DNA from: Mustelus asterias
Lineage: Eukaryota
Assembly: GCF_964213995.1 (NCBI RefSeq)
Contig: NW_027590119.1
Coordinates: 248,001 to 312,000 of the forward strand
Reading direction: 5' to 3'
Length of the DNA: 64,000 nucleotides
Position numbers and translations under genes: made by a program
The notes under the pieces: model-generated
Told to the model about the DNA's origin: nothing
Seen by the model: only the letters and a program-made list of their open reading frames with translations
Database searches by the model: none
In this document: positions 1 through 64,000 of the stretch, piece by piece
Layout: each line of letters begins with the position of its first letter
How positions within the stretch are numbered: position 1 is the first letter of the stretch

Positions 1-84
1 GTGAAGAGAGACCGTACACGTGTTCTGTGTGGACAAGGATTCAACTGATCATCAAACCTGGAGAGCCACAAGGACACCCGCATC

Positions 85-1611
85 ATGGAGAAACTGTGGA
101 AATGTGACAATTGTGGACAAGGATTCATGTTGCCCTGTGATTTGGAAATTCATCAACGCAGTCACACTCGGGAGAGACCCTTCACTTGCTCAGTGTGTGG
201 GAAGGGATACATTAAGTTCTCCCACCTGCTGAGTCACAATCTCACTCACACCAATGAGAGACCCTTTAAATGCTCTGACTGTGGGAGCGGATTCAAAAGC
301 TCTGGAGAACTGGTGTCCCACCAGCGCATTCACAGTGAGGAGAGACTGTTCAGCTGCTCTCACTGCACAATGAAATTTAAATGGTCATCCACACTGCGGA
401 GACATCAGCGAGTTCACACCGGGGAGAGACCGTTCAGCTGCTCCATGTGTGGGAAGGGATTCTCTCGGTCCTCCGAACTGCGGGCACACCAACGAATTCA
501 CACTGGGGAGAGACCATTCACCTGCAATGTGTGTGGGAAGGGATTCTTTCGGTCATCCGCCCTGCTGACGCACAAAGTCACTCACACCAATGAGAGACCC
601 TTTAAATGCTCTGACTGTGAGAGTTGCTTCAAAAGTTCTCGGGATCTGATGTCCCACCAGCGCATTCACACTGAGGACAGACCGTTCAGCTGCTCTCACT
701 GCACAAAGAGATTTAGATCATCATCAAACCTGCGGAACCACCAGCGAGTTCACTCCGGGGAGAGACCATTCACTTGCTCTGACTGTGGGAAGGGATTCAC
801 GCAGTTATCCGCCCTGCTGACACACCAGCGAGTTCACACCGGAGAGAGGCCATTCACCTGCTCTGTGTGTGGGAAGGGATTCACTAATTTACCCAACCTG
901 CTGAGTCACAAAGTCACTCACACCAGTGAGAGGCCCTTTAAATGCTCGGACTGTGGGAGTGAATTCAAAATTTCTGGGGAACTGGTGTCCCACCAGCGCA
1001 TTCACACTGAGGACAGACCGTTCAGCTGCTCTCTCTGCACAAAGAGGTTTAAGAGGTCATCCACACTGCAGAGACACCAGCGAGTTCACACCAGGGAGAG
1101 ACCGTTCATCTGCTCTGTGTGTGGGAAGGGATTCAGTCAGTCATTCACCCTGCTGACACACCAGCGTCTTCACACCGAGGAGAGACCATTTACCTGCACC
1201 GAGTGTGGGAAGGGATTCACTCAGTCATCCACCCTGCTGACTCACCAGCAAGTTCACAGCGGGGAGAGACCATTCACCTGCACCGAGTGTGGGGACAGAT
1301 TCACTCGGTTATCCACCCTGCAGAGACACAAAGTCACTCACTCCCAGGAAAGACCCTTTAAATGCTCTGACTGTGGGAGTGGCTTCAAAATTGCTCAGCA
1401 TCTGATGGACCACCAGCGCATTCACACTGGGGAGAGACCGTTCAGCTGCTCTCACTGCACAAAGAGGTTTGGAAGGGCATGCACACTGAGGAGACACCAG
1501 CGGGTTCACACTGGGAGAGACCATTCACCTGCTCTGTGTGTGCGGAAGGATTCACTCGATACCCCAGCTGCTGATGCACAATGTCCCTCACACCCAGGAG
1601 AGACCCTTTAA
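85..1611 (+). CDS. Tandem C2H2 zinc-finger protein (17 fingers; 3' end frameshifted, relic fingers to ~1745); 5' part of exon lies outside the window
   Basis: CxxC-x12-HxxxH units with TGERPF linkers; frame slips at ~1513 ([10 protein letters not shown]) and degenerate fingers continue in other frames. Confidence 0.88.
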   Translation: MEKLWKCDNCGQGFMLPCDLEIHQRSHTRERPFTCSVCGKGYIKFSHLLSHNLTHTNERPFKCSDCGSGFKSSGELVSHQRIHSEERLFSCSHCTMKFKWSSTLRRHQRVHTGERPFSCSMCGKGFSRSSELRAHQRIHTGERPFTCNVCGKGFFRSSALLTHKVTHTNERPFKCSDCESCFKSSRDLMSHQRIHTEDRPFSCSHCTKRFRSSSNLRNHQRVHSGERPFTCSDCGKGFTQLSALLTHQRVHTGERPFTCSVCGKGFTNLPNLLSHKVTHTSERPFKCSDCGSEFKISGELVSHQRIHTEDRPFSCSLCTKRFKRSSTLQRHQRVHTRERPFICSVCGKGFSQSFTLLTHQRLHTEERPFTCTECGKGFTQSSTLLTHQQVHSGERPFTCTECGDRFTRLSTLQRHKVTHSQERPFKCSDCGSGFKIAQHLMDHQRIHTGERPFSCSHCTKRFGRACTLRRHQRVHTGRDHSPALCVRKDSLDTPAADAQCPSHPGETL

Positions 1612-2029
1612 CTGCTCTGACTGTGGGAATGGTTTCAAAAGCTCTCAGGAACTGATGATCCACCAGTCCATTCACAGCTGCTGTGTGTGGGAAGAAATTC
1701 ACCAGTTCATCCCTCCTGCTGAGACACCAACGAGTTCACAAGTGATGACAGGAGTTGGATTCTGCTGTTATTGCTGCTGTTAATCACATCCAGGACTGAA
1801 CCATGTTCATTCTGACAGTTGGTGAAATGGAGGGTCGGAGGGTTTCTTTCTGCTGGACTGGCCGGTCTCACGACTTTGCTTCCAGTGGGTTGATGCTCTT
1901 TGAGCCTGGGAGAGCACATTTCCACTGAAATGACCCACACAAACTGACGAAGAACATTTATTTTATCCTGGAGAGTAAATAATGTTTTTCCTAACGCTGC
2001 AGGTAGATCTACAGTATGTACATTTGTCT

Positions 2030-2910
2030 CTGTTCCATTGAGTCTACAGCACAGGGCCGGGCCAGTCGGCTCAATTGGTCTGTGTCAGTATTTATGCTCC
2101 ACATGAGCCTCCACCCACCCCTCTTCATCTCCCCCCATCAGCATATCCTTCTATTCCTCTCTCCCTCATGTATGTATCGAGCTTCCCCTTCAATGTATTC
2201 ATGCTGTTCACCTCAACCACTCGCTGTGGTGGTGAGTTCCACATTCTCACCACTCGCTGGGTAAAGAGGTTTCTCACTGAAATCCCTATTGGATTATTGA
2301 ACCCCTTCATAATCTTAAAGACTTCCATCAGGTCACCCTTCAGTCTTCTCTTTTCTAGAGAAAAGCAGCCCCAGCCTTTCCTGAGGGTTAAATGCTCTCA
2401 GTTCTGCGATTATTCTTGTGAATCTTTGTTGCCGCTTCTCCAGTGCCTCTATTTCCTTTTTCTAAATGGAGATCACAAATGTTGACAGTGCTCCCAGTGT
2501 AGCCGAACCCTGATTCTAAACAAGTTGAACAGAACCTGTTCAATTCTATTCCTCGAGAATGGAACCCTGTATATGGGCCCTACACTTTAGGAAAGATGTG
2601 AAGTCCTTAGAGAGGGTGCAGAGGAGATTTACGAGAATGACTCCAGGGATGAGGGACTTCAGTGAGTTCGAGAGACTGGAACAGCTGAAATTTCTCTCTT
2701 TAGATCAGACAGGCATTAGGATTGGGAATGGGGCCAATCAGCCCATTGAGTCCATGCTGGCTCTCTTTAGATCAAACTGTTGCCCTGTTCTCTCTCCGTG
2801 TCCCTGCGGATTTATTTCCCTGAAGTTCCCATCCAATTTCCTTTTGGAAACATTCCATTATCTCTGCTTCAGCCGCTCGTGGGAAGTAGTCCCAGATATT
2901 TACCACTTCA
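2030..2910. mobile_element. Old CR1 LINE 3' fragments in both orientations
   Basis: EVFKIMKG..LFTQRVVRMWNS (minus) and LERVQRRFTRM (plus) CR1 ORF2 C-terminal motifs. Confidence 0.7.
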
Positions 2911-3399
2911 AATGCAAATGAGGAGCAGAGAGCACAAAAGGAGGCCGTGTGACCCATTGTGCCCCTGCTGCCTCTTCAAACATTCTCAGCAACAAGGTCA
3001 AGGAAGCCATGTTAAATTCTAACATGTGACTGGAGCTTTATTTTTAAAATTAATGTTGGATTCACCTACATGCTTGTGGAAGCTGAATAGCCAGCAGGAA
3101 TTGTCTGAACTAAGAATTTCTTCTATGAATTTGATCAGTTGGAGGACATTATATTCTGTCACATCTGGCTCAAGAATAAGGTTGATTGCTCAGTTCGTGT
3201 AAGAAGGAAAGTTATTGGCTTGCAGCAAGTGTCTTTTCGAACCAGTATATCTTGTATTAACCTTATTCAGTTGTGGGACATGGGCGTCGCTGGCTGGCCA
3301 ACATTTATTGCCCATCCCTAGATGCCCTTGTTCAGAGGGCAGTTGAGAGTCAACCACATTGTACGAACCAAATGTGTTCATTAAATATTACTTTATTTA

Positions 3400-5517
3400 G
3401 AACAAAGAAAGTTACAGCACAGGGACAGGCCCTTTGGCCCTCCAAGCCTGCACCGACCGCACTGCCGGATGAAATTAAAACCCCCTACCCTTCCAGGGAC
3501 CATATGCCTCTATTCCCATCCTCTTCATGTATTTGTCAAGACGCCCCTTAAAAGTCACTACTGTATCCGCTTCCACTACCTCTCCCGGCAACGAGTCCCA
3601 GGCACCCACTACTCTCTGTAAAAAATCTGCCTCATACATCTCCTTTAAACGTTGCCCTTCGCACCTTAAACCTGTTCCCCCAAGTAATTGACTCTTCCAC
3701 CCTGGGAAAAGGCTTCTGACTATCCACTCTGTCCATGTCCCTCATAATCTTGTAGACTTCTATCAGGTCGCCGCTCAACCTCCGTTGTTCCAGTGAGAAC
3801 AAACAAAGTTTCTCCAACCTCTCCTCATAGCTAATGCCCTCCATACCAGGCAACATCCTGGTAAATCTTTTCTGTACCCTCTCCAAAGCCTCCACATCCT
3901 TCTGATAGTGTGGCGACCAGAATTGAACACTCGATTCCAAGTGTGGCCTAACTAAGCTTCTATAACGCTGCAACATGACTTGCCAATTATTAAACTCAAT
4001 GCCCCGGCCGATGAAGGCAAGCATGCCGTATGCCTTCTTGACTCCTTCTCCACCTGCATTGCAACTTTCAGTGACCTGTGTACTTGTACACCCAGATCCC
4101 TTTGTCTATCAATACTCTTAAGCATTCTGCCATTTACTGTATATTTCCTATCTGTATTAGACCGTCCAAAATGCATTACCTCACATTTGTCCGGATTAAA
4201 CTCCATCTGCCATTTCTCCACCCAAGTCTCCAACTGATCTATATCCTGCTGTATCCTCTGATGGTCCTCATCGCTATCCCCAAATCCACCAACCTTTGTG
4301 TCGTCTGCAAACTTACTAATCAAACCAGTTACATTTTCCTCCAAATCATTTATATGTATTATAAACAGCAAAGGTCCCAGCACTGATCCCTGAGGAATGC
4401 CACTTGTCACAGCCCTCCATTCAGAAACGCACCACCCTCTGTCTTCTTTGACCGAGTCAGTTTTGTATCCACCTTGCCAGCTCAACTCTGATCCCATGCG
4501 ACTTCTTCTGCACCAGTCTACCATGAGGGACCTTGTCAAAGGCCTGACTGAAGTCCATGTAGACAACATCCACTGCCCTACCCTCATCAATCATCTTCGT
4601 CACTTCCCCAAAAACTCGACCAAGTTTGTGAGACACGACCTCCCCTTCACAAAACCATGTTGCCTTTCACGAATACATCCACTTATTTCCAAGTGGGAAT
4701 AAATCCTGTCTCGAAGAATCCTCTCCAATAATTTCCCTATTACTGATGTATGGCTCACCGGCCTGTAATTACCTGGATTATTCTTGCTACCCTTCTTAAA
4801 CAAAGAAACAACATTGGCTATTCTCCAATCCTCTGGGACCTCCCCTGTCGCCAGTAAGGATAGAAAGATTTCTCTCAAGACCCCAGCAATTTCTTCACTT
4901 GCCTCTCTCAGTATTCTGGGGTATATCCCATCAGGCCCTGGGGACTTGTCTACCTTAATGTTTCTCAAGAACCCCAATACCTCCTCCTTTTTGATCTCAA
5001 CATGACTCAAACTATCTACACATCCTTTCCCAGACTCATCATCCACCAAGTCCTTCTCTTTGGTGAATACTGACGCAAAGTACTCATTTATTACCTCACT
5101 CATTTCCTCTGGCTCCGCGCATAGATTCCCTCCCTTGTCCTTGAGTGGGCCAACCCTCACCCTGGCTACCCTCTTGCTCTTTATATATGTATAAAAAGCC
5201 TTGGGATTTTCCTTAATCCTGCTGGCCAATGCTTTTTCGTGACCCCTTTTAGCCCTCCTTACTCCTTGCTGAAGTTTCTTTCTACTTTCCTTGTATTCCA
5301 CACTTGCTTTGTGTGTTCCCAGCCTCCTAGCTTTGACAAATGTTTCGTTTTTCTCTTTGACGAGGCTCACAATATCTCTCGTTATCCAAGGTTCCCAAAA
5401 CTTGCCATACTTATCCTTCATCCTTACAGGAATGTGCCAGTCCTGAATCCCTATCAGCTTACACTTGAAAGCCTCCCACATGCCAGATGTTGATTTGCCC
5501 TCAAACATCTGCCCCAT
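3400..5517 (-). mobile_element. 5'-truncated CR1 LINE (RT domain, frameshifted)
   Basis: [34 protein letters not shown] motifs spread over three ORFs; CR1 3' end near 3400. Confidence 0.95.
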
Positions 5518-5518
5518 C

Positions 5519-6201
5519 TGGTAGCTATTTATTAGCTACCAGTCATTAACAGATGAGAAAGTCATGAGCCTTAATTGAGTTATAGTTAATCAATGAATAA
5601 TGAATCAGTAGTTCTAATAAAAGATTGAGTTTTATTTGCTGTAAAAGCTGAATTGCTGTGTATGTAAAGAATGTGCAATGAGGATAAATGTCCTGGCGAG
5701 AGAGACCTTCAAGCTCTGATTAGCCTCAACATTTGAAACTGTGTGAATAAGGGATTGTACAGAATCAGATAAAGGGATAGTATGAACCAGTTCTATTGTA
5801 TTCCTGTCTAAGATAATGAGAGAAGGTGGTGTCAGTAATTGAGGATCCAGTTAAATTAATCTTGTGATCAAATTGGCCAATTGTCATGATACAACAGGCC
5901 CAACTCTGACGTGAGGTAATGGTCACTTTGTGGATAAAAGTAGAGGTTCTGAAGGTCTTCCTTGCGAGCCAAATACTGAAAACTCCCGAGGCTGAGTTCC
6001 AAGGAAATTACTGTCAGAGAAGGAGCCAGACTCCCGAGTTCCACAATAATTCCTGTGAAAGGAGCCAGAGAGGGTTACGCTTCTATGGACCAATCACCCA
6101 CACAAAGTTGTAAAAGTCAATATCTTAAAGTTGTTCAGTAAAACTTTTTCATTCAATAAACTTCTTTTAAAATTTACTATCCAGAGAATTCTGCCTTTAC
6201 C
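5519..6201 (+). mobile_element. Possible solo LTR
   Basis: Begins TG and ends CA, TATA-like GATAAAA ~5934, AATAAA ~6155; no TSD or internal sequence confirmed. Confidence 0.2.
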
Positions 6202-7203
6202 ACAAAGAGGGCAGGGAACAGGCTACAGATGAATTAAAGAGAAACCATTTGGGTCTAGAACGTTGTGAACATCCTTTTACTCTGGTTGTCTTTGATCCTC
6301 AAGTCATTTTCTGTTTGTTTTTAACCAAGTTCTGTTTCATTAATAAACTTTCATCAGTAAAGGTGTTTGATTGTTCTGGACTTTTCCTGCTGAGATTGAT
6401 GCACTTTCGGGAAAGTGGGTGAGAGGGGTTGGCAGGCTCTTTAACAGAAAGTGAGTCCCTCTAAGGTAATTGGCAAAGGGGCCAGAGGGGGAGATGAGAT
6501 TTTATTTTATTTTTTGACACAGTGAGTTGTTCTGATCTGCCTGAAAGCAGATTCAATAGAATCTTTCCAAAGGGTAAAGACTTGAAAGGGAAGAATTTGC
6601 AGGGCTGTGGGGACAGATCAGAGTGGTAGGATGAATCAGACAGTCCTTTCAAAGAGATAGCAGGGGCACGATGGGCTGAATGGACTCCTCCTGCAGCCTG
6701 TCAATCTCAGCCTCCTGCTTTTGTGCAGGTTAGAAGGGACAGATTTCAGTGCAGCCTCTTCCCTGTATCTGTATTTAAAGAGACAGGTTTCTCTTTAGCT
6801 CTGAGAGACAGATATAACAATTGGTTGGAGGCCCATTTCCCAGTCAGTCCTCCAGCATCTTCCTGTCTCTCTATTAGTGCGACGCCCAGGGCAGTTTCCC
6901 AACTGGGGCGTAGGCCCCATTATTCTCAGCTAAATTCAGCCCTCAGCTCCGTCACCTGGCTGTCATTGACACTAGCAACAGAGAGACAGAAAGGTGTCCC
7001 AGGCTCAAATGGGAAATCAAAACTCGGGGCTTTAAATGAACTGTTAGGATCTCTGTAACGATCAACAATTTAAAAAAAAGAATTCTAAGCCCAGTGAGTA
7101 AATTAAAGAATCACACAACAAAACTTCAAGTTTCTGGCGTTTATTCCAACAAACTGGAAGCAACAATGACTAAACACTTTTTTATAGGGAACATTGCTCT
7201 TAA

Positions 7204-8173
7204 ATGTTTGTAATATTTATTAATGATCTGGATGAGGGTATAGTTGGGTGGATTAGCAAATTTGCTGATGACACCAAAGTCGGTGGTGTGGTAGACAGTG
7301 AGGAAGGGTGTCGTAGTTTGCAGGAAGACTTAGACAGGTTGCAAAGTTGGGCCGAGAGGTGGCGGATGGAGTTTAATGCGGAGAAGTGTGAGGTAATTCA
7401 CTTTGGTAGGAATAACAGATGTGTTGAGTATAGGGCTAACGGGAGGACTTTGAATAGTGTGGAGGAGCAGAGGGATCTAGGTGTATGTGTGCATAGATCC
7501 CTGAAAGTTGGGAATCAAGTAGATAAGGTTGTTAAGAAGGCATATGGTGTCTTGGCGTTTATTGGTAGGGGGATTGAATTTAGGAGTCGTAGCGTTATGT
7601 TGCAACTGTACACAACTCTGGTGCGGCCGCACTTGGAGTACTGTGTGCAGTTCTGGTCCCCACATTACAGGAAGGATGTGGAGGCTTTGGAGAGGGTGCA
7701 GAGGAGGTTTACCAGGATGTTGCCTGGTATGGAGGGGAGATCCTATGAGGAGAGGCTGAGGGATTTGGGATTGTTTTCGCTGGAAAGGCGGCGGCTAAGA
7801 GGGGATCTTATTGAAACATATAAGATGATTAGAGGTTTAGATAGGGTGGATAGTGATAGCCTTTTTCCTCTGATGGAGAAATCCAGCACGAGGGGGCATG
7901 GCTTTAAATTGAGGGGGGGTAGTTATAGAACCGATGTCAGGGGTAGGTTCTTTACCCAGAGGGTGGTGAGGGATTGGAATGCCCTGCCAGCATCAGTAGT
8001 AAATGCGCCTAGTTTGGGGGCGTTTAAGAGATCCGTAGATAGGTTCATGGACGAAAAGAAATTGGTTTAGGTTGGAGGGTCACAGTTTTTTTTTTTTAAC
8101 TGGTCGGTGCAACATCGTGGGCCGAAGGGCCTGTTCTGCGCTGTAATGTTCTATGTTCTATGTTCTATGTTCT
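7204..8173 (+). mobile_element. Young 5'-truncated CR1 LINE (open ORF2 C-terminus)
   Basis: Uninterrupted 288-aa FADDTK...FFTQRVV ORF, GGGCCGAAGGGCC 3' stem-loop, (TTCTATG)n tail. Confidence 0.95.
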
Positions 8174-8609
8174 AAACTTAAAATTAAACTTTGCCCTTTT
8201 ACTCTTAACACCATTAAATATCCCACTCAACCGTTATATTTTATTCTGCCTTGGAATGTTGACACTCTTTCTCCAAAAACCAGTCCAAAGTGATTCTTTA
8301 CTCCTCAAGGGTTTATTTCCATTGTTTTCCTTTTCCAGTCTGGCAACCTTTAATCCCAGAACTGTCCTTCACAGTGATGGTTCTCCTGGACATTTTCCCA
8401 CTAACACAAGCAAGGCGAATCTTCCAGCCTTGTTTCACAATCCTCAGGAATCTGTGACCAACATTCGACATCGGAGCAGATGTAGGTCATTTGGCCCTTT
8501 GAGTCTGCTCCACCATTTATTTAGGTCATGGCTGATCTGTTTGTGTGGAGTTCCACATTCTCGTTCTACACCCGATATTTTTGATGCCCTTATCCAACAA
8601 GAATTGGGA

Positions 8610-8775
8610 TAAAGGCAAAATTCTGCTGTTGTTGGAATGTGAAACAGAAACAGAAAATGCTGGACAATCTCAGCAAGTCTGACAGCATCTGCAGAGAGAG
8701 AATAGAGACAACATTTTGAGTCAGGATGACCCTTTGTCAGAGCTGAAGACAAGGAAAATCGGACATAATTTATAC
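8610..8775 (-). mobile_element. Penelope-like terminal-repeat fragment (family B) with decayed hammerhead
   Basis: Homologous to 10225-10398, 28750-28790, 42560-42735, 61520-61665; minus strand CTGACAA-GGGTC..GACTC-AAAATGTT is a mutated hammerhead core. Confidence 0.6.
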
Positions 8776-8924
8776 TGTGAGGGTCAAGAATTGGGAAGCA
8801 ATCTATTAAACCTCCTCTGAACCACTTTCAATGCATTTGTATCATTTCTTAAATAGGAGACAAAGCTGCACCCAGTATTCAAGATGCAGTCTCCGTAATG
8901 CCCTGTATAACTGAAGCATAGTAA

Positions 8925-9353
8925 GAAGTTAAATGGGATTATATTCATTGGAGTTTAGGAGGTTGAGGGGAGATCTGATAGAGACTTACAAGATAATGAA
9001 CGGCTTAGATAGGATGGACGTAGGGAAGTTGTTTCCATTAGCAGGGGAGACTAGGACGCGGGGGCACAGCCTTAGAATAAAAGGGAGTCACTTTAGAACA
9101 GAGATGAGGAGAAATTTCTTCAGCCAGAGAGTGGTAGGTCTGTGGAATTCATTGCCACAGAGGGCTGTGGAGGCCGAGACGTTGAGCGTCTTCAAGACAG
9201 AAATGGATAAATTCTTGATTTCTCGAGGAATTAAGGGCTATGGGGAGAGAGCGGGTAAATGGAGTTGAAATCAACCATGATTGAATGGTGGAGTGGACTC
9301 GATGGGCCGAATGGCCTTACTTCCGCTCCTATGTCTTATGGTCTTATGGTCTT
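8925..9353 (+). mobile_element. CR1 LINE 3' fragment
   Basis: GLYSLEFRRLRGDLIE...FFSQRVV ORF; (TCTTATGG)n tail. Confidence 0.9.
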
Positions 9354-9476
9354 AAACAACACAGGTTAAAGTCCAACAGGTTTATCTGGTAGCAAATAAA
9401 CCTGTTGGACTTTAACCTGGTGTTGTTAAACTTCTTACTGTGTTTACCCCAGTCCAACGTCGGCATCTCCATATCA
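9354..9476. mobile_element. Palindromic Penelope-derived mini-element (family A)
   Basis: CAGGTTAAAGTCCAACAGGTTTAT / ATAAACCTGTTGGACTTTAACCTG inverted repeat; same family as 14755, 27055, 47435-47950. Confidence 0.7.
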
Positions 9477-10224
9477 TAACTAAAGCAGAACATCTTTACT
9501 CCTGTGTTCAATTTCTCTCATAATAAAGGATAACATTCCATTTGTAAGAACTTTGATTTATTTGAACTAAGATTTATGGGGGTTCTCTTGTTTACAATAA
9601 CCTCCCTCATCGTAAATCACACCAGGTTCCAGTGTCTTAACCATGTGGCAAGAAAGAATACTTTAAATCGTGAATTCAGAAAGTTTATTAATCATTAAAA
9701 ATGTAACAAGTCAGAAAGATAAAACAGAGTGTTGATTAACAGTGAATAGAGAAAGAATAGAAAAATGTTGAAAGCCCATCTTAGCCAATTCCCATAAATC
9801 TTCAATTATAAACTAAAATAGACATGAGTTTTCAGATGATTTGAAAAGAAATGAATTGTCTGCTGAAAGGGTTAACTTTTCTTCAGAACCTAAAGGGATG
9901 GGGAGTGAGCAGAAAAAAATTGGCACACAATAATACCACTTTACACAAGTAAAAAAATCAAAACAAACTCGATTGTAAACTTCAGCTCTTCATTTTTTTG
10001 TTATATTCCATAACCTAATTATTTTAATTTGATCAGTTTTTTTAGGGATGGATAACTTCTGTTCTTCATAAACTGCTTCACTCATTTTGTTGATTCTACA
10101 TGGGCTCGGAGAATCAGAACCCAGACTTTATCATCCTTATCCTTTTTCCCCTTTTGCCACCACTCCCTCTGTTTTGCAGGAAGGTCGTAGGGATTCCAAT
10201 CAGAACTAATCATTTTATCATAAA

Positions 10225-10398
10225 AGTTAAATACTGCGGATGCTGGAATCTGAAACAAAAACAGAAAATGCTGGAAAATCTCAGCAGGTCTGACAGTATC
10301 TGAGGAGACAGAATAGAGCCAATGTTTAAAGTATGGATGACACTTCATAAGAGCGGTTATGAAGTGTCTTCCAGACTCGAAACGTTGGCTGTATTCTC
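10225..10398. mobile_element. Penelope-derived inverted mini-element (family B)
   Basis: Terminal-repeat sequence followed by an inverted copy ending GACTCGAAACGTTGGCT; paralogous copy at 61520-61665. Confidence 0.6.
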
Positions 10399-11663
10399 TA
10401 ATAATTTTATCGATACGTTTCTTGTTCTTAGTTTCCAATTAGCAGGTAAGAGACCTGTCCAGTCCTCACTCGAGCTCTGATTTTTTCACTGGCCATGCTT
10501 GGGTCAGTTTATAACCATTAGAATCTACTCTCAGAGGTCTGCTTTTCAGTCCAGTGCTATTTGGAGTATACCATTACTTCACTGACTAACGGGTCACAAG
10601 TCCCTCAAAGTTCTTATCACAAATTTGGGATAAAATAATTTAAACAATGCCTGAGAATGCTTTTTAACTTCTTAACCAACTATCTCCCACTGTTTGTTGA
10701 TTGGTCAGACCTTCTCTTCACAGATTCGGGTATCTCAGCCACTGAACACCAGTCGGTCCTGGAATAAGTTTAATTCTAACTCATTCTGAGTAAATATTCT
10801 CACCAGGTCCTCTGTTGGGCACTAAGCAGCTTTAATGGTCCGTGATTGCAGAAACTGAGCAGTCACAGGAATGTGGTCAAGATAGTCCAGTCCCATAATG
10901 CCTCACATTCAATCTGCAGTCCTTCAATTATAACAGAATATGTGGCTGTATGTAGCTGCCTCGACCATGGTCAACCCCAACACTGCCTTCCTGAACTGTT
11001 ACAATGCCTGAGGTGTACGTACTCCCACAGTGCTGTTAGGGAGGGATTACCAGCTACATATTCCAGACTTTCACTGGACTGTAGATGGATACCAGATTGA
11101 CATATTCCATTCAACCACTCCCAAGGTGAGTTATTCCAATTCCTTTATTGTCCAGGACAATATATTCACAATATCATTAAAACAGGAATTAAACATTCCC
11201 ATTTGGTTTCAGGTTCTAACATATTCTGTTAGTCAATGTCAGGCTGGGGTTGTTTCCCTTGGAGCAAAGGAGGTTGAGGGGAGATTTGATAGAGGTGGAC
11301 AAGATTCTGACAGGTTTAGATAAGGTGGACAAAGAAAAGCTGTTCCCATTAGCTGAAGGGACAAGGACAAGGGGGACACAGATTTAAAGTTTCAGGTGAG
11401 AGATGTAGGGAGGGATGTGAGGAAGAAAATGTTGATGCAGCGAATGGTAATGACCTGGAACTCGCTGCCTATGAGGGTGGAGGAAGTGGAGACAATAAAC
11501 AATTACAAAGGAAATTGGATGGGCATCTGGGGGAGTTTCAAACAGAAATGCTGACTAAATATCTCTGAACTTCCTAACATCCTGTCACTCTGTGATCCTT
11601 GTGAAATTTGAAACCAGGTATTCACAACAAGACTCAAAGAGCATCAGCCCACTGGAGGGAAAG

Positions 11664-12704
11664 TCATGAGACCGGCCAGTCCAGCAGAAAGAAACCCTCT
11701 GACCCTCCCCATTGACCAACTGTGAGAATGAACAAAATGCAGTCCTGGATGTAACTGAGAGCAGAAACAATAACAGCAGAATCCAACCCCTGTGCACTTG
11801 TTGGTGCCTCAGCAGCCGTGATGAAATTCTGAACACTTTTTATACACTGAGCAGGTGGACAGTTTCTCCCCAGTGTAACTTCACTGATGTGGTTGGATAA
11901 CTGAGTGAATTCCTTCCCACACTCAGAGCAGGTGAATGGTCTCTCCCCAGTGTGAACTCGCTGGTGTCTCTGCAGGTGGGATGACTGAGTGAATCTCTTC
12001 CCGCACTGAGAGCAGGTGAACGGCCTCTCTCCAGTGTGAACTCGCTGGTGTTTCTGCTGGGTGGATAACTGACTGAAACCCTTCCCACACTGAGAGCAGG
12101 TAAATGGTCTCTCCCCAGTGTGAACTCGCTGGTGTCTCCGCAGGACGGATGACCGAGTGAATCCCTTCCCACACTGAGAGCAGGTGAATGGCCTCTCCCC
12201 AGTGTGAACTCGCTGGTGTGTCCGCAGGTCGGATGAACGAGTAAATCCCTTCCCACACTGAGAGCAGGTGAATGGCCTCTCCCCGGTGTGAATGTGCTGA
12301 TGTGTCCGCAGGTCGGATGACCGAGTGAATCTCTTCCCACAACGAGAGCAGATGAATGGCCTCTCCCCAGTGTGAACTCGCTGGTGTATCTGCAGGTTGG
12401 AAAACTGACTGAACCCCTTCCCACACCGAGAGCAGATAAACAGCCTCTCCCCAGTGTGAATTCGCTGGTGTCTCTGCAAAGTGGATAACACAGTGAATCC
12501 CTTTCCACACTGAGAGCAGGTGAACGGCCTCTCTCCGGTGTGAACTCGCTTGTGTGACTGCAAGCTGGGCAACAGAGCAAATCCCTCCCCACACTGAGAG
12601 CAGATGAATGGCCGCTCCCCAGTGTGGCTGCGCCGATGAGCATCCAGCAGAGAGGGGGCTCTGTATCTCTTTCCACAGTCTGCACATTTCCATGGTTTCT
12701 CCAT
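11664..12704 (-). CDS. Tandem C2H2 zinc-finger protein (9 complete fingers; deletion/frameshift in finger 10 runs into former 3' UTR)
   Basis: ATG MEKPWKC at 12704, CSQC...[11 protein letters not shown] repeats, frame break ~11890. Confidence 0.85.
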
Positions 12705-12949
12705 GGTGCAGGTGTCCTTGCCTCTCCCTTGGGTGGCCAATCAGTTGACGCCTTGTCCACACACAGAACGCGGGGACAGTCTCTCCCTGCTGTGAATGGT
12801 GATATTTATTCAGGCTGTGTAACTGGTGAAAGCTCTTTAGTCAGTGCTCTGGAACACTCTCACTCGGGTGTGGCAGGGTGTTGCTGCTTTTCCACTCACT
12901 GATGGCCGAAGTCTTTTCAAATCCAAGTGGAAGCTTTAATCTGAAGCTC

Positions 12950-13247
12950 AGTGGCCAACTTCCGCATTGAGACGTCACAATGGAGCGCTGCCTGAATCAG
13001 CCAATAGGAATTACTCGGCTCCGCAGTGACGTTGCGGGGTTCCATGGCGCAGGCCCGGCTCGCGGACCCGGGAGCCCCACCCATTGTTCCCCCTCCCCCT
13101 GCACCTCCTCCAGCCAAGGTTTCCAGGCAACCGGCTGGCGGCTCCGGCCAGAGCGAGAAGCCGCTCGGTGATCTCCCCCTCCCCCCTCTCTCTGCAGCGG
13201 CTGCTGCTCCAAAAAGAGATCGAGAGCGGACCGCTGGCGGCAGCCGC
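12950..13247. promoter_or_regulatory. CpG-island promoter, probably bidirectional between divergent ZNF genes
   Basis: CpG-rich; GACGTCA 12971, CCAAT 13001, GTGACGT ~13026, RFX-like GTTTCCAGGCAAC 13119; paralogous to 46175-46410 with motifs conserved. Confidence 0.7.
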
Positions 13248-13562
13248 ACTGCGCCTGCTCCGGACAGCTGGGCTCAGCAGCGCTCTCTGCGCCTGCTCCG
13301 GACAGCTGGGCTCAGCATCGCTCTCTGCGCCTGCTCCGGACAGCTCGGCTCAGCAGCGCTCTCTGCGCCTGCTCCGGACAGCTCGGCTCAGCAGCGCTCT
13401 CTGCGCCTGCTCCGGACAGCTCGGCTCAGCAGCGCTCTCTGCGCCTGCTCCGGACAGCTCGGCTCAGCAGCGCTCTCTGCGCCTGCTCCGGACAGCTCGG
13501 CTCAGCAGCGCTCTCTGCGCCTGCTCCGGACAGCTCGGCTCAGCAGCACTCTCTGCGCCTGC
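13248..13562. repeat. 38-bp GC-rich minisatellite, ~8 copies
   Basis: Unit CTGCGCCTGCTCCGGACAGCTCGGCTCAGCAGCGCTCT; CGGAC recurs at 13261, 13299, ... 13527. Confidence 0.97.
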
Positions 13563-13674
13563 GTGCTGGGCTGCCAGCTGAGGGAGTGGGGGAGGGGACT
13601 TTGCAAAATCTCTTCCCATCATTTTCTTCCAAGTCCCGCAGTTTGGTTTGAAACAGAACAGCTTCTGTTTGTAG

Positions 13675-14236
13675 CTTCACCACAGACTCAAACTTCACAC
13701 ACAGACTCAAACTTCACACACAGACTCAAACTTCACACACAGACTCCAACTTCACACACAGACTCAAACTTCACACACAGACTCAAACTTCACCACAGAC
13801 TCCAACTTCACCACAGACTCAAACTTCACACACAGACTCCAACTTCACACACAGACTCAAACTTCACACACAGACTCCAACTTCACACACAGACTCAAAC
13901 TTCACCACAGACTCCAACTTCACCACAGACTCAAACTTCACACACAGACTCAAACTTCACACACAGACTCAAACTTCACACACAGACTCCAACTTCACCA
14001 CAGACTCAAACTTCACACACAGACTCAAACTTCACACACAGACTCAAACTTCACCACAGACTCAAACTTCACCACAGACTCAAACTTCACCACAGACTCA
14101 AACTTCACCACAGACTCAAACTTCACCACAGACTCAAACTTCACCACACACTCAAACTTCACACACAGACTCAAACTTCACACACAGACTCAAACTTCAC
14201 CACAGACTCAAACTTCACACACAGACTCAAACTTCA
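13675..14236. repeat. 18/19-bp minisatellite, ~30 copies
   Basis: Units CTTCACACACAGACTCAAA and CTTCACCACAGACTCAAA interspersed. Confidence 0.97.
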
Positions 14237-14754
14237 TCCTCTGGACAACATCGGATTTCTCATTTGATGTTTTTAAGTTTCCTTTGTACTTTGATTTCTG
14301 TTCGGGCTGTTCCCCCTCCTTTTTGGGGAGCTGCCCCTTTTACTTTGTCCTGATTTAATCTGAGTTTGTTTACTTGGTTTGACCTAAAAAGAGGACAACA
14401 TCTGTGAGGAAAACACTTTCTTTCCCCCCCTGGGAAATACAGAGACAGAGAAATTCTCTGGAACTGGAATTAGAGCTAAATATACTGAGGGGGGAAATGT
14501 TTGTGAATTTGTGGAACCTGTTTTTATTGTCTGAGCTTTTTAAAGTGTAATTTATCTTGTCTATTCAAATACTGTTTCTTAATGAATGATTCAGTGATGT
14601 TAATTTTAGATTAATTTTGAAAGTAAAAATGTTTAAAAATGAAACATTGTCTTTTAGTTTATTCTATTGTGATTTGTGGGAATTTGTTTATTATAAGGTG
14701 ACCATGAGGATCGTAACAATATTGATATGTCTGGTTTTTGTATATGCTGCATAT

Positions 14755-14895
14755 GATGTGGAGATGCCGGTGTTGGACTGGGGTGGGCACAGTAAGAAGT
14801 CTCACAACACCTGGTTAAAGTCCAACAGGTTTATTTGGAATCATGAGCTTTCAGAGCGCTGTTCCTTCTCACCTGATGTTGTGAGACTTCTTACT
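14755..14895. mobile_element. Penelope-derived mini-element (family A) with truncated hammerhead
   Basis: GATGTGGAGATGCCGG...GTTAAAGTCCAACAGG end; short inverted terminus TGTTGTGAGACTTCTTACT. Confidence 0.65.
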
Positions 14896-15587
14896 ATATG
14901 GTGCATATTAGGTATGTTATTTATGGATTTGTATTACAGTTGATGTTGTTTAATTCCAGAATAGTATTGTAACTACTCTGTATATTTTCCAGTCAAAGAG
15001 TCATCAGAGCAGAAGATAAATCAATTCAGCAGCTTGAGTCCGTGCCAAGTCTCTGTCGGGGAATCCACTCAGTGCCATTTTTCCTCGATATCCCTGTTCC
15101 CCAGTACATTTAATTCCTTCAAGTGCCCGACCAATTTTATTTTGAAATCACTGGTCGTCTCCACTTCCACCACTCTCATTGTCAGTGAGTTCCAGAACAT
15201 GATTGCTTGCTCCCTAAGTCAAGTTCTTCCGCACCCATCTGTATCTCTAATCATGTAATAGAGTGCTGAATATTGCATACATTTTTAGTCCACTAAATAT
15301 GCAAATTTTTTATATTCTTAGACACAAGCCTGTGTGAAGATTTCAGGAATATGTGTCCTGTACATGAAACAGTCAGCACAGATCTGTCGATTAGGATGAA
15401 TCAGCACCCTCAGGACAATGTCTATTTCAGGTCCAGCAAAAAGTGAGAATGGAGGGAGAGTGTTTGGGATGGAGATTTACAAATTTTCAAGAATGAGAGG
15501 AAAGAATGTTTCACAGAAACTAGAATTGTCTGTTCTGAGTTTTTATCCTGGACTGGCAGCAATGATTTTTGTGAATTTCTTTCACAG

Positions 15588-16415
15588 GCTATTAGAAGGG
15601 GAGAATTTACAGACACAAATCTCAACAAACATGACGTTAGGATCTGACAGAGTCACCCAATTATTCAGGATCTGAATACCATCGGCATTTGAAACTAGAG
15701 TAGGAAATGTTTGTCTGTCCCTTCAAACTGTTTAAACATCAGTGTGACTGGAAAATCACTGAGACACAGACACTCGAGTGAGAGTATTCCAGTGAACTGA
15801 CTGTGGAAAGAGCTTTAACCAGTTACACAGCCTGGAAAAGATTGAAGGATTCACAGTGAGGAGAGAGACCATGTATGTGTTATCTGTGGGGTCAAACCTT
15901 CATCTGAACCTGGAGATGTACAAAGACACTCAGACCATGGAAATGTAGGGACTGTGGGAAGAGATTCAATTGTCCCTCGAAGCTGGAAACCCTTCGATGC
16001 AGCCACACTGTGGAATTACCGTTCACCTGCTCTGAGTTTGGAAGGGGATTTCGTGATTCATCCACCCTGAGGAATCACCAGCGACTTCACATCAGGGAGA
16101 GGCCATTCACCTGCTCTGAGTGTGGGAAGAAATTCAGCGATTCGTCTGCCCTGCTGACACACCAGCGGGTTCACAATGGGGAGAGACCATTCACCTGTTG
16201 TGTGTGTGGAAAGGGATTCACTCAGTCATCTACCCTGCAGAACCACCAGCGATTTCACACGGGTGAGGGACTGTTCCCCTGCTCAGAGCGTGGGGAGGGA
16301 TTCACTCACTCATCCCTCCCGCTGACAAACCAACGCATTCACACTGGGCTGAGGCCATTCATCTGCTCCGAGTGTGGGAAGGGATTCACTCAATTATCTA
16401 GTCTGCTGAGACACA
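15588..16415 (+). pseudogene. C2H2 zinc-finger pseudogene exon, truncated by CR1
   Basis: Acceptor TTCACAG|G at 15587/8, stops in 5' part, several fingers lacking Cys/His (CSEF, CSER), ends at LINE tail. Confidence 0.85.
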
Positions 16416-16498
16416 AACAAAGAACGAAGAACAAAGAACAGTACAACACAGGAAACAGGCCCTTCGGCCCTCCAAGCCTGTGCCGCTCCTTGGTCTAA

Positions 16499-19431
16499 CT
16501 AGACCAATCGTTTGAATCCCTCCATTCCCAGGCTGCTCTTGTGACTATCCAGGTAAGTCTTAAACGATGTCAGCGTGCCTGCCTCCACCACCCTACTTGG
16601 CAGCGCATTCCAGGCCCCCACCACCCTCTGTGTAAAAAACATCCCTCTAATATCTGAGTTATACTTCGCCCCTCTCACCTTGAGCCCGTGACCCCTCGTG
16701 ATCGTCACCTCCGACCTGGGAAAAAGCTTCCCACTGTTCACCCTATCTATCCCCTCCATAATCTTGTACACCTCTATTAGATCTCCCCTCATTCTCCGTC
16801 TTTCCAGGGAGAACAAGCCCAGTTTACCCAATCTCTCCTCATAGCTAAGACCCTCCATACCAGGCAACATCCTGGTAAACCTTCTCTGCACTCTCTCTAA
16901 CGCCTCCACGTCCTTCTGGTAGTGCGGCGACCAGAACTGGACGCAGTACTCCAAATGTGGCCGAACCAGCGTTCTATACAGCTGCATCATCAGACTCCAG
17001 CTTTTATACTCTATACTCCGTCCTATAAAGGCAAGCATACCATATGCCTTCTTCACCACCTTCTCCACCTGTGTTGCCACCTTCAAGGATTTGTGGACTT
17101 GCACACTTAGGTCCCTCTGTGTTTCTATACTCCTGATGACTCTGCCATTTATTGTATAACTCCTCCCTACATTATTTCTTCCAAAATGCATCACTTCGCA
17201 TTTATCCGGATTAAACTCCATCTGCCACCTCTCCGCCCAATTTTCCAGCCTATCTATATCTTGCTGTATTGCCCGACAATGCTCTTCGCTATCCGCAAGT
17301 CCAGCCATCTTCGTGTCATCCGCAAACTTGCTGATTACACCAGTTACACCTTCTTCCAAATCATTTATATATATCACAAATAGCAGAGGTCCCAGTACAG
17401 AGCCCTGCGGAACACCACTGGTCACAGACCTCCAGCCGGAAAAAGACCCTTCGACCACTACCCTCTGTCTCCTATGGCCAAGCCAGTTCTCCACCCATCT
17501 AGCCACTTCTCCTTGTATCCCATGAGCCTTAACCTTCTTAACCAACCTGCCATGTGGGACTTTGTCAAATGCCTTACTGAAATCCATATAGACGACATCC
17601 ACGGCCCTTCCTTCATCAACCGTTTTTGTCACTTCCTCAAAAAACTCCACCAAATTTGTACGGCACGACCTCCCTCTTACAAAACCATGCTGTCTGTCAC
17701 TAATGAGATTGTTCCATTCTAAATGCACATACATCCTGTCTCTAAGAATCCTCTCCAACAACTTCCCTACCACGGACGTCAAGCTCACCGGCCTATAATT
17801 TCCTGGGTTATCCCTGCTACCCTTCTTAAACAATGGGACCACATTCGCTATCCTCCAATCCTCAGGGACCTCACCCGTGTCCAAAGAAGCGACAAAGATT
17901 TCCGTCAGAGGCCCAGCAATTTCACCTCTCGTCTCCCTGAGCAGTCGAGGATAGATGCCATCAGGCCCTGGGGCTTTGTCAGTTTTAATGTTCCCTAAAA
18001 AACCTAACACTTCCTCTCTTGTAATGGAGATTTTCTCTAACGGGTCAACACCTCCCTCCGAGACACTCCCGGTTAACACGCCCCTCTCCTTCGTGAATAC
18101 CGATGCAAAGTATTCATTTAGGATCTCCCCTATTCCCTTGGGTTCTAAGCATAATTCCCCTCCTTTGTCCCTGAGAGGTCCAATTTTCTCCCTGACAACT
18201 CTTTTGTTCCTAACGTATGAATAGAATGCCTTAGGATTCTCCTTAATCCTGCCTGCCAAGAACATCTTGTGACCTCTTTTTGCCCTTCTAACTCCCCGTT
18301 TGAGATCTTTCCTACTCTCTCTGTATTCCTCCAGAGCTCCATCTGTTTTCAATTGCCTGGACTTAACGTACGCCTCCCTTTTCATTTTAATCAGATCCTC
18401 AATTTCCCTGGTTATCCACGGCTCTCGAATCCTACCTTTCCTATCTTTCCTTTTTACAGGCACATGCCTATCCTGCAGCCTTATCAATAGTTCCTTAAAA
18501 GACTCCCACATGCCAGACGCGGACTTACCCTCGAACATCCTCTCCCAATCAACATCCACCAATTCCTGCCTAATCCGGCTATAGTCAGCCTTCCCCCAAT
18601 TTAGCACCCTGCCCATAGGACAGCACTCATCCTTGTCCATGACTATCCTAAAGTTAACAGAGTTGTGGTCACTATTTGCCACATGTTCCCCTACCGAAAC
18701 TTTGACGACCTGACCGGGCTCATTTCCCAGAACTAGGTCCAGTATAGCCCCCTCTCTAGTCGGGCTATCTACATACTGTTCCAAAGAACCTTCCAGTACG
18801 CATTTTACAAATTCCTCCCCATCCGGTCCCCCAGCTCTCAGCACTTTCCAGTCTGTGCCAGGGAAATTAAAGTCCCCCACTACAACAACCCTATGTTTTC
18901 TGCACCTATCCAGAATCTCCTGACATATCCTCTCCTCCACTTCCCGTGGGCTGTTGGGTGGTCTGTAGTACACCCCCAGCATAGTGATGCACCCTTCCTG
19001 TTTCTGAGTTCCACCCACAGCGACTCAGTACATGACCCCTCTAAGTTGTCTACCCTCTGCACCGCGGTAATATGCTCCTTAACTAATATCGCTACTCCCC
19101 CACCTTTTTTAGCCCCTCCTCTGTCTCGCCTAAAACACTTATACCCCAGAATATTCAGCTGCCAGTCCTGTCCTTCTTTTAACCAAGTTTCCGTCACCGC
19201 AACCACATCCAAATTCCGCACAAGCATTAAGGCCCTAAGTTCGTCTGTTTTACCCGTTACACTCCTCGCATTGAAGCAGATGCACTCCAGACCTCCAGGC
19301 CCAGTCAGGTCCTCCTCCTCCAGAGTGCTCGTCTTCTTAGCTAGCCTTGCCCTGGCCCCCAGCTCGACCCCAGCCTCAGTATTTACTGACCTCCTGTTTT
19401 GTTCCCCACCCCCCTGCCACACTAGTTTAAA
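16499..19431 (-). pseudogene. CR1 ORF2 (APE endonuclease + RT) with one 1-nt frameshift at ~18989
   Basis: [32 protein letters not shown]; break between NRKGA and ITMLGVYYRPP. Confidence 0.92.
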
Positions 19432-20450
19432 TCCTGCCGAAACACTCTAGCAAAACTCCCAGCCAGGATATTTGCTCCCTTCCAGTTAAGGTGTAACCCA
19501 TCCTTTCTGTACAGTTGCCATCCTGACTTGAAGATTTCCCAGTTATCTATGAATTTAAAACCCTCCCTCTTGCACCAGTCCTTTAGCCACGCGTTCAACT
19601 GTAGAATCTCCCTGTTCCGAGCCTCACTTGCACTAGGCACCGGGAGCAGTCCAGATATTGCTACCCTGGAGGTCTTACTTTTTAGCCTAGCACCCAACTC
19701 CCTGAATTTCTCTCGTATGACCCCCCTGCTCTTCCTACCTACATCATTTCCCCCAATGTGTACAATCACATCCGTTTGACTACCTTCCTTTTTAAATATG
19801 CTTCCTACCCTCTCGGAGACATCCAGTACCCCGGCACCAGGGAGGCAGACTACCATCCTGGATTCTCGTTCAGTCCCACAGAAGCGCCTGTCCGTGCCTC
19901 TAACCATTGCGTCCCCCACAACTATCGCTCTCCTAAACCCCTTCTTTCCCTTCCGGACCCCTGAGCCTGTCTCCGTGGAGGCGATCTGGTCCTCGTGGCT
20001 TACCCCTGGAGGGTCATCCCCCTCCACAGAATCCAAAACAAGATACCTATTTTGGAGGGGGACAACCACAGGGGATCCCTCCACAGACTGCTCACTCCCT
20101 TCCCTTCTCCCATCTGTTGCCGATTCCTTTCTTTTATGGGAGACTGCCACTGGGGTACTTTCTGGCACATCACCCTTCTGACTATTACCCCTCCTAACTG
20201 TGACCCACGTGTCTTCCTTCCGAGACCCTGGTGTCACTACCTGACTATAACTTTTATCTATTACTCTCTCATTTTCCCTAACTAAACTGAGTTCATCGAG
20301 CCTCAGCTCCAGCTCCCTTACACGATCCTTCAGGAGATGCAGTTCCACACATGTGGCACAGATATGGACTTCCGGGAGGCAAGTAGTCTCCAGGAACTCC
20401 CACATCTCACACCGAATGCAGTATACTGGCCTCCCACTCATACCAGCCAT
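19422..20450 (-). CDS. CR1 ORF1p (CxxC-CxxC/leucine zipper + SGNH esterase-like domain)
   Basis: CIRC..CATC, LKDRVRELE zipper, GDAMVR, GGND and DGLHLN SGNH blocks; open frame. Confidence 0.92.
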   Translation of the reverse strand: MAGMSGRPVYCIRCEMWEFLETTCLPEVHICATCVELHLLKDRVRELELRLDELSLVRENERVIDKSYSQVVTPGSRKEDTWVTVRRGNSQKGDVPESTPVAVSHKRKESATDGRREGSEQSVEGSPVVVPLQNRYLVLDSVEGDDPPGVSHEDQIASTETGSGVRKGKKGFRRAIVVGDAMVRGTDRRFCGTERESRMVVCLPGAGVLDVSERVGSIFKKEGSQTDVIVHIGGNDVGRKSRGVIREKFRELGARLKSKTSRVAISGLLPVPSASEARNREILQLNAWLKDWCKREGFKFIDNWEIFKSGWQLYRKDGLHLNWKGANILAGSFARVFRQDLN

Positions 20451-21404
20451 GTCCTTTTTAGTTTTGTGGATAAAACAAAAAGGGGGTGTAACCGAAGAAA
20501 AACAAACAAACAACCTTCCTCGCTGAAGCCCTGTGAGCCAAAGCCCTTTTAGCTCTCACTCTGTCCCCTGCTCACTCCGCTGCCCGCTAACGACGCTGCC
20601 CGCTCAAAGGTGCGGCCTACTTTTAAACCCTCCAAAACCTTCCCAGGCTGCTGCTGGGCCTATTTCCTGTTTAGAAAAAAAACCTCCGATTTTTTTCACT
20701 AATTTAACTGAAAAAATAATTAAATAAATTAGTGCACACACAAGCTCCCTTACCCTCAGCCTGCTCCTGTGGAACAATGAGACAGTCATTCTGTCTCTCT
20801 CTCGGTTTAACTCTCTTTCCTTCGAACTCAATGTCGGTATATTTCTTTAGGTAGATCTTTCCCCGAATTAAGGTGAAAAATGAAGCAAATAATTTGACGC
20901 CTGTCGAATACACAAGTACTGAGTGCCCAGTGCAAGAGGATAATTAATAGATACCGTTTTAAGTACACCGGGAAAATGTAATCACCCAACTCAGAATTGA
21001 GATGCGGTTCGACTGGGAATACATTGATTTCAGTCAGTCAATATTATTAACCCAGCAACTTCAACATGTGACAACTCTGAGTCTGCCTTTGATATTTGAT
21101 CACTTTTGAAAGGTGTGGTCTGTCACAGTTAACTGATCTGGAGCATTTAAAATACAGATTGATGACCTTGTTCTCCTGAGAGATCTGCGGGTTTGTGTGA
21201 ATGGGATCGGGGAATGATTGGACTTGATCTGATAGTAATATGAGTAAAAATATCTCAAATTTACCAACAGTGACAATTATTGACCTCAGTGAGGGAAAAC
21301 ACTCAGGTGGGGCTGTATTGTCACGTTCACTATGGGTAACATTTCTCTGATTTTTGATCCCATGTGTTGTCCTGACAGTGAACCATTGATTATCGACCTG
21401 TGCC

Positions 21405-21443
21405 AGTTTTTGTATGAGGCCCGCGGGAGCCTCATTCACTGTG
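21405..21443 (-). promoter_or_regulatory. V(D)J recombination signal sequence, 23-bp spacer
   Basis: Minus strand CACAGTG (21443-21437) + 23 nt + ACAAAAACT (21413-21405) directly after the YYCALR codons. Confidence 0.93.
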
Positions 21444-21753
21444 GGTCTGAGTGCACAGTAATACACGGCGTTGTCTGCCATCTTCAAATCTTTCATGGAC
21501 AAGTGAAAAGTGCTTTGTTTAAGGTTGAGATTCTCATTGAAGTGTTCAAAGCCGGGAGCCGTATCGGTAAACCCATAACTAGCGGCTCTGAGCAGATACT
21601 GAGGAGCTCGGTGTGGATACTGGCGATACCAGAACAGGTAATGTTGTGTAGCTGAACTCGATGCAAAGTAACTGCAGGGTATTGCTGAATCTTCACCCTC
21701 TGCTGCTTCACAACTGGTTCTGACTGGGACACTGAGTCACCGTTACTCATCTC
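21444..21753 (-). pseudogene. T-cell receptor alpha/delta-type V segment exon (1-nt frameshift in FR1)
   Basis: Reconstructed GDSVSQSEPVV/AAEGEDSAIPCSYF...YLFWYRQYPHRAPQYLL...STFHLSMKDLKMADNAVYYCALR; frameshift ~21708. Confidence 0.9.
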
Positions 21754-24410
21754 ATGGCCCAAAAGTTAAAATTCTAAATTGGGGCAAGGCGAATTTTGAT
21801 GGTATCAGGCAGGAACTTTCAAAAGTTAATTGGAGGAGTCTGTGGGAAGGCAAAGGGACGTCTGGTAAGTGGCAAGCTTTCAAAAGTGTGTTAATCAGGG
21901 TTCAGGGTAAGCACAGTCCTCTTAGAGTGAAGAGCAAGGCTGGTAGACGGAGGGAACCCTGGATGACTCTGGATATTGAGGCCCTGGTCAAGAAGAAGAA
22001 AGGGGCACATGACATGCATAGGCACTGGGATCAAGTGAATCCCTTGAAGAGTATAGGGGGTACAGGAGTAGAGTTAAGAGAGAAATCAGGAGGGCAAAAA
22101 AGGGACACGAGATTGTTTTGGCAGATAAGGCAAAGGAGAATCCAAAGAGCTTCTAAAAATACATAAAAGGCAAAGGAGTAACAAGGGAGAGAGTAGAGCT
22201 TTTTAAGGATCAACAAGAACATCTATGTGCCGATCCACAGGGATGGGTGAGATCCTAAATGAGTATTTCTCATCAGTATTTACTGTTGAGAAAAGCATGG
22301 ATGTTAGTGAACTTGGGGAAATAAATAGTGATGTCTTGAGGAGTGTACATATTACAGAGAAAGAGATGCTGGAAGTCTTAAAGCGCATCAAGGTAGATAA
22401 ATCCCCGGGACCTGATGAGGTATATCCCAGGAAATTGCGGGTCCCCTAGCCGAGATATTTGAATCATCGATCGTCACGGGGTGAGGTGCCTGAAGATTGG
22501 AGAGTGGCAAATGTTGTGCCTTTGTTTAAGAAGGGCTTCAGGGAAAAGCCTGGGAACTACAGGCCGGCGAGCCTCACATTTGTGGTGGGTAAGTTGTTGG
22601 AAGGCATTTAGAGACGCAAGGACTGATTAGGAACATTCAGCATGGCTTTGATACCGGAGATGAGGGGTTTGGATTATGAGGAGAGGCTGAGGAGATTGGG
22701 TTTGTACTCGTTGGAGTTTAGAAGGATGAGGGGGGATCTTATGGAGACTTATAAGATAATGCGGGTGCTGGATAGGGTGGAGGCGGAGAGATTCTTTCCA
22801 CTTAGTAAGGAAGTTAAAACTAGAGGACACAGCCTCAAAATAAAGGGGGGTCGGTTTAAGACAGAGTTGAGGAGGAACTTCTTCTCCCAGAGGGTGGTGA
22901 ATCTCTGGAATTCTCTGCCCACTGAGGTGGTGGAGGTTACCTCGCTGAATATGTTTAAAGCGCGGATGGATGGATTCCTGATTGGTAAGGGAATTAAGGG
23001 TTATGGGGATCAGGCGGGTAAGTGGTACTGATCCACGTCAGATCAGCCATGATCTTATTGAATGGCGGGGCAGGCTCGAGGGGCTAGATGGCCTACTCCT
23101 GCTCCTATTTCTTATGTTCTTATGTTCTTTGTGAGTGGAAAATCATGTCTCACAAATTTGATTGAGTTTTTTGAAGGGGTCACCAAGATGGGGGCAGTGC
23201 AGTTGATGTTGTCTACATGGACTTTAGCAAGGCCTTTGACAAGGTACCGCATGGTAGGTTGTTGCATAAGGTTAAATCTCACGGGATCCAGGGTGAGGTA
23301 TCTAAATCGATACAAAAGTCGCTTCTTGACAGAAGCCAGAGTGTGGTTGTAGAGGGTTGTCTTTAAAACTGGAGGCCTGTGGCCAGCGGTATGCCTCAGG
23401 GATCAGTGCTGGGTCCACTGTTATTTGTCATGTATATTAATGATTTGGATGAGAATATAGGAGGCATGGTTCATAAGTTTGCAGATTACACCAAGATTGG
23501 TGGCATAGTGGACAGTGAAGAACGTTATCTCCGATTGCAACGGGATCTTGATCAATTGGACCAGTGAGCTGACGAATGGCAGATGGAGTTTAATTTAGAC
23601 AAATGCGAGGTGATGCATTTTGGTAGATTGAACCAGGGCAGGATTTACTCAGTCAATGGTAGGGCGTTGGGGAGAGTTACAGAACAAAGAGATCTAGGGG
23701 TACAGGTTGATAGCTCCTTGAAAGTGGAGTCACAGGTGGACAGAGTGGTGAAAAAGGCATCGGCATGCTTGGTTTCATTGGTCAGAACATTGAATACAGG
23801 AGTTGGGACATCTTGTTGAAGTTGGACAAGACATTGGTGAGGCCACACTTGGAATACTGTGTACAGTTCTGGTCACCCTATTGTAGAAAGGATATTATTA
23901 AACTGGAAAAGTGCAGAAAAGATTTACTAGGATGCTACCGGGACTTGATTGTTTGAGTTATAAGGAGAGGCTGGATAGACTGGGACTTTTTTCTCTGGAG
24001 CGTAGGACCCTGAGGGTGATCTTATAGAGGTCTATAAAATAATGAGGGGCACAGATCAGCTAGATAGTCAATATCTTTTCCCAAAGATAGGGAAGTCTAA
24101 AACCAGAGGACATAGATTTAGGGTGAGAGGGGAGAGATACAAAAGTTCCAGAGGGGCAATTTTTTCACACAGAGGGTGGTGAGTATCTGGAACAAGCTCC
24201 CAGAGGCTCGAGTAGTGGCGGGTACAATTTTGTCTTTTAAAAAGCATTTAGACAGTTACATGGGTACGATGGGTATAGAGGGATATGGGCCAAATGCGGG
24301 CAATTGGGATTAGTTTAGGGGTTCAAACAAAAAGGGCGGCATGGACAAGTTGGGCCGAAGGGCCAGTTTCTATGCTGTAATCCTCTGTGACTCTGTGACT
24401 CTATGACTCT
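21754..24410 (+). mobile_element. 5'-truncated CR1 LINE inserted into the 5' end of the V exon
   Basis: Starts GPKVKILNWGKANF, RT motifs, (CTCTATGA)n tail; ATCTC duplicated at 21749-21753 and 24411-24415. Confidence 0.93.
22651..23126 (+). mobile_element. Younger CR1 3' fragment nested in the previous LINE
   Basis: Splits host QHGF|VSGKSC codons; CTTTG duplicated at 22646-22650 and 23127-23131; (TTCTTATG)n tail. Confidence 0.9.
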
Positions 24411-24535
24411 ATCTCTGAAAATAAACAGCGGACACAAACCGGATTAGGAGTAACAACAACGGAATAATTGCCTCGAGATGGAAATGGGGAATTAATTTGG
24501 TGATTGCCGGATTTCACCCAAAGGTTCAAAATGAC

Positions 24536-24585
24536 CGAGCTGTGATCAGGACAATAACCAGAGTCAGACAGAATTTCACCCCCAT
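24536..24585 (-). pseudogene. Probable leader (signal peptide) exon of the V segment
   Basis: accATGg Kozak context, MGVKFCLTLVIVLITA hydrophobic peptide ~120 bp upstream of acceptor TTTTCAG (24415/6); donor site ambiguous. Confidence 0.65.
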
Positions 24586-24857
24586 GGTTCCAGTTAGAGC
24601 TTCAGAAACAGAGACAGTGATCACTGACTGTACCAGAACTGTAATTGGAGAAGTTGAAACAGTCAGTGGAATGGTATGAGGTCGAACGTGACTCCCTGTC
24701 TCCGCCCATTTTTACATCTTCAAACAAGCGCTTTCTCGAGAAGGAATGGTGATCTTGCATAAGTGATCAGAGAGCGCCCTCCCCTGGCAGCACTGCCGCA
24801 TATTGGAAACAGGTGCACACACGGCCACCTGCAAAGACTGACACATATTGAGATATT

Positions 24858-25075
24858 AGAATCATAGAATCCGTACGGTACAGAAGAATGCCATTCGGCC
24901 CAGCGGGTCTGTACCGGCCACAAGCGCACCCAGGCCCTATTCCCGTAACCCCATATATTTACCCCGCTAATCCCCCTGACACTAGGGTCAATTTAGCATG
25001 GCCAATCAAACTAACCTGCACATCTTTGGATCGTGGGAGGAAACCGGAGCACCTGAGGAAACCCAGCAGACACCG
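24858..25075 (-). mobile_element. tRNA-derived HE1/V-SINE-like element (5'-truncated)
   Basis: GGTTTCCTCCCAC..AAAGATGTGCAGGTTAG core and CR1-like 3' tail on minus strand. Confidence 0.75.
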
Positions 25076-25714
25076 GGAATGCAAATACACACACAGCCAT
25101 GTGCAAAGGCTAACACATGTAAGGATATATAACCATATAGATATATGTCTAGGCACCGATATCAATTCTAATGTCCCTCGCTATAAATACAGGATTATTC
25201 TGTAGATTTGTGACATATATTAGTCTCAGCTGTTAACCATGATCGTACATGAATAACGCCGCCTCCGTGTTCACTGGAAGCGATGTATACCACACAGAAT
25301 CAACAAAAGCATAGACACAGGGACAAGGAAACACAGTGATCGATTCTCAAACCGATCGAATCAAACATAGACATACAGACAATCACTGAGGAAGATAAAC
25401 AATCAGATTAACACAGCCATAGACACACTGAAGAGAAGTGCGCCCATTGACAATGCCAAAAACGTACTAGTTCCAGAGTAAACTTCCTGAACTGGAATTC
25501 CCTGGGGTCGTGTCAGTGCGGCAATATCCCGTTAGATATTCATCGCGATGAAACTGTCCATTTTAACAACAGGAACAGCCAGAAATGTATTTCTTATAAA
25601 CGGTGATCATTAATTGATGACTATAAGCAATTGACAACTATTGGAGAATAAGCAACAATGGATGGATTTATTTTTTACAGTGAAACATATTTTGGATGTG
25701 TCCGTGTCATGTTT

Positions 25715-26005
25715 AAAGTTTTTTATTAGTGTCACAAGTGGGATTACATTCATATTGCAATGAAGTTACTGTGAAAATCGCCTAGTCGCCACACTCCGCC
25801 ACCTATTCGGATACACTAAGGGAGAACTTTAGCATGGCGATGCACCGAACCAGTGCGTCTTTTGGACTGTGGGAGAAAACCAGAGCACACAGAGGAAACC
25901 CATGTACACACAGGAAGAACACGCAAACTGCACACAGACCCAAGCCAGGCATCGGACCCGGGTCCCTGGCGCTGTGAGGTAGCTCTGTGCCACTGTGCCG
26001 CCCCG
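25715..26005 (-). mobile_element. tRNA-derived HE1/V-SINE-like element
   Basis: Head GGGGCGGCACAGTGGCACAG...CCTCACAGCGCCAGGGACCCGGGTCCGA on minus strand. Confidence 0.8.
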
Positions 26006-26686
26006 TGTGAGGTCAGTGTAGGTAAGACTGATTCCCCACCCATTCTCAATGTTATCGGATCAAATGTTCGGGACACAGGAGGACAACACAAGGAGACTGC
26101 TTTGGGTGCAGGTGATTCATTCTCCTCTGTTCTATTCCACATTCTGTGGAAAGTTGTGAAGTTAATTAGTTATATTATATATAATTCAGAAATAATGAGG
26201 AGATGCTTCATCCGATTAAACTCGTTTTGTAAATTCAATATGAAATCAATTGCATAAATAAATATATGTTTACATTGAAAACTATGTCGGGAAGCTATAT
26301 CCAATACTTCATGCCATTGGATCAAGGAAACGTTGTTACTTAAAGCAAACTGTATGGACACGGATTCCACAGAAACTCTTTCTTCAAATGGGGATTGACT
26401 TGAAAGGGAGAAATGACTTGAAAGGGAGAAAAATCAGCTTCATGGAATGAGAGGAGGAAACTGAAATGAGAACAAAGGACAGTGCAGCACAGGAACAGGC
26501 CCTTCGGTCCACCAAGCCCACACCGATACATCAGTTGGGTAGCTCGTAATCAAATAATTGGCATAGGCATTGTGGGTCAAAGGGCCTCTTATTGTTGCCT
26601 GCCATTGTCAACCATTTTCAATCATTCTTGGATCAATATGTCTACAGCATTCACAATGAGTGTTGCAACATTTCAAGAGAGTCCCA

Positions 26687-26759
26687 TTGGGTGCTTGCAA
26701 GTGGTGATTGCATTCACCTCACACACGAAAGCTCCCCAGTTCAAAGCCATGCCGGAATG
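26687..26759 (+). pseudogene. Decayed tRNA-Val(CAC)
   Basis: GTGGTGATTGCATTCACCT-CAC-ACACGAAAGCTCCCCAGTTCAAAGCC aligns with tRNA-Val positions 15-65; acceptor stem lost; same position in the duplicated unit as the intact tRNA. Confidence 0.75.
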
Positions 26760-27054
26760 TTATTAGTATTTGTTCTTTAAGGATGAGGGAAGTTTACATG
26801 ATTTAAATTTGTTGCTGAACATTATCCGAAACTCGATATTAAAGCCATGTTATCTTTGCTCTGACCTCGGCCTCAAAATCTTTCAGCAAAATCTGAAATC
26901 TTGTATTTTTATGACGCAATGAAAGGAAATAGAGGTCCCTTTTTGACACCGTGTTCATATCAGCAACTCGTTCAGTCCACAACAGAATTTAATGGCTTTA
27001 TTAATGCAGACGAACAAAGTTAATCACCATCTGAAACATATCTAAAAGTATAAA

Positions 27055-27205
27055 TGATGTGGAGATGCCGGCGTTGGACTGGGGTAAACACAGTAAGGAA
27101 TCTAACAACACCAGGTTAAAGTCCAACAGGTTTATTTGGTAGCTAGTGGCGTTTGCTACCAAATAAACCTGTTGGACTTTAACCTGGTGTTGTTAGACTC
27201 CTAAC
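27055..27205. mobile_element. Penelope-derived hairpin mini-element (family A) with 8-bp TSD
   Basis: ~45-bp inverted repeat; AGTATAAA at 27047-27054 and 27206-27213; absent from the duplicate spacer copy. Confidence 0.8.
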
Positions 27206-27926
27206 AGTATAAAGACAGGCATACGTGAAACTGTAACTGAACTAGAGGAAATAGCGCACATTGCACAGAAGCATCTTTTTAACATCGTTGTTCAGAGTAA
27301 AGAATTAGGAAAAGCCACTCAGACAGATGAGGAAATCGAGAATCAGTGTGGATCTGCTGGGCTTCCTGCAGATGAACGAGATTTAGGCGCCAGAATGTTT
27401 CACTCACAGAGTAAAGAGGGATCAAGTATAACTAACAGATCATTCTTAAATCTCTTCCCTTTAAAGATATTTGATTTTGTTTAAAAGCTGACTGTCTCAA
27501 ATAAGCACCATGGGATGTGTATTACCCAGTGACTCGATTCTTTTGTTGGTCAGTCATGCTTGCATTTCAATGTTGTATATTTCAGAGATATTCAATTCAG
27601 AATGAGGAGATATGTAATTAATAAAAAGATATTAATATTAAACATTGAACAGCTAACAAGTACTGGGTGGAGCTGGTTAAAATTATTCGAAGGAAGATGA
27701 GAATGATGCATTAATGATTGAGCAGAAATCATTGCTCCTTAGATATTTGCTGGACGACCACTTTTAAATGTTGAAGTTCAAGATAAGTTGAGAAATCAAG
27801 TTGAAAGAAATGTTTTTTGTCTTGTATTAATTGACATGGGCTCTCAGTGTAATCATTAGAACCTGCAGCAACACAGTGGAGGTGAACATTGTGGTCAGGC
27901 CAATTGGTGGCGCTATGCTGTCAGTT

Positions 27927-27999
27927 GTTTCTGTAGTGTAGTGGTTATCACGTTCGCCTAACACGCGAAAGGTCCCCGGTTCAAAACCGGGCAGAAACA
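27927..27999 (+). tRNA. tRNA-Val(AAC)
   Basis: 73 nt, near-identical to vertebrate Val-AAC as recalled; acceptor stem GTTTCTG/CAGAAAC, anticodon loop CT-AAC-AC, A and B boxes present. Confidence 0.95.
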
Positions 28000-28749
28000 T
28001 TAATTTACTCATTTATTGTGAGGGTAGTTTTGCATGGTTTCAGTTTTTGCTGTACATATTCCGAATCTCGATGTTGCAGCCATATTATCTTTGCTCTAAA
28101 CTCGGCCACAAATGCTCTCAGCAAAATCAGAAATGCTGTAGTTTGAGACGCAATGAGGAAATAAATGTGTGTATTTGGACACCGTGCGCATATCAGCAAC
28201 TTGTTCAAACCACAACAGAACTTAATGGTTTTATAAATGCAGACTAACATAGTTAATCACCATCTGAAACATGTCAAATAGTATTTTGTGCTCATAAAGA
28301 CAAGTGAAACTGTAAATGAACTGGAGGAAATGGCAGACATTGCCCTGAAGCATCTTTTTAAAATTGTTCTTCATAATAAAGAAATAGGAAAAAGCACTCA
28401 GGCAGATGAAGAAATCGAGACTCAGTGGAGATCTGCTGGACTTTCCTACAGATGAACGGGATTTAAGCACCAGAATATTTCACACGCAGAATAAAGAGGG
28501 ATCAAGTATAAATAACAGATCATTCTTAAATCTCTTCCCTTTAAAGATATCTGATTTTGTTTAAATGCTGACTGTCTCAAATAAGCACCATGGGATGTGT
28601 ATTACCCTGTGACTCAATTTATTTTATTCTCAGTCATGTTTGCAATTCAATGTTGCATATTCCCGAGATATTCAATTCAGAATGAAGACGTATGTATTAA
28701 ATACATGTATTAATATTTAACATCGAATAACGAAACAAATATTGAGTAA

Positions 28750-29880
28750 CCAGCCAACGATTCAAGTCTGGATGACCCTTCATCAGAGCTAAGAGCAAAG
28801 AAAAGCAGAAAAGATTTAAATTATGAGGGTGGAAGGGGGGTGCTGTAATTGGACAAAGGGAATGCAAATAAGGATAAAGATGGCTGAGAGAGATGCTAAA
28901 AATGTCCATTAAGCGATCAGAATAGCAGAGCAGAGGTAAAGGTGGTTAAGGCAGTTGCCCTGAAAGAGGAGTGGAGGAGTGGGGGGGGGGGGGGCGGGGG
29001 GGGGGGGCGGTGGTGGGGGGTGGGGGAGAGGCAAGAAGGAGAGCAGGAATGAAGAAATGGAAAAATGGAAATGAGAAAGAAGTATGATAAAAATGGGTAA
29101 ATGAGATGAAAAGAAGAAACAGTATGAAATAAAATAAATGGAAAGGGGATAAAGGTGGCGGGGAGAGTTCATGCTCTGAAGTTGTTGAACTCAATGTTTA
29201 TTCCAGAAGGCTGTAAAGTGTCCAATTGGAAGATGAGGTACTGTTCCTCCAGTTTGCGTTGGGGTTCACTCAAACATTGCAAAAGGCCAAGGACGGACAT
29301 GTGGACAGGAGAGCAGGGTGCTGTGTTGAAGCGGCAAGAACTGGAAGTTCTGGGTCCTGCTTGCAGACGGACTGAAGGGTTCAGCAAAGCGATCACCCAG
29401 TTTGTGTTTGGTCTCTCCAATGTAGGAGAGTAGACTTCATGGGGAGGAGCGAATGCAATAGACTAGACTGAAGGAGATGCATGTGAATCGCTGCTTCACC
29501 TGAAAGGGGTGTTTAGGACCTGGGATGGTGAGCAGGGAGGAGGTAAAGGGGCAGGTGTTGCACCTTCTACCATTGCATGGGAAGATGCTGTGGGCATGGG
29601 ATGGGATGTTGGGTGGGATGGAGGTGTGGACCAGGGTGTCCCAGAGAGAACCTACCTTGTGGAATGCTGATGGGTGTGAGGGGTGAGGTGAAGATGTGTT
29701 GAGGAATGGCTTCATGCTGGAGTTGGCAGCAATGGCGGAGGATGATACTTTGAACATGGAGGCTGGTCTGGTAAAAAGTGAGGACAAGGGGAGCCCTGTC
29801 CTCTTTCTGGGAGGGAGTCCGAGCAGTGGCCTGGAAGATGAGTTGGACACAGTCAAGAGCCCTGTCAACCACAGTGGGTG
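28750..29880 (-). mobile_element. Penelope-like retroelement fragment (GIY-YIG endonuclease + 3' region with decayed hammerhead)
   Basis: FPCNGRRCNTC, FTCISFSLVYCIR, YIGETKHKLGDRF, LEEQYLIFQLDTLQPSGINIEF; minus strand CTGATGA-GGGTC..GACTT-GAATCGTT at ~28755-28790. Confidence 0.88.
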
Positions 29881-30289
29881 GACTTCACACAGTCACCCAA
29901 AGCAAGAATCGAACCCAAGTCCCAAGCACTGTAATGTAAGGCAGCAATGCTAACCACTGTTCCACCCGAAGGATCAGCCTGGTGGTAGCTTTACTCATGA
30001 TATCCAGTTGCACTGGAGGTAGAATTGGAAGGAAATAAAAGTAAAATACTGCGGATGTTGGAATTGGGAAATTTAAACTGAAAATACTGGATAAACTCAG
30101 CAGACCTGGCGGCATCTGTGGAGAAACCTATTAACAATGGATTCTTATGATTTTGGTTGCTGAATGAGGAGACAAGGTCCTTTCGGTTTTATTGACGTTT
30201 TATGCGGCGTTACGGTTGAAGCGATAAAAGCAATATTTCAAATATCTCTGATATTAAGTGATGTCCATCTTTGTGTGGGGCAGACGTCC

Positions 30290-30506
30290 TACGTTTGGAC
30301 GGAAGATGAAGAACCAATGTGCCCTTAACAAAGATGGCGCCGATGTGGGGGGCGGGGCAATGGGCGGTGTACGCAGAACGCTGAGGAGGTTGGGATCGCA
30401 CATGCGCATTGCAGCGGGTGTGGTTTGTTGACGGAAGCGCGCGGGTTCTTCTCCAGATCGGAATCAGATTTGAAAGGGGGAACGGTTAACGGTGGCAGGC
30501 GTTGCC
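30290..30506 (+). promoter_or_regulatory. CpG-island housekeeping-type promoter of the EMC4 fragment
   Basis: YY1 AAGATGGCG 30331, GC boxes, NRF1-like GCACATGCGCA ~30398, ETS CGGAAG ~30431. Confidence 0.7.
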
Positions 30507-30589
30507 ATGGCGGCAGGGGCGGGGCTCGCCAACAGCGCGCGCTGGCTCAAGTGGACCCTCGAGCGCAACCTGAGCGACAGCAGCAGCAG
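30507..30589 (+). CDS. EMC4: EMC4 exon 1 (partial gene)
   Basis: MAAGAGLANSARWLKWTLE resembles EMC4 N-terminus as recalled (ANRGRRFKWAIE); gccATGg; phase-2 donor GTGCGG. Confidence 0.8.
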
Positions 30590-31229
30590 GTGCGGAGGCC
30601 GCGCGGGGAGCCGGGGGCTCGAGTAGGAGGCAAGCCGGGTCAGCCCGCCTCTCCCGCGAAGGCGACCTGGGGATGTGACACCAACTCAAAACTTCCCAAC
30701 CCCGGGTTTTTCACGTCTCTTTTACCCCTCACCGAGCTCCTCAGCACAAAGCAGCCCCTCAAATCCTCCAGAAACCACTCAGACCCCACTTGGCATCTTT
30801 TCCCCAGGTCATGACCCTGAGATGCCATCTTGGTTTCAGCCCCTCCACCTGAACAGGTGCCAACTGCGGTGGTGGTTGGAGGAACGATTGCTCGTTTCCA
30901 GGGCCGGGTGCTGAACTGGATCTCTCTCAATGTCCCGCAATGTTTGTTTTCAAGATACAATTTGGTACATCTGGTGATTTGTCGCTTTGTCCCGAAATGG
31001 AGGGCAAGCGGATTGGCACCCTGATTATCAATTCACACTAAATCTACTTCTACATCCCTCCATTCCCCTGGCAGTTTGGTACACGCAATGGCAGTGTGTG
31101 TCTGAGGTTTGCCCAAGCTTTAGTTTGTGCTGGCACTATTGCCACCACGTTGGGGTCCGCAAAAGAGAGACTCCCTTTTTAAAGAAGGTCTTGAAAGAGT
31201 GACCAACTTGTGTTTTCTGTTTCTCATAG

Positions 31230-31341
31230 GAGCCGTGATCAACAGTGTGGCCAGAGAGACTCCATGTGCCCAGTCGCATATTCGGACAAACAGCTACCGG
31301 ACATCTGCGTCCAAGAAACAGACCGGATCCTGGTCGAGAAA
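31230..31341 (+). CDS. EMC4: EMC4 exon 2
   Basis: [30 protein letters not shown]; AG acceptor, GTAAGT donor. Confidence 0.92.
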
Positions 31342-31522
31342 GTAAGTTAGATTTGAATGTGTCTGGTTTGTTCACGGTGGTGAAGTACCTTGGTGAACCA
31401 CAGCACCCTGTGCGATAAAGGGTTAATCATCATCCTAACTTCCAGGCCTGGGTATAAGATCAGCATATGGCCTCCCGTAACCGGCCCCCTTTACTGATAC
31501 CCTGCTCGCTTTCTGTTTTCAG

Positions 31523-31677
31523 TCCTGCTGGGACATCGCCTTGGGCCCATTGAAACAGCTGCCCAAGATGTCCCAACATCATGTACATGGCTGGCAACAA
31601 CATCTCCATCCTCCCTATCATGATGGTGTGCATGATGGCCTGGAGACCTATACAGGCCTTGATGTCCATGTCTGCAA
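31523..31677 (+). pseudogene. EMC4: EMC4 exon 3 with +1 frameshift; later EMC4 exons not found in the window
   Basis: [13 protein letters not shown] then 13 nt where 4 codons are expected, then [33 protein letters not shown] in the shifted frame; GTGAGT donor. Confidence 0.88.
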
Positions 31678-32071
31678 GTGAGTATTGTATTGAATCTACA
31701 GCTCAGAAACAGCTCTGAAGCGGCATCACTTGAGTGCAGCTTAGAATAGAGTTCTGGGAGTTGGGTAATTAAGGGAGTTAGGGAAGGAAGGGAAAGAGGT
31801 GCCCTTTTGCTTTCTAACTTTCTCAGCCTTTAGGAAGTGATCTTACTCTTCTACAGGAGAAGAAGCCAGATTTTTGGTGAGTATCTGCGAAGTAACTAAG
31901 ATTTATTCTGTTCCTAAGGATCACAATAGTATAGCAACAGGTGGTAAAGTTAATAAAATACTTAAAAACAAAAATAAATTATCATTGGATAAAAGAAATA
32001 GTTTATTAGTACACATTCAAGCTGCAGCATTTGGGAGTTCCTGGGTGTCAGTTTGATCCAGGGCAAACAGG

Positions 32072-35000
32072 CATAGAGGTTTACAGCATGGAAACAGACC
32101 CTTCGGCCCAACTTGTCCATGCCATCCTTTTTTTAAAACCCCTGAGCTAGTCCCAATTGTCCGCATTTCGCCCATATCCCTCTCTACCCATTTTACCCAT
32201 GTAACTGTCTAAATGCTTTTTAAAATACAAAACTGTACCCCCTCTACTACTACCTCTGGCAGCTTGTTCCAGACACTCACCACCCTCTGTGTGAAACAAT
32301 TGCCCCTTTGGACATTTTTCTATCTTCCCGTCTCACCTTAAACCTATGCCCCCTAGTTTTAGACTCCCCGACCTTTGGGAAAAGATATTGACTATCTAGC
32401 TGATCTATGCCCCTCATTATTTTATAGGCCTCTATAACATCACCCTCAGCCTCCTCAGCCCAAGAGAAAAAAGTCCCAGTCTATCCAGCCTCTCCTTCTA
32501 ACTCAAACCATCAAGTCCGGTAGCATCCTAGTAAATCTCTTCTGCACTCTTTCTAGTTTAATAATATCCTTTCTATAATAGGGTGACCAGAACTGTACAT
32601 AGTATTCCAAGTGTGGCCTTACCAATGTCTTGTACAACTTCAACAAGATGTCCCAACTCCTGTATTCAATGTTCTGACCAATGAAACCAAGCATGCCGAA
32701 TGCCTTCTTCACCACTCTGTCCACCTGTGACTCCACTTTCAAGGAGCTATGAACATGTACCCTTAGATCTCTCTGTTCTGTAACTCTCCCCAACACATAC
32801 CATTAACTGAGTAAGTCATACATCGAACATAGAACAGGCCCTTCGGCCCACGATGTTGTGCTGAGCTTTATCTGAAACCAAGATCAAGCTATCCCACTCC
32901 CTATCATCCTGGTGTGCTCCATGTGCCAATCCAATAACCGCTTAAATGTTCCTAAAGTGTCTGACTCCACTATCACTGCAGGCAGTCCATTCCACACCCC
33001 AACCACTCTCTGCGTAAAGAACCTACCTCTGATATCCTTCCTATATCTCCCACCATGACCCCTATAGTTGTGCCCCCTTGTCATACCTCCATCCACCCGA
33101 GGAAATAGTCTTTGAACGTTCACTCTATCTATCCCCTTCATCATTTTATAAACCTCTATTAAGTCTCCCCCCAACCTCCTCCGGTCCAGAGAGAACAGCC
33201 CTAGCTCCCTCAACCTTTCCTCATAAGACGTACCCTCCAAACCAGGCAGCATCCTGGTAAATCTCCTTTGCACTCTTTCCAGCGCTTCCACATCCTTCTT
33301 ATTGTGAGGTGACCAGAACTGCACACAATATTCCAAATGTGGTCTCACCAAGGTCCTGTACAGTTGCAGCATAACCCCACGGCTCTTAAACTCCAACCCC
33401 CTGTTAATAAAAGCTAACACACTATTGGCCTTCTTCACAGCTCTATCCATTTGAGTGGCAACCTTCAGAGATCTGTGGATATGGACCCCAAGATCTCTCT
33501 GTTCCTCCACAGTCTTCAGAACCCTACCTTTGACCATGTAATCCACACTTAAATTTGTCCTACCAAAATGAAAAACCTCACATTTATCAGGGTTAAACTC
33601 CATCTGCCATTTTTCAGCCCAGCTTTGCATCCTATCTATGTCTCTTTACAGTCTATAACAGCCCTCCACCTCATCCACTACTCCACCAATCTTGGTGTCA
33701 TCAGCAAATTTACTGATCCACCCTTCAGCCCCCTCCTCTCGGTCATTAATAAAAATCACAAATAGCAGAGGACCAAGCACTGATCCCTGTGGCACTCCGC
33801 TAGCAACCTGCCTCCAATCCGAAAATTTTCCATTCACCACCACCCTCTGTCTTCGATCAGACAGCCAGTTACCTATCCAATCAGCCAACTTTCCCTCTAT
33901 CCCAACCTCCTTACTTTCATCATAAGCTGACCATGGGGGACCTTATCAAACGCCTTACTAAAATCCATGTTTCTGACATCAACTGCCCTACCTTCGTCAA
34001 CACACTTAGTTACCTCCTCAAAAAATTCAATCAAATTTGTGAGGCACGACTTGCCCTTCACGAATCCGTGCTGACTATCCCGGATTAATCCGCATCTTTC
34101 TAAATGGTCGTAAATCCCATCCCTAAGGACCTTTTCCATCAACTTACCAACCACCGAAGTAAGACTAACCGGCCTATCATTACCAGGGTCATTTCTATTC
34201 CCTTTCTTAAAGAGAGGTACAACACTCGCCACTCTCCAGTCCTCTGGCACCATCCCCGTGGACAGTGAGGACCCAAAGATCAAAGCCAAAGGCTCTGCAA
34301 TCTCATCCCTTGCCTCCCAAAGAATCCTAGGATATATTTCATCAGGCCCAGGAGACTTATCGACCTTCAGTTTATTCAAAACTGCTAGTACATCCTCCCG
34401 CTGAACATCTACTTCCTCCAGCCTATTCGCCTGTAACACCTTCTCTTCCTCAAAAACATGACCCCTCTCCTTGGTGAACACTGAAGAAAAGTATTCATTC
34501 ATCACCTCTCCTATCTCTACTGACTCCATACACAAGTTCCCACTACTGTCCTTGACCGGCCCTAACCTCACCCTGGTCATTTGTTTATTCCTCACATAAG
34601 AGTAAAAAGCCTTGGGGTTTTCCTTGATCCGACCCGCCAAGGACTTCTCTCCCCTCCTAGCTCTCCTAAGCCCCTTTTTCAGCTCATTCCTTGCTAACTT
34701 GTAACCCTCAATCGAGCCATCTGAACCTTGTTTCCTCATAAGCTTCCCACCTCTTTTGTGAACCATGGTTCCCTCACTCGGCCATTTCCTCCCTGCCTGA
34801 CAGGGACATACCTATCAAGGACACACAGTATTTGTTCCTTGAAAAAATTCCACTTTTCATTAGTGCCTTTCCCTGACAGTTTCTGTTCCCATCTTATGCC
34901 CCCTAATTCTTGCCTAATCGCATCATAATTACCTCTTCCCCCAATTATAAACCTTGCCCTGCCGTACGGCCCTATCCTTCTCCATTGCAATAACAAAAGA

Positions 35001-35245
35001 CATCGAATTGTGGTCACTATCTCCAAAGTGCTCTCCCACAACCAAATCTAACACTTGGCCCGGTTCATTTCCCAGTACCAAATCTACTGTGGCCCCACCT
35101 CTTGTCGGCCTATCCACATATTGTGTCAGGAAACCCTCCTGCACACACTGCACAAAAACTGCCCCATCCAAACTGTTCGACCTACAAAGGTACCAATCAA
35201 TATTTGGAAAGTTAAAGTCCCCCATGACAACTACCCTGTGCCCCC
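32072..35245 (-). mobile_element. Two adjacent CR1 LINEs (32072-32815 and 32820-35245)
   Basis: [34 protein letters not shown] motifs; two separate 3' tails. Confidence 0.93.
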
Positions 35246-35364
35246 ACAGATATCCATAATCTGCTTAGCAATTCCTTCCTCCACCTGGTTTCAGCAGCAG
35301 GTGAGCTGAGGCCAGGACAAAGTGGGGCGATGTCACTGAGGTGGAAATAGGTAGTGTAGGTGGT

Positions 35365-36163
35365 GATGTGGCAAATAGAGTTAAATACAGATCAGTGTGA
35401 GGTGTTGCATCATGGGAAGTCAAACCAAGGTAGAACTTTCACAGTGAATGGTAGGACCTCAGGGAGTATCGTGGAACAGAGGGACCTTGGAGTCCAGGTG
35501 CACGGTTCTCTTAAGGTGGAGTCACGTGTAGATAGGGCAGTGAAGAAGGCTTTTGACATGCTGGCCTTTATCAGTCAGGGCATTGAGTATAGGAGTTGGG
35601 AAGTTATGTTGCAGTTGTACAGGACTTTGGTGAGGCTGCACCTGGAATATTGTGTTCAGTTTTGGTCACCTTGATTTGGAAAGATGTTATTCAACTGGAG
35701 AGAGTGCAGAAGAGATTTACAAGGATGTTGCCAGTACTCAAGTTATAGGGAGAGATTGGATGAGTTAGGACTTTTTTCTTTGGAGCGTAGGAGACTGAGG
35801 GGTGATCTTATAGAGATGTGTAAGATCATGAGAGGCATGGATAGGTTGAATGCACTCAGTCTTTTTCCCAGGGTTGGGGAATTAAGAATTAGAGGGCATA
35901 AGTTTAAGTTAAGAGGGGAAAGAATTAATGGGAACCTGAGGAGCAGCTTTTTTACACAGAGGGTGGTACGTATGTGGAATGAGCTGCCGGAGGGAGTGGT
36001 TGAGACAGGGACATTGTCAACATTTAAAAGGCATTTGGACAGATACATGGATAGGAAAGGTTCAGAGGGATATGGGCCAAATGGAGTTAGCTCACATGGG
36101 CATTTTTGGTGGGCATTGTCCAGTTTGGGCCGAAGGGCCTGTCTCCGTGCTGTAGATTCTATG
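35365..36163 (+). mobile_element. CR1 LINE 3' fragment
   Basis: CEVLH, RDLGVQV, LEYCVQFWSP, FFTQRVV motifs. Confidence 0.9.
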
Positions 36164-36766
36164 AGGATATGTTTAGAAGCTCAGTTTGAAGTGAAACATG
36201 TCACTGAGGTTGTGAATACTCCGGTTCAGCCTCAGACAGTCGCAATGGGGACAGATGGAGTCAGTGGTTCGGAAGTGGAATTTGTTGCAGGGCTGAAGAT
36301 GACAGCCTTCATCTTCCAATATTTAACAAAGGCAATTACTGCTCATCCAGTCCTGGATGTCAGACAAGGGAGGATGGTGTGTAAAATTGGAGGGAATTTG
36401 GAGATGATGGTGTTCACATACACCTCTTACCCTGATCCTTCTCGGTGGGCAGGTTAACGGTTTTAAGGTTCAAACCACTGGTTGAGTTGTAAGATACATA
36501 AAGTCCCTCCTTTGCCCCCATCTCTCTCTCCATCCATTGAGGCCTGAGCCTTGTGTAGTCCCAGACTGGATGGCAGATTCCCTTCCCTGAAAGGCATTAG
36601 TGAACCAGTTGAGGTTTTATGACAATCCAGCAGTTTCCATGGTAACTTTTTCCTGGTGCCGGCCCCACAAATGACCAGATTCATTCGGCTCAATTTCACA
36701 ACCTGCCTTTGTGTTTTTGTGGGATCTCTCTCACTCCCTTTTCGCTGTTTTAAATCAATTTCACAG

Positions 36767-38072
36767 GGTTTTAGAAGGGGATGATTTGCAGTCAGGAAAC
36801 TCAAACCAAACATCAAATCCAGATCTGACTGAGTCGCCCAACTTATCGTTACCTGAATACCACTGAACCTTGAGCATGGAAGGAAAAAGCACCATTCACA
36901 ATGGGGCAAAACTGTACACGTGTTCTGTGTGTGGACAAGGATTCAGACAATCATCTGGCCTGTCAAGACACAAGTGCAGTCACACTGAGGAGAAACCGTG
37001 GAAATGTGGGGAAGGATTCAGAGACCTGTCTGAGCTGGAAATTCACCAATACAGTAACACTGGGGAGAGGCTGTTCACCTGCTCTGAGTGTGGGAGAGGA
37101 TTCACTCAGTCATCCACCCTGCTGACACACCAGCGAGTTCACACTGGAGAGAGGCCATTTATCTGCTCCGAGTGTGGAAAGGGATTCACTCAATCATCTA
37201 ACCTGCTGACACACCAGCGGGTTCACACTGGAGAGAGGCCATTCACCTGCTCTGAATGTGGGATGCGATTCACTCAGTCATTCAACCTGCTGAGACACCA
37301 GCGGATTCACAAGGGAGAGAGGCCATTCACCTGCTCCGAGTGTGGGAAGGGATTCACTCAGTCATCTACACTGCAGACACACCAGCGAGTTCACACAGAG
37401 GAAAGACCATTTAAATGTCCAGAATGTGGCAAGTGCTATAAAAGTTTAAAGGAAGTGATGTTCCATCAACGTGTTCACACTGAGGAGAGACCATTTAAAT
37501 GCCCAGACTGCGAGAAGTGTTATAGAGGTTCCAGAGAACTAATGTTCCATCAACGTGTTCACACTGATGAGAGACCGTTCAGGTGCTCTCACTGCGGGAC
37601 TGGGTTCAGGTGGTCATCTCAACTCACTGAACACCAGTGAATTCACACTGGGGAGCGGCCGTTCACTTGCACTGACTGTGGGAAGGGATTCACTCGGACA
37701 TCACACCTCATGGCACATCAGCAAGTTCACACCGATGAGAGACCGTTTAAATGTCCAGACTGCGGGAAGTGCTGTAAAAGTTCCAGCAATCTAGTGTCCC
37801 ATCAACGTGTTCACAGTGAGGAGAGACCTTTTAAATGTCCAGACTGCGGGAAATGCTATAAAAGCTGCAGTGATCTGATGTCTCATCAACGTGGTCACAC
37901 TGATGAGAGACCGTTCAAGTGCACTCACTGCGGGACTGGGTTCAGGCGACCATCCCAACTCACTGTCCACCAGCGAATTCACACTGGGGAGAGGCCGTTC
38001 ACCTGCTCCAAATGTGGAAAGGGATTCACTCAGAAATACAACCTGTTGAGCCATCAGCGAGTTGACAAGTGA
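36767..38072 (+). pseudogene. C2H2 zinc-finger exon with two in-frame TGA stops (36864, 37638); residual ORF from ATG 36876
   Basis: Acceptor TTTCACAG|G at 36766/7; ORFs 36870-37640 and 37710-38072 share one frame; ~13 fingers. Confidence 0.85.
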
Positions 38073-38737
38073 CTGCTGGAGTTTGATTCTGCTGTTTATC
38101 ACAAATCACAAACATGTTGATTGTGGTCATTCGCCTCTGATGTAAATAAATTTGAGCCCACAAATAAATACGAATGTCCTGGATGAAAGTCAAATCAATC
38201 TGCTTTTATGTTAAACAAACAATCTGTTGAAACTTTTTATTATCTCTGACTCAAGTCCATTCCTTTCGAATGGCTCTCCCTCTCCCCTGTCTCCTCCATC
38301 CTGACCCCCAACAAAAAGTGTGATGAAGTCATGGAGCTTCTTTGTTACTAGGATTGAGCCAACCCATTCAGCTGTCCCTGCTGCTTCCCTCTCTTTCACC
38401 CTCCCACTGAGCCAAACTAATGTATCTAAAGCCTCTCCCTGTCTGAGCCTTGAACCTGCATCTTTCAACAGTTTCTTTCCTGTCTTGGCCCTGACTCTAT
38501 TTTCATTAAATTACTGACCATCCAACTTCCCCATATTGGCTGATATTGTTAATGATTCTCTCCCTCTCTTCTGGTTTTGTTCCTCTCACTTTTAAATACA
38601 CAAACATCACCCTTTATGAAAAAAACCCTTTGATCCCACTTTGCTTGCAAATTATGGCCCCATCTCCAGTCTCCCTTTCCTCTCCAAAGTCTTTGAACTT
38701 GGTGTCTCCCAAGGATATATACTTTTGGTCTCCTATT

Positions 38738-39155
38738 TGGGCAGCAAGGTGGCATGGTGGATCGCACTGCTGCCTCACAGATCCAGGCACCTGAGTTCAA
38801 TTTCAGTCTCTGTGGAGTTTGCACATTCTTTCTGAGTTTGTGTGGATTTCCTCCGTGTGCTCCGGTTTCTTCCACACTCCAAAGATGTGCAGGCTAGGTG
38901 GAATGGCCATGCTAAATGTATGGGATTACGGGTATAGGGTGGGGAGAGGGACAGCAGATTTCCTTCCCCAGAGGACATTAGTGAGCAATCAGCAATTGGC
39001 CGTGCTAAAATTGCCCCTTAGTGTCCTGGGATGTGTAGATTAGAGGGATTAGTGGGTAAAATATGTAGGGATATAGGGCCTGGGTGGGATTGTGGTCGGT
39101 GCAGACTCGATGGGCCGAATGGCCTCTTTCTGTACTGTAGGGTTTCTATGGTTTC
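38738..39155 (+). mobile_element. HE1/V-SINE-like elements (two partial copies)
   Basis: GCACTGCTGCCTCACAG head, CTCCGGTTTCTTCCACACTCCAAAGATGTGC core, GGGCCGAATGGCC tail. Confidence 0.8.
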
Positions 39156-40371
39156 ATGGTCAGAGCATTGCCCTGGGTCTCTGGATTACTGCGCTAGTGA
39201 CAATATCACTATGCCACTGCCTCCTCAATGTACACACATAGGAAAAGGCCATTCACCTGCTCCGTGTGGGAAAGAATTTATGCATCCAATTTGAAGGGCT
39301 GTGATCACAATAACCTCAGACCTCCGGACTATTTTGTTTGTGGTGGATATTTAGTAAGGACACTACCTACAACTGTTGTGGAGAATCAAAGACACAGCTC
39401 CAGTCTGATAAAGACCTTGTTCATTTAACGACCTGATCACATAAACCCCAGTGTAATCTAACAGGTCTTTCACAGGTCTATTGGACACGACCTCTCACCT
39501 GACAAGTACATGGGATTCTTTCATATTGAAACATCCCAGATAAGTGATAACTATGAAGATTCAGAATATGAATGCCTTTTTGTAATTCCAACATTCATCC
39601 ACTCTTGACCATAAGACATAGGAGCAGAATTAGGCCACTTGGCCCATCGAGTCTGCTCTGCCATTCAATCATGGCTGATATTTTCCTCATCCCCAGTCTC
39701 CTGCCTTTTCCCCATAACCCCTGATCCCCTTATTAATCAAGAACCTATCTATCTCTGTGGAAGCCACTCAATGACCTGGCCTCCACAGCCTTCTGTGGCG
39801 AAGAGTTCCAACAGATTCACCACTCTCTGGCTGAAGAAATTCCTCCTAATCTCTGTTTTAAAGGATCGTCCCTTTAGTCTGAGGTTGTGCCCTGGAGTAT
39901 TCTGGTTAACACACTGGAATACTCCCTTGGCCCTTCAGGATAATGTCACTGCAGTATATGGGATCTGCAGAAACATTCAATTAAATTCTACCAGCCACCT
40001 GGTATGCTTAACTGTGGAAACCCTTTTCCATTGAGGTCTCAGATTACTACAGCAGATATGCATTGTTCTGACTCGACCAGCCGGGCTGTGGAATTAGTTG
40101 GATAGATCTTCCAGAGAGCCAGCAGAGACAAAATGGGCCAAATGGTTTCTATTTATGCTGTATCATTCTCTAAAAGGGTGAGTATTCAGTATCAGTGACA
40201 GAGAGAAGAACCAGTGACTGTGCGATTGAACCCAGCCAGAATCAGCACCATAAAGGGAGGAGTGAGGGGGAAACGGTATAAAAGCTTTGAAACCATTGCA
40301 TGGTCCTGCAGCAGAACTTTGAGAACTAGAGCACAGCATATCATCAATTCTCAATATTTCAGTCATTTACC

Positions 40372-40938
40372 TTTATGCTGCAACTGTACAGGACCTTGGT
40401 GAGACCACATTTGGAATATTGTGTGCAGTTCTGGTCACCTCACTATAAGAAGGATGTGGAAGCGCTGGAAAGAGTGCAGAGGAGATTTACCAGGATGCTG
40501 CCTGGTTTGGAGGGTAGGTCTTATGAGGAAAGGTTGAGGGAGCTAGGGCTGTTCTCTCTGGAGCGGAGGAGGCTGAGGGGAGACTTAATAGAGGTTTATA
40601 AAATGATGAAGGGGATAGATAGAGTGAACGTTCAAAGACTATTTCCTCGGGTGGATGGAGCTATTACAAGGGGGCATAACTATAGGGTTCATGATGGGAG
40701 ATATAGGAAGGATATCAGAGGTAGGTTCTTTACGCAGAGAGTGGTTGGGGTGTGGAATGGACTGCCTGCAGTAATAGTGGAGTCAGACACTTTAGGAACA
40801 TTTAAGCGGTTATTGGATAGGCACATGGAGCACACCAGGATGATAGGGAGTGGGATAGCTTGATCTTGGTTTCAGATAAAGCTCGGCACAACATCGTGGG
40901 CCGAAGGGCCTGTTCTGTGCTGTACTGTTCTATGTTCT
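40372..40938 (+). mobile_element. Young CR1 3' fragment, same subfamily as 32826-33370 (inverted)
   Basis: Near-identical ORF2 C-terminus (..HMEHTRMIGSGIA*) and 3' UTR. Confidence 0.93.
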
Positions 40939-40999
40939 AAATGCTAACAATGCTATTTTGAATTAACTGTATGAAGTTTCAATGGCGTTTATTGCCCAG

Positions 41000-41360
41000 C
41001 ATTCGCTGCGGGTGTGAAAGTGCCCTATTCACTCCACAGGAGCCCAGTACGCAGGCGCAGCGCTGTATCTGGAGCATGCGCAGTGTCACTTTGCTCGGAG
41101 CCCGCGAGTCCGGGAGACACTTGTTTCAAGGGGTGAGAATCGGTGGGACGGCGGGAGGAATGAAGCCGGGAGTCGGGGTGGGGAGGGAACAGAGGCTTCA
41201 TAAACATCTGCTGTAGGCCGCAAGATCTGAATAAGAGCCTTCCGGTCCCGGCTTTGCAGCTCCGTGGATTTTATCCGGGATCAGGCGCGGTGCCGCGGCC
41301 GCCATCTTTGTTTAGCGGGGAGCAGAGCGCATGCGCGGCCAGTGGGCGGGGTTTCAGGAT
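41000..41360. promoter_or_regulatory. CpG-island promoter
   Basis: YY1 GCCATCTT 41301, NRF1 GCGCATGCGC 41327, GC box ~41343, ETS CTTCCGG ~41238. Confidence 0.65.
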
Positions 41361-42049
41361 TTGGGTTACCAGGACAGACAATGTTTGAGTCATTGACTGA
41401 CAGGCCAGGTTCATGGATGCTGCCTTTCACCTTCTCAATTTGGAGCGGCGGCTCGCCGTCTTTTATACACTTTGATCATACAGACATTAGCGGTTACTTC
41501 GTCATTAGCTTTGGGTGGTTACCTGTACTTAGCCAATTGGGCTCCCCTCGCAATAATTGACCTCCAATCACATTCCTTCAAAAACAACCGTTAACAGAAA
41601 CCCACAACTTATTGTTTCAGTTCACCTTTATCTTAAGCTAAGCTGACCATCTGGACCTCGCGGTCTGGTTTTTTTTGTCTGTTCCGTATTTTTTATACAA
41701 TAACAGGATGTAGCTCAAAGGTTAGTTCGTTATTTAGTCAGCAACAGAATGATCTTTGTTAACCACAGGATAAGTGCTGGGCACAGCCAGTCCCGTACGC
41801 ATTCACTTTCAAAGGTCGCAGTCTTAGTTTCACTCCAACACTCATCTCATTTATCTAAAATCCAACGAGCATAGATGCACCCTGCCTAACCTTTCCTCAA
41901 AAAACAGACCCCTTCATGCCCAAAATCAGCGAGTGAACCTTGTCTGAATTGCTTCCAATGTAAGTATATTCCATCTTAAGTAATCTTATGCTCGAAAACA
42001 GGAGGGGAGAATGTTATGGATTTATATTCAGGTCTGACAAATGACTGTT

Positions 42050-42385
42050 GGGGGTGACACAGTGGTTAGCAGTTCTGTCTCAAAGCGCCAGAGACCCGGT
42101 TCAATTCCAGCCTCGGGTGATTGTCTGTATGGAGTTTGCACATTCTCCCTCTGTCTGTGTGGGTTTCCTCTGGGTGCTCTGGTTTCCTCCCACACTCCAA
42201 AGAGTGGGTTGATCGACCGTGCTAAAGTGTCCCTTTGTGTCCCAAGATGAGGGGGAAGGAAAGGATTAGTGATGTACGTACATCAGGTTACAGGGATAGG
42301 GCCTGAGTAAAGGTGCTCTGTTAGAAACTTGGTGCAGACTCGATGGGCTAAAAGGCCTCCTTCTGCACTGCAGAGATTCTGTGAT
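42050..42385 (+). mobile_element. HE1/V-SINE-like element
   Basis: tRNA-like head ACAGTGGTTAGCA..GGTTCAATTCC, SINE core, CR1-like tail. Confidence 0.8.
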
Positions 42386-42559
42386 TTTGGAATTTCCTTT
42401 TACAGATGGTTAGAAGAAGAGGATTTTGACAGCAATCTCAAACCCCCCAAAAAATGTGTATTTCTTAATTTCAAGCCACAATTGACACATGACTCTTGTA
42501 ATCTCCTTTTGCAGGGAGTTAGAGTGGGCCAAGCCTGAGGCAGCTGTCGTATATATATT

Positions 42560-42735
42560 TATAGAGAGAGAATAGACTAACATTTTGAGTCTGGATGACC
42601 CTTTGTCAGAACAAGGGTCATCCAGACTTTAAATGTTGGCTCTACTCTCTCTCCACAGATGCTGTCAGACCTGCTGACATTTTCCAGCATTTTCTGTTTT
42701 TGTTTTTTCCAGCATTCGCAACATTTTGCCTTTAT
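42560..42735. mobile_element. Penelope-derived inverted mini-element (family B)
   Basis: AGTCTGGATGACCCTT / AAGGGTCATCCAGACT inverted arms plus terminal-repeat tail. Confidence 0.65.
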
Positions 42736-43761
42736 CTGTATTTATATATCCAAATGTGCTATGTTAACAAAATGGACAGTTACTAACCGAAATATAAAGC
42801 ATCATGTGATTTAGCTGACTTGACCATATTCCTATAGTTATTCAGTCATTAAAGACACAGTCATGGAGCATTAAACTTGCCTCGCAGGGCCCCTTGTGTC
42901 AACACACAGGCAGCTGCTTTGTGAGACTGCGAGCAGCACAGACAAGTCAGAGATAAGAGTGTCCTGAGAAGAGAGATTCATTTTGAAGGCTCAGGGACGG
43001 TTGATAAGATGTAGGAATTCTAGATTCTAATGAACATTCTTTCTCTCTCAATCCCCAAAAGCTGTGAATCTCCATCCCACACACTCTCCCTCCATTCTCA
43101 CTCTGCTGTATCTAATATTCACCCTCCCAATTCTCCTGAAGGTGCTGATTGAGGCTGATTGACAGATCCATGCTCACTGCTTCCTGTCCACCACACACAA
43201 ATCATAAGAAACAGGAGCTGCAGTTGGCCATTCAGCCCATCGAACTGCCTCAACCATTCATTGAGAATTGGCTGATCTACCGCAGCATCATTTCCCACGC
43301 TATCCCCCAGATAGAGAGAGAATAGAGCCAATGTTTCGAGTCTGGAGAGAGGAAAGAATGTTCCATAGAAACTAGAATTATGTGTTCTGAATTTCTATCC
43401 TGCACTGATACTGATGATCTCTGTAAACTTGTTTTACAGGATACTGAAAGAGGAATCACAGGCCGAAATCTCAAACGTCACATCTCGATCTGACAGAGTC
43501 ACATTCCTTGGGACCTGAATATCATCGGCCTTTGAATCAAGGAGAAATGGTTGTCCGGTCTGATGACTTGAAAAGATTTCAAACATCAGTGTGACTGGAA
43601 AAGAGCCAACACGCTGCCACACTGGAGTGAGTGTGTTCCAGTGCACTGAGCTTGAACCAGTTACACAGCCTGAATAAATATCACACCATTCACAGCAGGG
43701 GGAGACTGTTCTGTGTGTGGACGAGTCTTCAACTGAAGAGAGAGGCAAGGACACCTGCACC

Positions 43762-44712
43762 ATGGAGAAACCATGGAAATGTGGGGACTGTGGGAAGAGA
43801 TACAAATACCCATCTGAGCTGGAAGCTCATTGGCGCAGCCACACTGGGGAGAGACCATTTACTTGCTCTCAGTGTGGGAAGGGATTCAGTCAACCATCCC
43901 ACCTGCAGACACACCAGCGAATTCACACTGGGGAGGGGCCCTTCACCTGCTGTCAGTGTGGGAAGGGATTCACTCAGTTATCCAGCCTGCAGAGACACCA
44001 GCGAGTTCATACTGGGGAGAGACCGTTCACCTGCTCTCAGTGTGAGAAGGGATTCACTCGGTTATCCAACCTGCAGAGACACCAGCGAGTTCACACTGGG
44101 GAGAGGCCATTCACCTGCCCTCAGTGTGGGAAGGGATTCACTGATTTATCCACCCTGCAGACACACCAGCGAGTTCACACTGGGGAGAGGCCGTTCACCT
44201 GCTGTCAGTGTGGGAAGGGATTCACTCGGTTATCCACCCTGCGGATACACCAGCGAGTTCACACTGGAGAGAGACCATTCACCTGCTCTCAGTGTGGGAA
44301 AGGATTCATTGATTTATCCACCCTGCGGAGACACCAGCGAGTTCACACTGGGGAGAGGCCGTTCACCTGCTGTCAGTGTGGGGAGGGATTCACTCGGTTA
44401 TCCACCCTGCGGATACACCAGCGAGTTCACACTGGGGAGAGACCGTTCACCTGCTCTCAGTGTGGGAAAGGATTCATTGATTTATCCGTCCTGCGGAGAC
44501 ACCAGCGAGTTCACACTGGGGAGAGGCCATTCAACTGCTCTCAGTGTGGGAAGGGGTTCAGTCAATTATCTGACCTGCAGCGACACCAGCGCATTCACAC
44601 TGGGGAGAGGCCATTCACCTGCTCCCAGTGTGGGAAGGGGTTCAGTCAGTTATCCAGCCTGCGGAGACACCAGCGCATTCACACTGGGGAGAGGTCATTC
44701 ACCTGCTCTTAG
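43762..44712 (+). CDS. Tandem C2H2 zinc-finger protein (11 fingers; premature TAG removes 2 more fingers that run to 44856)
   Basis: MEKPWKC start, acceptor at 43439/40, TAG in place of CAG at 44710 with intact fingers beyond. Confidence 0.87.
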
Positions 44713-44853
<141 letters not shown>

Positions 44854-46174
44854 TGATTCCAGGGGTTGGATTCTGCTGTTATTGTTTCTGCTCTCAATTA
44901 CATCCAGGACTGCATTTTGTTCATTCTCACAGTTGGTCAATGGGGAGGGTCGGGGGGTTTCTTTCTGCTGGACTGGCTGGTCACATGACTTTGCCTCCAG
45001 TGGGCTGATGCTCTTTGAGTCTTGTTGCGAATACCTGGTTTCAGATTTCACACGGATCACCGAGTGACCGGGTGTGAGGAAGTTCAGAGATATTTAGTCA
45101 GCATTTCTGTTTGAAACCTCCCAAATGCTCATCCAATTTCCTTTGTAATTGTTTATTGTCTCCACTTCCTCCACCCTCGTAGGCAGCGAGTTCCAGGTCA
45201 TTACCATTCGCTGCATCAAAATATTCTTCCTCACATTCCCCCCTTCCACTCTGACCCGAAACCATAAATCTGTGACCCCCCTCGTCCTTGTCCCATCAGC
45301 TAATGGGAACAGCTTTTCTTTGTCCACCTTATCTAAACCTGTCAGAATCTTGTCCACCTCTATCAAATCTCCCCTCAACCTCCTTTGCTCCAAGGGGAAC
45401 AACCTCAGCCTGACATTGACAATAAAGAACAAACTAACAGAATATGTTAATACCTGAAATCAAATGGGAATGTTTAATTTCTGTTTTAAAGATATTGTGA
45501 ATATATTGTCCCGTACAATAAAGGGATTTGAATAACTCAGCTTGAGTGCAGTTGAATGAAATGTATCAATCTCGCATCCACCCACAGTCTAGAGGAAGTG
45601 TGGAATGTGTAGCTGGAAATCCCTCCCTAACAGCACTGTGGGTGTACTTACACCTCAGGCATTGTAGCAGTTCAGGAAGGCAGTGTTGGGGTTGACCACG
45701 GCCGAGGCAGCTACATACAGCCACATATTCTGTTATAATTGAAGGACTGCAGATTGAATGTGAGGCATTATGGGACTGGACTATCTTGACCACATTCCTG
45801 TTACTGCTCAGTTTCTGCAATCACGGACCATTAAAGCTGCATAGCAGGGCCCCAACAGAGGACCTGGTGAGAATATTTACTCAGAATGAGTTAGAATTAA
45901 ACTTATTCCAGGACCGGCTGGTGTTCAGTGGCTGAGATTCCCGAATCTGTAAAAAGGGGGTCTGACCAATCAACAAACAGTGGTCGGTAGTTAGTTAAGA
46001 AGCGTTCTCATGTATTGTTTAAATTATTTTATCATAAATTTGTGATCAGAACTGTGAGGGACTTGTAACCCAATAGTTGTTGAATTGACGGTAAACTCCA
46101 AGTAGCACTGGACTGAAAAGGGGGTCTGACCAAGAAGTGAAGTGATCTCAGGCATTGTTTAAATTACATCATCA

Positions 46175-46617
46175 TTGGCCAACTTCCCCTTTGTGATGTC
46201 ACAGCGGAGCCATCTTTGAATCAGCCAATAGGAATCACTCTGCTCCGCGGTGACGTCTCCGGGTTCCAGTGCTCAGGCCCGGGCGCGCGGACCCGGGAGC
46301 CCCGCCCCCACCCATAGTTCCCCTCCCCCTACACCACATCGAGCCAAGGTTTCCAGGCAACCGGCTGACGGCTCCGGCCAGAGCGAGAAGCCGCTCAGTG
46401 ATCTCCCCCGACCCCCGGCCCGGGACTGCGCAGGTCCAAGGGAGGGGGAAGCTGAGAATTGCAGGGCAGATCCCACCCCCTGACCTGAGGTGTTGACCAA
46501 TGGGAAGAGTTGGAGGACTGGAAGGACACTGGTCCTCCAGCTGATCAGAGCACCGGCTTTGCGTGAATGAAGATTGAGCTTCAGACAGACTCAAACTTCC
46601 TCCTGTCTCCAACATCT
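46175..46617 (+). promoter_or_regulatory. CpG-island promoter and probable non-coding first exon of the downstream ZNF
   Basis: Paralogous to 12950-14404; CCAAT 46225, CRE-like sites, RFX-like 46349; donor CT|GTGAGT at 46618. Confidence 0.7.
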
Positions 46618-47490
46618 GTGAGTAAAACACTTTATTTTCTCCCCCTTTCTATTTCTTTTCTCATTCTGGGGGAAATTGGGGACTTGCAGCAACTGAAGGC
46701 AATGGAAGTGAATCCAGGGAGGGTGCAGACTCTGGAAAGGTTGGCCCAGGGCTCTGTCTCTTAAAGACATTGACATCCTTTGCTCCCTCAGTTTGACACA
46801 TTTATTTGTCTATCTAAAAGGATGGTCTCTTTCCTAATGTTCACAATTAAATGGCTGGTTTCCCCAGGGGATGGCTGACATTTAAGGGGACAGTAAATTA
46901 ATATCGGACAGAGATATGTCCAATGTTGTTGTATCAGACAGGTTTATTCCTGGTCCTGCAATAAATACATTTATCATTCCAATCTTGTCATATTGTACTG
47001 TAGCTACATTATATATTTCCAGTTATAGAGTCATTACAGCACAGAAGGAGTCCATTGGACAACTCGAGTCCATACCGACTCTCACAGTAACTTCATAGAT
47101 TGTTTGCACTTTTTTCATGATTTTCAAGTGACTTAATTGCAGTGTTAATGTAAGCCTCCTGTGACACTAATTAATAAACAATCAAAACTAAACTATAAAC
47201 CGCCTTGGTGAACACTTACTCGAAGATCAGAGGCTGAATGCCCTTGATCTTCGGGTAAATGTTCTCCAAGGCGGCCTTCAAGACTCACGACCGTGCAGAA
47301 TCGCTGAGCAGAAAGTTCCGCACACATGAGGACGGTCTCAACCACGATCTTGGGTTCACGTCACACTATCTGTAACCCCCACAACTTGCTGGGCTTGCAA
47401 AATCTCACTAACTGTCCTGGCTTGAGACAATTCAGTAAGAAGTTTAACAACACCAGGTTAAAGTCCAACAGGTTTATTTGGTCACAAAAG

Positions 47491-47535
47491 CCACACAAGC
47501 TTTCGGAGCTCTAAGCCCCTTCTTCAGGTGAGTGG
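47491..47535 (-). ncRNA. Minimal type I hammerhead ribozyme motif
   Basis: CAC-CUGAAGA-A-GGGGC(UUAGA)GCUCC-GAAAGCUU-GUG: intact core, stem II, palindromic AGCU in place of stem III, stem I CAC/GUG. Confidence 0.75.
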
Positions 47536-47821
47536 GAATTCTGTTCACAAACAGGGCATATAAAGACACAGACTCAATTTACATGAATAATGGTTGGAAT
47601 GTGAATACTTACAACTAATCAAGTCTTTAAGATACAAACAACGTGAGACAATTGAGACAACATTGAGACAATTCACACCTCTTTAACCTGTGCTTAACCC
47701 TCTCTCCACTCACATTGTACCTGGAAAGACTTGATTACCTGTTAAGACTCGCATTCCAACTATTATCTTATAATGGAGTTTGTGTCTATATATGCCCTGT
47801 TTGCGAACCAAATCCTGCACA

Positions 47822-47856
47822 CAGCTGATGAAGGAGCAGTGCTCCGAAAGCTCCTG
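47822..47856 (+). ncRNA. Minimal type I hammerhead ribozyme motif
   Basis: CAG-CUGAUGA-A-GGAGC(AGU)GCUCC-GAAAGCUC-CUG: intact core, stem I CAG/CUG. Confidence 0.72.
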
Positions 47857-48187
47857 CTACTAATAAACCTGTTGGACTTTAACCTGGTGTTGTGAAACTT
47901 CTTTCTTAGACTGGGTGTCTACCCCAGTCCAACGCCGACATCTTCACATCCAGGACAGGAAGCAGTGAGTATGGATCGGTCAATCAGCCTGAATCAGCAC
48001 CTTTCGAAGAATTGGTAGGGTGAATATTAGATACAGCAGAGTGAGAATGGAGGGAGAGTGTGTGGGATGGAGATTTACAGCTTTTGGGGAATGAGAGAGG
48101 AAAGAATGTTCCATAGAAACGAGAATTGTCTGTTCTGAATTTCTAGCCTGTACTAACACTGATGAATTTTATAAACTCCATTTGCAG

Positions 48188-49460
48188 GATAGATTTGCAG
48201 AAGGTGAGGATTTACAGGCAGAAATTTCAAATCAAACAACACATCAAGACCTGACAGAGTTATTCATTTGATCAGGACCTGAATATCATTGGCCTTTGAA
48301 TCTAAAAGGAGAAATCTTTTTCTGTTCTGTCTGCTTCAGAATTATTTTTTTAACATAAATGTAACTGAAAAATCACTGAGACACAGATACACCCGAGTGA
48401 GTGTGTTCCAGTGTACTGTGTGGGAAGAGATTTAACCAGTTACACAGCCTGAAAATACATCGCAGCATTTACAGCGGGGAGAGACTGTACCCGTGTTCTG
48501 TGTGAGATTTAACTCATTATTTAACCTGGAGAGTCACAAGGACACCCGCACCAGGGGGAAACTGTGTAAATGTGGGGACTGTGGGAGGCGATTCAGGATC
48601 CCATCACGGCTGGAATCTCATCGACACATTCACACTGGGGAGCGGCCATTCACCTGCTCTGTGTGCGGGAAGGGATTCACTCAGTTATCCAGCCTGCAGA
48701 GTCACAATCTCACTCACACCAATGAGGGATCCTTTAAATGCTCTGACTGTAGGATTGGCTTCAAAACCTCTGGAGAACCAGTGTCCCACCAGGTGTCACA
48801 CTGAGGAGAGACCGTTCAGCTGCTCTCACTGCACAAAGAGGTTTAAAAGCTCATCCAATCTGCAGAGACACCAACGAGTTCACACTGGGGAGAGACCATT
48901 CACCTGTTCTGACTGTGGGAAGGGATTCACTCAGTTCTCCCACCTGCTGAGTCATAATCTCACTCACACCAATGAGAGACCCTTTAAATGTTCTGACTGT
49001 GGGAGCAGATTCAAAAGCTCTGGAGAACTGGTGTCCCACCAGCCAGTTCACACTGGGGAGAGACCATTCACCTGCTCTGTGTGTGGAAAGGGATTCACTC
49101 AGTCATCCAGCCTGCTCAGACACAATCTCGCTCACACCAATCTGAGGCCTTTCAAATGCTCTGACTGTGGAAGTGGCTTCAAAAGCTCTGGAGAGCTGAT
49201 GTCCCACCAGCGCATTCACACTGAGGAGAGACCGTTCAGCTGCTCTCACTGCTCAAAGAGATTTAGAATATCTTCAGCACTGCTGAAACACCAGTGAGTT
49301 CACAGTGGGGAGCTGCTCTCAGTGTGGGAAGGGATTCACTGAGTCATCCAACCCATGGGTACTTCAGTGAGTTCACACTGGGCAGAGGCTGGTCACCTGC
49401 TCTGACTGTGATTCACTCAGTCAGCAAACTTGGTGAAACACCAGTGAGTTCACAAGTGAT
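48188..49460 (+). pseudogene. C2H2 zinc-finger pseudogene (paralog of 85-1611)
   Basis: [17 protein letters not shown] finger type; frameshift ~48795, TGA at 49295; shares downstream sequence with 2401-2480. Confidence 0.87.
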
Positions 49461-49974
49461 TACAGTTCTGGGATTATTCTTGTGAATCTTTCTTGCCCCT
49501 TCTCCAGTGCCTCTATTTCCTTTTTCTAAATGGAGATCACAAATAGAACGTAGAACAGTACAGCACAGGAACAGACCCTTCAGCCCACGATGTTGCGTTA
49601 AACATGATGCCAAATTCAACTAATCCCTTCTGCCTGCTCTTGGTCCATATTCCTCTATTCCTTACAAATTCATGTGCTTATCTAAAAGCCCCTATTGTAT
49701 CTGCCTCCACCACCACTCCTGGCAGTACAGGGAATCCCAGTAACTCTTTCCTCCCCAGCTGTTGCTAAACCTCAGACTCTGCCTGTCATTCTGCTAATTA
49801 ACCCAGAACCCCTTCCACACCATTTGTTAGTGGGTTTCTCCGACAAGGTGGCAATTATACTCCGGAAACCAATGTCACAGTATAAAGGTAAAACTTTATT
49901 AAAAACCAGTGATCAATGGGAGAAATTATATTGATGATCTCAGATACAGAATACCCAGACCGTTCTAATGGAAT

Positions 49975-50975
49975 CATAAGACCATAAGATATAGGAGCAG
50001 AATTAGGCCATTTGGCCCATCGAATCTGCTCTGCCATTCAATCATGGCTGATCTGATTCTTGTCCCCCTTCTTCTGTCTTCTCCCCGTAACCCTTGATCC
50101 AGCGATTAATCAAGAACCTGCGTATCTCTGTCTTAAAGACACTCAATGACCTGGTCTTCACAGCTCTCCTTCCAAAGATTCACCACTCTGGCTGAAGAAA
50201 TTCCTCCTCATCTGTTTTAAAGGATCATCCCTTCACTCTGAGGTTGTGCCCTCGAGTTCTACACTCTCCCACTAGTGGAAACATCCGCTCCACGTCCACT
50301 CTCTCCAGGCCTCTCAGTATTCTGTAAGTTTCAATTAAATCCCCCCCCCTCATCCTTCCAAACTCCAATGAGTACAGACCCAGAGTCCTCAACCGTTCCT
50401 CATACGACAAGCTCTTCATTCCAGGGATCATTCTTGTGAACCTCCTCTGGATCCTTTCTAAGGCCAGCACATCCTTCCTTAGATAAGGGGCCCAAAACTG
50501 CTCACAATACTCCAAATGGAGTCTGACCAGAGCCTTAGACAGCCTCAGAAGTACATCCCTGCTCTTGTATTCTAGCCCTCTCGACATGAATGCTAACATT
50601 GCATTTGCCTTCCAAACTGTCAACTGAACCTGCATGTTAACCTTAAGAGAGTCCTGAACCAGAACTTGCAAGTCCCTTTGTGCTTCTGATTTCCTAAGTA
50701 TTTCCCCAGACCACAATCCCATCAGGGCCTATCCCCATAATATCACTTATTTACCCTGCTCGTTCCGCTGACATGAAGGGACAATTTACTATGGCCAATC
50801 AACCTAACCTGCCAATCTTGGACTGAGGGAAGAAACTGGAGCACCTGGAGGAAACCCACACAGACATGGGGAAAATGTACAAACTCCACACAGACAGTCA
50901 CCCAAGGCCAGAATTGAACCCGAGTCCTTGGCGCTGTGAGGCAGCAGTGCTAACCACTGTGACACCATGCCACCC
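49975..50975 (-). mobile_element. CR1 3' fragment (49975-50705) plus SINE (50710-50975)
   Basis: LEYCEQFWAPYLRKD ORF, (TCTTATGG)n tail; SINE head on minus strand. Confidence 0.85.
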
Positions 50976-53487
50976 TTTATTCTTCAGTGCAGTTCCACCG
51001 TGTACTGTCGGATGTCAGTTCCTTCACAATTTACAAACCACCTCTGCAATCTCACATTCCAATTCCTTCCTTAACCCTCTGTTGGAGTCTCACGCTCATA
51101 AGCCATCTTCACACATGTCCCTCCCTGTTAAACGTTGCCTCTCATTTTATTTTTAACCAGACAGTGTTCTTTTGTCATGCTTGTTGGCATCTCTTTTCCC
51201 TCTCCAACAAATCATTGTTTTACATTTGTGGAAGGTTTATCAGGTCTTTTAGGATTGTGCTATGTTTTTTACCAATCAGTTTCATCATCCTAGATTCCAC
51301 TTTCTTACAAAGGAAGCACCATTAAATAATTCTGGAAGAATCTTCAGAAGAAAGTCAAAAGTCAGAGTCAAAGGGGTTCTTCATCTCAATGTCTTTGCTT
51401 ATTTCCCCCTGTACAGTCCCAATGTCTCAGATGATGGCCAGATTATCAAATTCAGTTATCTCAAATAGTTCATAGACAAAGAAACAAATATCTCCAAGAG
51501 AAAACTGTCACCTCATTCATCTCATCTGGACTTCCCTTTCACTCAAATCTTCATAAACACCCAAATATATGGATTGCTTTAAACTACACTTTCAGGAGTT
51601 CTGGAGAATCTTTGGAGTCAAATAAATCATTAAGTATTCTCATAACATATTTTAACAGAAACCGAACATTTCTGTTTGATTCCAGGCATTATCAATTTTG
51701 TTCTTTCCCTTAAACACCAGGTAATTTCCATTTTAAATGCTTGAAATAGCAACCCATGTCAGATATTTATCAATTCTAATCTCAAAAGCAGGCTTGTTGG
51801 CTTTCTGAAAGGTAAAGTCTTTGATTCTTTGCTTTAATTCTCAAAACTGCGGCCTTCACTCGGATTGTTTGTGAGTGAAACCGTCATCACCTGTTTAAAA
51901 AAAAAATCCATCTGGCTCTGGCCAAGATCCCAGTGAGTTAATATGTCCAATCACAGGTTACATTGAAAAACAAAGGCTGTTTGGAGATTTATAAAAATCA
52001 ACTGTCTGCTGAAAGGGTTAACTTCTCTGTGGAACCGAGAGAGGCGGGGAGTGGGCAGAGGAAACTTGGCAACTGCATCAACTTACATAATTTAAAAAAC
52101 TTCTCTTGTGTTATTTTCTTCAATTTTGCTCAAATTTCATCTCTTTTGTCTGTCTTTTTTGTAAATGCCAATTTCCAATATTTGCTACTTAATCAAAGTT
52201 GAAAGAAATACTTTGTGAAATGTGTTGTTAACCAAATCTCAACAATTTTAACTCAGATGTTTTGGAAAGTTGGAACTGGTTTGCTGCCAAACTGCAGCCT
52301 TATCTTTGTGTTTTGGGAGCAAATTGGCCTTCACAATTCTAACCTTGAACAACTTAATTTCTTTCACATTTTAGTACAGTCTGAATTTATTTCAAACAGA
52401 AACACACGGCAGTTCAAATTAAATTAATTTTTATTCCCTTTCCAAACTAATTCTTCGAATCTATGATACTTGCAAAAAACACGCTGCTTTAAGAATTCCT
52501 TCAACTGGGCAAACCAACTTGGAGTAAGGGTTGTGGATCATGATGGTGCAGAAGTCATGGCTAACCTCATACACCGGTATTTCCTTATCACACAGGAGAG
52601 GCAGAGGAGAGGGGGGAGTGCTTTCAGTGGCCTTGGTTTTGGAGAAAACAACTACATCTGCTCGCTGGTGACTGATTTGTGTCTCAGGTTGTTTGATTTT
52701 AGCTAAACACAGGCAGTGGTCTGCTTCAGGGGAGGTGTCACTTTGTGGCTGAATTCACTTCCTCAATGTCCCCATGGCATTTTCTAACTCTTCACTTGAT
52801 CTGATATTTTCTGACTGTAAATTGATATCTTGTTCCAGAGTTTGGCCGAACAGCAGTAGATTTTTCTGAGCTCCACTCACCCTATCATCTGCCCCCTGTT
52901 CCCAATGTAACTGATTGTCCAGGTCAGACGTGCTCTCCTGCCAGCAATCAGCTCCATTCTGCAGCTTATCCACCAGTTCCCTCAACTCTTTATATTTTGT
53001 ACTCAGCTGTGAGGCAACAGGTTTCCAATGTAACTGGAAATTAATTTATTCTGGACGTTTTCAACTCGCTATTTCCTTTCTGAATCTCTTTAGAAAACCT
53101 ATCAAGGACCCGCTCGTAATCTCCGTCACATTCTTCTACACCTCCCAGGGTATCTTTTGCTTCTGATGCCCTTGACTCCGTTGTCAAACTGTCAGTCACA
53201 TTGTAGCAGATGCCAAAGCCATTGTTGTATTTGTTTTTTTGAGGTAGCAGTGCTAACCACTGTGCCACTGGATGGACTGCTGGCCCAGTGGAGAGAAACA
53301 TAGAAACTAGAAGCAGGAGTAGGCCATTCGGCCCTTTGAGCCTGCTCCACCATTCATCTTGGTCATGGCTGATCATCGAATTCAATTTCCTGATTCCCAC
53401 TTTCCTTCCATATCCCTTGATCCCTTTAGTCCCAAGAGCTATATTTCATATCTTCTTGAAATCAGACAATGTTTTGGCCTCAACTAT

Positions 53488-53850
53488 AGGGTGGCATGGT
53501 GGCACAGTGGTCAGCGCAGCTGCCTCACAGCGCCAGGGACCCGGGCTTAATTCCAGCCTTGGGTGAGTGTCCATGTGGACTTTCCATGTTCTCCCCATGT
53601 TTGCGTGGGTTTCCTCGGGGTGCTCCAGTTTCCTCCAACAGACCAAAGATGTGCGGGTTAGGTGGATTTGCAATGCTAATTTCCCTCTTAGTGTCCCAAG
53701 ATGTGCAGATTAGATGGGTTAGCCATGGTAACTGTGTAAGTTACAGGGATAGGATGGGGGAGAGGGCCTGGGTAAGGTGCTCTGTTAGAGACTCGGTGCA
53801 GACTTGATGGGCCGAATGGTCCCTTCTGCACTGGAGGGATTCTATGATTC
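53488..53850 (+). mobile_element. HE1/V-SINE-like element
   Basis: GGGTGGCATGGTGGCACAGTGG..CCTCACAGCGCCAGGGACCCGGG head, CR1-like tail. Confidence 0.85.
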
Positions 53851-54449
53851 AATGAACACAGGAATGGTCAGAATTATTTCACATGTCCCAAATTTTAAAT
53901 AACCATTACAATTAAAACTATCTCATACTCACATGTGTGAGTTTGAATCCGGATTAAAATTCCCACAAGTTTAGCAAAGTATCCTGGAATCATGTCTCTG
54001 GCCAGTGAATGTGGCTCTAGGTTCACAACTTTTGTGAAAAAAAGCTTTATTAATTCCACGTCCTTTATTTAAATCTGTTTGATTTAAATCACAGACAGAA
54101 AACCTGAAAGCTTGAAGCATTCAACCCACAAATATCATCCACACACAAACAGAGAAACATAGCATGTGCTTTACAACAATAACTGAAATTAATTCCTTAA
54201 GCGTTCTTGTGGTTCTGTTTCTAAACTTCCAGAAATGCCTTTAATTAAAGACTCAAGATAAGGTTAATTCCCCAGAAAGATAAACCTTAACAAATGTAGC
54301 CCAAAACAATGATAAAACACATCTGCAAACATCCACATAAAACAAATGAAACACACAGATTCTCACAGCTCGTAAATTTCAAATGAATCCTCAGCATTCT
54401 CTCTCGCAGCTATAGCTTCTTAAAGTGACAGAGCACCACAAAAGTTTCA

Positions 54450-55425
54450 CAATATACATTAATGATTTGGAGGAAGGAACTGAAGGCACTGTTGCTAAGT
54501 TTGCAGATGATACAAAGATATGTAGAGGGACAGTTAGTATTGAGGGAGCAGGGGGGCTGCAGAAGGACTTTGATGGGCTCGGAGAGTGGGCAAAGTGGCG
54601 GATGGAATACAATGTGGAAAAGTGTGAGATTATGCACTTGGGTAGGAGGAATGGAGGCGTAGACTATTTTCTAAATGGTGAAATGCTTTGGACATCAGAA
54701 GCACAAAGGGACTTGGGAGTCATTATTCAAGATTCTCTTAAGGCTGATGTGCAGGTTTAGTTGGCAGTTAGGAAGGCAAATGCAATGTTATCATTCATGT
54801 CAAGAGGGCGAGAATACAACAGCAGGGATGTACTCCTGAGACAGTATAAGGCTCTGGTCAGACACATTTGGAGTATTTGGAGCAGTTTTGGGCCGCACAT
54901 CTAAGGAAGGATATTCTGGTCTTAGAAAGGGTCCGGAGAAGATTCACAAGAATGATCCCTGGAATGAAGAGCTCGTCGTATGAGGAACGGTTGAGGGCTC
55001 TGGGCCTGTACTCATTGGAGTTTAGAAGGATGTGGGGGTACCTTATTAAAACTTACAGGATACTGCGAGGCCTGGATAGAGTGGACGTGGAGAGGATGTT
55101 TCCACTGGTAGGAAAAACTAGAACCAGAGGGCACAACCTCAGGCTAAATGGATGATCCTTTAAAACAGAGATGAGGTGGAATTTCTTCAGCCAGAGAGTG
55201 GTGAATCTGTGGAACTCTTTGCCGCAGAAGGCTGTGGAGGCCAGGTCATTGAGTGTCTTTAAGACCGAGATAGATAGGTTCTTGATTAATAAGGGGATCA
55301 TGGGTTATGGGAAAAAGGCAGGAGAATGGGGATGAGAAAAATATCAGCCATGATTGAATAGCGGAGAAGAATCGATGGGCCGAGTGGCTTAATTCTGCTC
55401 CTATGTCTTATGGTCTTATGGTCTA
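54450..55425 (+). mobile_element. 5'-truncated CR1 LINE
   Basis: IYINDL, FADDTK, GLYSLEFRR motifs; (TCTTATGG)n tail. Confidence 0.9.
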
Positions 55426-56892
55426 AGCTAACAAGTCCTTGATTAAAATAAGATACAAGATCCTTCATTCCTCTTCATTATAAGTTAATCTTTTTTAAGC
55501 TAACTTCCAAAGCCTGATTTATAGGCAACATCTCGTCTTTGTTGATTTAAAATCCTCAACACGTTACCACCTGCAAAATGTTTGTTCTTTATCTGGGGTT
55601 GAGATGACAACATGATAAAATCCTCACAGTTCTTCCAAATTCCTCCAGGCCATGCTTAAAATTTCCACGTTTCACTGGTTCCCATAAATCCTCAATCAAA
55701 AACTAAAATAGACACATGAGTTTCCAGGTGATTTAAAAACAAATGAACTGTCTGCTGAAAGGGTTAACTTTTCTACAGAACCTAAAGGGGTCGGGAGTGA
55801 GCAGAAAAAACTTGGCCCACAATTACATCACTTCACATATGATGGGGGTTTTTCTCAGAGGCTCAGTATTGAGCTGAACCCAGTTAATACAAAGATTTGC
55901 AAAAGACAGTATACTGGTTAAAGACATTATTTATTGACCAACACGCACTGGGAGAAAGGCAGCTGGGAGTCCAACTCCTTTCTAAAGTTACAATACATTG
56001 GCCGTGTAGTTATACTATTTTGAAAGTTCATTTCACCCACCCACTCTGTCATCCCAACTGGATGCTCCAATCATGTTCATGCACAATATTTACCTTGGCC
56101 AATAACATCCTATCTTCTGGCAGAATGGGAATTCATTGGTCTGTCGAATCTGACAGTTCATGCCCACTGTTACTTTGCAACTTTCACTTACGTCGGTCTA
56201 TAGGGTTCAAAGGTTGCTTTCTAACTGACTCTCAGCAACTTCTATTACATAGGTTATAGGGTTCAAACGTTCCTTTCCACTGTCTGCTGAGCCATCCCTT
56301 ATCAGTAAAAAATGAATAATTCTATTCATTCTAGTTTCTGGGAAGCGTTTACTTTTATAACTCATACTGAACTCATTGTTCCACAGGAGCAGGCTGAGGG
56401 TAAGGGAGCTTGTTTGTGCACTAATTTATTTATTTATTTTTCAGTTAAATTTGTGAAAAAAATCGGAGGTTTTTTTCAAAACAGGAAATAGGCCCAGCAG
56501 CAGCCTGGGAAGGTTTTGGAGGGTTTAAAAGTGCTTACCTTGGAGGTTTCAGCCTCATTGTTCCACAGGAGCAGGCTGAGGGTAAGGGAGCTTGTTTGTG
56601 CACTAATTTATTTATTTATTTTTCAGTTAAATTTGTGAAAAAAATCGGAGGTTTTTTTCAAAACAGGAAATAGGCCCAGCAGCAGCCTGGGAAGGTTTTG
56701 GAGGGTTTAAAAGTAGGCCGCACCTTTGAGCGGGCAGCGTCGTTAGCGGGCAGTGGAGTGAGCAGGGGACAGAGTGAGAGCTGAAGGGCTTTGGCTCAAA
56801 ACGGGCTTTGGCGAGAACAGGCAGAGGCGAGAGGAGGTTATTTTTTCTTTTTCAGAAAGTTTGTTCCTGTATTTCCCCAGAGTAAAAAAAAT

Positions 56893-57834
56893 ATGCCAGG
56901 CAAGATGTTGGAATGCTCCTCTTGCAGGATGTGGGAGATCAGGGAGACCTCCGGTATCCCTGACGACAGCACCTGCAAAAGATGTAGTCAGCTGCAGCTG
57001 CTAGCAAAGCGTGTTAGGGAACTGGAGCAGGAGCTTGATGACCTCCATCTAATTCGAGAGAATGAGACGTATATAGACAATAGATATAGGGAGATAGTTA
57101 CACCTAAACAGCAGAGCACAGGAAATTGGGTTACTGTAAGGAGAGGAAATGGCAGTGTGAAAGGACAGGCAGAGCAGGGTTCCCCTGTGGACATACCCCT
57201 CCACAACAGGTATACTGAATTGGATACTGTTGTGGCAGATGCTTTACCTGGGACAAGCTGCGACAGCCGGAACTCTGATACTGAGTCTGGTGCTACAGCG
57301 CAAAAGGGTGGGATGAAGAAGAGGAGAGCAGTAGTGATAGGGGACTCGATGGTCAGAGGTACAGACCGGAGGTTCTGTGGTCGGGACAGAGACTCCCGCA
57401 TGGTTTGTTGCCTCCCAGGTGCCAAGGTCAGCGATGTCTCTGATCGCGTGCACAGCGTTCTAAAGAGGGAAGGTGATCAGCCAGATGTCCTGGTACATGT
57501 CAGTACCAATGACGTGGGAAGGAAGAGTGAGGAAGTCCTAAAGAGTGAGTACAAAGAGCTTGGAAGGAAGTTAAAAAGCAGGACCCCGAGGGTAGTAATC
57601 TCAGGATTGCTACCTGAGCCACATGCCAGTGAGGGCAGGAGTAGGATGCTTGGGTGGATAAACACGTGGCTGAGGAACTGGTGCAGGGGGCAGGGTTTCC
57701 AATTCTTGGATCATTGGGACCTCTTCTGGGGTAGGTGGGACCTGTACAAGAGAGACGGGTTACACCTAAACTACAAGGGGACCAATATACTTGCAGGGAG
57801 ATTTGCTAGTGTTATTGGGGAGCGTTTAAACTAG
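56893..57834 (+). CDS. CR1 ORF1p (CxxC-CxxC/zipper + SGNH esterase-like)
   Basis: CSSC..CKRC, GDSMVR, STND, DGLHLN; open frame. Confidence 0.92.
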   Translation: MPGKMLECSSCRMWEIRETSGIPDDSTCKRCSQLQLLAKRVRELEQELDDLHLIRENETYIDNRYREIVTPKQQSTGNWVTVRRGNGSVKGQAEQGSPVDIPLHNRYTELDTVVADALPGTSCDSRNSDTESGATAQKGGMKKRRAVVIGDSMVRGTDRRFCGRDRDSRMVCCLPGAKVSDVSDRVHSVLKREGDQPDVLVHVSTNDVGRKSEEVLKSEYKELGRKLKSRTPRVVISGLLPEPHASEGRSRMLGWINTWLRNWCRGQGFQFLDHWDLFWGRWDLYKRDGLHLNYKGTNILAGRFASVIGERLN

Positions 57835-60763
57835 ATTTGCAGGGGGGTGGGAACCAGAGTGCCAGAGCAGATAGTGGAGCAGGGGTAAAAAGACAGGTTA
57901 GTTCAAGCAAAATCACAAATGGAAGGGTAGAGTGTGGTGGAAATAATTTTTTGAGGTGTGTCTATTTCAATGCCAGGAGTATTGTGGGGAAGGCAGATGA
58001 GCTGAAGGCGTGGATAGACACATGGAAATATGACATTATAGCCATTAGTGAAACTTGGCTACAGGAGGGGCAGGACTGGCAGCTCAATGTTCCAGGGTTC
58101 CAATGTTTCAGGCGGGATAGAGGCAGAGGGATAAAAGGTGGGGGGGGGGGGTGGCATTGTTGGTCAGGGGAAATGTTACAGCGGTACTCAGACAGGATAG
58201 ATTAGGGAGCTTGTCTACAGAGGCCCTATGGGTGGAGCTGAGAAACAAGAAAGGTATGACCACATTAATGGGCTTGTATTATAGACCACCCAATAGTCAG
58301 CGAGAATTGGAGGAGCAAATCAGCGGAGAGATAGCTGACAACTGCAAGAAACACAAAGTTGTGATCGTAGGGGATTTTAATTTTCCACATATAGATTGGG
58401 ACTCGCATACTGTTAAAGGTTTAGACGGGGTAGAGTTTGTAAAATGTGTTCAGGAGAATTTTCTACATCAGTATATAGAGGTGCCATCTAGAGAGGATGC
58501 GATATTGGATCTCCTATTGGGAAATGAGTTAGGGCAGGTGATGGATGTGAGTGTGAGGGAACACTTTGGATCCAGTGATCATAATGCCATTAGTTTCAAC
58601 CTGATCGTGGCTAAGGATAGATCTGGTCCTCGGGTTGAAGTTCTGAACTGGAAAAAGGCCAAATTTGATGAAATGAGAAGGGATCTGGGAAGTGTGGATT
58701 GGCACAGGCTGTTCTCTGGTAAGGATGTAAATGGAAAGTGGGAGGCCTTCAAAGGAGAAATTTTGAGAGTGCAGAGTTTGTATGTTCCTGTCAGGATTAA
58801 AGGCAAAGTAAATCGGAATAAGGAACCTTGGTTCTCGAGGGAGATTGTAACACTGATTAAGAGGAAGAGAGAGTTGTATGAAATGTACAGGCAGCAAGGA
58901 ACACATCAGATGCTCGAGGAGTCTAAAAAGTGCAAGAAGCTACTTAAGAGGGATATCAGGAGGGCTAAAAGAAGACATGAGGTTGCTTTGGCAGACAGAG
59001 TGAAGGAAAATCCAAAGAGCTTCTATAGGTATGTTAGGAGCAAAAGGATAGTGAGGGATTAAATTGGTCCTCTTGAAGACCAGAGTGGTACACTGTGTAT
59101 GGAACCAAAAGAGATGGGGGAGATACTAAATGGTTTTTTTGCATCCGTATTTACTGAGGAAACGGGCATGGAGTCTACGGAAATAGGGCAAACTGGTAGG
59201 GAGGCCATGGAACCTTTACAGATTAAAGGGGAGGAGGTGCTCGCTGTCTTGAGGCAAATCAGAGTGGATAAATCCCCAGGACCGGACAGGGTATTCCCAC
59301 GGACCTTGAGGGAAGCTAGTGTTGAACTTGCAGGGACCCTGGCAGACATATTTAAAATGTCAGTATTCACGGGGAAGGTGCCGGATGATTGGAGGGTGGC
59401 TCATGTTGTTCCGTTGTTTAAAAAAGGTTCCAAAAGAAATCCGGGAAATTATCGGCCAGTAAGTTTGACGTCGGTGGTGGGCAAGTTATTGGAAGGTGTG
59501 ATAAGGGATAGGATCTACAAATATTTGGATAGACAGGGACCTATTAGGGAGAGTCAACATGGCTTTGTGCGTGGTAGGTCATGTTTGACCAATCTATTAG
59601 AGTTTTTCGAGGAGGTTACCAGGAAAGTGGATGAAGGGAAGGCGGTGGATGTTGTCTACCTGGATTTCAGCAAGGCCTTTGACAAGGTCCCTCATGGGAG
59701 GTTAGTTAGGAAGGTTCAGTCGCTAGGTATACATGGGGAGGTAGTAAATTGGATAAGACACTGGCTCAATGGAAGAAGCCAGAGAGTGGTTGTGGAGGAT
59801 TGCTTCTCTGAGTGGAGGCCTGTGACTAGTGGTGTGCCGCAGGGATCGGTGTTGGGTCCATTGTTGTTTGTCATCTATATCAATGATCTGGATGATAATG
59901 TGGTAAATTGGATCAGCAAGTTTGCTGATGATACAAAGATTGGAGGTGTAGTGGACAGTGAGGAAGGTTTTCAAAGCTTGCAGAGGGATTTGGACCAACT
60001 AGAAAAATGGGCTGAAAAATGGCAAATGGAATTTAACGCAGACAAGTGTGAGATATTGCACTTTGGAAGGACAAACCAAAGAAGAACGTACTCGGTAAAT
60101 GGTAGGACTCTGAAGAGTGCAGTTGAACAGAGGGATCTGGGAATACAGGTACAGAATTCCCTAAAAGTGACGTCACAGGTGGATAGGGTCGTAAAGAGTG
60201 CCTTTGGTACATTGGCCTTTATAAATCGGAGTATCGAGTATAAAAGTTGGAGTGTTATGGTAAGGTTATATAAGGCATTGGTGAGGCCGAATTTGGAGTA
60301 TTGTGTACAGTTTTGGTCACCTAGTTACAGGAAGGATGTAAATAAGATTGAAAGAGTGCAGAGAAGGTTCACAAGGATGTTGCCGGGACTTGAGAAGCTG
60401 AGTTACAGAGAGAGATTGAATAGGTTGGGACTTTATTCCCTGGAGCGTAGAAGATTGAGGGGAGATTTGATAGAGGTGTATAAGATTTTGATGGGTATAG
60501 ATAGAGTGAATTCAAGCAGGCTTTTTCCGCTGAGGCTAGGGGAGAAAAAAACCAGAGGGCATGGGCATGGGTTAAGGGTGAAAGGAGAAAAGTTTAAAGG
60601 GAATATTGGGGGGGGGGGGGCTTCTTCACGCAGAGAGTGGTGGGAGTGTGGAATGAGCTGCCGGATAAATGGTAAACTTTTAACATTTAAGAAAAACTTG
60701 GACGGATTCATGGATGAGAGGGGTGTGGAGGGATATGGTCCAAGTGCAGGTCAGTGGGACTAG
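57825..60763 (+). pseudogene. CR1 ORF2 (APE + RT); breaks at G-runs ~58145 and ~60615 and a TAA at 59060
   Basis: [33 protein letters not shown]. Confidence 0.92.
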
Positions 60764-62009
60764 GCATAAAATGGTTCGGCACAGACAAGAAGGACCAAAA
60801 GGCCTGTTTCTGAGCTGTAATTTTCTATGGTTCTATGGTTCTATGATACAAACTGTGCTCTGTGGCTTCACTGTTCTGACAGAATGTGGCCTGTCTCACT
60901 CAGCTTTTATCCCATTATGCTTTAGGGCAGTCTGCAGTTTGGCCAAGGTATACATTTTTGTACAAAAAGTACATATTTAAATCTGAAATACATATTTAAA
61001 TTCTCTACCAGTGGTTATATGTGTCTCTATGCAGACAGTACCTTTGTATAATATAAATAAGGCACGTTGTAGTCCTTATTCTACGTTAGTCTAAGTCAGC
61101 CCACCCTGTTTCAATAGCCTTTATTAGTTTTTAATCTCAAGGTATTCTGAACTCTTCTAACAAAATAACTTTAAAAAACTTAAAGTTTATAATTAGCCTC
61201 AAGTAAGCTTACATTGACACTGCAATGAAGTTACTGTGAAAAATCCCCTCTCTAACAACAAAAGAAACTTGATTTTAAACTTCATCTATTAATGTTTTTG
61301 TTATATTCCTCAACCTATTTTAATTTGATCAGTTTTTGTGAGGGATGGGTAATTTCTATTCTTTATAAACTGGTTCACTCATTTTGTTAATTCTACATGG
61401 GCTCAGAGAATCAGAACACAGACTCTATCATCCATTTCCTTTTTCTCCTTTTGCCACCACTCTCTCTGTTTTGCGGGAGGGTCGTGGGGATTCCAATCAG
61501 ACCAAATCATTGATTATAAAAGTAAAACAAAAACAGAAAGTGCTGGAAAATCCCAGCAGATCTGACAGCATCTGTAGGGGGAGAATAGAGCCAACGTTTC
61601 AAGTCTGGATTATCCTTCATGAGAGCTCCTATGAAGTGTCACCCAGACTCAAAATGTTGGCTCTATCATTTTATCGATAGGTTTCTTGTTCTTAGTTTCC
61701 AAAAGACAGGCAAGAAATTTGTCTGGTGCTCACTCGAGCTCTGATTTGTCACTGGCCATGCTTGGGTTGGACTATAAGCATTAGAATCCACTCTTAGAGG
61801 TCCACTTTTCAGTCCAGTGCTACTTGGTGTACTGTCACTTCACCGACTACCGGGTCACAAGACCTTCACAGTTCTTATCACAAATCTATGATAAAATAAT
61901 TTAAGCAATGCCTGAGAACGCTTCTTAATCTACTTACCACCGTTTGTTGATTGATCAGACCCCCTTTTTACAGATTTGGATATCTCAGCCGCTGAATACC
62001 AGCTGGTTA

Positions 62010-62335
62010 TTCATAGATTCATAGAATCCTACAGTGCAGAAGGAGGCCATTTGGCCCATCGAGTCTGCACCGATCACAATCACACCCAGGCCCAATCCCC
62101 GATGTATTTACCCTAGCTAGTCCCCCTGACACTAAGGGGCAATTTAGCTTGGCCAATCCACCTAACCTGCATATCTTTGGACTTTGGGAGGAAACCGGGG
62201 CACCTGGAGGAAACTGGGACACGGGGAATATGTGCAAACTCCACACAGACAGTGACCCAAGCCAGCCAGGAATCGAACCCGGGTCCTTGGCGCTGTGAGG
62301 CAGCAGTGCTAACCACTGTGCCACCGTGCCACCCC
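62010..62335 (-). mobile_element. Young HE1/V-SINE-like element inserted after the segmental duplication
   Basis: Full tRNA-like head and tail; absent at paralogous sites ~10760 and ~45910. Confidence 0.88.
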
Positions 62336-63124
62336 AGTTTAATTCTAAGTCAGTCTGAGTAAATAATCTCACCAGCTCCTCTGTTGGTGCCCTGCTAAGC
62401 AGCTTTAATGGTCCCTGATAGCAGAAACTGAGCAGTCACAGGAATGTGGTTAAGATGGTCCAGTCACATAATGCTTCACATTCAATCTGCTGTCCTTTAA
62501 TTATAACAGGATATGTGGCTGTCTGTAGCTGCCTCGGCCATGGTCAACCCCAACACTGCCTTCTTGAACTGCTGCAATGCTTGAGATGTAAGTACACCCA
62601 CAGTGCTGTTAGGGAGAGATTTCCAGCTACACATTCCTGACAAGATTCTGACAGGTTTAGATCAGGTGGACAAAGAAAAGCTGTTCCCATTAGCTGATGG
62701 GACAAGGATGAGGGGTCACAGATTTAAACTTTTGAGTCAGAGATGCAGGGGGGGATGTGAGGAAGAATATTTTGATGCTGTGAATGGTAATGACCTGGAA
62801 CTTGCTGCCGACGAGGGTGGAGGAAGTGGAGACAATAAACAATTACAAAGGAAATTGGATGGACATTTGGGGGGTTTCAAACAGAAATGCTGACTAAATA
62901 TCTCTGAACCTCCTAACATCCTGTCACTCTGTGATCCTTGTGAAATTTGAAACCAGGTATTCGCAACAAGTCGCAGCCCACTGGAGGCAAAGTCATGAGA
63001 CCGACCAGTCCAGCAGAAAGAAACCCTCCGACCCTCCCCATTGACCAACTGTGAGAATGAACAAAATGCAGTCCTGGATGTAATTGAGAGCAGAAACAAT
63101 GACAGCAGAATCTAACCCCTGGAA

Positions 63125-63799
63125 TCACTCGTGAACTTGATGGTGTCTCAACAGTTGGGCTGAAACTCTGAATCCCTTCCCACACTGAGAGCAGGTGAAT
63201 GATTTCTCCCCAGTGTGAACTCGCTGGTGTGTCTGCAGGCTGGATAACTGAGTGAATCCCTTCCCACATTGAGAGCAGGTGAATGGTCTCTCCCCAGTCT
63301 GAACTCGCTGGTGTCTCTGCAGGTGGGATAACCAAGTGAATCCCTCCCCATACTGAGAGCAGGTGAACGGCCTCTTCCCAGTGTGAACTCGCTGGTGTGA
63401 CTGCAGGCTGGATGACTGAGTGAATCCCTTCCCACACTGAGAGCAGGTGAATGGCCTCTCCCCAGTGTGATCCCGCTTGTGTGCCCGCAGGTTGGATGAA
63501 CAAGCGAATCCCTTCCCACACTGAGAGCAGCTGAAGGGCCTCTCCCCAGTGTGAACTCGCTGGTGCCTCCGCAGGGTGAATAAATGACTGAATCCCTCCC
63601 CACACTGAGAACACGTGAACGGTCTCTCCCCAGTGTGAACTTGCTGGTGTCTCTGCAGGCTGGATGACTGAGTGAATCCCTCCCCACACTGAGAGCAGAT
63701 GAATGGTCTCTCCCCAGTGTGGCTGCGTCGATGAGCTTCCAGCTCTGATGGGTAACTGTATCTCTTCCCACAGTCCCCACATTTCCATGGTTTCTCCAT
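63125..63799 (-). CDS. Tandem C2H2 zinc-finger protein (8 fingers, one degenerate), open frame
   Basis: MEKPWKC start to HQVHE stop; finger 6 has CSQY/HQRVQ; upstream exon part runs off the window. Confidence 0.88.
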   Translation of the reverse strand: MEKPWKCGDCGKRYSYPSELEAHRRSHTGERPFICSQCGEGFTQSSSLQRHQQVHTGERPFTCSQCGEGFSHLFTLRRHQRVHTGERPFSCSQCGKGFACSSNLRAHKRDHTGERPFTCSQCGKGFTQSSSLQSHQRVHTGKRPFTCSQYGEGFTWLSHLQRHQRVQTGERPFTCSQCGKGFTQLSSLQTHQRVHTGEKSFTCSQCGKGFRVSAQLLRHHQVHE

Positions 63800-64000
63800 G
63801 GTGCGGGTGTCCTTGCCGCTCTCTTGGGTGGACAATCAGTTGAAGCCTCGAACACACTCACAACACGAGTACAGTCTCTCCCTGCTGTGAATGATGTGAT
63901 ATTTATTCAGGCTGTGTAACTGGTTGAAACTCTTTAGTCCGTGCGCTGGAAGACTCTCACTCGAGTGTGGCAGTGTGTTGGTACTTTTCCAGTCATACTG

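What the first reader, a model, noticed from the sequence alone, without database searches (positions are those of the whole stretch)
19380..19445. Same slippery heptamer, frame offset and G-tract in a second, divergent CR1
Seen: the minus strand reads GAT TTA AAC TAG TGT GGC AGG GGG GTG GGG (heptamer 19431-19425). The -1 frame gives FKLVWQGGGEQ..CICFNARS, and the first ORF2 Met lies after the NARS endonuclease motif. The two ORF1 proteins are clearly divergent and the linker after the G-tract is unalignable, yet TTTAAACTAG-N5-GCAGGGGGGTGGG is kept. Inference: nucleotide-level constraint fits a recoding signal with a G-rich stimulator (G-quadruplex or short stem).
Basis: partly seen in the sequence, partly recalled or inferred. 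Interest (0 to 1): 0.75.

Follow-up and report, generated by a model that had tools for sequence, protein, structure and literature searches.

The report
Conserved ribosome-slip cassette in CR1 LINEs
Two distantly related jumping genes (CR1 LINEs) in this shark-like genome, and their relatives out to birds, end their first gene on the same seven-letter slippery sequence, a stop and a G-rich tract, so ribosomes likely slip back one base there and make the copying enzyme as an extension of the first protein.

Summary
Observation confirmed (the spacer is N4, not N5). Both CR1 copies in the window end ORF1 on T TTA AAC TAG, with ORF2 in the -1 frame. Across 19 lineages (12 from this genome, 6 bird-type, 1 unassigned) TTA AAC is invariant. 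The first slippery base is T in 18 of 19 under eight different amino acids. None of 26 control columns lacks synonymous change. The linker is open only in the -1 frame (121 of 128 copies, against 0 in the other frames). Five subfamilies lack an AUG before the endonuclease, but nine lineages have one at scattered positions. The G-tract is also conserved at nucleotide level, 10 nt behind the heptamer. No hairpin, long-range partner or convincing G-quadruplex was found. Best reading: programmed -1 frameshifting giving an ORF1-ORF2 fusion (0.78). It is inferred, not measured; termination-reinitiation is the main rival. Not found in print for CR1 in ten searches; the 1997 CR1 papers were unreadable. 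This scan has noted the same site before on other DNA.

The parts
20531..20782 (-). 5' leader block of element E1, 95% identical to that of E2
19422..20450 (-). E1 ORF1: Cys-rich N-terminus, predicted coiled coil (by eye), SGNH/GDSL esterase, ending ...QDLN-stop
19425..19431 (-). Slippery heptamer T TTA AAC, in X XXY YYZ register with ORF1
19422..19424 (-). ORF1 stop directly 3' of the heptamer (TAG or TAA in 18 of 19 lineages)
19404..19414 (-). G-tract GGGGGGTGGGG starting 10 nt after the heptamer; candidate stimulator
18880..19425 (-). E1 ORF2 5' part in the -1 frame: linker, then APE endonuclease start (NARS 19272-19261; first Met 19227). This copy has a frame break further into the endonuclease
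16499..19024 (-). Rest of E1 ORF2: endonuclease C-terminal part and reverse transcriptase
16415..16498 (-). E1 3' UTR with a GGGCC-GAA-GGGCC hairpin-like motif and short tandem tail
56554..56800 (+). 5' leader block of element E2
56893..57834 (+). E2 ORF1 (esterase type), ending ...ERLN-stop
57825..57834 (+). E2 heptamer and stop
57842..57851 (+). E2 G-tract GGGGGGTGGG (GGGGGATGGG in about half of its family)
57831..60763 (+). E2 ORF2 in the -1 frame (endonuclease and RT); this copy is broken into three pieces

Best explanation
The ORF1/ORF2 junction of esterase-type CR1 LINEs is a conserved cassette (T TTA AAC, stop, 7 nt, G-tract) at which a fraction of ribosomes likely slips back one base, so that ORF2 would be made as an ORF1-ORF2 fusion of about 1,300 residues. 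Shown: the sequence, its register with ORF1, the -1 frame of ORF2, the open linker and the nucleotide-level conservation. Inferred: tandem slippage of the Leu and Asn tRNAs from UUA AAC to UUU AAA, giving ...L-N-L-x-x-x-G-x-G...; most ribosomes stopping at the adjacent UAG/UAA, which would set a high ORF1p to ORF2p ratio; the stop and the G-tract providing the pause. How the G-tract acts is open. Its fixed 10-nt distance fits a bound protein or a weak quadruplex better than a hairpin.
For: (1) The heptamer is exact at the expected place in 166 of 186 located ORF1 ends (4 more within 9 nt, 12 without it there, 4 at locus edges), and in 3 of 4 junctions found in 600 kb fetched without a query (the fourth reads G TTA AAC). 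(2) In 19 lineages the six bases TTAAAC are 19 of 19 and the first T 18 of 19; the 21 cluster representatives they come from are 43-88% identical, median 54%. (3) Leu TTA and Asn AAC are each 16 of 16 with 0 parsimony steps, whereas 0 of 26 conserved control columns lack synonymous change (median 4 steps). TTA is only 14% of Leu codons and AAC 39% of Asn codons in these elements. (4) The X base stays T under eight amino acids; 2 of 418 variable control columns reach 90% and none 94%. (5) The junction is the lowest of 226 ORF1 windows (0.05; median 0.84) and gives the three lowest of 591 ORF2 windows (0.09, 0.20, 0.34; median 0.93). (6) The endonuclease motif is in the -1 frame in 128 of 153 copies where it was found and is the modal frame in 14 of 17 clusters, with linkers of 36 to 121 codons. 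The linker is stop-free in 121 of 128 copies in the -1 frame and 0 of 128 in each other frame. (7) The -1 frame is closed 1-3 codons upstream in 7 lineages and holds an upstream AUG in 1 of 19, so F-K is not coded from an earlier start. (8) Five subfamilies have no AUG before the motif (2 of 86 copies have one); 7 of 19 long copies are open from the heptamer through RT for 968-1006 codons. (9) G-tract: Gly GGG 16 of 16 and 15 of 16, against a maximum of 0.77 in 21 control Gly columns. (10) ORF1 homologues end in LN in 42 of 61 and 95 of 120. (11) U_UUA_AAC is among the shiftiest heptamers on mammalian ribosomes, and a nearby 3' stop drives shifting in pea enation mosaic virus (PMC5009743, passages).
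Against: No translation data. Nine of 14 lineages do carry an AUG between the stop and the endonuclease motif, and 3 of 6 bird-type ones have it just behind the stop, so reinitiation is possible there. No structured stimulator was found: no local hairpin, no covarying long-range partner, and 3'-tail pairing beat the null in 1 of 10. Single two-fold columns can be invariant elsewhere (3 of 146 in ORF1, 5 of 303 in ORF2 below 0.1). The X-base figure (18 of 19) is only just above the best control column. One lineage reads G TTA AAC with a shifted G-run (L091) and one single copy has a TGA stop. Lineages are related, so counts are not independent events. Five of the seven productive genome searches used whole proteins that include the terminal LN.
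Confidence: 0.78

Rival explanations
1. Termination-reinitiation: ribosomes stop at the ORF1 UAG/UAA and restart close by in the -1 frame, at an AUG where there is one or without AUG, with the G-tract holding the 40S subunit. ORF2p would be a separate protein.
For: This is the route described for L1 (10.1101/2020.06.18.158667, passages) and SART1 (PMC3708506 and PMC10275272, passages). It explains the open linker equally well. An AUG lies at -1-frame codon 5 in 3 of 6 bird-type lineages. That L1 restart can be AUG-independent is recalled; the paper was not held.
Against: It does not explain why the codons before the stop are fixed as T TTA AAC in slippery register, including the silent X base. 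No start codon is conserved: codon 4 takes 11 forms and codon 5 takes 11 forms in 19 lineages. Five subfamilies lack any AUG before the endonuclease motif.
Confidence: 0.13
2. A DNA- or RNA-level element unrelated to decoding: an internal promoter (TATA-like TTTAAA plus GC/CACCC-like box), a splice acceptor, or a protein-binding site used in packaging or reverse transcription.
For: TTTAAA and GGGTGGG resemble such motifs (recalled), and pure nucleotide conservation does not name the level at which selection acts.
Against: The motif is locked to the ORF1 reading frame and stop in all lineages. An ORF2-only transcript would lose the first endonuclease motifs in the five AUG-less subfamilies. The AG of TAG is not kept: the base in that place is A in 5 of 19. 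The second G-run is GGGTGGG in only some lineages.
Confidence: 0.05
3. Protein-level constraint only: ORF1p must end in Leu-Asn, ORF2p needs F-K-L-x-x-x-G-x-G, and overlap of two frames freezes the bases.
For: Overlapping frames do suppress synonymous change (general knowledge); F-K-L and G-x-G are conserved as translated.
Against: In 7 lineages the -1 frame is closed 1-3 codons before the Phe with no start codon, so F-K cannot be coded from upstream. The G-tract lies behind the ORF1 stop, in one frame only, yet its silent positions are fixed.
Confidence: 0.03

Closest known systems
Canonical vertebrate CR1 LINEs with zf/lz plus esterase ORF1 (type IVB, CR1 subgroup 7; PMC4120745, passages; PMC13343379, passages)
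   Same: Two ORFs; Cys-rich N-terminus plus SGNH esterase in ORF1 (PDB 4c1b at 6e-37); APE endonuclease and RT in ORF2; short tandem-repeat tail; homologues in rays, sharks and birds.
   Different: Word searches in both papers found no 'frameshift' or 'overlap' in the main text. The junction signal is the addition.
Canonical -1 programmed frameshifting at U_UUA_AAC (coronavirus IBV type; retroviral Gag-Pol logic; PMC5009743, passages)
   Same: Same heptamer, same register, -1 downstream ORF for the polymerase.
   Different: No hairpin or pseudoknot at 5-9 nt; instead an adjacent stop and a G-tract at 10 nt. The host is a LINE.
Protein-stimulated frameshifting of arteriviruses (nsp1beta with PCBP) and cardioviruses (PMC5009743, passages)
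   Same: A short conserved sequence motif at a longer distance (11-14 nt in that review; the G-run here starts at the 11th base) in place of a classical structure.
   Different: The motif here is G-rich; no trans-acting factor is known or was tested.
Dictyostelium TRE5-A and TRE3-A (PMC5911963, figure legend passage)
   Same: APE-type non-LTR elements said to need a -1 frameshift for ORF2.
   Different: Another clade and another ORF1; their junction sequences were not examined here.
L1 and SART1 termination-reinitiation
   Same: Bicistronic LINE RNA with little ORF2 protein.
   Different: Those make a separate ORF2p; SART1 uses an overlapping UAAUG, which is absent here.

Membership tests
Esterase-type CR1 LINE | ORF1 with esterase and N-terminal zf/lz | tested here: met
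   Pfam GDSL_2 at 9e-12 and 4e-11; 4c1b; CxxC...CxxC and heptad-like stretch by eye
Esterase-type CR1 LINE | ORF2 with APE endonuclease and RT | tested here: met
   Pfam Exo_endo_phos, RVT_1; L1 endonuclease structures
Esterase-type CR1 LINE | RT phylogeny places it in CR1 rather than L2 | not tested
   No reference RT set was available; the CR1 label rests on architecture, tail and bird homologues and on recall
Programmed -1 frameshift site | X XXY YYZ heptamer in register with the upstream ORF | tested here: met
   18 of 19 lineages T TTA AAC, 1 G TTA AAC
Programmed -1 frameshift site | Downstream ORF in the -1 frame, open from the site | tested here: met
Programmed -1 frameshift site | Conservation beyond protein need | tested here: met
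Programmed -1 frameshift site | 3' stem-loop or pseudoknot 5-9 nt downstream | tested here: not met
   No conserved fold or partner; pseudoknots were not modelled explicitly
Programmed -1 frameshift site | Measured shift or transframe protein | not testable with these tools
   No ribosome profiling or proteomics at hand
G-quadruplex-stimulated frameshift | Four G-runs able to form a stable quadruplex | tested here: inconclusive
   G4Hunter 1.2 or more in 16 of 18; quadruplex in the predicted fold in 8 of 18, six of them two-tier
Termination-reinitiation (SART1 type) | Start codon overlapping or next to the stop | tested here: not met
   No conserved start; AUG next to the stop in 3 of 19 at codon 5 and 1 of 19 at codon 4

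The most novel reading that the evidence does not exclude
Vertebrate CR1 LINEs make their reverse transcriptase as a Gag-Pol-like ORF1-ORF2 fusion through a -1 frameshift cassette kept from sharks to birds. Its stimulator is not a hairpin but a G-tract at a fixed 10-nt distance that binds a protein or folds into a natural quadruplex, a class of natural stimulator that a 2016 review called anticipated but unknown.
Probability: 0.35. Interest if true: 0.88.

Novelty: new variant of a known kind. Interest (0 to 1): 0.72.

Why it matters
CR1-group elements are the dominant retrotransposons of most vertebrates (PMC13343379, abstract), and how LINEs translate ORF2 was called unclear (PMC3708506, passage). 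If true, CR1 ORF2p is annotated with the wrong start and carries the ORF1 esterase at its N-terminus. Intact copies would have been scored as start-less, and attempts to assay CR1 mobility would need the junction. A cassette of under 30 nt makes the question directly testable in a reporter and may show a new natural type of frameshift stimulator.

Tried and rejected
Local hairpin: rejected. Long-range partner for the G-tract in ORF1 or ORF2: the best 7-nt blocks reach 0.80-0.90 paired with many G-U pairs and no clear covariation. A Pro-rich block about 650 nt upstream recurs as best partner and is the second-lowest ORF1 window (0.39), with at most one or two matching changes; left as a weak lead. 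Conserved near-cognate start: rejected. Polymerase slippage in the G-run: it lies behind the ORF1 stop and cannot join the frames (sequence). Expression: no RNA holder listed; contigs of three runs guessed to be RNA bridge the junction without a gap, and one 197-nt skip has non-canonical ends; no weight given. Viral and prokaryotic collections hold no relative. Two genome searches at a strict cut-off returned nothing. The search of protein representatives never ran, so ORF1 ends beyond sharks, rays and birds were not surveyed. Dropped before counts: 19 of 26 metagenome loci (cut before the stop or broken); 2 of 21 clusters (single copies with an indel that mislocated the stop); 3 of 19 lineages for the ORF1 codon test and 6 of 19 for ORF2 (frame not open). 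Representatives were chosen for open frames, so the linker test is quoted from all 128 copies. My notebook says 4 of 4 for the query-free tiles; one search shows 3 of 4. No supplements were read.

Full report
Observation. The window holds two long LINEs: E1 on the minus strand and E2 on the plus strand (heptamer 57825-57831). Both have an esterase ORF1 and an endonuclease-RT ORF2. Both copies have breaks inside ORF2. The -1 frame of E1 reads FKLVWQGGGEQ...CICFNARS, and its first Met follows NARS. The shared motif has four free bases, not five. ORF1 identity is 54% as protein and 61% as DNA.

Sampling. The genome is 3.68 Gb and holds tens of thousands of ORF1 candidates. I collected copies with two queries that leave out the ORF1 end, five productive whole-protein queries, 20 picks from lower in those lists, 600 kb of query-free stretches and 26 metagenome loci, 7 of which reach the junction. 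ORF1 ends were located with a profile lacking the last eight columns. The heptamer is exact at the expected place in 166 of 186 ends; in the query-free stretches 3 of 4. 175 junctions fell into 21 clusters, 43-88% identical between representatives; 19 were used. L093 is bird-type by its named homologues; four more metagenome loci group with it on the tree and a sixth by eye.

Synonymous-site test. The last two ORF1 codons are TTA and AAC in 16 of 16 lineages, with no change on the tree. None of 26 conserved control columns is invariant (median 4 changes; Leu controls 3-8). The base before them is T in 18 of 19 under eight amino acids; 2 of 418 variable control columns reach 90% and none 94%. 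In a scan of whole ORFs the junction is the lowest of 226 ORF1 windows (0.05 against a median of 0.84) and gives the three lowest of 591 ORF2 windows. Against this, eight single two-fold columns elsewhere are also nearly invariant. The stop is TAG or TAA in 18 of 19 although TGA would be silent in both frames.

G-tract. G is 18 of 18 at the 11th and 14th base after the heptamer; the two Gly codons are GGG in 16 of 16 and 15 of 16, where 21 control Gly columns reach at most 0.77. The kept pattern is roughly GGGGG-NN-GGG. The exact GGGGGGTGGG is not general, and E2's own family often has GGGGGATGGG. No local hairpin is conserved. G4Hunter puts the tract in the top 2.5% of the element in 17 of 18 lineages, but a quadruplex enters the predicted fold in 8 of 18. 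No covarying partner was found in ORF1, ORF2 or the tail. A review gives 5-9 nt for structural stimulators and 11-14 nt for arterivirus and cardiovirus sites, and knew no natural quadruplex stimulator (PMC5009743; passages only). The tract is real; its mode of action is not shown.

How ORF2 is entered. The first endonuclease motif is in the -1 frame in 128 of 153 copies with a motif; the linker varies from 36 to 121 codons and is open in 121 of 128 copies in that frame only. Translation therefore most likely begins at the junction. It cannot begin earlier: the -1 frame is closed 1-3 codons upstream in 7 lineages. In five subfamilies 2 of 86 copies have an AUG before the motif. In one intact copy residues 54-185 align with L1 endonuclease 22-150 while its first Met is residue 126, so an AUG start would cut away the front of the enzyme; that this part holds catalytic Asn and Glu residues is recalled. 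Seven of 19 long copies are open from the heptamer through RT. Nine other lineages have an AUG in the linker, at scattered places, and three bird-type ones directly behind the stop. This keeps reinitiation alive, at least as a second route.

Mechanism. Best reading (0.78): ribosomes reach U UUA AAC with the stop next and the G-tract near the entry channel; a minority slip to UUU AAA and read on, giving an esterase-endonuclease-RT fusion. Only this reading accounts for the silent bases in slippery register. Reinitiation (0.13), a promoter, splice or binding element (0.05) and plain coding overlap (0.03) are the rivals.

Known systems and literature. The elements fit esterase-type CR1 (PMC4120745, PMC13343379; passages); an RT tree was not built. 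A -1 shift is stated for Dictyostelium TRE5-A and TRE3-A (PMC5911963; legend passage). L1 and SART1 use reinitiation (PMC3708506, PMC10275272, 10.1101/2020.06.18.158667; passages). Ten searches were run., which pair CR1 with slippery or programmed frameshift terms, gave no paper. One search gave one chicken genomics report (PMC11835228), seen as a listing only and not read. Word searches in PMC5009743 (first 300,000 characters; no 'CR1'), PMC13343379, PMC4120745 and PMC11303007 (no 'frameshift') found no such claim. The 1997 chicken and turtle CR1 papers and two translation papers were not held, and may already mention overlap or frameshifting; Repbase entries and supplements were not seen.

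Earlier notes of this scan. The same site was reported on other windows and genomes. I reached the reading before looking; the notes are not evidence. They gave three leads: tail pairing (tested, not supported here), TRE5-A (passage read) and two papers.

Verdict. A real, strongly conserved junction cassette, most likely a programmed -1 frameshift site with an unusual G-rich stimulator. New variant of a known kind; interest 0.72.

Noticed in passing
window 20782-20531 (-) and 56554-56800 (+): The two elements share a 95% identical 5' leader while ORF1 is 61% and the RT region 66% identical. A 60-nt probe is found in 13 of 28 copies of each of the two subfamilies, 1 of 8 of a third and none of the other clusters: a leader or promoter swap between CR1 lineages.
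   Followed up: partly
   Followed up: no
window 56582-56626 (+); same in E1: GTAAGG ... CACTAAT ... T-rich ... CAG inside the leader looks like a very short (45-nt) intron, or splice sites used across monomers.
   Followed up: no
window 20672-20656 and 16462-16447 (-): A 17-nt stretch of the 5' leader is nearly complementary to the conserved 3' UTR motif; possible end-to-end pairing. Duplex energies were computed without a null.
   Followed up: partly
ORF1 CCLPG motif, about 430 nt before the stop: The second Cys codon is TGC in 16 of 16 lineages, the only other fully invariant ORF1 column.
   Followed up: partly
L091:676-720: A divergent element (40% ORF1 identity, host not assigned) has G TTA AAC, a stop and a G-run three bases earlier, with ORF2 open in the -1 frame.
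   Followed up: partly
L061-L084 junctions: In one older subfamily the G-run varies widely in length among copies, which hides the -1 relation in many of them.
   Followed up: partly
window 49-1611, 11664-12740, 15908-16498, 36867-38072, 43678-44712, 48436-49297, 63125-63835: A cluster of C2H2 zinc-finger exons; E1 sits directly beside one.
   Followed up: no
window 21047-21736 (-): An ORF that looks like an immunoglobulin or T-cell receptor V segment (WYRQ...YYCAL), upstream of E1 (family recalled, not searched).
   Followed up: no
window 13008-14358 (+): Two tandem-repeat arrays with long open frames.
   Followed up: no
P0012: An ORF1 homologue at 61% identity is labelled Pseudomonas aeruginosa in public databases; likely host contamination.
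   Followed up: no

Follow-up and report, generated by a model that had tools for sequence, protein, structure and literature searches.

A LINE-cut TCR alpha/delta V pseudogene on a duplicated zinc-finger block of Mustelus asterias, and candidate dispersed TCR-delta cassettes in the same genome

In the elasmobranch antigen receptor complex, as set out in PMC12227049, TCR alpha/delta V exons are spread over megabases in either orientation, at a distance from J and C, between IgH clusters and mixed with NAR-TCR and IgH-like V. In great white shark they are listed together with pseudogenes over ~9 Mb (table S1), and the presence of an inverted V behind the delta C exon is mentioned as an old feature. 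PMC12227049 and PMC6795676 term shark TCR loci translocons and treat clusters as an Ig trait; in the gene-model table of the former, stingray and catshark have a single delta-constant row apiece, and no row of the other two species bears that label. Its main text and two supplements do not mention zinc-finger clusters. Since scattered shark TCR alpha/delta V exons are already in print there, the V segment that we describe is in itself ordinary; the difference from the translocon of PMC12227049 lies in the 19 C-delta and 2 C-alpha genes of the M. asterias genome.

Cluster-type loci are described for shark IgH, in the form of miniclusters (PMC6795676, in part), and for opossum TCR-mu, with eight clusters of which six are complete (PMC2275272, in part). 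The delta units reported below resemble both in being repeated units that each have a J and C of their own and, in those inspected, an upstream V, and in that some members look germline-joined, but they have up to five J segments and three types of V (NAR-TCR, IgH-like and alpha/delta) and are dispersed rather than tandem. The opossum orphon TRMV-OR2, in the same portion of PMC2275272, is like our segment a solitary non-functional V with its RSS retained, ~95% identical to its relatives and flanked by LINE sequence; it is however a single copy on another chromosome and lacks a leader, whereas the V studied here keeps its leader and has at least six sisters on a block of V and zinc-finger (ZNF) sequence. 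Additional alpha or delta constant genes are described for newts, carp and alligator in the available part of PMC12698447, where the duplications comprise two copies and are called uncommon, as opposed to 19 delta and two alpha genes here. The copy number of C-delta is not addressed in the available portions of PMC5931798 and PMC3964593, and within the literature searched, which covers the primary shark TCR-delta papers only partly, many C-delta genes in a shark are unreported.

The window, the whole stretch of 64,000 nucleotides that was analysed, corresponds to C87:248,001-312,000 of G000, a 3.68-Gb genome in which C87 is a 2.96-Mb contig. On its minus strand lies a V segment with the leader-intron-exon layout of intact paralogs, though broken. 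The leader exon (24540..24585, 46 nt) is open and matches the leaders of uninterrupted paralogs. It is followed by a phase-1 intron (24415..24539, 125 nt), delimited by paralog comparison, whose acceptor TTTTCAG, ending at 24415, is intact and whose donor is changed from GT to CT at 24539: the window copy reads ACAG/CT, uninterrupted relatives CAG/GT after the 46-nt leader. The TCR alpha/delta-type V exon (21444..21752, 309 nt), recognised by its V-set domain (Pfam V-set, E=7.8e-12) and by paralog comparison, contains Cys, WYRQ and YYC and ends without a G strand. A 1-nt deletion near 21710 shifts its frame after codon 14 and splits MSNGDSVSQSEPVV from the cysteine-bearing frame. The earlier note had predicted this order of leader, intron and V exon followed by heptamer/23/nonamer, and it was correct in doing so. 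It had also proposed that a LINE with an ATCTC duplication cuts the V and that taking out the LINE restores the leader, intron and V exon; the insertion and its duplication stand, but LINE removal does not yield a working gene, because the CT donor and the 1-nt frameshift persist. A functional V gene has an open frame and working splice sites, and here we find a LINE in the exon, a CT donor and a 1-nt deletion. The window segment is a triply broken TCR alpha/delta V pseudogene, with LINE insertion, dead splice donor and frameshift.

The inserted LINE (21754..24410, plus strand), which we take to be CR1-like, is 5'-truncated, ends in a short tandem 3' tail and lies antisense to the V gene, 4 nt inside the V exon. 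It is flanked by a proximal (21749..21753) and a distal (24411..24415) copy of the target-site duplication ATCTC, both given on the plus strand, and shows 45-63% identity by tblastn to the endonuclease-RT ORF2 of a neighbouring LINE, in which Pfam RVT_1 and endonuclease domains were identified. A younger LINE 3' fragment of 481 nt (22646..23126, plus strand; 99% to a copy elsewhere on C182) is nested within it and is missing from the sister copies. Both have empty sites in public DNA runs, the LINE with a skip of 2662 and the nested fragment with a skip of 481, each with 5 shared letters. A near full-length LINE with an ORF1 esterase and an ORF2 endonuclease-RT (16499..20780, minus strand) sits where similarity to the V array stops.

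The V exon is followed by a 23-RSS (21405..21443, minus strand; heptamer CACAGTG, 23-nt near-palindromic spacer, ACAAAAACT), identified by pattern match and by paralogs and described in the earlier note as near-consensus; this is borne out by a single mismatch. The spacer (window 21414-21436) is a near-palindrome retained in much of the V family, with weak evidence for hairpin folding (z=-1.97, 8/200 shuffles equally good). A near-length homolog search gave no match. Protein identities of the exon outside its own genome reach at best ~35-49%, which leaves room for a non-rearranging V-set gene with an RSS by chance. That reading is contradicted by the position of the RSS, which begins immediately behind the YYC-ALRP codons and is alone among the eight matches in the window in having a single mismatch (shuffled sequence gave a mean of 0.94 matches allowing up to 3 mismatches), and by the presence of TCR alpha chains, among many antibody constructs, as named relatives. 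In addition, the window V is 93% identical to intact leader-V-RSS genes of multi-family V arrays, and its RSS is identical to those of the intact paralogs L003, L004, L009 and L016. These paralog arrays already refute the non-rearranging gene, and we regard its probability as negligible. A phylogeny, which the earlier note had suggested as a check, placed the window V inside a clade of 34 rows (96/86) of alpha/delta-type V, apart from NAR V, VH and the supporting V of P0042, a basking shark gene model that served as tblastn query and tree source; outgroups were long-branched and the comparison held no named shark TRAV/TRDV set. The alpha/delta assignment made in the earlier note is upheld by the V-set domain, the tree placement and the copies in V arrays.

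At least seven copies span the LINE-V junction among the best 40 scored of 895 candidate DNA matches, and in a tree of 45 family members, made without rows under 280 aligned nt, the seven form one clade (99/95) that recurs in every bootstrap tree (100%). The CT donor is common to all seven, where uninterrupted relatives have GT. Six carry a further frameshift or stop, with stops in five copies and an identical 1-nt deletion in the window and C124 copies; the seventh, whose exon alone is open, is missing 7 nt of its RSS. The five distinct LINE-cut exons have a pooled pN/pS of 1.2, against 0.35 in 13 uninterrupted ones, ratios that are based on few changes and non-independent pairs, and by this measure the LINE-cut V exon is evidently decaying neutrally.

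The V pseudogene shares its surroundings with these sisters. A duplicated block of ~22 kb (20783..42523), comprising the V pseudogene and a C2H2 zinc-finger exon (36867..38072, plus strand), is ~88-96% identical to three other places, two of them on C182 and the third on C110, and the ZNF exon is present in these three sisters; the block is shorter and partly present on C124, C147 and C356. Downstream, three more decayed V segments are found in the C124 copy and in one C182 copy and two in the other C182 copy, all absent from the window copy. Some of the seven may be alleles, since the V exons of C110, C147 and C356 are identical and C147 and C356 are 99.7% alike over 16 kb. The earlier note had offered movement by segmental duplication as one origin of the segment, and the LINE-junction copies, the single clade and the shared block all speak for it. 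We infer one insertion, followed by repeated segmental duplication and neutral decay. In the order that we propose, the LINE would have inserted into a V at the margin of a V array, and this V would also have lost its splice donor; the block would then have been copied several times, each copy acquiring its own stops, deletions or new LINEs, and the neighbouring V segments downstream would have disappeared from the window copy. Entire TCR-delta J-C cassettes were likely multiplied by this duplication-prone region as well. The window V is thus very probably a dead pseudogene that came into the zinc-finger cluster as a passenger on a duplicated V+ZNF block of ~22 kb, one of at least seven copies.

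An alternative is that this V is dead yet still recombining, as part of a dispersed working TCR alpha/delta field in which RAG would link its RSS with a D or J far away; the outcome would be joints that are non-productive, or else extensive deletions and inversions across the ZNF cluster. The identity of the RSS with that of intact paralogs and the retained leader and upstream region agree with this, as do the scattering of shark V segments over megabases (PMC12227049, in part) and the 19 possible delta partners in the genome. Across the seven LINE-cut copies, the RSS shows 1 event per 39 nt where the flanks average 4.2, and RSS and spacer have zero substitutions in six of the seven; this is suggestive but not significant, 5 of 43 flanking windows being equally low, so that special conservation of the RSS relative to its flanks is not supported across these copies. 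The idea in the earlier note that the RSS remains a RAG target is accordingly possible but unsupported, the more so as the RSS is broken in one of seven sisters and no product can be made from the segment. That the window RSS is still present is likely due solely to the young age of the copies.

In C87:1-462,000, where many ZNF exons are found, scans with a V profile, a J motif, RSS patterns and tblastn of P0042 revealed no further V, J or C; the same scans recovered J segments at all 19 delta cassettes and at the alpha constant genes examined. Between the window RSS and the contig end 269 kb away there is no V, J or C, and none lies within 190 kb on the other side, while genome searches for C-delta and C-alpha gave no match over the 2.96 Mb of C87. 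A potential partner is therefore absent over these distances, although the genome continues beyond the start of C87 and a J-C cassette at a distance of over 269 kb is conceivable. Taken with the 7 nt lost from the RSS of one sister, this makes a still-recombining V improbable, and we keep to a passenger pseudogene. Two statements of the earlier note are addressed by these scans: the lack of further V, J or C segments in 64 kb is confirmed and now extends to C87:1-462,000, and the flanking scan it had proposed found nothing that would make the window the edge of a TCR locus, a reading left without support at this scale.

An orphon is a V outside the main locus that is unable to join J and C. 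The window V has no J or C in its neighbourhood over C87:1-462,000 and no C on its contig, and its description in the earlier note as isolated is right locally. Genome-wide it is not, as the best 150 scored of 1609 V family candidates are all matches (150/150), on ~60 contigs, some being halves of one gene. Further decayed members lie on C87 itself at 628 kb and 2.2 Mb, matches on C71 span 4.5 to 19.4 Mb, and dense multi-family V arrays with intact members are present on C178, C232 and C1506. ZNF fragments were also observed within dense V arrays (C1506:32-33 kb, C232:365 kb). With V segments and delta cassettes spread over many megabases among ZNF genes, the choice between orphon and locus edge becomes blurred.

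A C-delta query matched 40 of 47 candidates, which represent C-domain exons and transmembrane exons, 19 of each, plus two weaker transmembrane exons of alpha type. The resulting 19 TCR-delta constant genes (L071-L078, L119-L135) are located on C436, C119, C96, C115, C123, C138, C181, C106, C71 (at 7.14, 11.04 and 12.27 Mb), C850, C401, C90, C154, C3311, C110, C173 and C111. C-domain and transmembrane exons were read: all 19 C-delta exons have AG/GT ends and are stop-free, as are the transmembrane exons. They comprise 14 distinct sequences that differ by at most 32/312 nt, with a pN/pS of 0.76 over 13 of them. Each of the 19 cassettes has at least two FGxG J segments upstream, with five as maximum. 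D segments with both 12- and 23-RSS were seen in six cassettes and with the 12-RSS only in two; in eight, none was seen or the stretch read was too short. V is present upstream in all eight cassettes read far enough, of NAR-TCR, IgH-like or alpha/delta type and some broken. In three cassettes the supporting V ends directly in a D-type 23-RSS (C436:213,414-213,766; C119:553,367-553,719; C401:630-911, with a stop in C401), which likely would represent germline V-D joins. An inverted member of the window's V family lies 30-38 kb downstream of C-delta in 12 of 19 cassettes, many with a stop. At C181:336,580-336,740 (L208), three stacked 23-RSS copies, 61 nt apart, follow a supporting V.

C-alpha is represented by two exons only (2/44 candidates), one on C71 at 18.42 Mb and the other on C546, with 73% similarity between them; the J-alpha/C-alpha loci (L095-L098) span C71:18,410,000-18,432,000 and C546:234,000-242,100. 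No C-delta match was found within 6 Mb of the C71 C-alpha nor on C546. A Pfam PF09291 search for C-alpha gave no match, its controls being silent too, and C-alpha was found by another route. A genome-wide pattern of 12-RSS plus FGxG yielded 0 matches; the J segments found later have non-consensus nonamers, so this pattern was too strict.

Such numbers could arise if the seven V blocks and 19 cassettes were mostly unmerged haplotypes or assembly errors, which would leave one pseudogene near an ordinary single locus. Several cassette pairs are indeed at least 99.5% alike over 5.5 kb (C71 at 12.27 Mb and C850, 99.84%; C106 and C123, 99.82%), and short contigs carry most copies. Against this, the 14 distinct C-delta exons set a firm floor of seven loci in a diploid, and three of the genes lie on one contig, C71. 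Identical exons with different J sets (C115 versus C123; C3311 versus C110) argue for more than seven. The LINE-cut blocks, too, diverge by 4-8% and have private insertions. We therefore consider haplotypes or assembly errors a very unlikely explanation, and a multicassette TCR-delta organisation is well supported at the DNA level.

The C-delta exon was also found in public runs. One run, possibly non-independent, gave several contigs with 0-3 differences and summed depths of 91-564, which are not copy numbers; the run of a more distant organism gave several variant contigs, and that of a third organism one unbranched 584-nt contig. A C-delta-type region is also present in four NCBI gene models (8 member sequences, from one shark species), which were not counted as independent support. 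We lean, by a little, towards a TCR-delta that would be an antibody-like multicluster system, with many dispersed (V)-D-J-C-delta cassettes among ZNF genes, several of which would rearrange and be expressed, and with only two J-C-alpha loci beside them, the window V being debris of the same duplication process. The V pseudogene alone matters little, as a dated case in which ZNF duplications have carried antigen-receptor segments along. A set of 19 delta cassettes separate from the two alpha loci would, if true, be a TCR counterpart of shark Ig miniclusters, and it would raise the questions how allelic exclusion operates with many delta loci, whether V use stays confined to one cassette, and whether delta outlasts alpha rearrangement when not nested in the alpha locus.

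Some further observations concern the V family and the window. The leader ATG is absent in a large subfamily, which has an in-frame ATG four codons later (11 read: L010, L012, L013, L015, L017, L018, L020, L022, L024, L026 and L030); its V exons look conserved (pN/pS 0.35) and it possibly uses a short leader. In L014, L027 and L028 (C173, C159 and C88) leader and intron are replaced, with a boundary almost the same as that of the LINE, by sequence that has a weak U2 snRNA match (E=0.012), which in L014 stays below the Rfam gathering score. The LINE of the C124 copy contains, in inverted orientation, the 3' terminal part of a different V, 23-RSS included (C124:134,626-134,660, L044). Finally, two adjoining tandem repeat arrays at window 13,030-14,358, by a ZNF gene start, give rise to long repetitive open frames.

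What the first reader, a model, noticed from the sequence alone, without database searches (positions are those of the whole stretch)
57800..57900. Candidate programmed -1 ribosomal frameshift joining CR1 ORF1 to ORF2 (U_UUA_AAC slippery site)
Seen: ORF1 ends CGT TTA AAC TAG, which places the heptamer T TTA AAC (57825-57831) in X_XXY_YYZ phase immediately before the stop. The -1 frame reads TTT AAA CTA GAT TTG CAG GGG.. (FKLDLQGGGNQ) straight into the endonuclease motif CVYFNARS with no AUG before it, and a G-tract CAGGGGGGTGGG follows ~9 nt downstream. Established: UUUAAAC is the slippery site used by coronaviruses, whereas L1 ORF2 is made by termination/re-initiation. Inference: these LINEs may express RT as an ORF1-ORF2 fusion, gag-pol style. 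I cannot tell from the window whether this has already been described for CR1.
Basis: partly seen in the sequence, partly recalled or inferred. Interest (0 to 1): 0.85.

Follow-up and report, generated by a model that had tools for sequence, protein, structure and literature searches.

The report
Slippery frameshift site in CR1 LINEs
A very common jumping gene of vertebrates (the CR1 LINE) ends its first gene on the same seven-letter slippery sequence in shark-type and bird-type copies, and its second gene continues one base back, usually with no start codon, so the copying enzyme is likely made when ribosomes slip, as in retroviruses.

Summary
Confirmed. T_TTA_AAC lies at 57825-57831, in phase, directly before the ORF1 stop of an esterase-type CR1 LINE in a shark-type genome; ORF2 runs in the -1 frame. 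A divergent CR1 in the window has the same site. Among junctions picked without using the heptamer, 87 of 103 carry it exactly. The terminal Leu is TTA in 98% (7-24% or absent at other Leu sites), and the base before it is T in 94%, although the amino acid there varies. All 11 multi-copy clusters keep the -1 frame across linkers of different length. 0 of 21 copies of this family have an AUG before the endonuclease motifs. A G-run starts 11 nt after the heptamer in 22 of 34 clusters; no hairpin is conserved. Best reading (0.75): programmed -1 frameshifting gives an ORF1-ORF2 fusion. Against: nothing was measured, there is no classical stimulator, and 13 of 37 clusters have an in-frame AUG near the stop. 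I did not find it described for CR1 in 10 searches, but key papers were not held. This scan noted the same site before, in other genomes and elsewhere in this one. The window's own copy is broken.

The parts
56372..56892 (+). 5' UTR region of CR1 element A, with two identical 161-nt copies 182 nt apart (5' boundary uncertain, no target duplication identified)
56893..57834 (+). ORF1, 313 aa: N-terminal CxxC..CxxC, SGNH/GDSL esterase, ends Leu-Asn-stop
   Evidence: PF13472, E 5.6e-11; profile matches 4C1B, E 4.7e-38
57825..57831 (+). Slippery-type heptamer T_TTA_AAC in ORF1 phase
57832..57834 (+). ORF1 stop directly after the heptamer (TAG 16, TAA 14, TGA 4, non-stop 3 of 37 clusters)
57842..57851 (+). 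Conserved G-run, G5-6-N-GGG, starting 11 nt after the heptamer; candidate stimulator (inferred)
57825..57956 (+). Open, AUG-free linker in the -1 frame between heptamer and endonuclease (44 codons here; length varies among families)
57957..60763 (+). ORF2 endonuclease and reverse transcriptase; broken in this copy (G12 run at 58140-58151, stop at 59060-59062, second long G-run near 60610)
60823..60846 (+). 3' tail of 8-nt tandem repeats, no poly(A)
19422..19431 (-). Same heptamer plus stop at the ORF1 end of a second, divergent CR1 (element B, about 16440-20555), followed by the same G-run at +11

Best explanation
This is the ORF1/ORF2 junction of an esterase-type CR1 LINE, where a fraction of ribosomes likely slips back one base on U_UUA_AAC and so would make ORF2 as an ORF1-linker-endonuclease-RT fusion, while the rest stop and release ORF1p. 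Shown: the heptamer, its phase, the adjacent stop, the -1 frame, the open AUG-free linker, the G-run at +11, and their conservation. Inferred: the slip itself. It could be tandem slippage of Leu- and Asn-tRNA from UUA-AAC to UUU-AAA, or slippage while the ribosome waits at the stop; both give the junction peptide ...Leu-Asn-Leu-Asp-Leu-Gln-Gly-Gly-Gly. Least certain: the pause. It is probably not a hairpin; I favour the unpaired G-run acting through a bound protein or a quadruplex, helped by the adjacent stop.
For: Heptamer exact in 87 of 103 unique junctions anchored on the esterase profile, not on the heptamer. Weighted over 50 clusters: TTA is 98% of Leu codons here, while the commonest codon at four upstream Leu sites reaches 24-68%. 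T at the X position is 94% against 0-72% at 42 upstream third positions, with six amino acids in that codon. -1 frame in 65 of 86 copies and the majority in 11 of 11 clusters with two or more located copies, over linkers of 102-276 nt. The -1 frame is closed 1-6 codons upstream in 60 of 87 copies. 0 of 21 family-A copies have Met before the NARS or ETW motifs, and 3 of 21 have a 977-codon open ORF2. 24 of 37 clusters lack an in-frame AUG near the junction. The same string lies at apparent junctions of 17 CR1-labelled consensus entries in a published library (PMC13343379 supplement, judged by eye). 48 of 49 Asn-ending ORF1 homologues can encode X_XXA_AAY, against 158 of 717 internal Asn triplets, and 8 of them end in QGN, SGN or SKN, which fit G_GGA_AAC or A_AAA_AAC (protein only). 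U_UUA_AAC, G_GGA_AAC and A_AAA_AAC are listed among the most shift-prone heptamers (PMC5009743, passage).
Against: No frameshift was measured. No conserved 3' stem-loop: mean z -0.08, 0 of 34 below -2, no inverted repeat of 10 nt or more in 57780-58000, no informative Rfam match; pseudoknots were not modelled. 13 of 37 clusters (7 of 12 metagenome ones) have an ORF2-frame AUG within 9 codons. Coding Leu-Asn-stop and Phe-Lys-Leu in two frames would force the same first six letters. The AAC bias is weak evidence, as one control Asn is 79% AAC. Clusters share ancestry and some singletons are decayed or mis-split copies, so 50 overstates the independent cases. 21 of 86 copies are not in the -1 frame, read here as decay after insertion. 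The protein profile was built mostly from Leu-Asn-ending sequences, which biases the 48 of 49, and the QGN clade has no DNA here.
Confidence: 0.75

Rival explanations
1. Termination and re-initiation: ribosomes stop at the ORF1 stop and restart in the -1 frame at a nearby AUG where there is one, or at a non-AUG codon (the CUA/CUG overlapping the stop). The heptamer would then reflect coding in two frames or a restart signal.
For: Described for SART1 and suggested for L1 (PMC2881922, PMC3708506, passages). In-frame AUG within 9 codons in 13 of 37 clusters, some as UAAUG overlaps. It also explains the fixed frame and open linker.
Against: 24 of 37 clusters, including the young family studied, have no such AUG. 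Letters upstream of the stop need not be slippery for a restart, and the -1 frame is closed 1-6 codons upstream in 60 of 87 copies. The ends of distant homologues fit other slippery heptamers.
Confidence: 0.15
2. Splicing: the AG just before the G-run is a 3' splice site that joins an upstream exon to ORF2 in frame.
For: AG directly before the G-run in 24 of 37 clusters. Donor-like and acceptor-like motifs in the 5' UTR (by eye). Long bird gene models join ORF1 pieces to the KGEG linker.
Against: 13 of 37 clusters lack that AG, including three multi-copy ones. There is no pyrimidine tract; the upstream sequence is purine-rich. It does not explain the heptamer.
Confidence: 0.05
3. No translational signal: Leu-Asn is needed by the esterase, and the codons are inherited unchanged or serve a DNA/RNA function such as an internal promoter.
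For: Clusters are related by descent; another ORF1 motif also shows synonymous constraint.
Against: Other Leu sites vary freely in the same set. Leu-Asn ends persist when the tail after the DGxH motif changes length. The frame link to ORF2 is left unexplained, as is how AUG-less ORF2 is made.
Confidence: 0.05

Closest known systems
Vertebrate canonical CR1 LINEs with esterase ORF1 (type IVB, CR1 subgroup 7; PMC4120745 and PMC13343379, passages)
   Same: Zinc-finger-like N-terminus plus esterase ORF1, APE-RT ORF2; junction strings match CR1-labelled consensus entries.
   Different: Neither main text contains the word 'frameshift' (0 occurrences); no ORF2 translation mechanism was seen in the passages read.
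-1 frameshift sites of coronaviruses and retroviruses at U_UUA_AAC (PMC5009743, passages)
   Same: Same heptamer, same phase, polymerase frame at -1.
   Different: No conserved downstream stem-loop; the stop is adjacent in 34 of 37 clusters; an unpaired G-run sits at +11; the host is a non-LTR element.
PRRSV protein-stimulated frameshift (CCCANCUCC 11 nt 3' of the shift site, bound by nsp1beta and PCBP; PMC5009743, passage)
   Same: Short low-complexity motif at the same distance and no need for RNA structure.
   Different: G-rich rather than C-rich; no binding protein is known; the analogy rests on spacing only.
Dictyostelium TRE5-A and TRE3-A (APE-type non-LTR elements; PMC5911963, figure legend)
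   Same: Non-LTR elements stated to need a -1 frameshift for ORF2.
   Different: Different host and ORF1; the original paper was not held, so the site and the evidence were not seen.
SART1 and L1 termination/re-initiation (PMC2881922, PMC3708506, passages)
   Same: Bicistronic LINE RNA with ORF2 start close to the ORF1 stop; a few CR1 clusters have UAAUG.
   Different: Most CR1 clusters here have no AUG near the stop, and all keep a slippery-type heptamer.

Membership tests
Esterase-type vertebrate CR1 LINE | ORF1 with SGNH esterase | tested here: met
   PF13472; profile matches 4C1B
Esterase-type vertebrate CR1 LINE | ORF2 with APE endonuclease and RT | tested here: met
   PF03372, PF14529, PF00078; in three pieces in this copy
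Esterase-type vertebrate CR1 LINE | 3' tail of 8-nt tandem repeats, no poly(A) (feature recalled) | tested here: met
   60823-60846
Esterase-type vertebrate CR1 LINE | RT phylogeny within the CR1 clade | not tested
   No tree built; the assignment rests on domains, tail and likeness by eye to CR1-labelled consensus entries
Canonical -1 programmed frameshift signal | X_XXY_YYZ heptamer in phase, conserved at synonymous sites | tested here: met
Canonical -1 programmed frameshift signal | Downstream ORF in the -1 frame, open from the heptamer | tested here: met
   65 of 86 copies, 11 of 11 multi-copy clusters
Canonical -1 programmed frameshift signal | 3' stem-loop 5-9 nt downstream | tested here: not met
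   0 of 34 with z below -2; no inverted repeat
Canonical -1 programmed frameshift signal | 3' pseudoknot or long-range pairing | tested here: inconclusive
   Pseudoknots not modelled; one recurrent long-range partner showed no covariation (p 0.66)
Canonical -1 programmed frameshift signal | Measured heptamer-dependent trans-frame product | not testable with these tools
   Needs reporter, ribosome profiling or mass spectrometry
Protein-stimulated frameshift (PRRSV type) | Conserved unstructured motif about 11 nt 3' of the shift site | tested here: met
   G-run starts at +11 in 22 of 34 clusters; G kept at third codon positions, 83-91%
Protein-stimulated frameshift (PRRSV type) | Trans-acting protein bound to the motif | not testable with these tools
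   none
Termination/re-initiation (SART1 type) | AUG overlapping or next to the ORF1 stop | tested here: not met
   Absent in this family (0 of 21 copies) and in 24 of 37 clusters; present in 13

The most novel reading that the evidence does not exclude
Esterase-type LINEs across vertebrates, and a distant clade that has swapped to G_GGA_AAC, make their reverse transcriptase as a Gag-Pol-like fusion by a -1 frameshift driven not by a hairpin but by an unpaired G-run at +11, read by a protein or folded as a quadruplex, together with the adjacent stop. This would be a natural G-run-stimulated frameshift, a use that a 2016 review calls not yet known, in the dominant transposon of birds, reptiles and sharks.
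Probability: 0.25. Interest if true: 0.9.

Novelty: new variant of a known kind. Interest (0 to 1): 0.75.

Why it matters
How bicistronic LINEs translate ORF2 is called unclear in the literature read (PMC3708506), and the worked-out cases are re-initiation. CR1 is the most abundant transposon family of birds, crocodilians, turtles and snakes (PMC4316615, abstract start). A frameshift would make its replicase an esterase-EN-RT fusion with a fixed ratio to ORF1p, as in retroviruses, and would change how CR1 ORF2 is annotated. The signal is about 27 nt long and can be tested directly in a reporter. The missing hairpin and the fixed G-run point to a possibly new type of stimulator.

Tried and rejected
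Downstream hairpin: not found. Quadruplex: predicted in 12 of 34 folds only, and G-richness is often no higher than upstream, so it is not supported as a general feature. Long-range pairing of the G-run with the VCCLPGA codons about 420 nt upstream: recurrent best partner, but own pairs are no more stable than shuffled ones (24 clusters, p 0.66). Protein-level test of the residue before Leu-Asn: 1 of 77 is E/Q/K/M/W, but five other nearby positions are as low (0-4%), so it is uninformative. Expression: no RNA holder listed; contigs of four runs only guessed to be RNA span the junction and show no joint at the AG, which is not used as evidence. Natural in-frame fusions: 18 longer proteins, all single-member gene models, and P0035/P0067 look like frame-altered single copies; no single-ORF family found, weak evidence. 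DNA for the QGN clade: none in viral contigs, genome contigs or this genome. Viral and genome contigs gave no CR1. Literature: 10 searches gave no paper that proposes frameshifting for CR1, judged from listings and passages. Not held: Kojima 2005, Kajikawa 1997, Alisch 2006, Marschalek 1992, Kapitonov and Jurka 2003; Haas 1997 and Repbase notes were not looked up. Supplement limits: cells of the PMC13343379 library are cut at 400 letters; one file of PMC4316615 could not be searched, and its four hits were Phe-Lys-Leu codons near the ORF2 end, not junctions; PMC8665684 and PMC4120745 supplements gave no junction.

Full report
Observation. The window holds a near full-length LINE on the plus strand. 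ORF1 (56893-57834, 313 aa) carries an SGNH esterase, and the frames behind it carry APE endonuclease and RT domains. ORF1 ends CGT TTA AAC TAG, so T_TTA_AAC lies at 57825-57831 in X_XXY_YYZ phase. The -1 frame is open from there through a 44-codon linker into CVYFNARS with no AUG. This copy's ORF2 is broken by a 12-G run at 58140-58151 and a stop at 59060-59062. A second, divergent CR1 on the minus strand has the same heptamer, stop and G-run at 19431-19422. The closest named ORF1 homologues are from rays and sharks, so the genome (3.68 Gb) is shark-type by inference.

Sample. Loci were chosen without using the heptamer: 30 first-listed and 40 hand-picked of the other 70 listed matches to the esterase DGLHLN codons, 30 by an endonuclease pattern, 30 by a looser esterase pattern, and 49 metagenome loci whose ORF1 resembles bird-type proteins. 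A profile that leaves out the last ORF1 residues gave 140 rows. Dropping 29 near-identical family-A loci and identical sequences left 103 (88 from this genome, 15 metagenome), in 50 clusters at 85% identity. Clusters share ancestry and some singletons are decayed or mis-split copies, so 50 overstates independence.

Conservation. 87 of 103 rows have the exact heptamer. With clusters weighted equally, the last-but-one codon is Leu in 92%, and TTA in 98% of those; at four upstream Leu sites the commonest codon reaches 24-68% and TTA is 24%, 7% or absent. The third base of the preceding codon is T in 94%, against 0-72% at 42 upstream codons, while that codon encodes Gly, Ala, Asp, Thr, Ser or Cys. 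AAC is 95% of Asn codons, but one control Asn is 79% AAC, so that test is weak. All three stops occur (TAG 16, TAA 14, TGA 4 of 37 clusters). Genome-wide, 21,314 sites match heptamer-stop-N7-GGGGG (control 42) out of 24,705 for any Leu-Asn codons (control 1,926); a pattern demanding a non-T at X gave 645 (control 366). These are copy counts. Fifteen more loci found with a distant query all belong to one known family; 13 show the exact heptamer plus stop.

Frame and start codons. Where the endonuclease was located, 65 of 86 copies are in the -1 frame (12 and 9 in the other two). All 11 clusters with two or more located copies have a -1 majority, and in-frame linkers run from 102 to 276 nt. Upstream, the -1 frame is closed within 1-6 codons in 60 of 87 copies. 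In the window's family, 1,182 first-look candidates were reported and the 40 best are 99-100% identical over 301 nt. None of 21 copies examined has Met before the NARS or ETW motifs; 3 have a 977-codon open ORF2, and the first Met is at codon 143 in 10 of the 11 copies open that far. So ORF2 translation must enter at the junction, without AUG in this family. Against a uniform picture, 13 of 37 clusters (7 of 12 metagenome) have an in-frame AUG within 9 codons, some as UAAUG.

Breadth. ORF1 homologues named from rays, sharks, a frog, a lizard and birds end in Leu-Asn; 77 of 123 retrieved proteins do, the rest being mostly partial or frame-altered. In the consensus library of PMC13343379, of 23 hits to heptamer plus stop, 17 lie by eye at ORF1/ORF2 junctions of CR1-labelled entries, 1 at that of a Crack-labelled entry, and 5 elsewhere. 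I read the labels as alligator, crocodile, bearded dragon, bullfrog, coelacanth, bowfin, elephant shark, sharks and rays. This search has no denominator, and only the first 400 letters of each entry are visible. Among 132 new distant representatives, 71 have the DGxH motif within 45 residues of the end, 49 of these end in Asn, and 48 of the 49 can encode X_XXA_AAY, against 158 of 717 internal Asn triplets. Six end in QGN, one in SGN and one in SKN, which fit G_GGA_AAC and A_AAA_AAC, two other highly shift-prone heptamers (PMC5009743). This is protein only, the profile favours Leu-Asn ends, and no DNA for that clade was obtained.

Stimulator. A run of four or more G starts 11 nt after the heptamer in 22 of 34 clusters, with G kept at third codon positions (83-91%), so the constraint is on the nucleotides. 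The downstream 70 nt fold no better than shuffles (mean z -0.08, 0 of 34 below -2); a quadruplex is predicted in 12 of 34. A recurrent long-range partner failed a covariation test. The distance equals that of the protein-bound C-rich motif of PRRSV, and natural quadruplex stimulators were not known in 2016 (PMC5009743); synthetic ones work (PMC3919603, abstract).

Mechanism. Most likely (0.75), a share of ribosomes slips -1 on U_UUA_AAC and makes an ORF1-linker-EN-RT fusion. The long, variable, open linker suits a fusion (inference). Re-initiation (0.15) explains the frame and the AUG-bearing lineages but not the slippery letters before the stop, unless both frames are coded there. Splicing (0.05) has an AG in 24 of 37 clusters but no pyrimidine tract. 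No step of translation was measured.

Relation to what is known. The element is an esterase-type CR1 by domains and tail; no RT tree was built. The signal works like a viral -1 site by inference, but fails the test for a 3' stem-loop, so I do not file it as a canonical one. A -1 frameshift is stated for Dictyostelium TRE5-A and TRE3-A, so it is not unheard of in non-LTR elements. Ten searches found no such proposal for CR1. Papers seen: passages of PMC5009743 (first 300,000 of 449,034 characters), PMC11835228, PMC5405496, PMC2881922, PMC3708506, PMC5911963, PMC4120745, PMC3905857, PMC13343379 and PMC8665684; supplement searches of PMC13343379, PMC4316615, PMC8665684 and PMC4120745; abstract of PMC3919603. 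The original chicken and turtle CR1 papers were not seen and may mention frameshifting. Earlier notes of this scan report the same site; they are not counted as support.

Verdict. Real, conserved and directly testable; new variant of a known kind; interest 0.75.

Noticed in passing
window about 57405-57425 (+), VCCLPGA codons of ORF1; same motif in other loci: Synonymous constraint: the Cys before Leu is TGC in all 22 clusters of this genome and all 31 metagenome clusters, and Leu is mostly CTC, unlike other Leu sites. Pairing with the G-run is not supported. Unexplained; shared ancestry may contribute.
   Followed up: partly
window 56372-56714 (+): Two identical 161-nt copies 182 nt apart in the 5' UTR of element A, with splice donor-like and acceptor-like motifs.
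   Followed up: no
proteins P0193, P0196, P0197, P0200, P0204, P0215, P0253, P0217: Distant esterase ORF1 clade ending QGN, SGN or SKN, compatible with other slippery heptamers; unnamed, no DNA obtained.
   Followed up: partly
L162, L163, L167, L176, L177, L193, L203; L032, L036, L133, L135, L147, L037: Clusters with an ORF2-frame AUG just after the ORF1 stop, some as UAAUG; frameshifting and re-initiation may coexist there.
   Followed up: partly
window 49-1611, 11664-12740, 36867-37640, 48506-49297, 63125-63835; 21047-21736 (-): Several C2H2 zinc-finger array frames and an immunoglobulin V-set frame among LINE fragments.
   Followed up: no
L222 (G000:C90) and window 60823 onward: This copy shares its 3' flank and the long G-run with a copy on another contig, suggesting a segmental duplicate or second haplotype.
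   Followed up: no
P0012, P0106: Shark-type CR1 ORF1 proteins labelled Pseudomonas aeruginosa and Proteus mirabilis in public sources, probably contamination.
   Followed up: no
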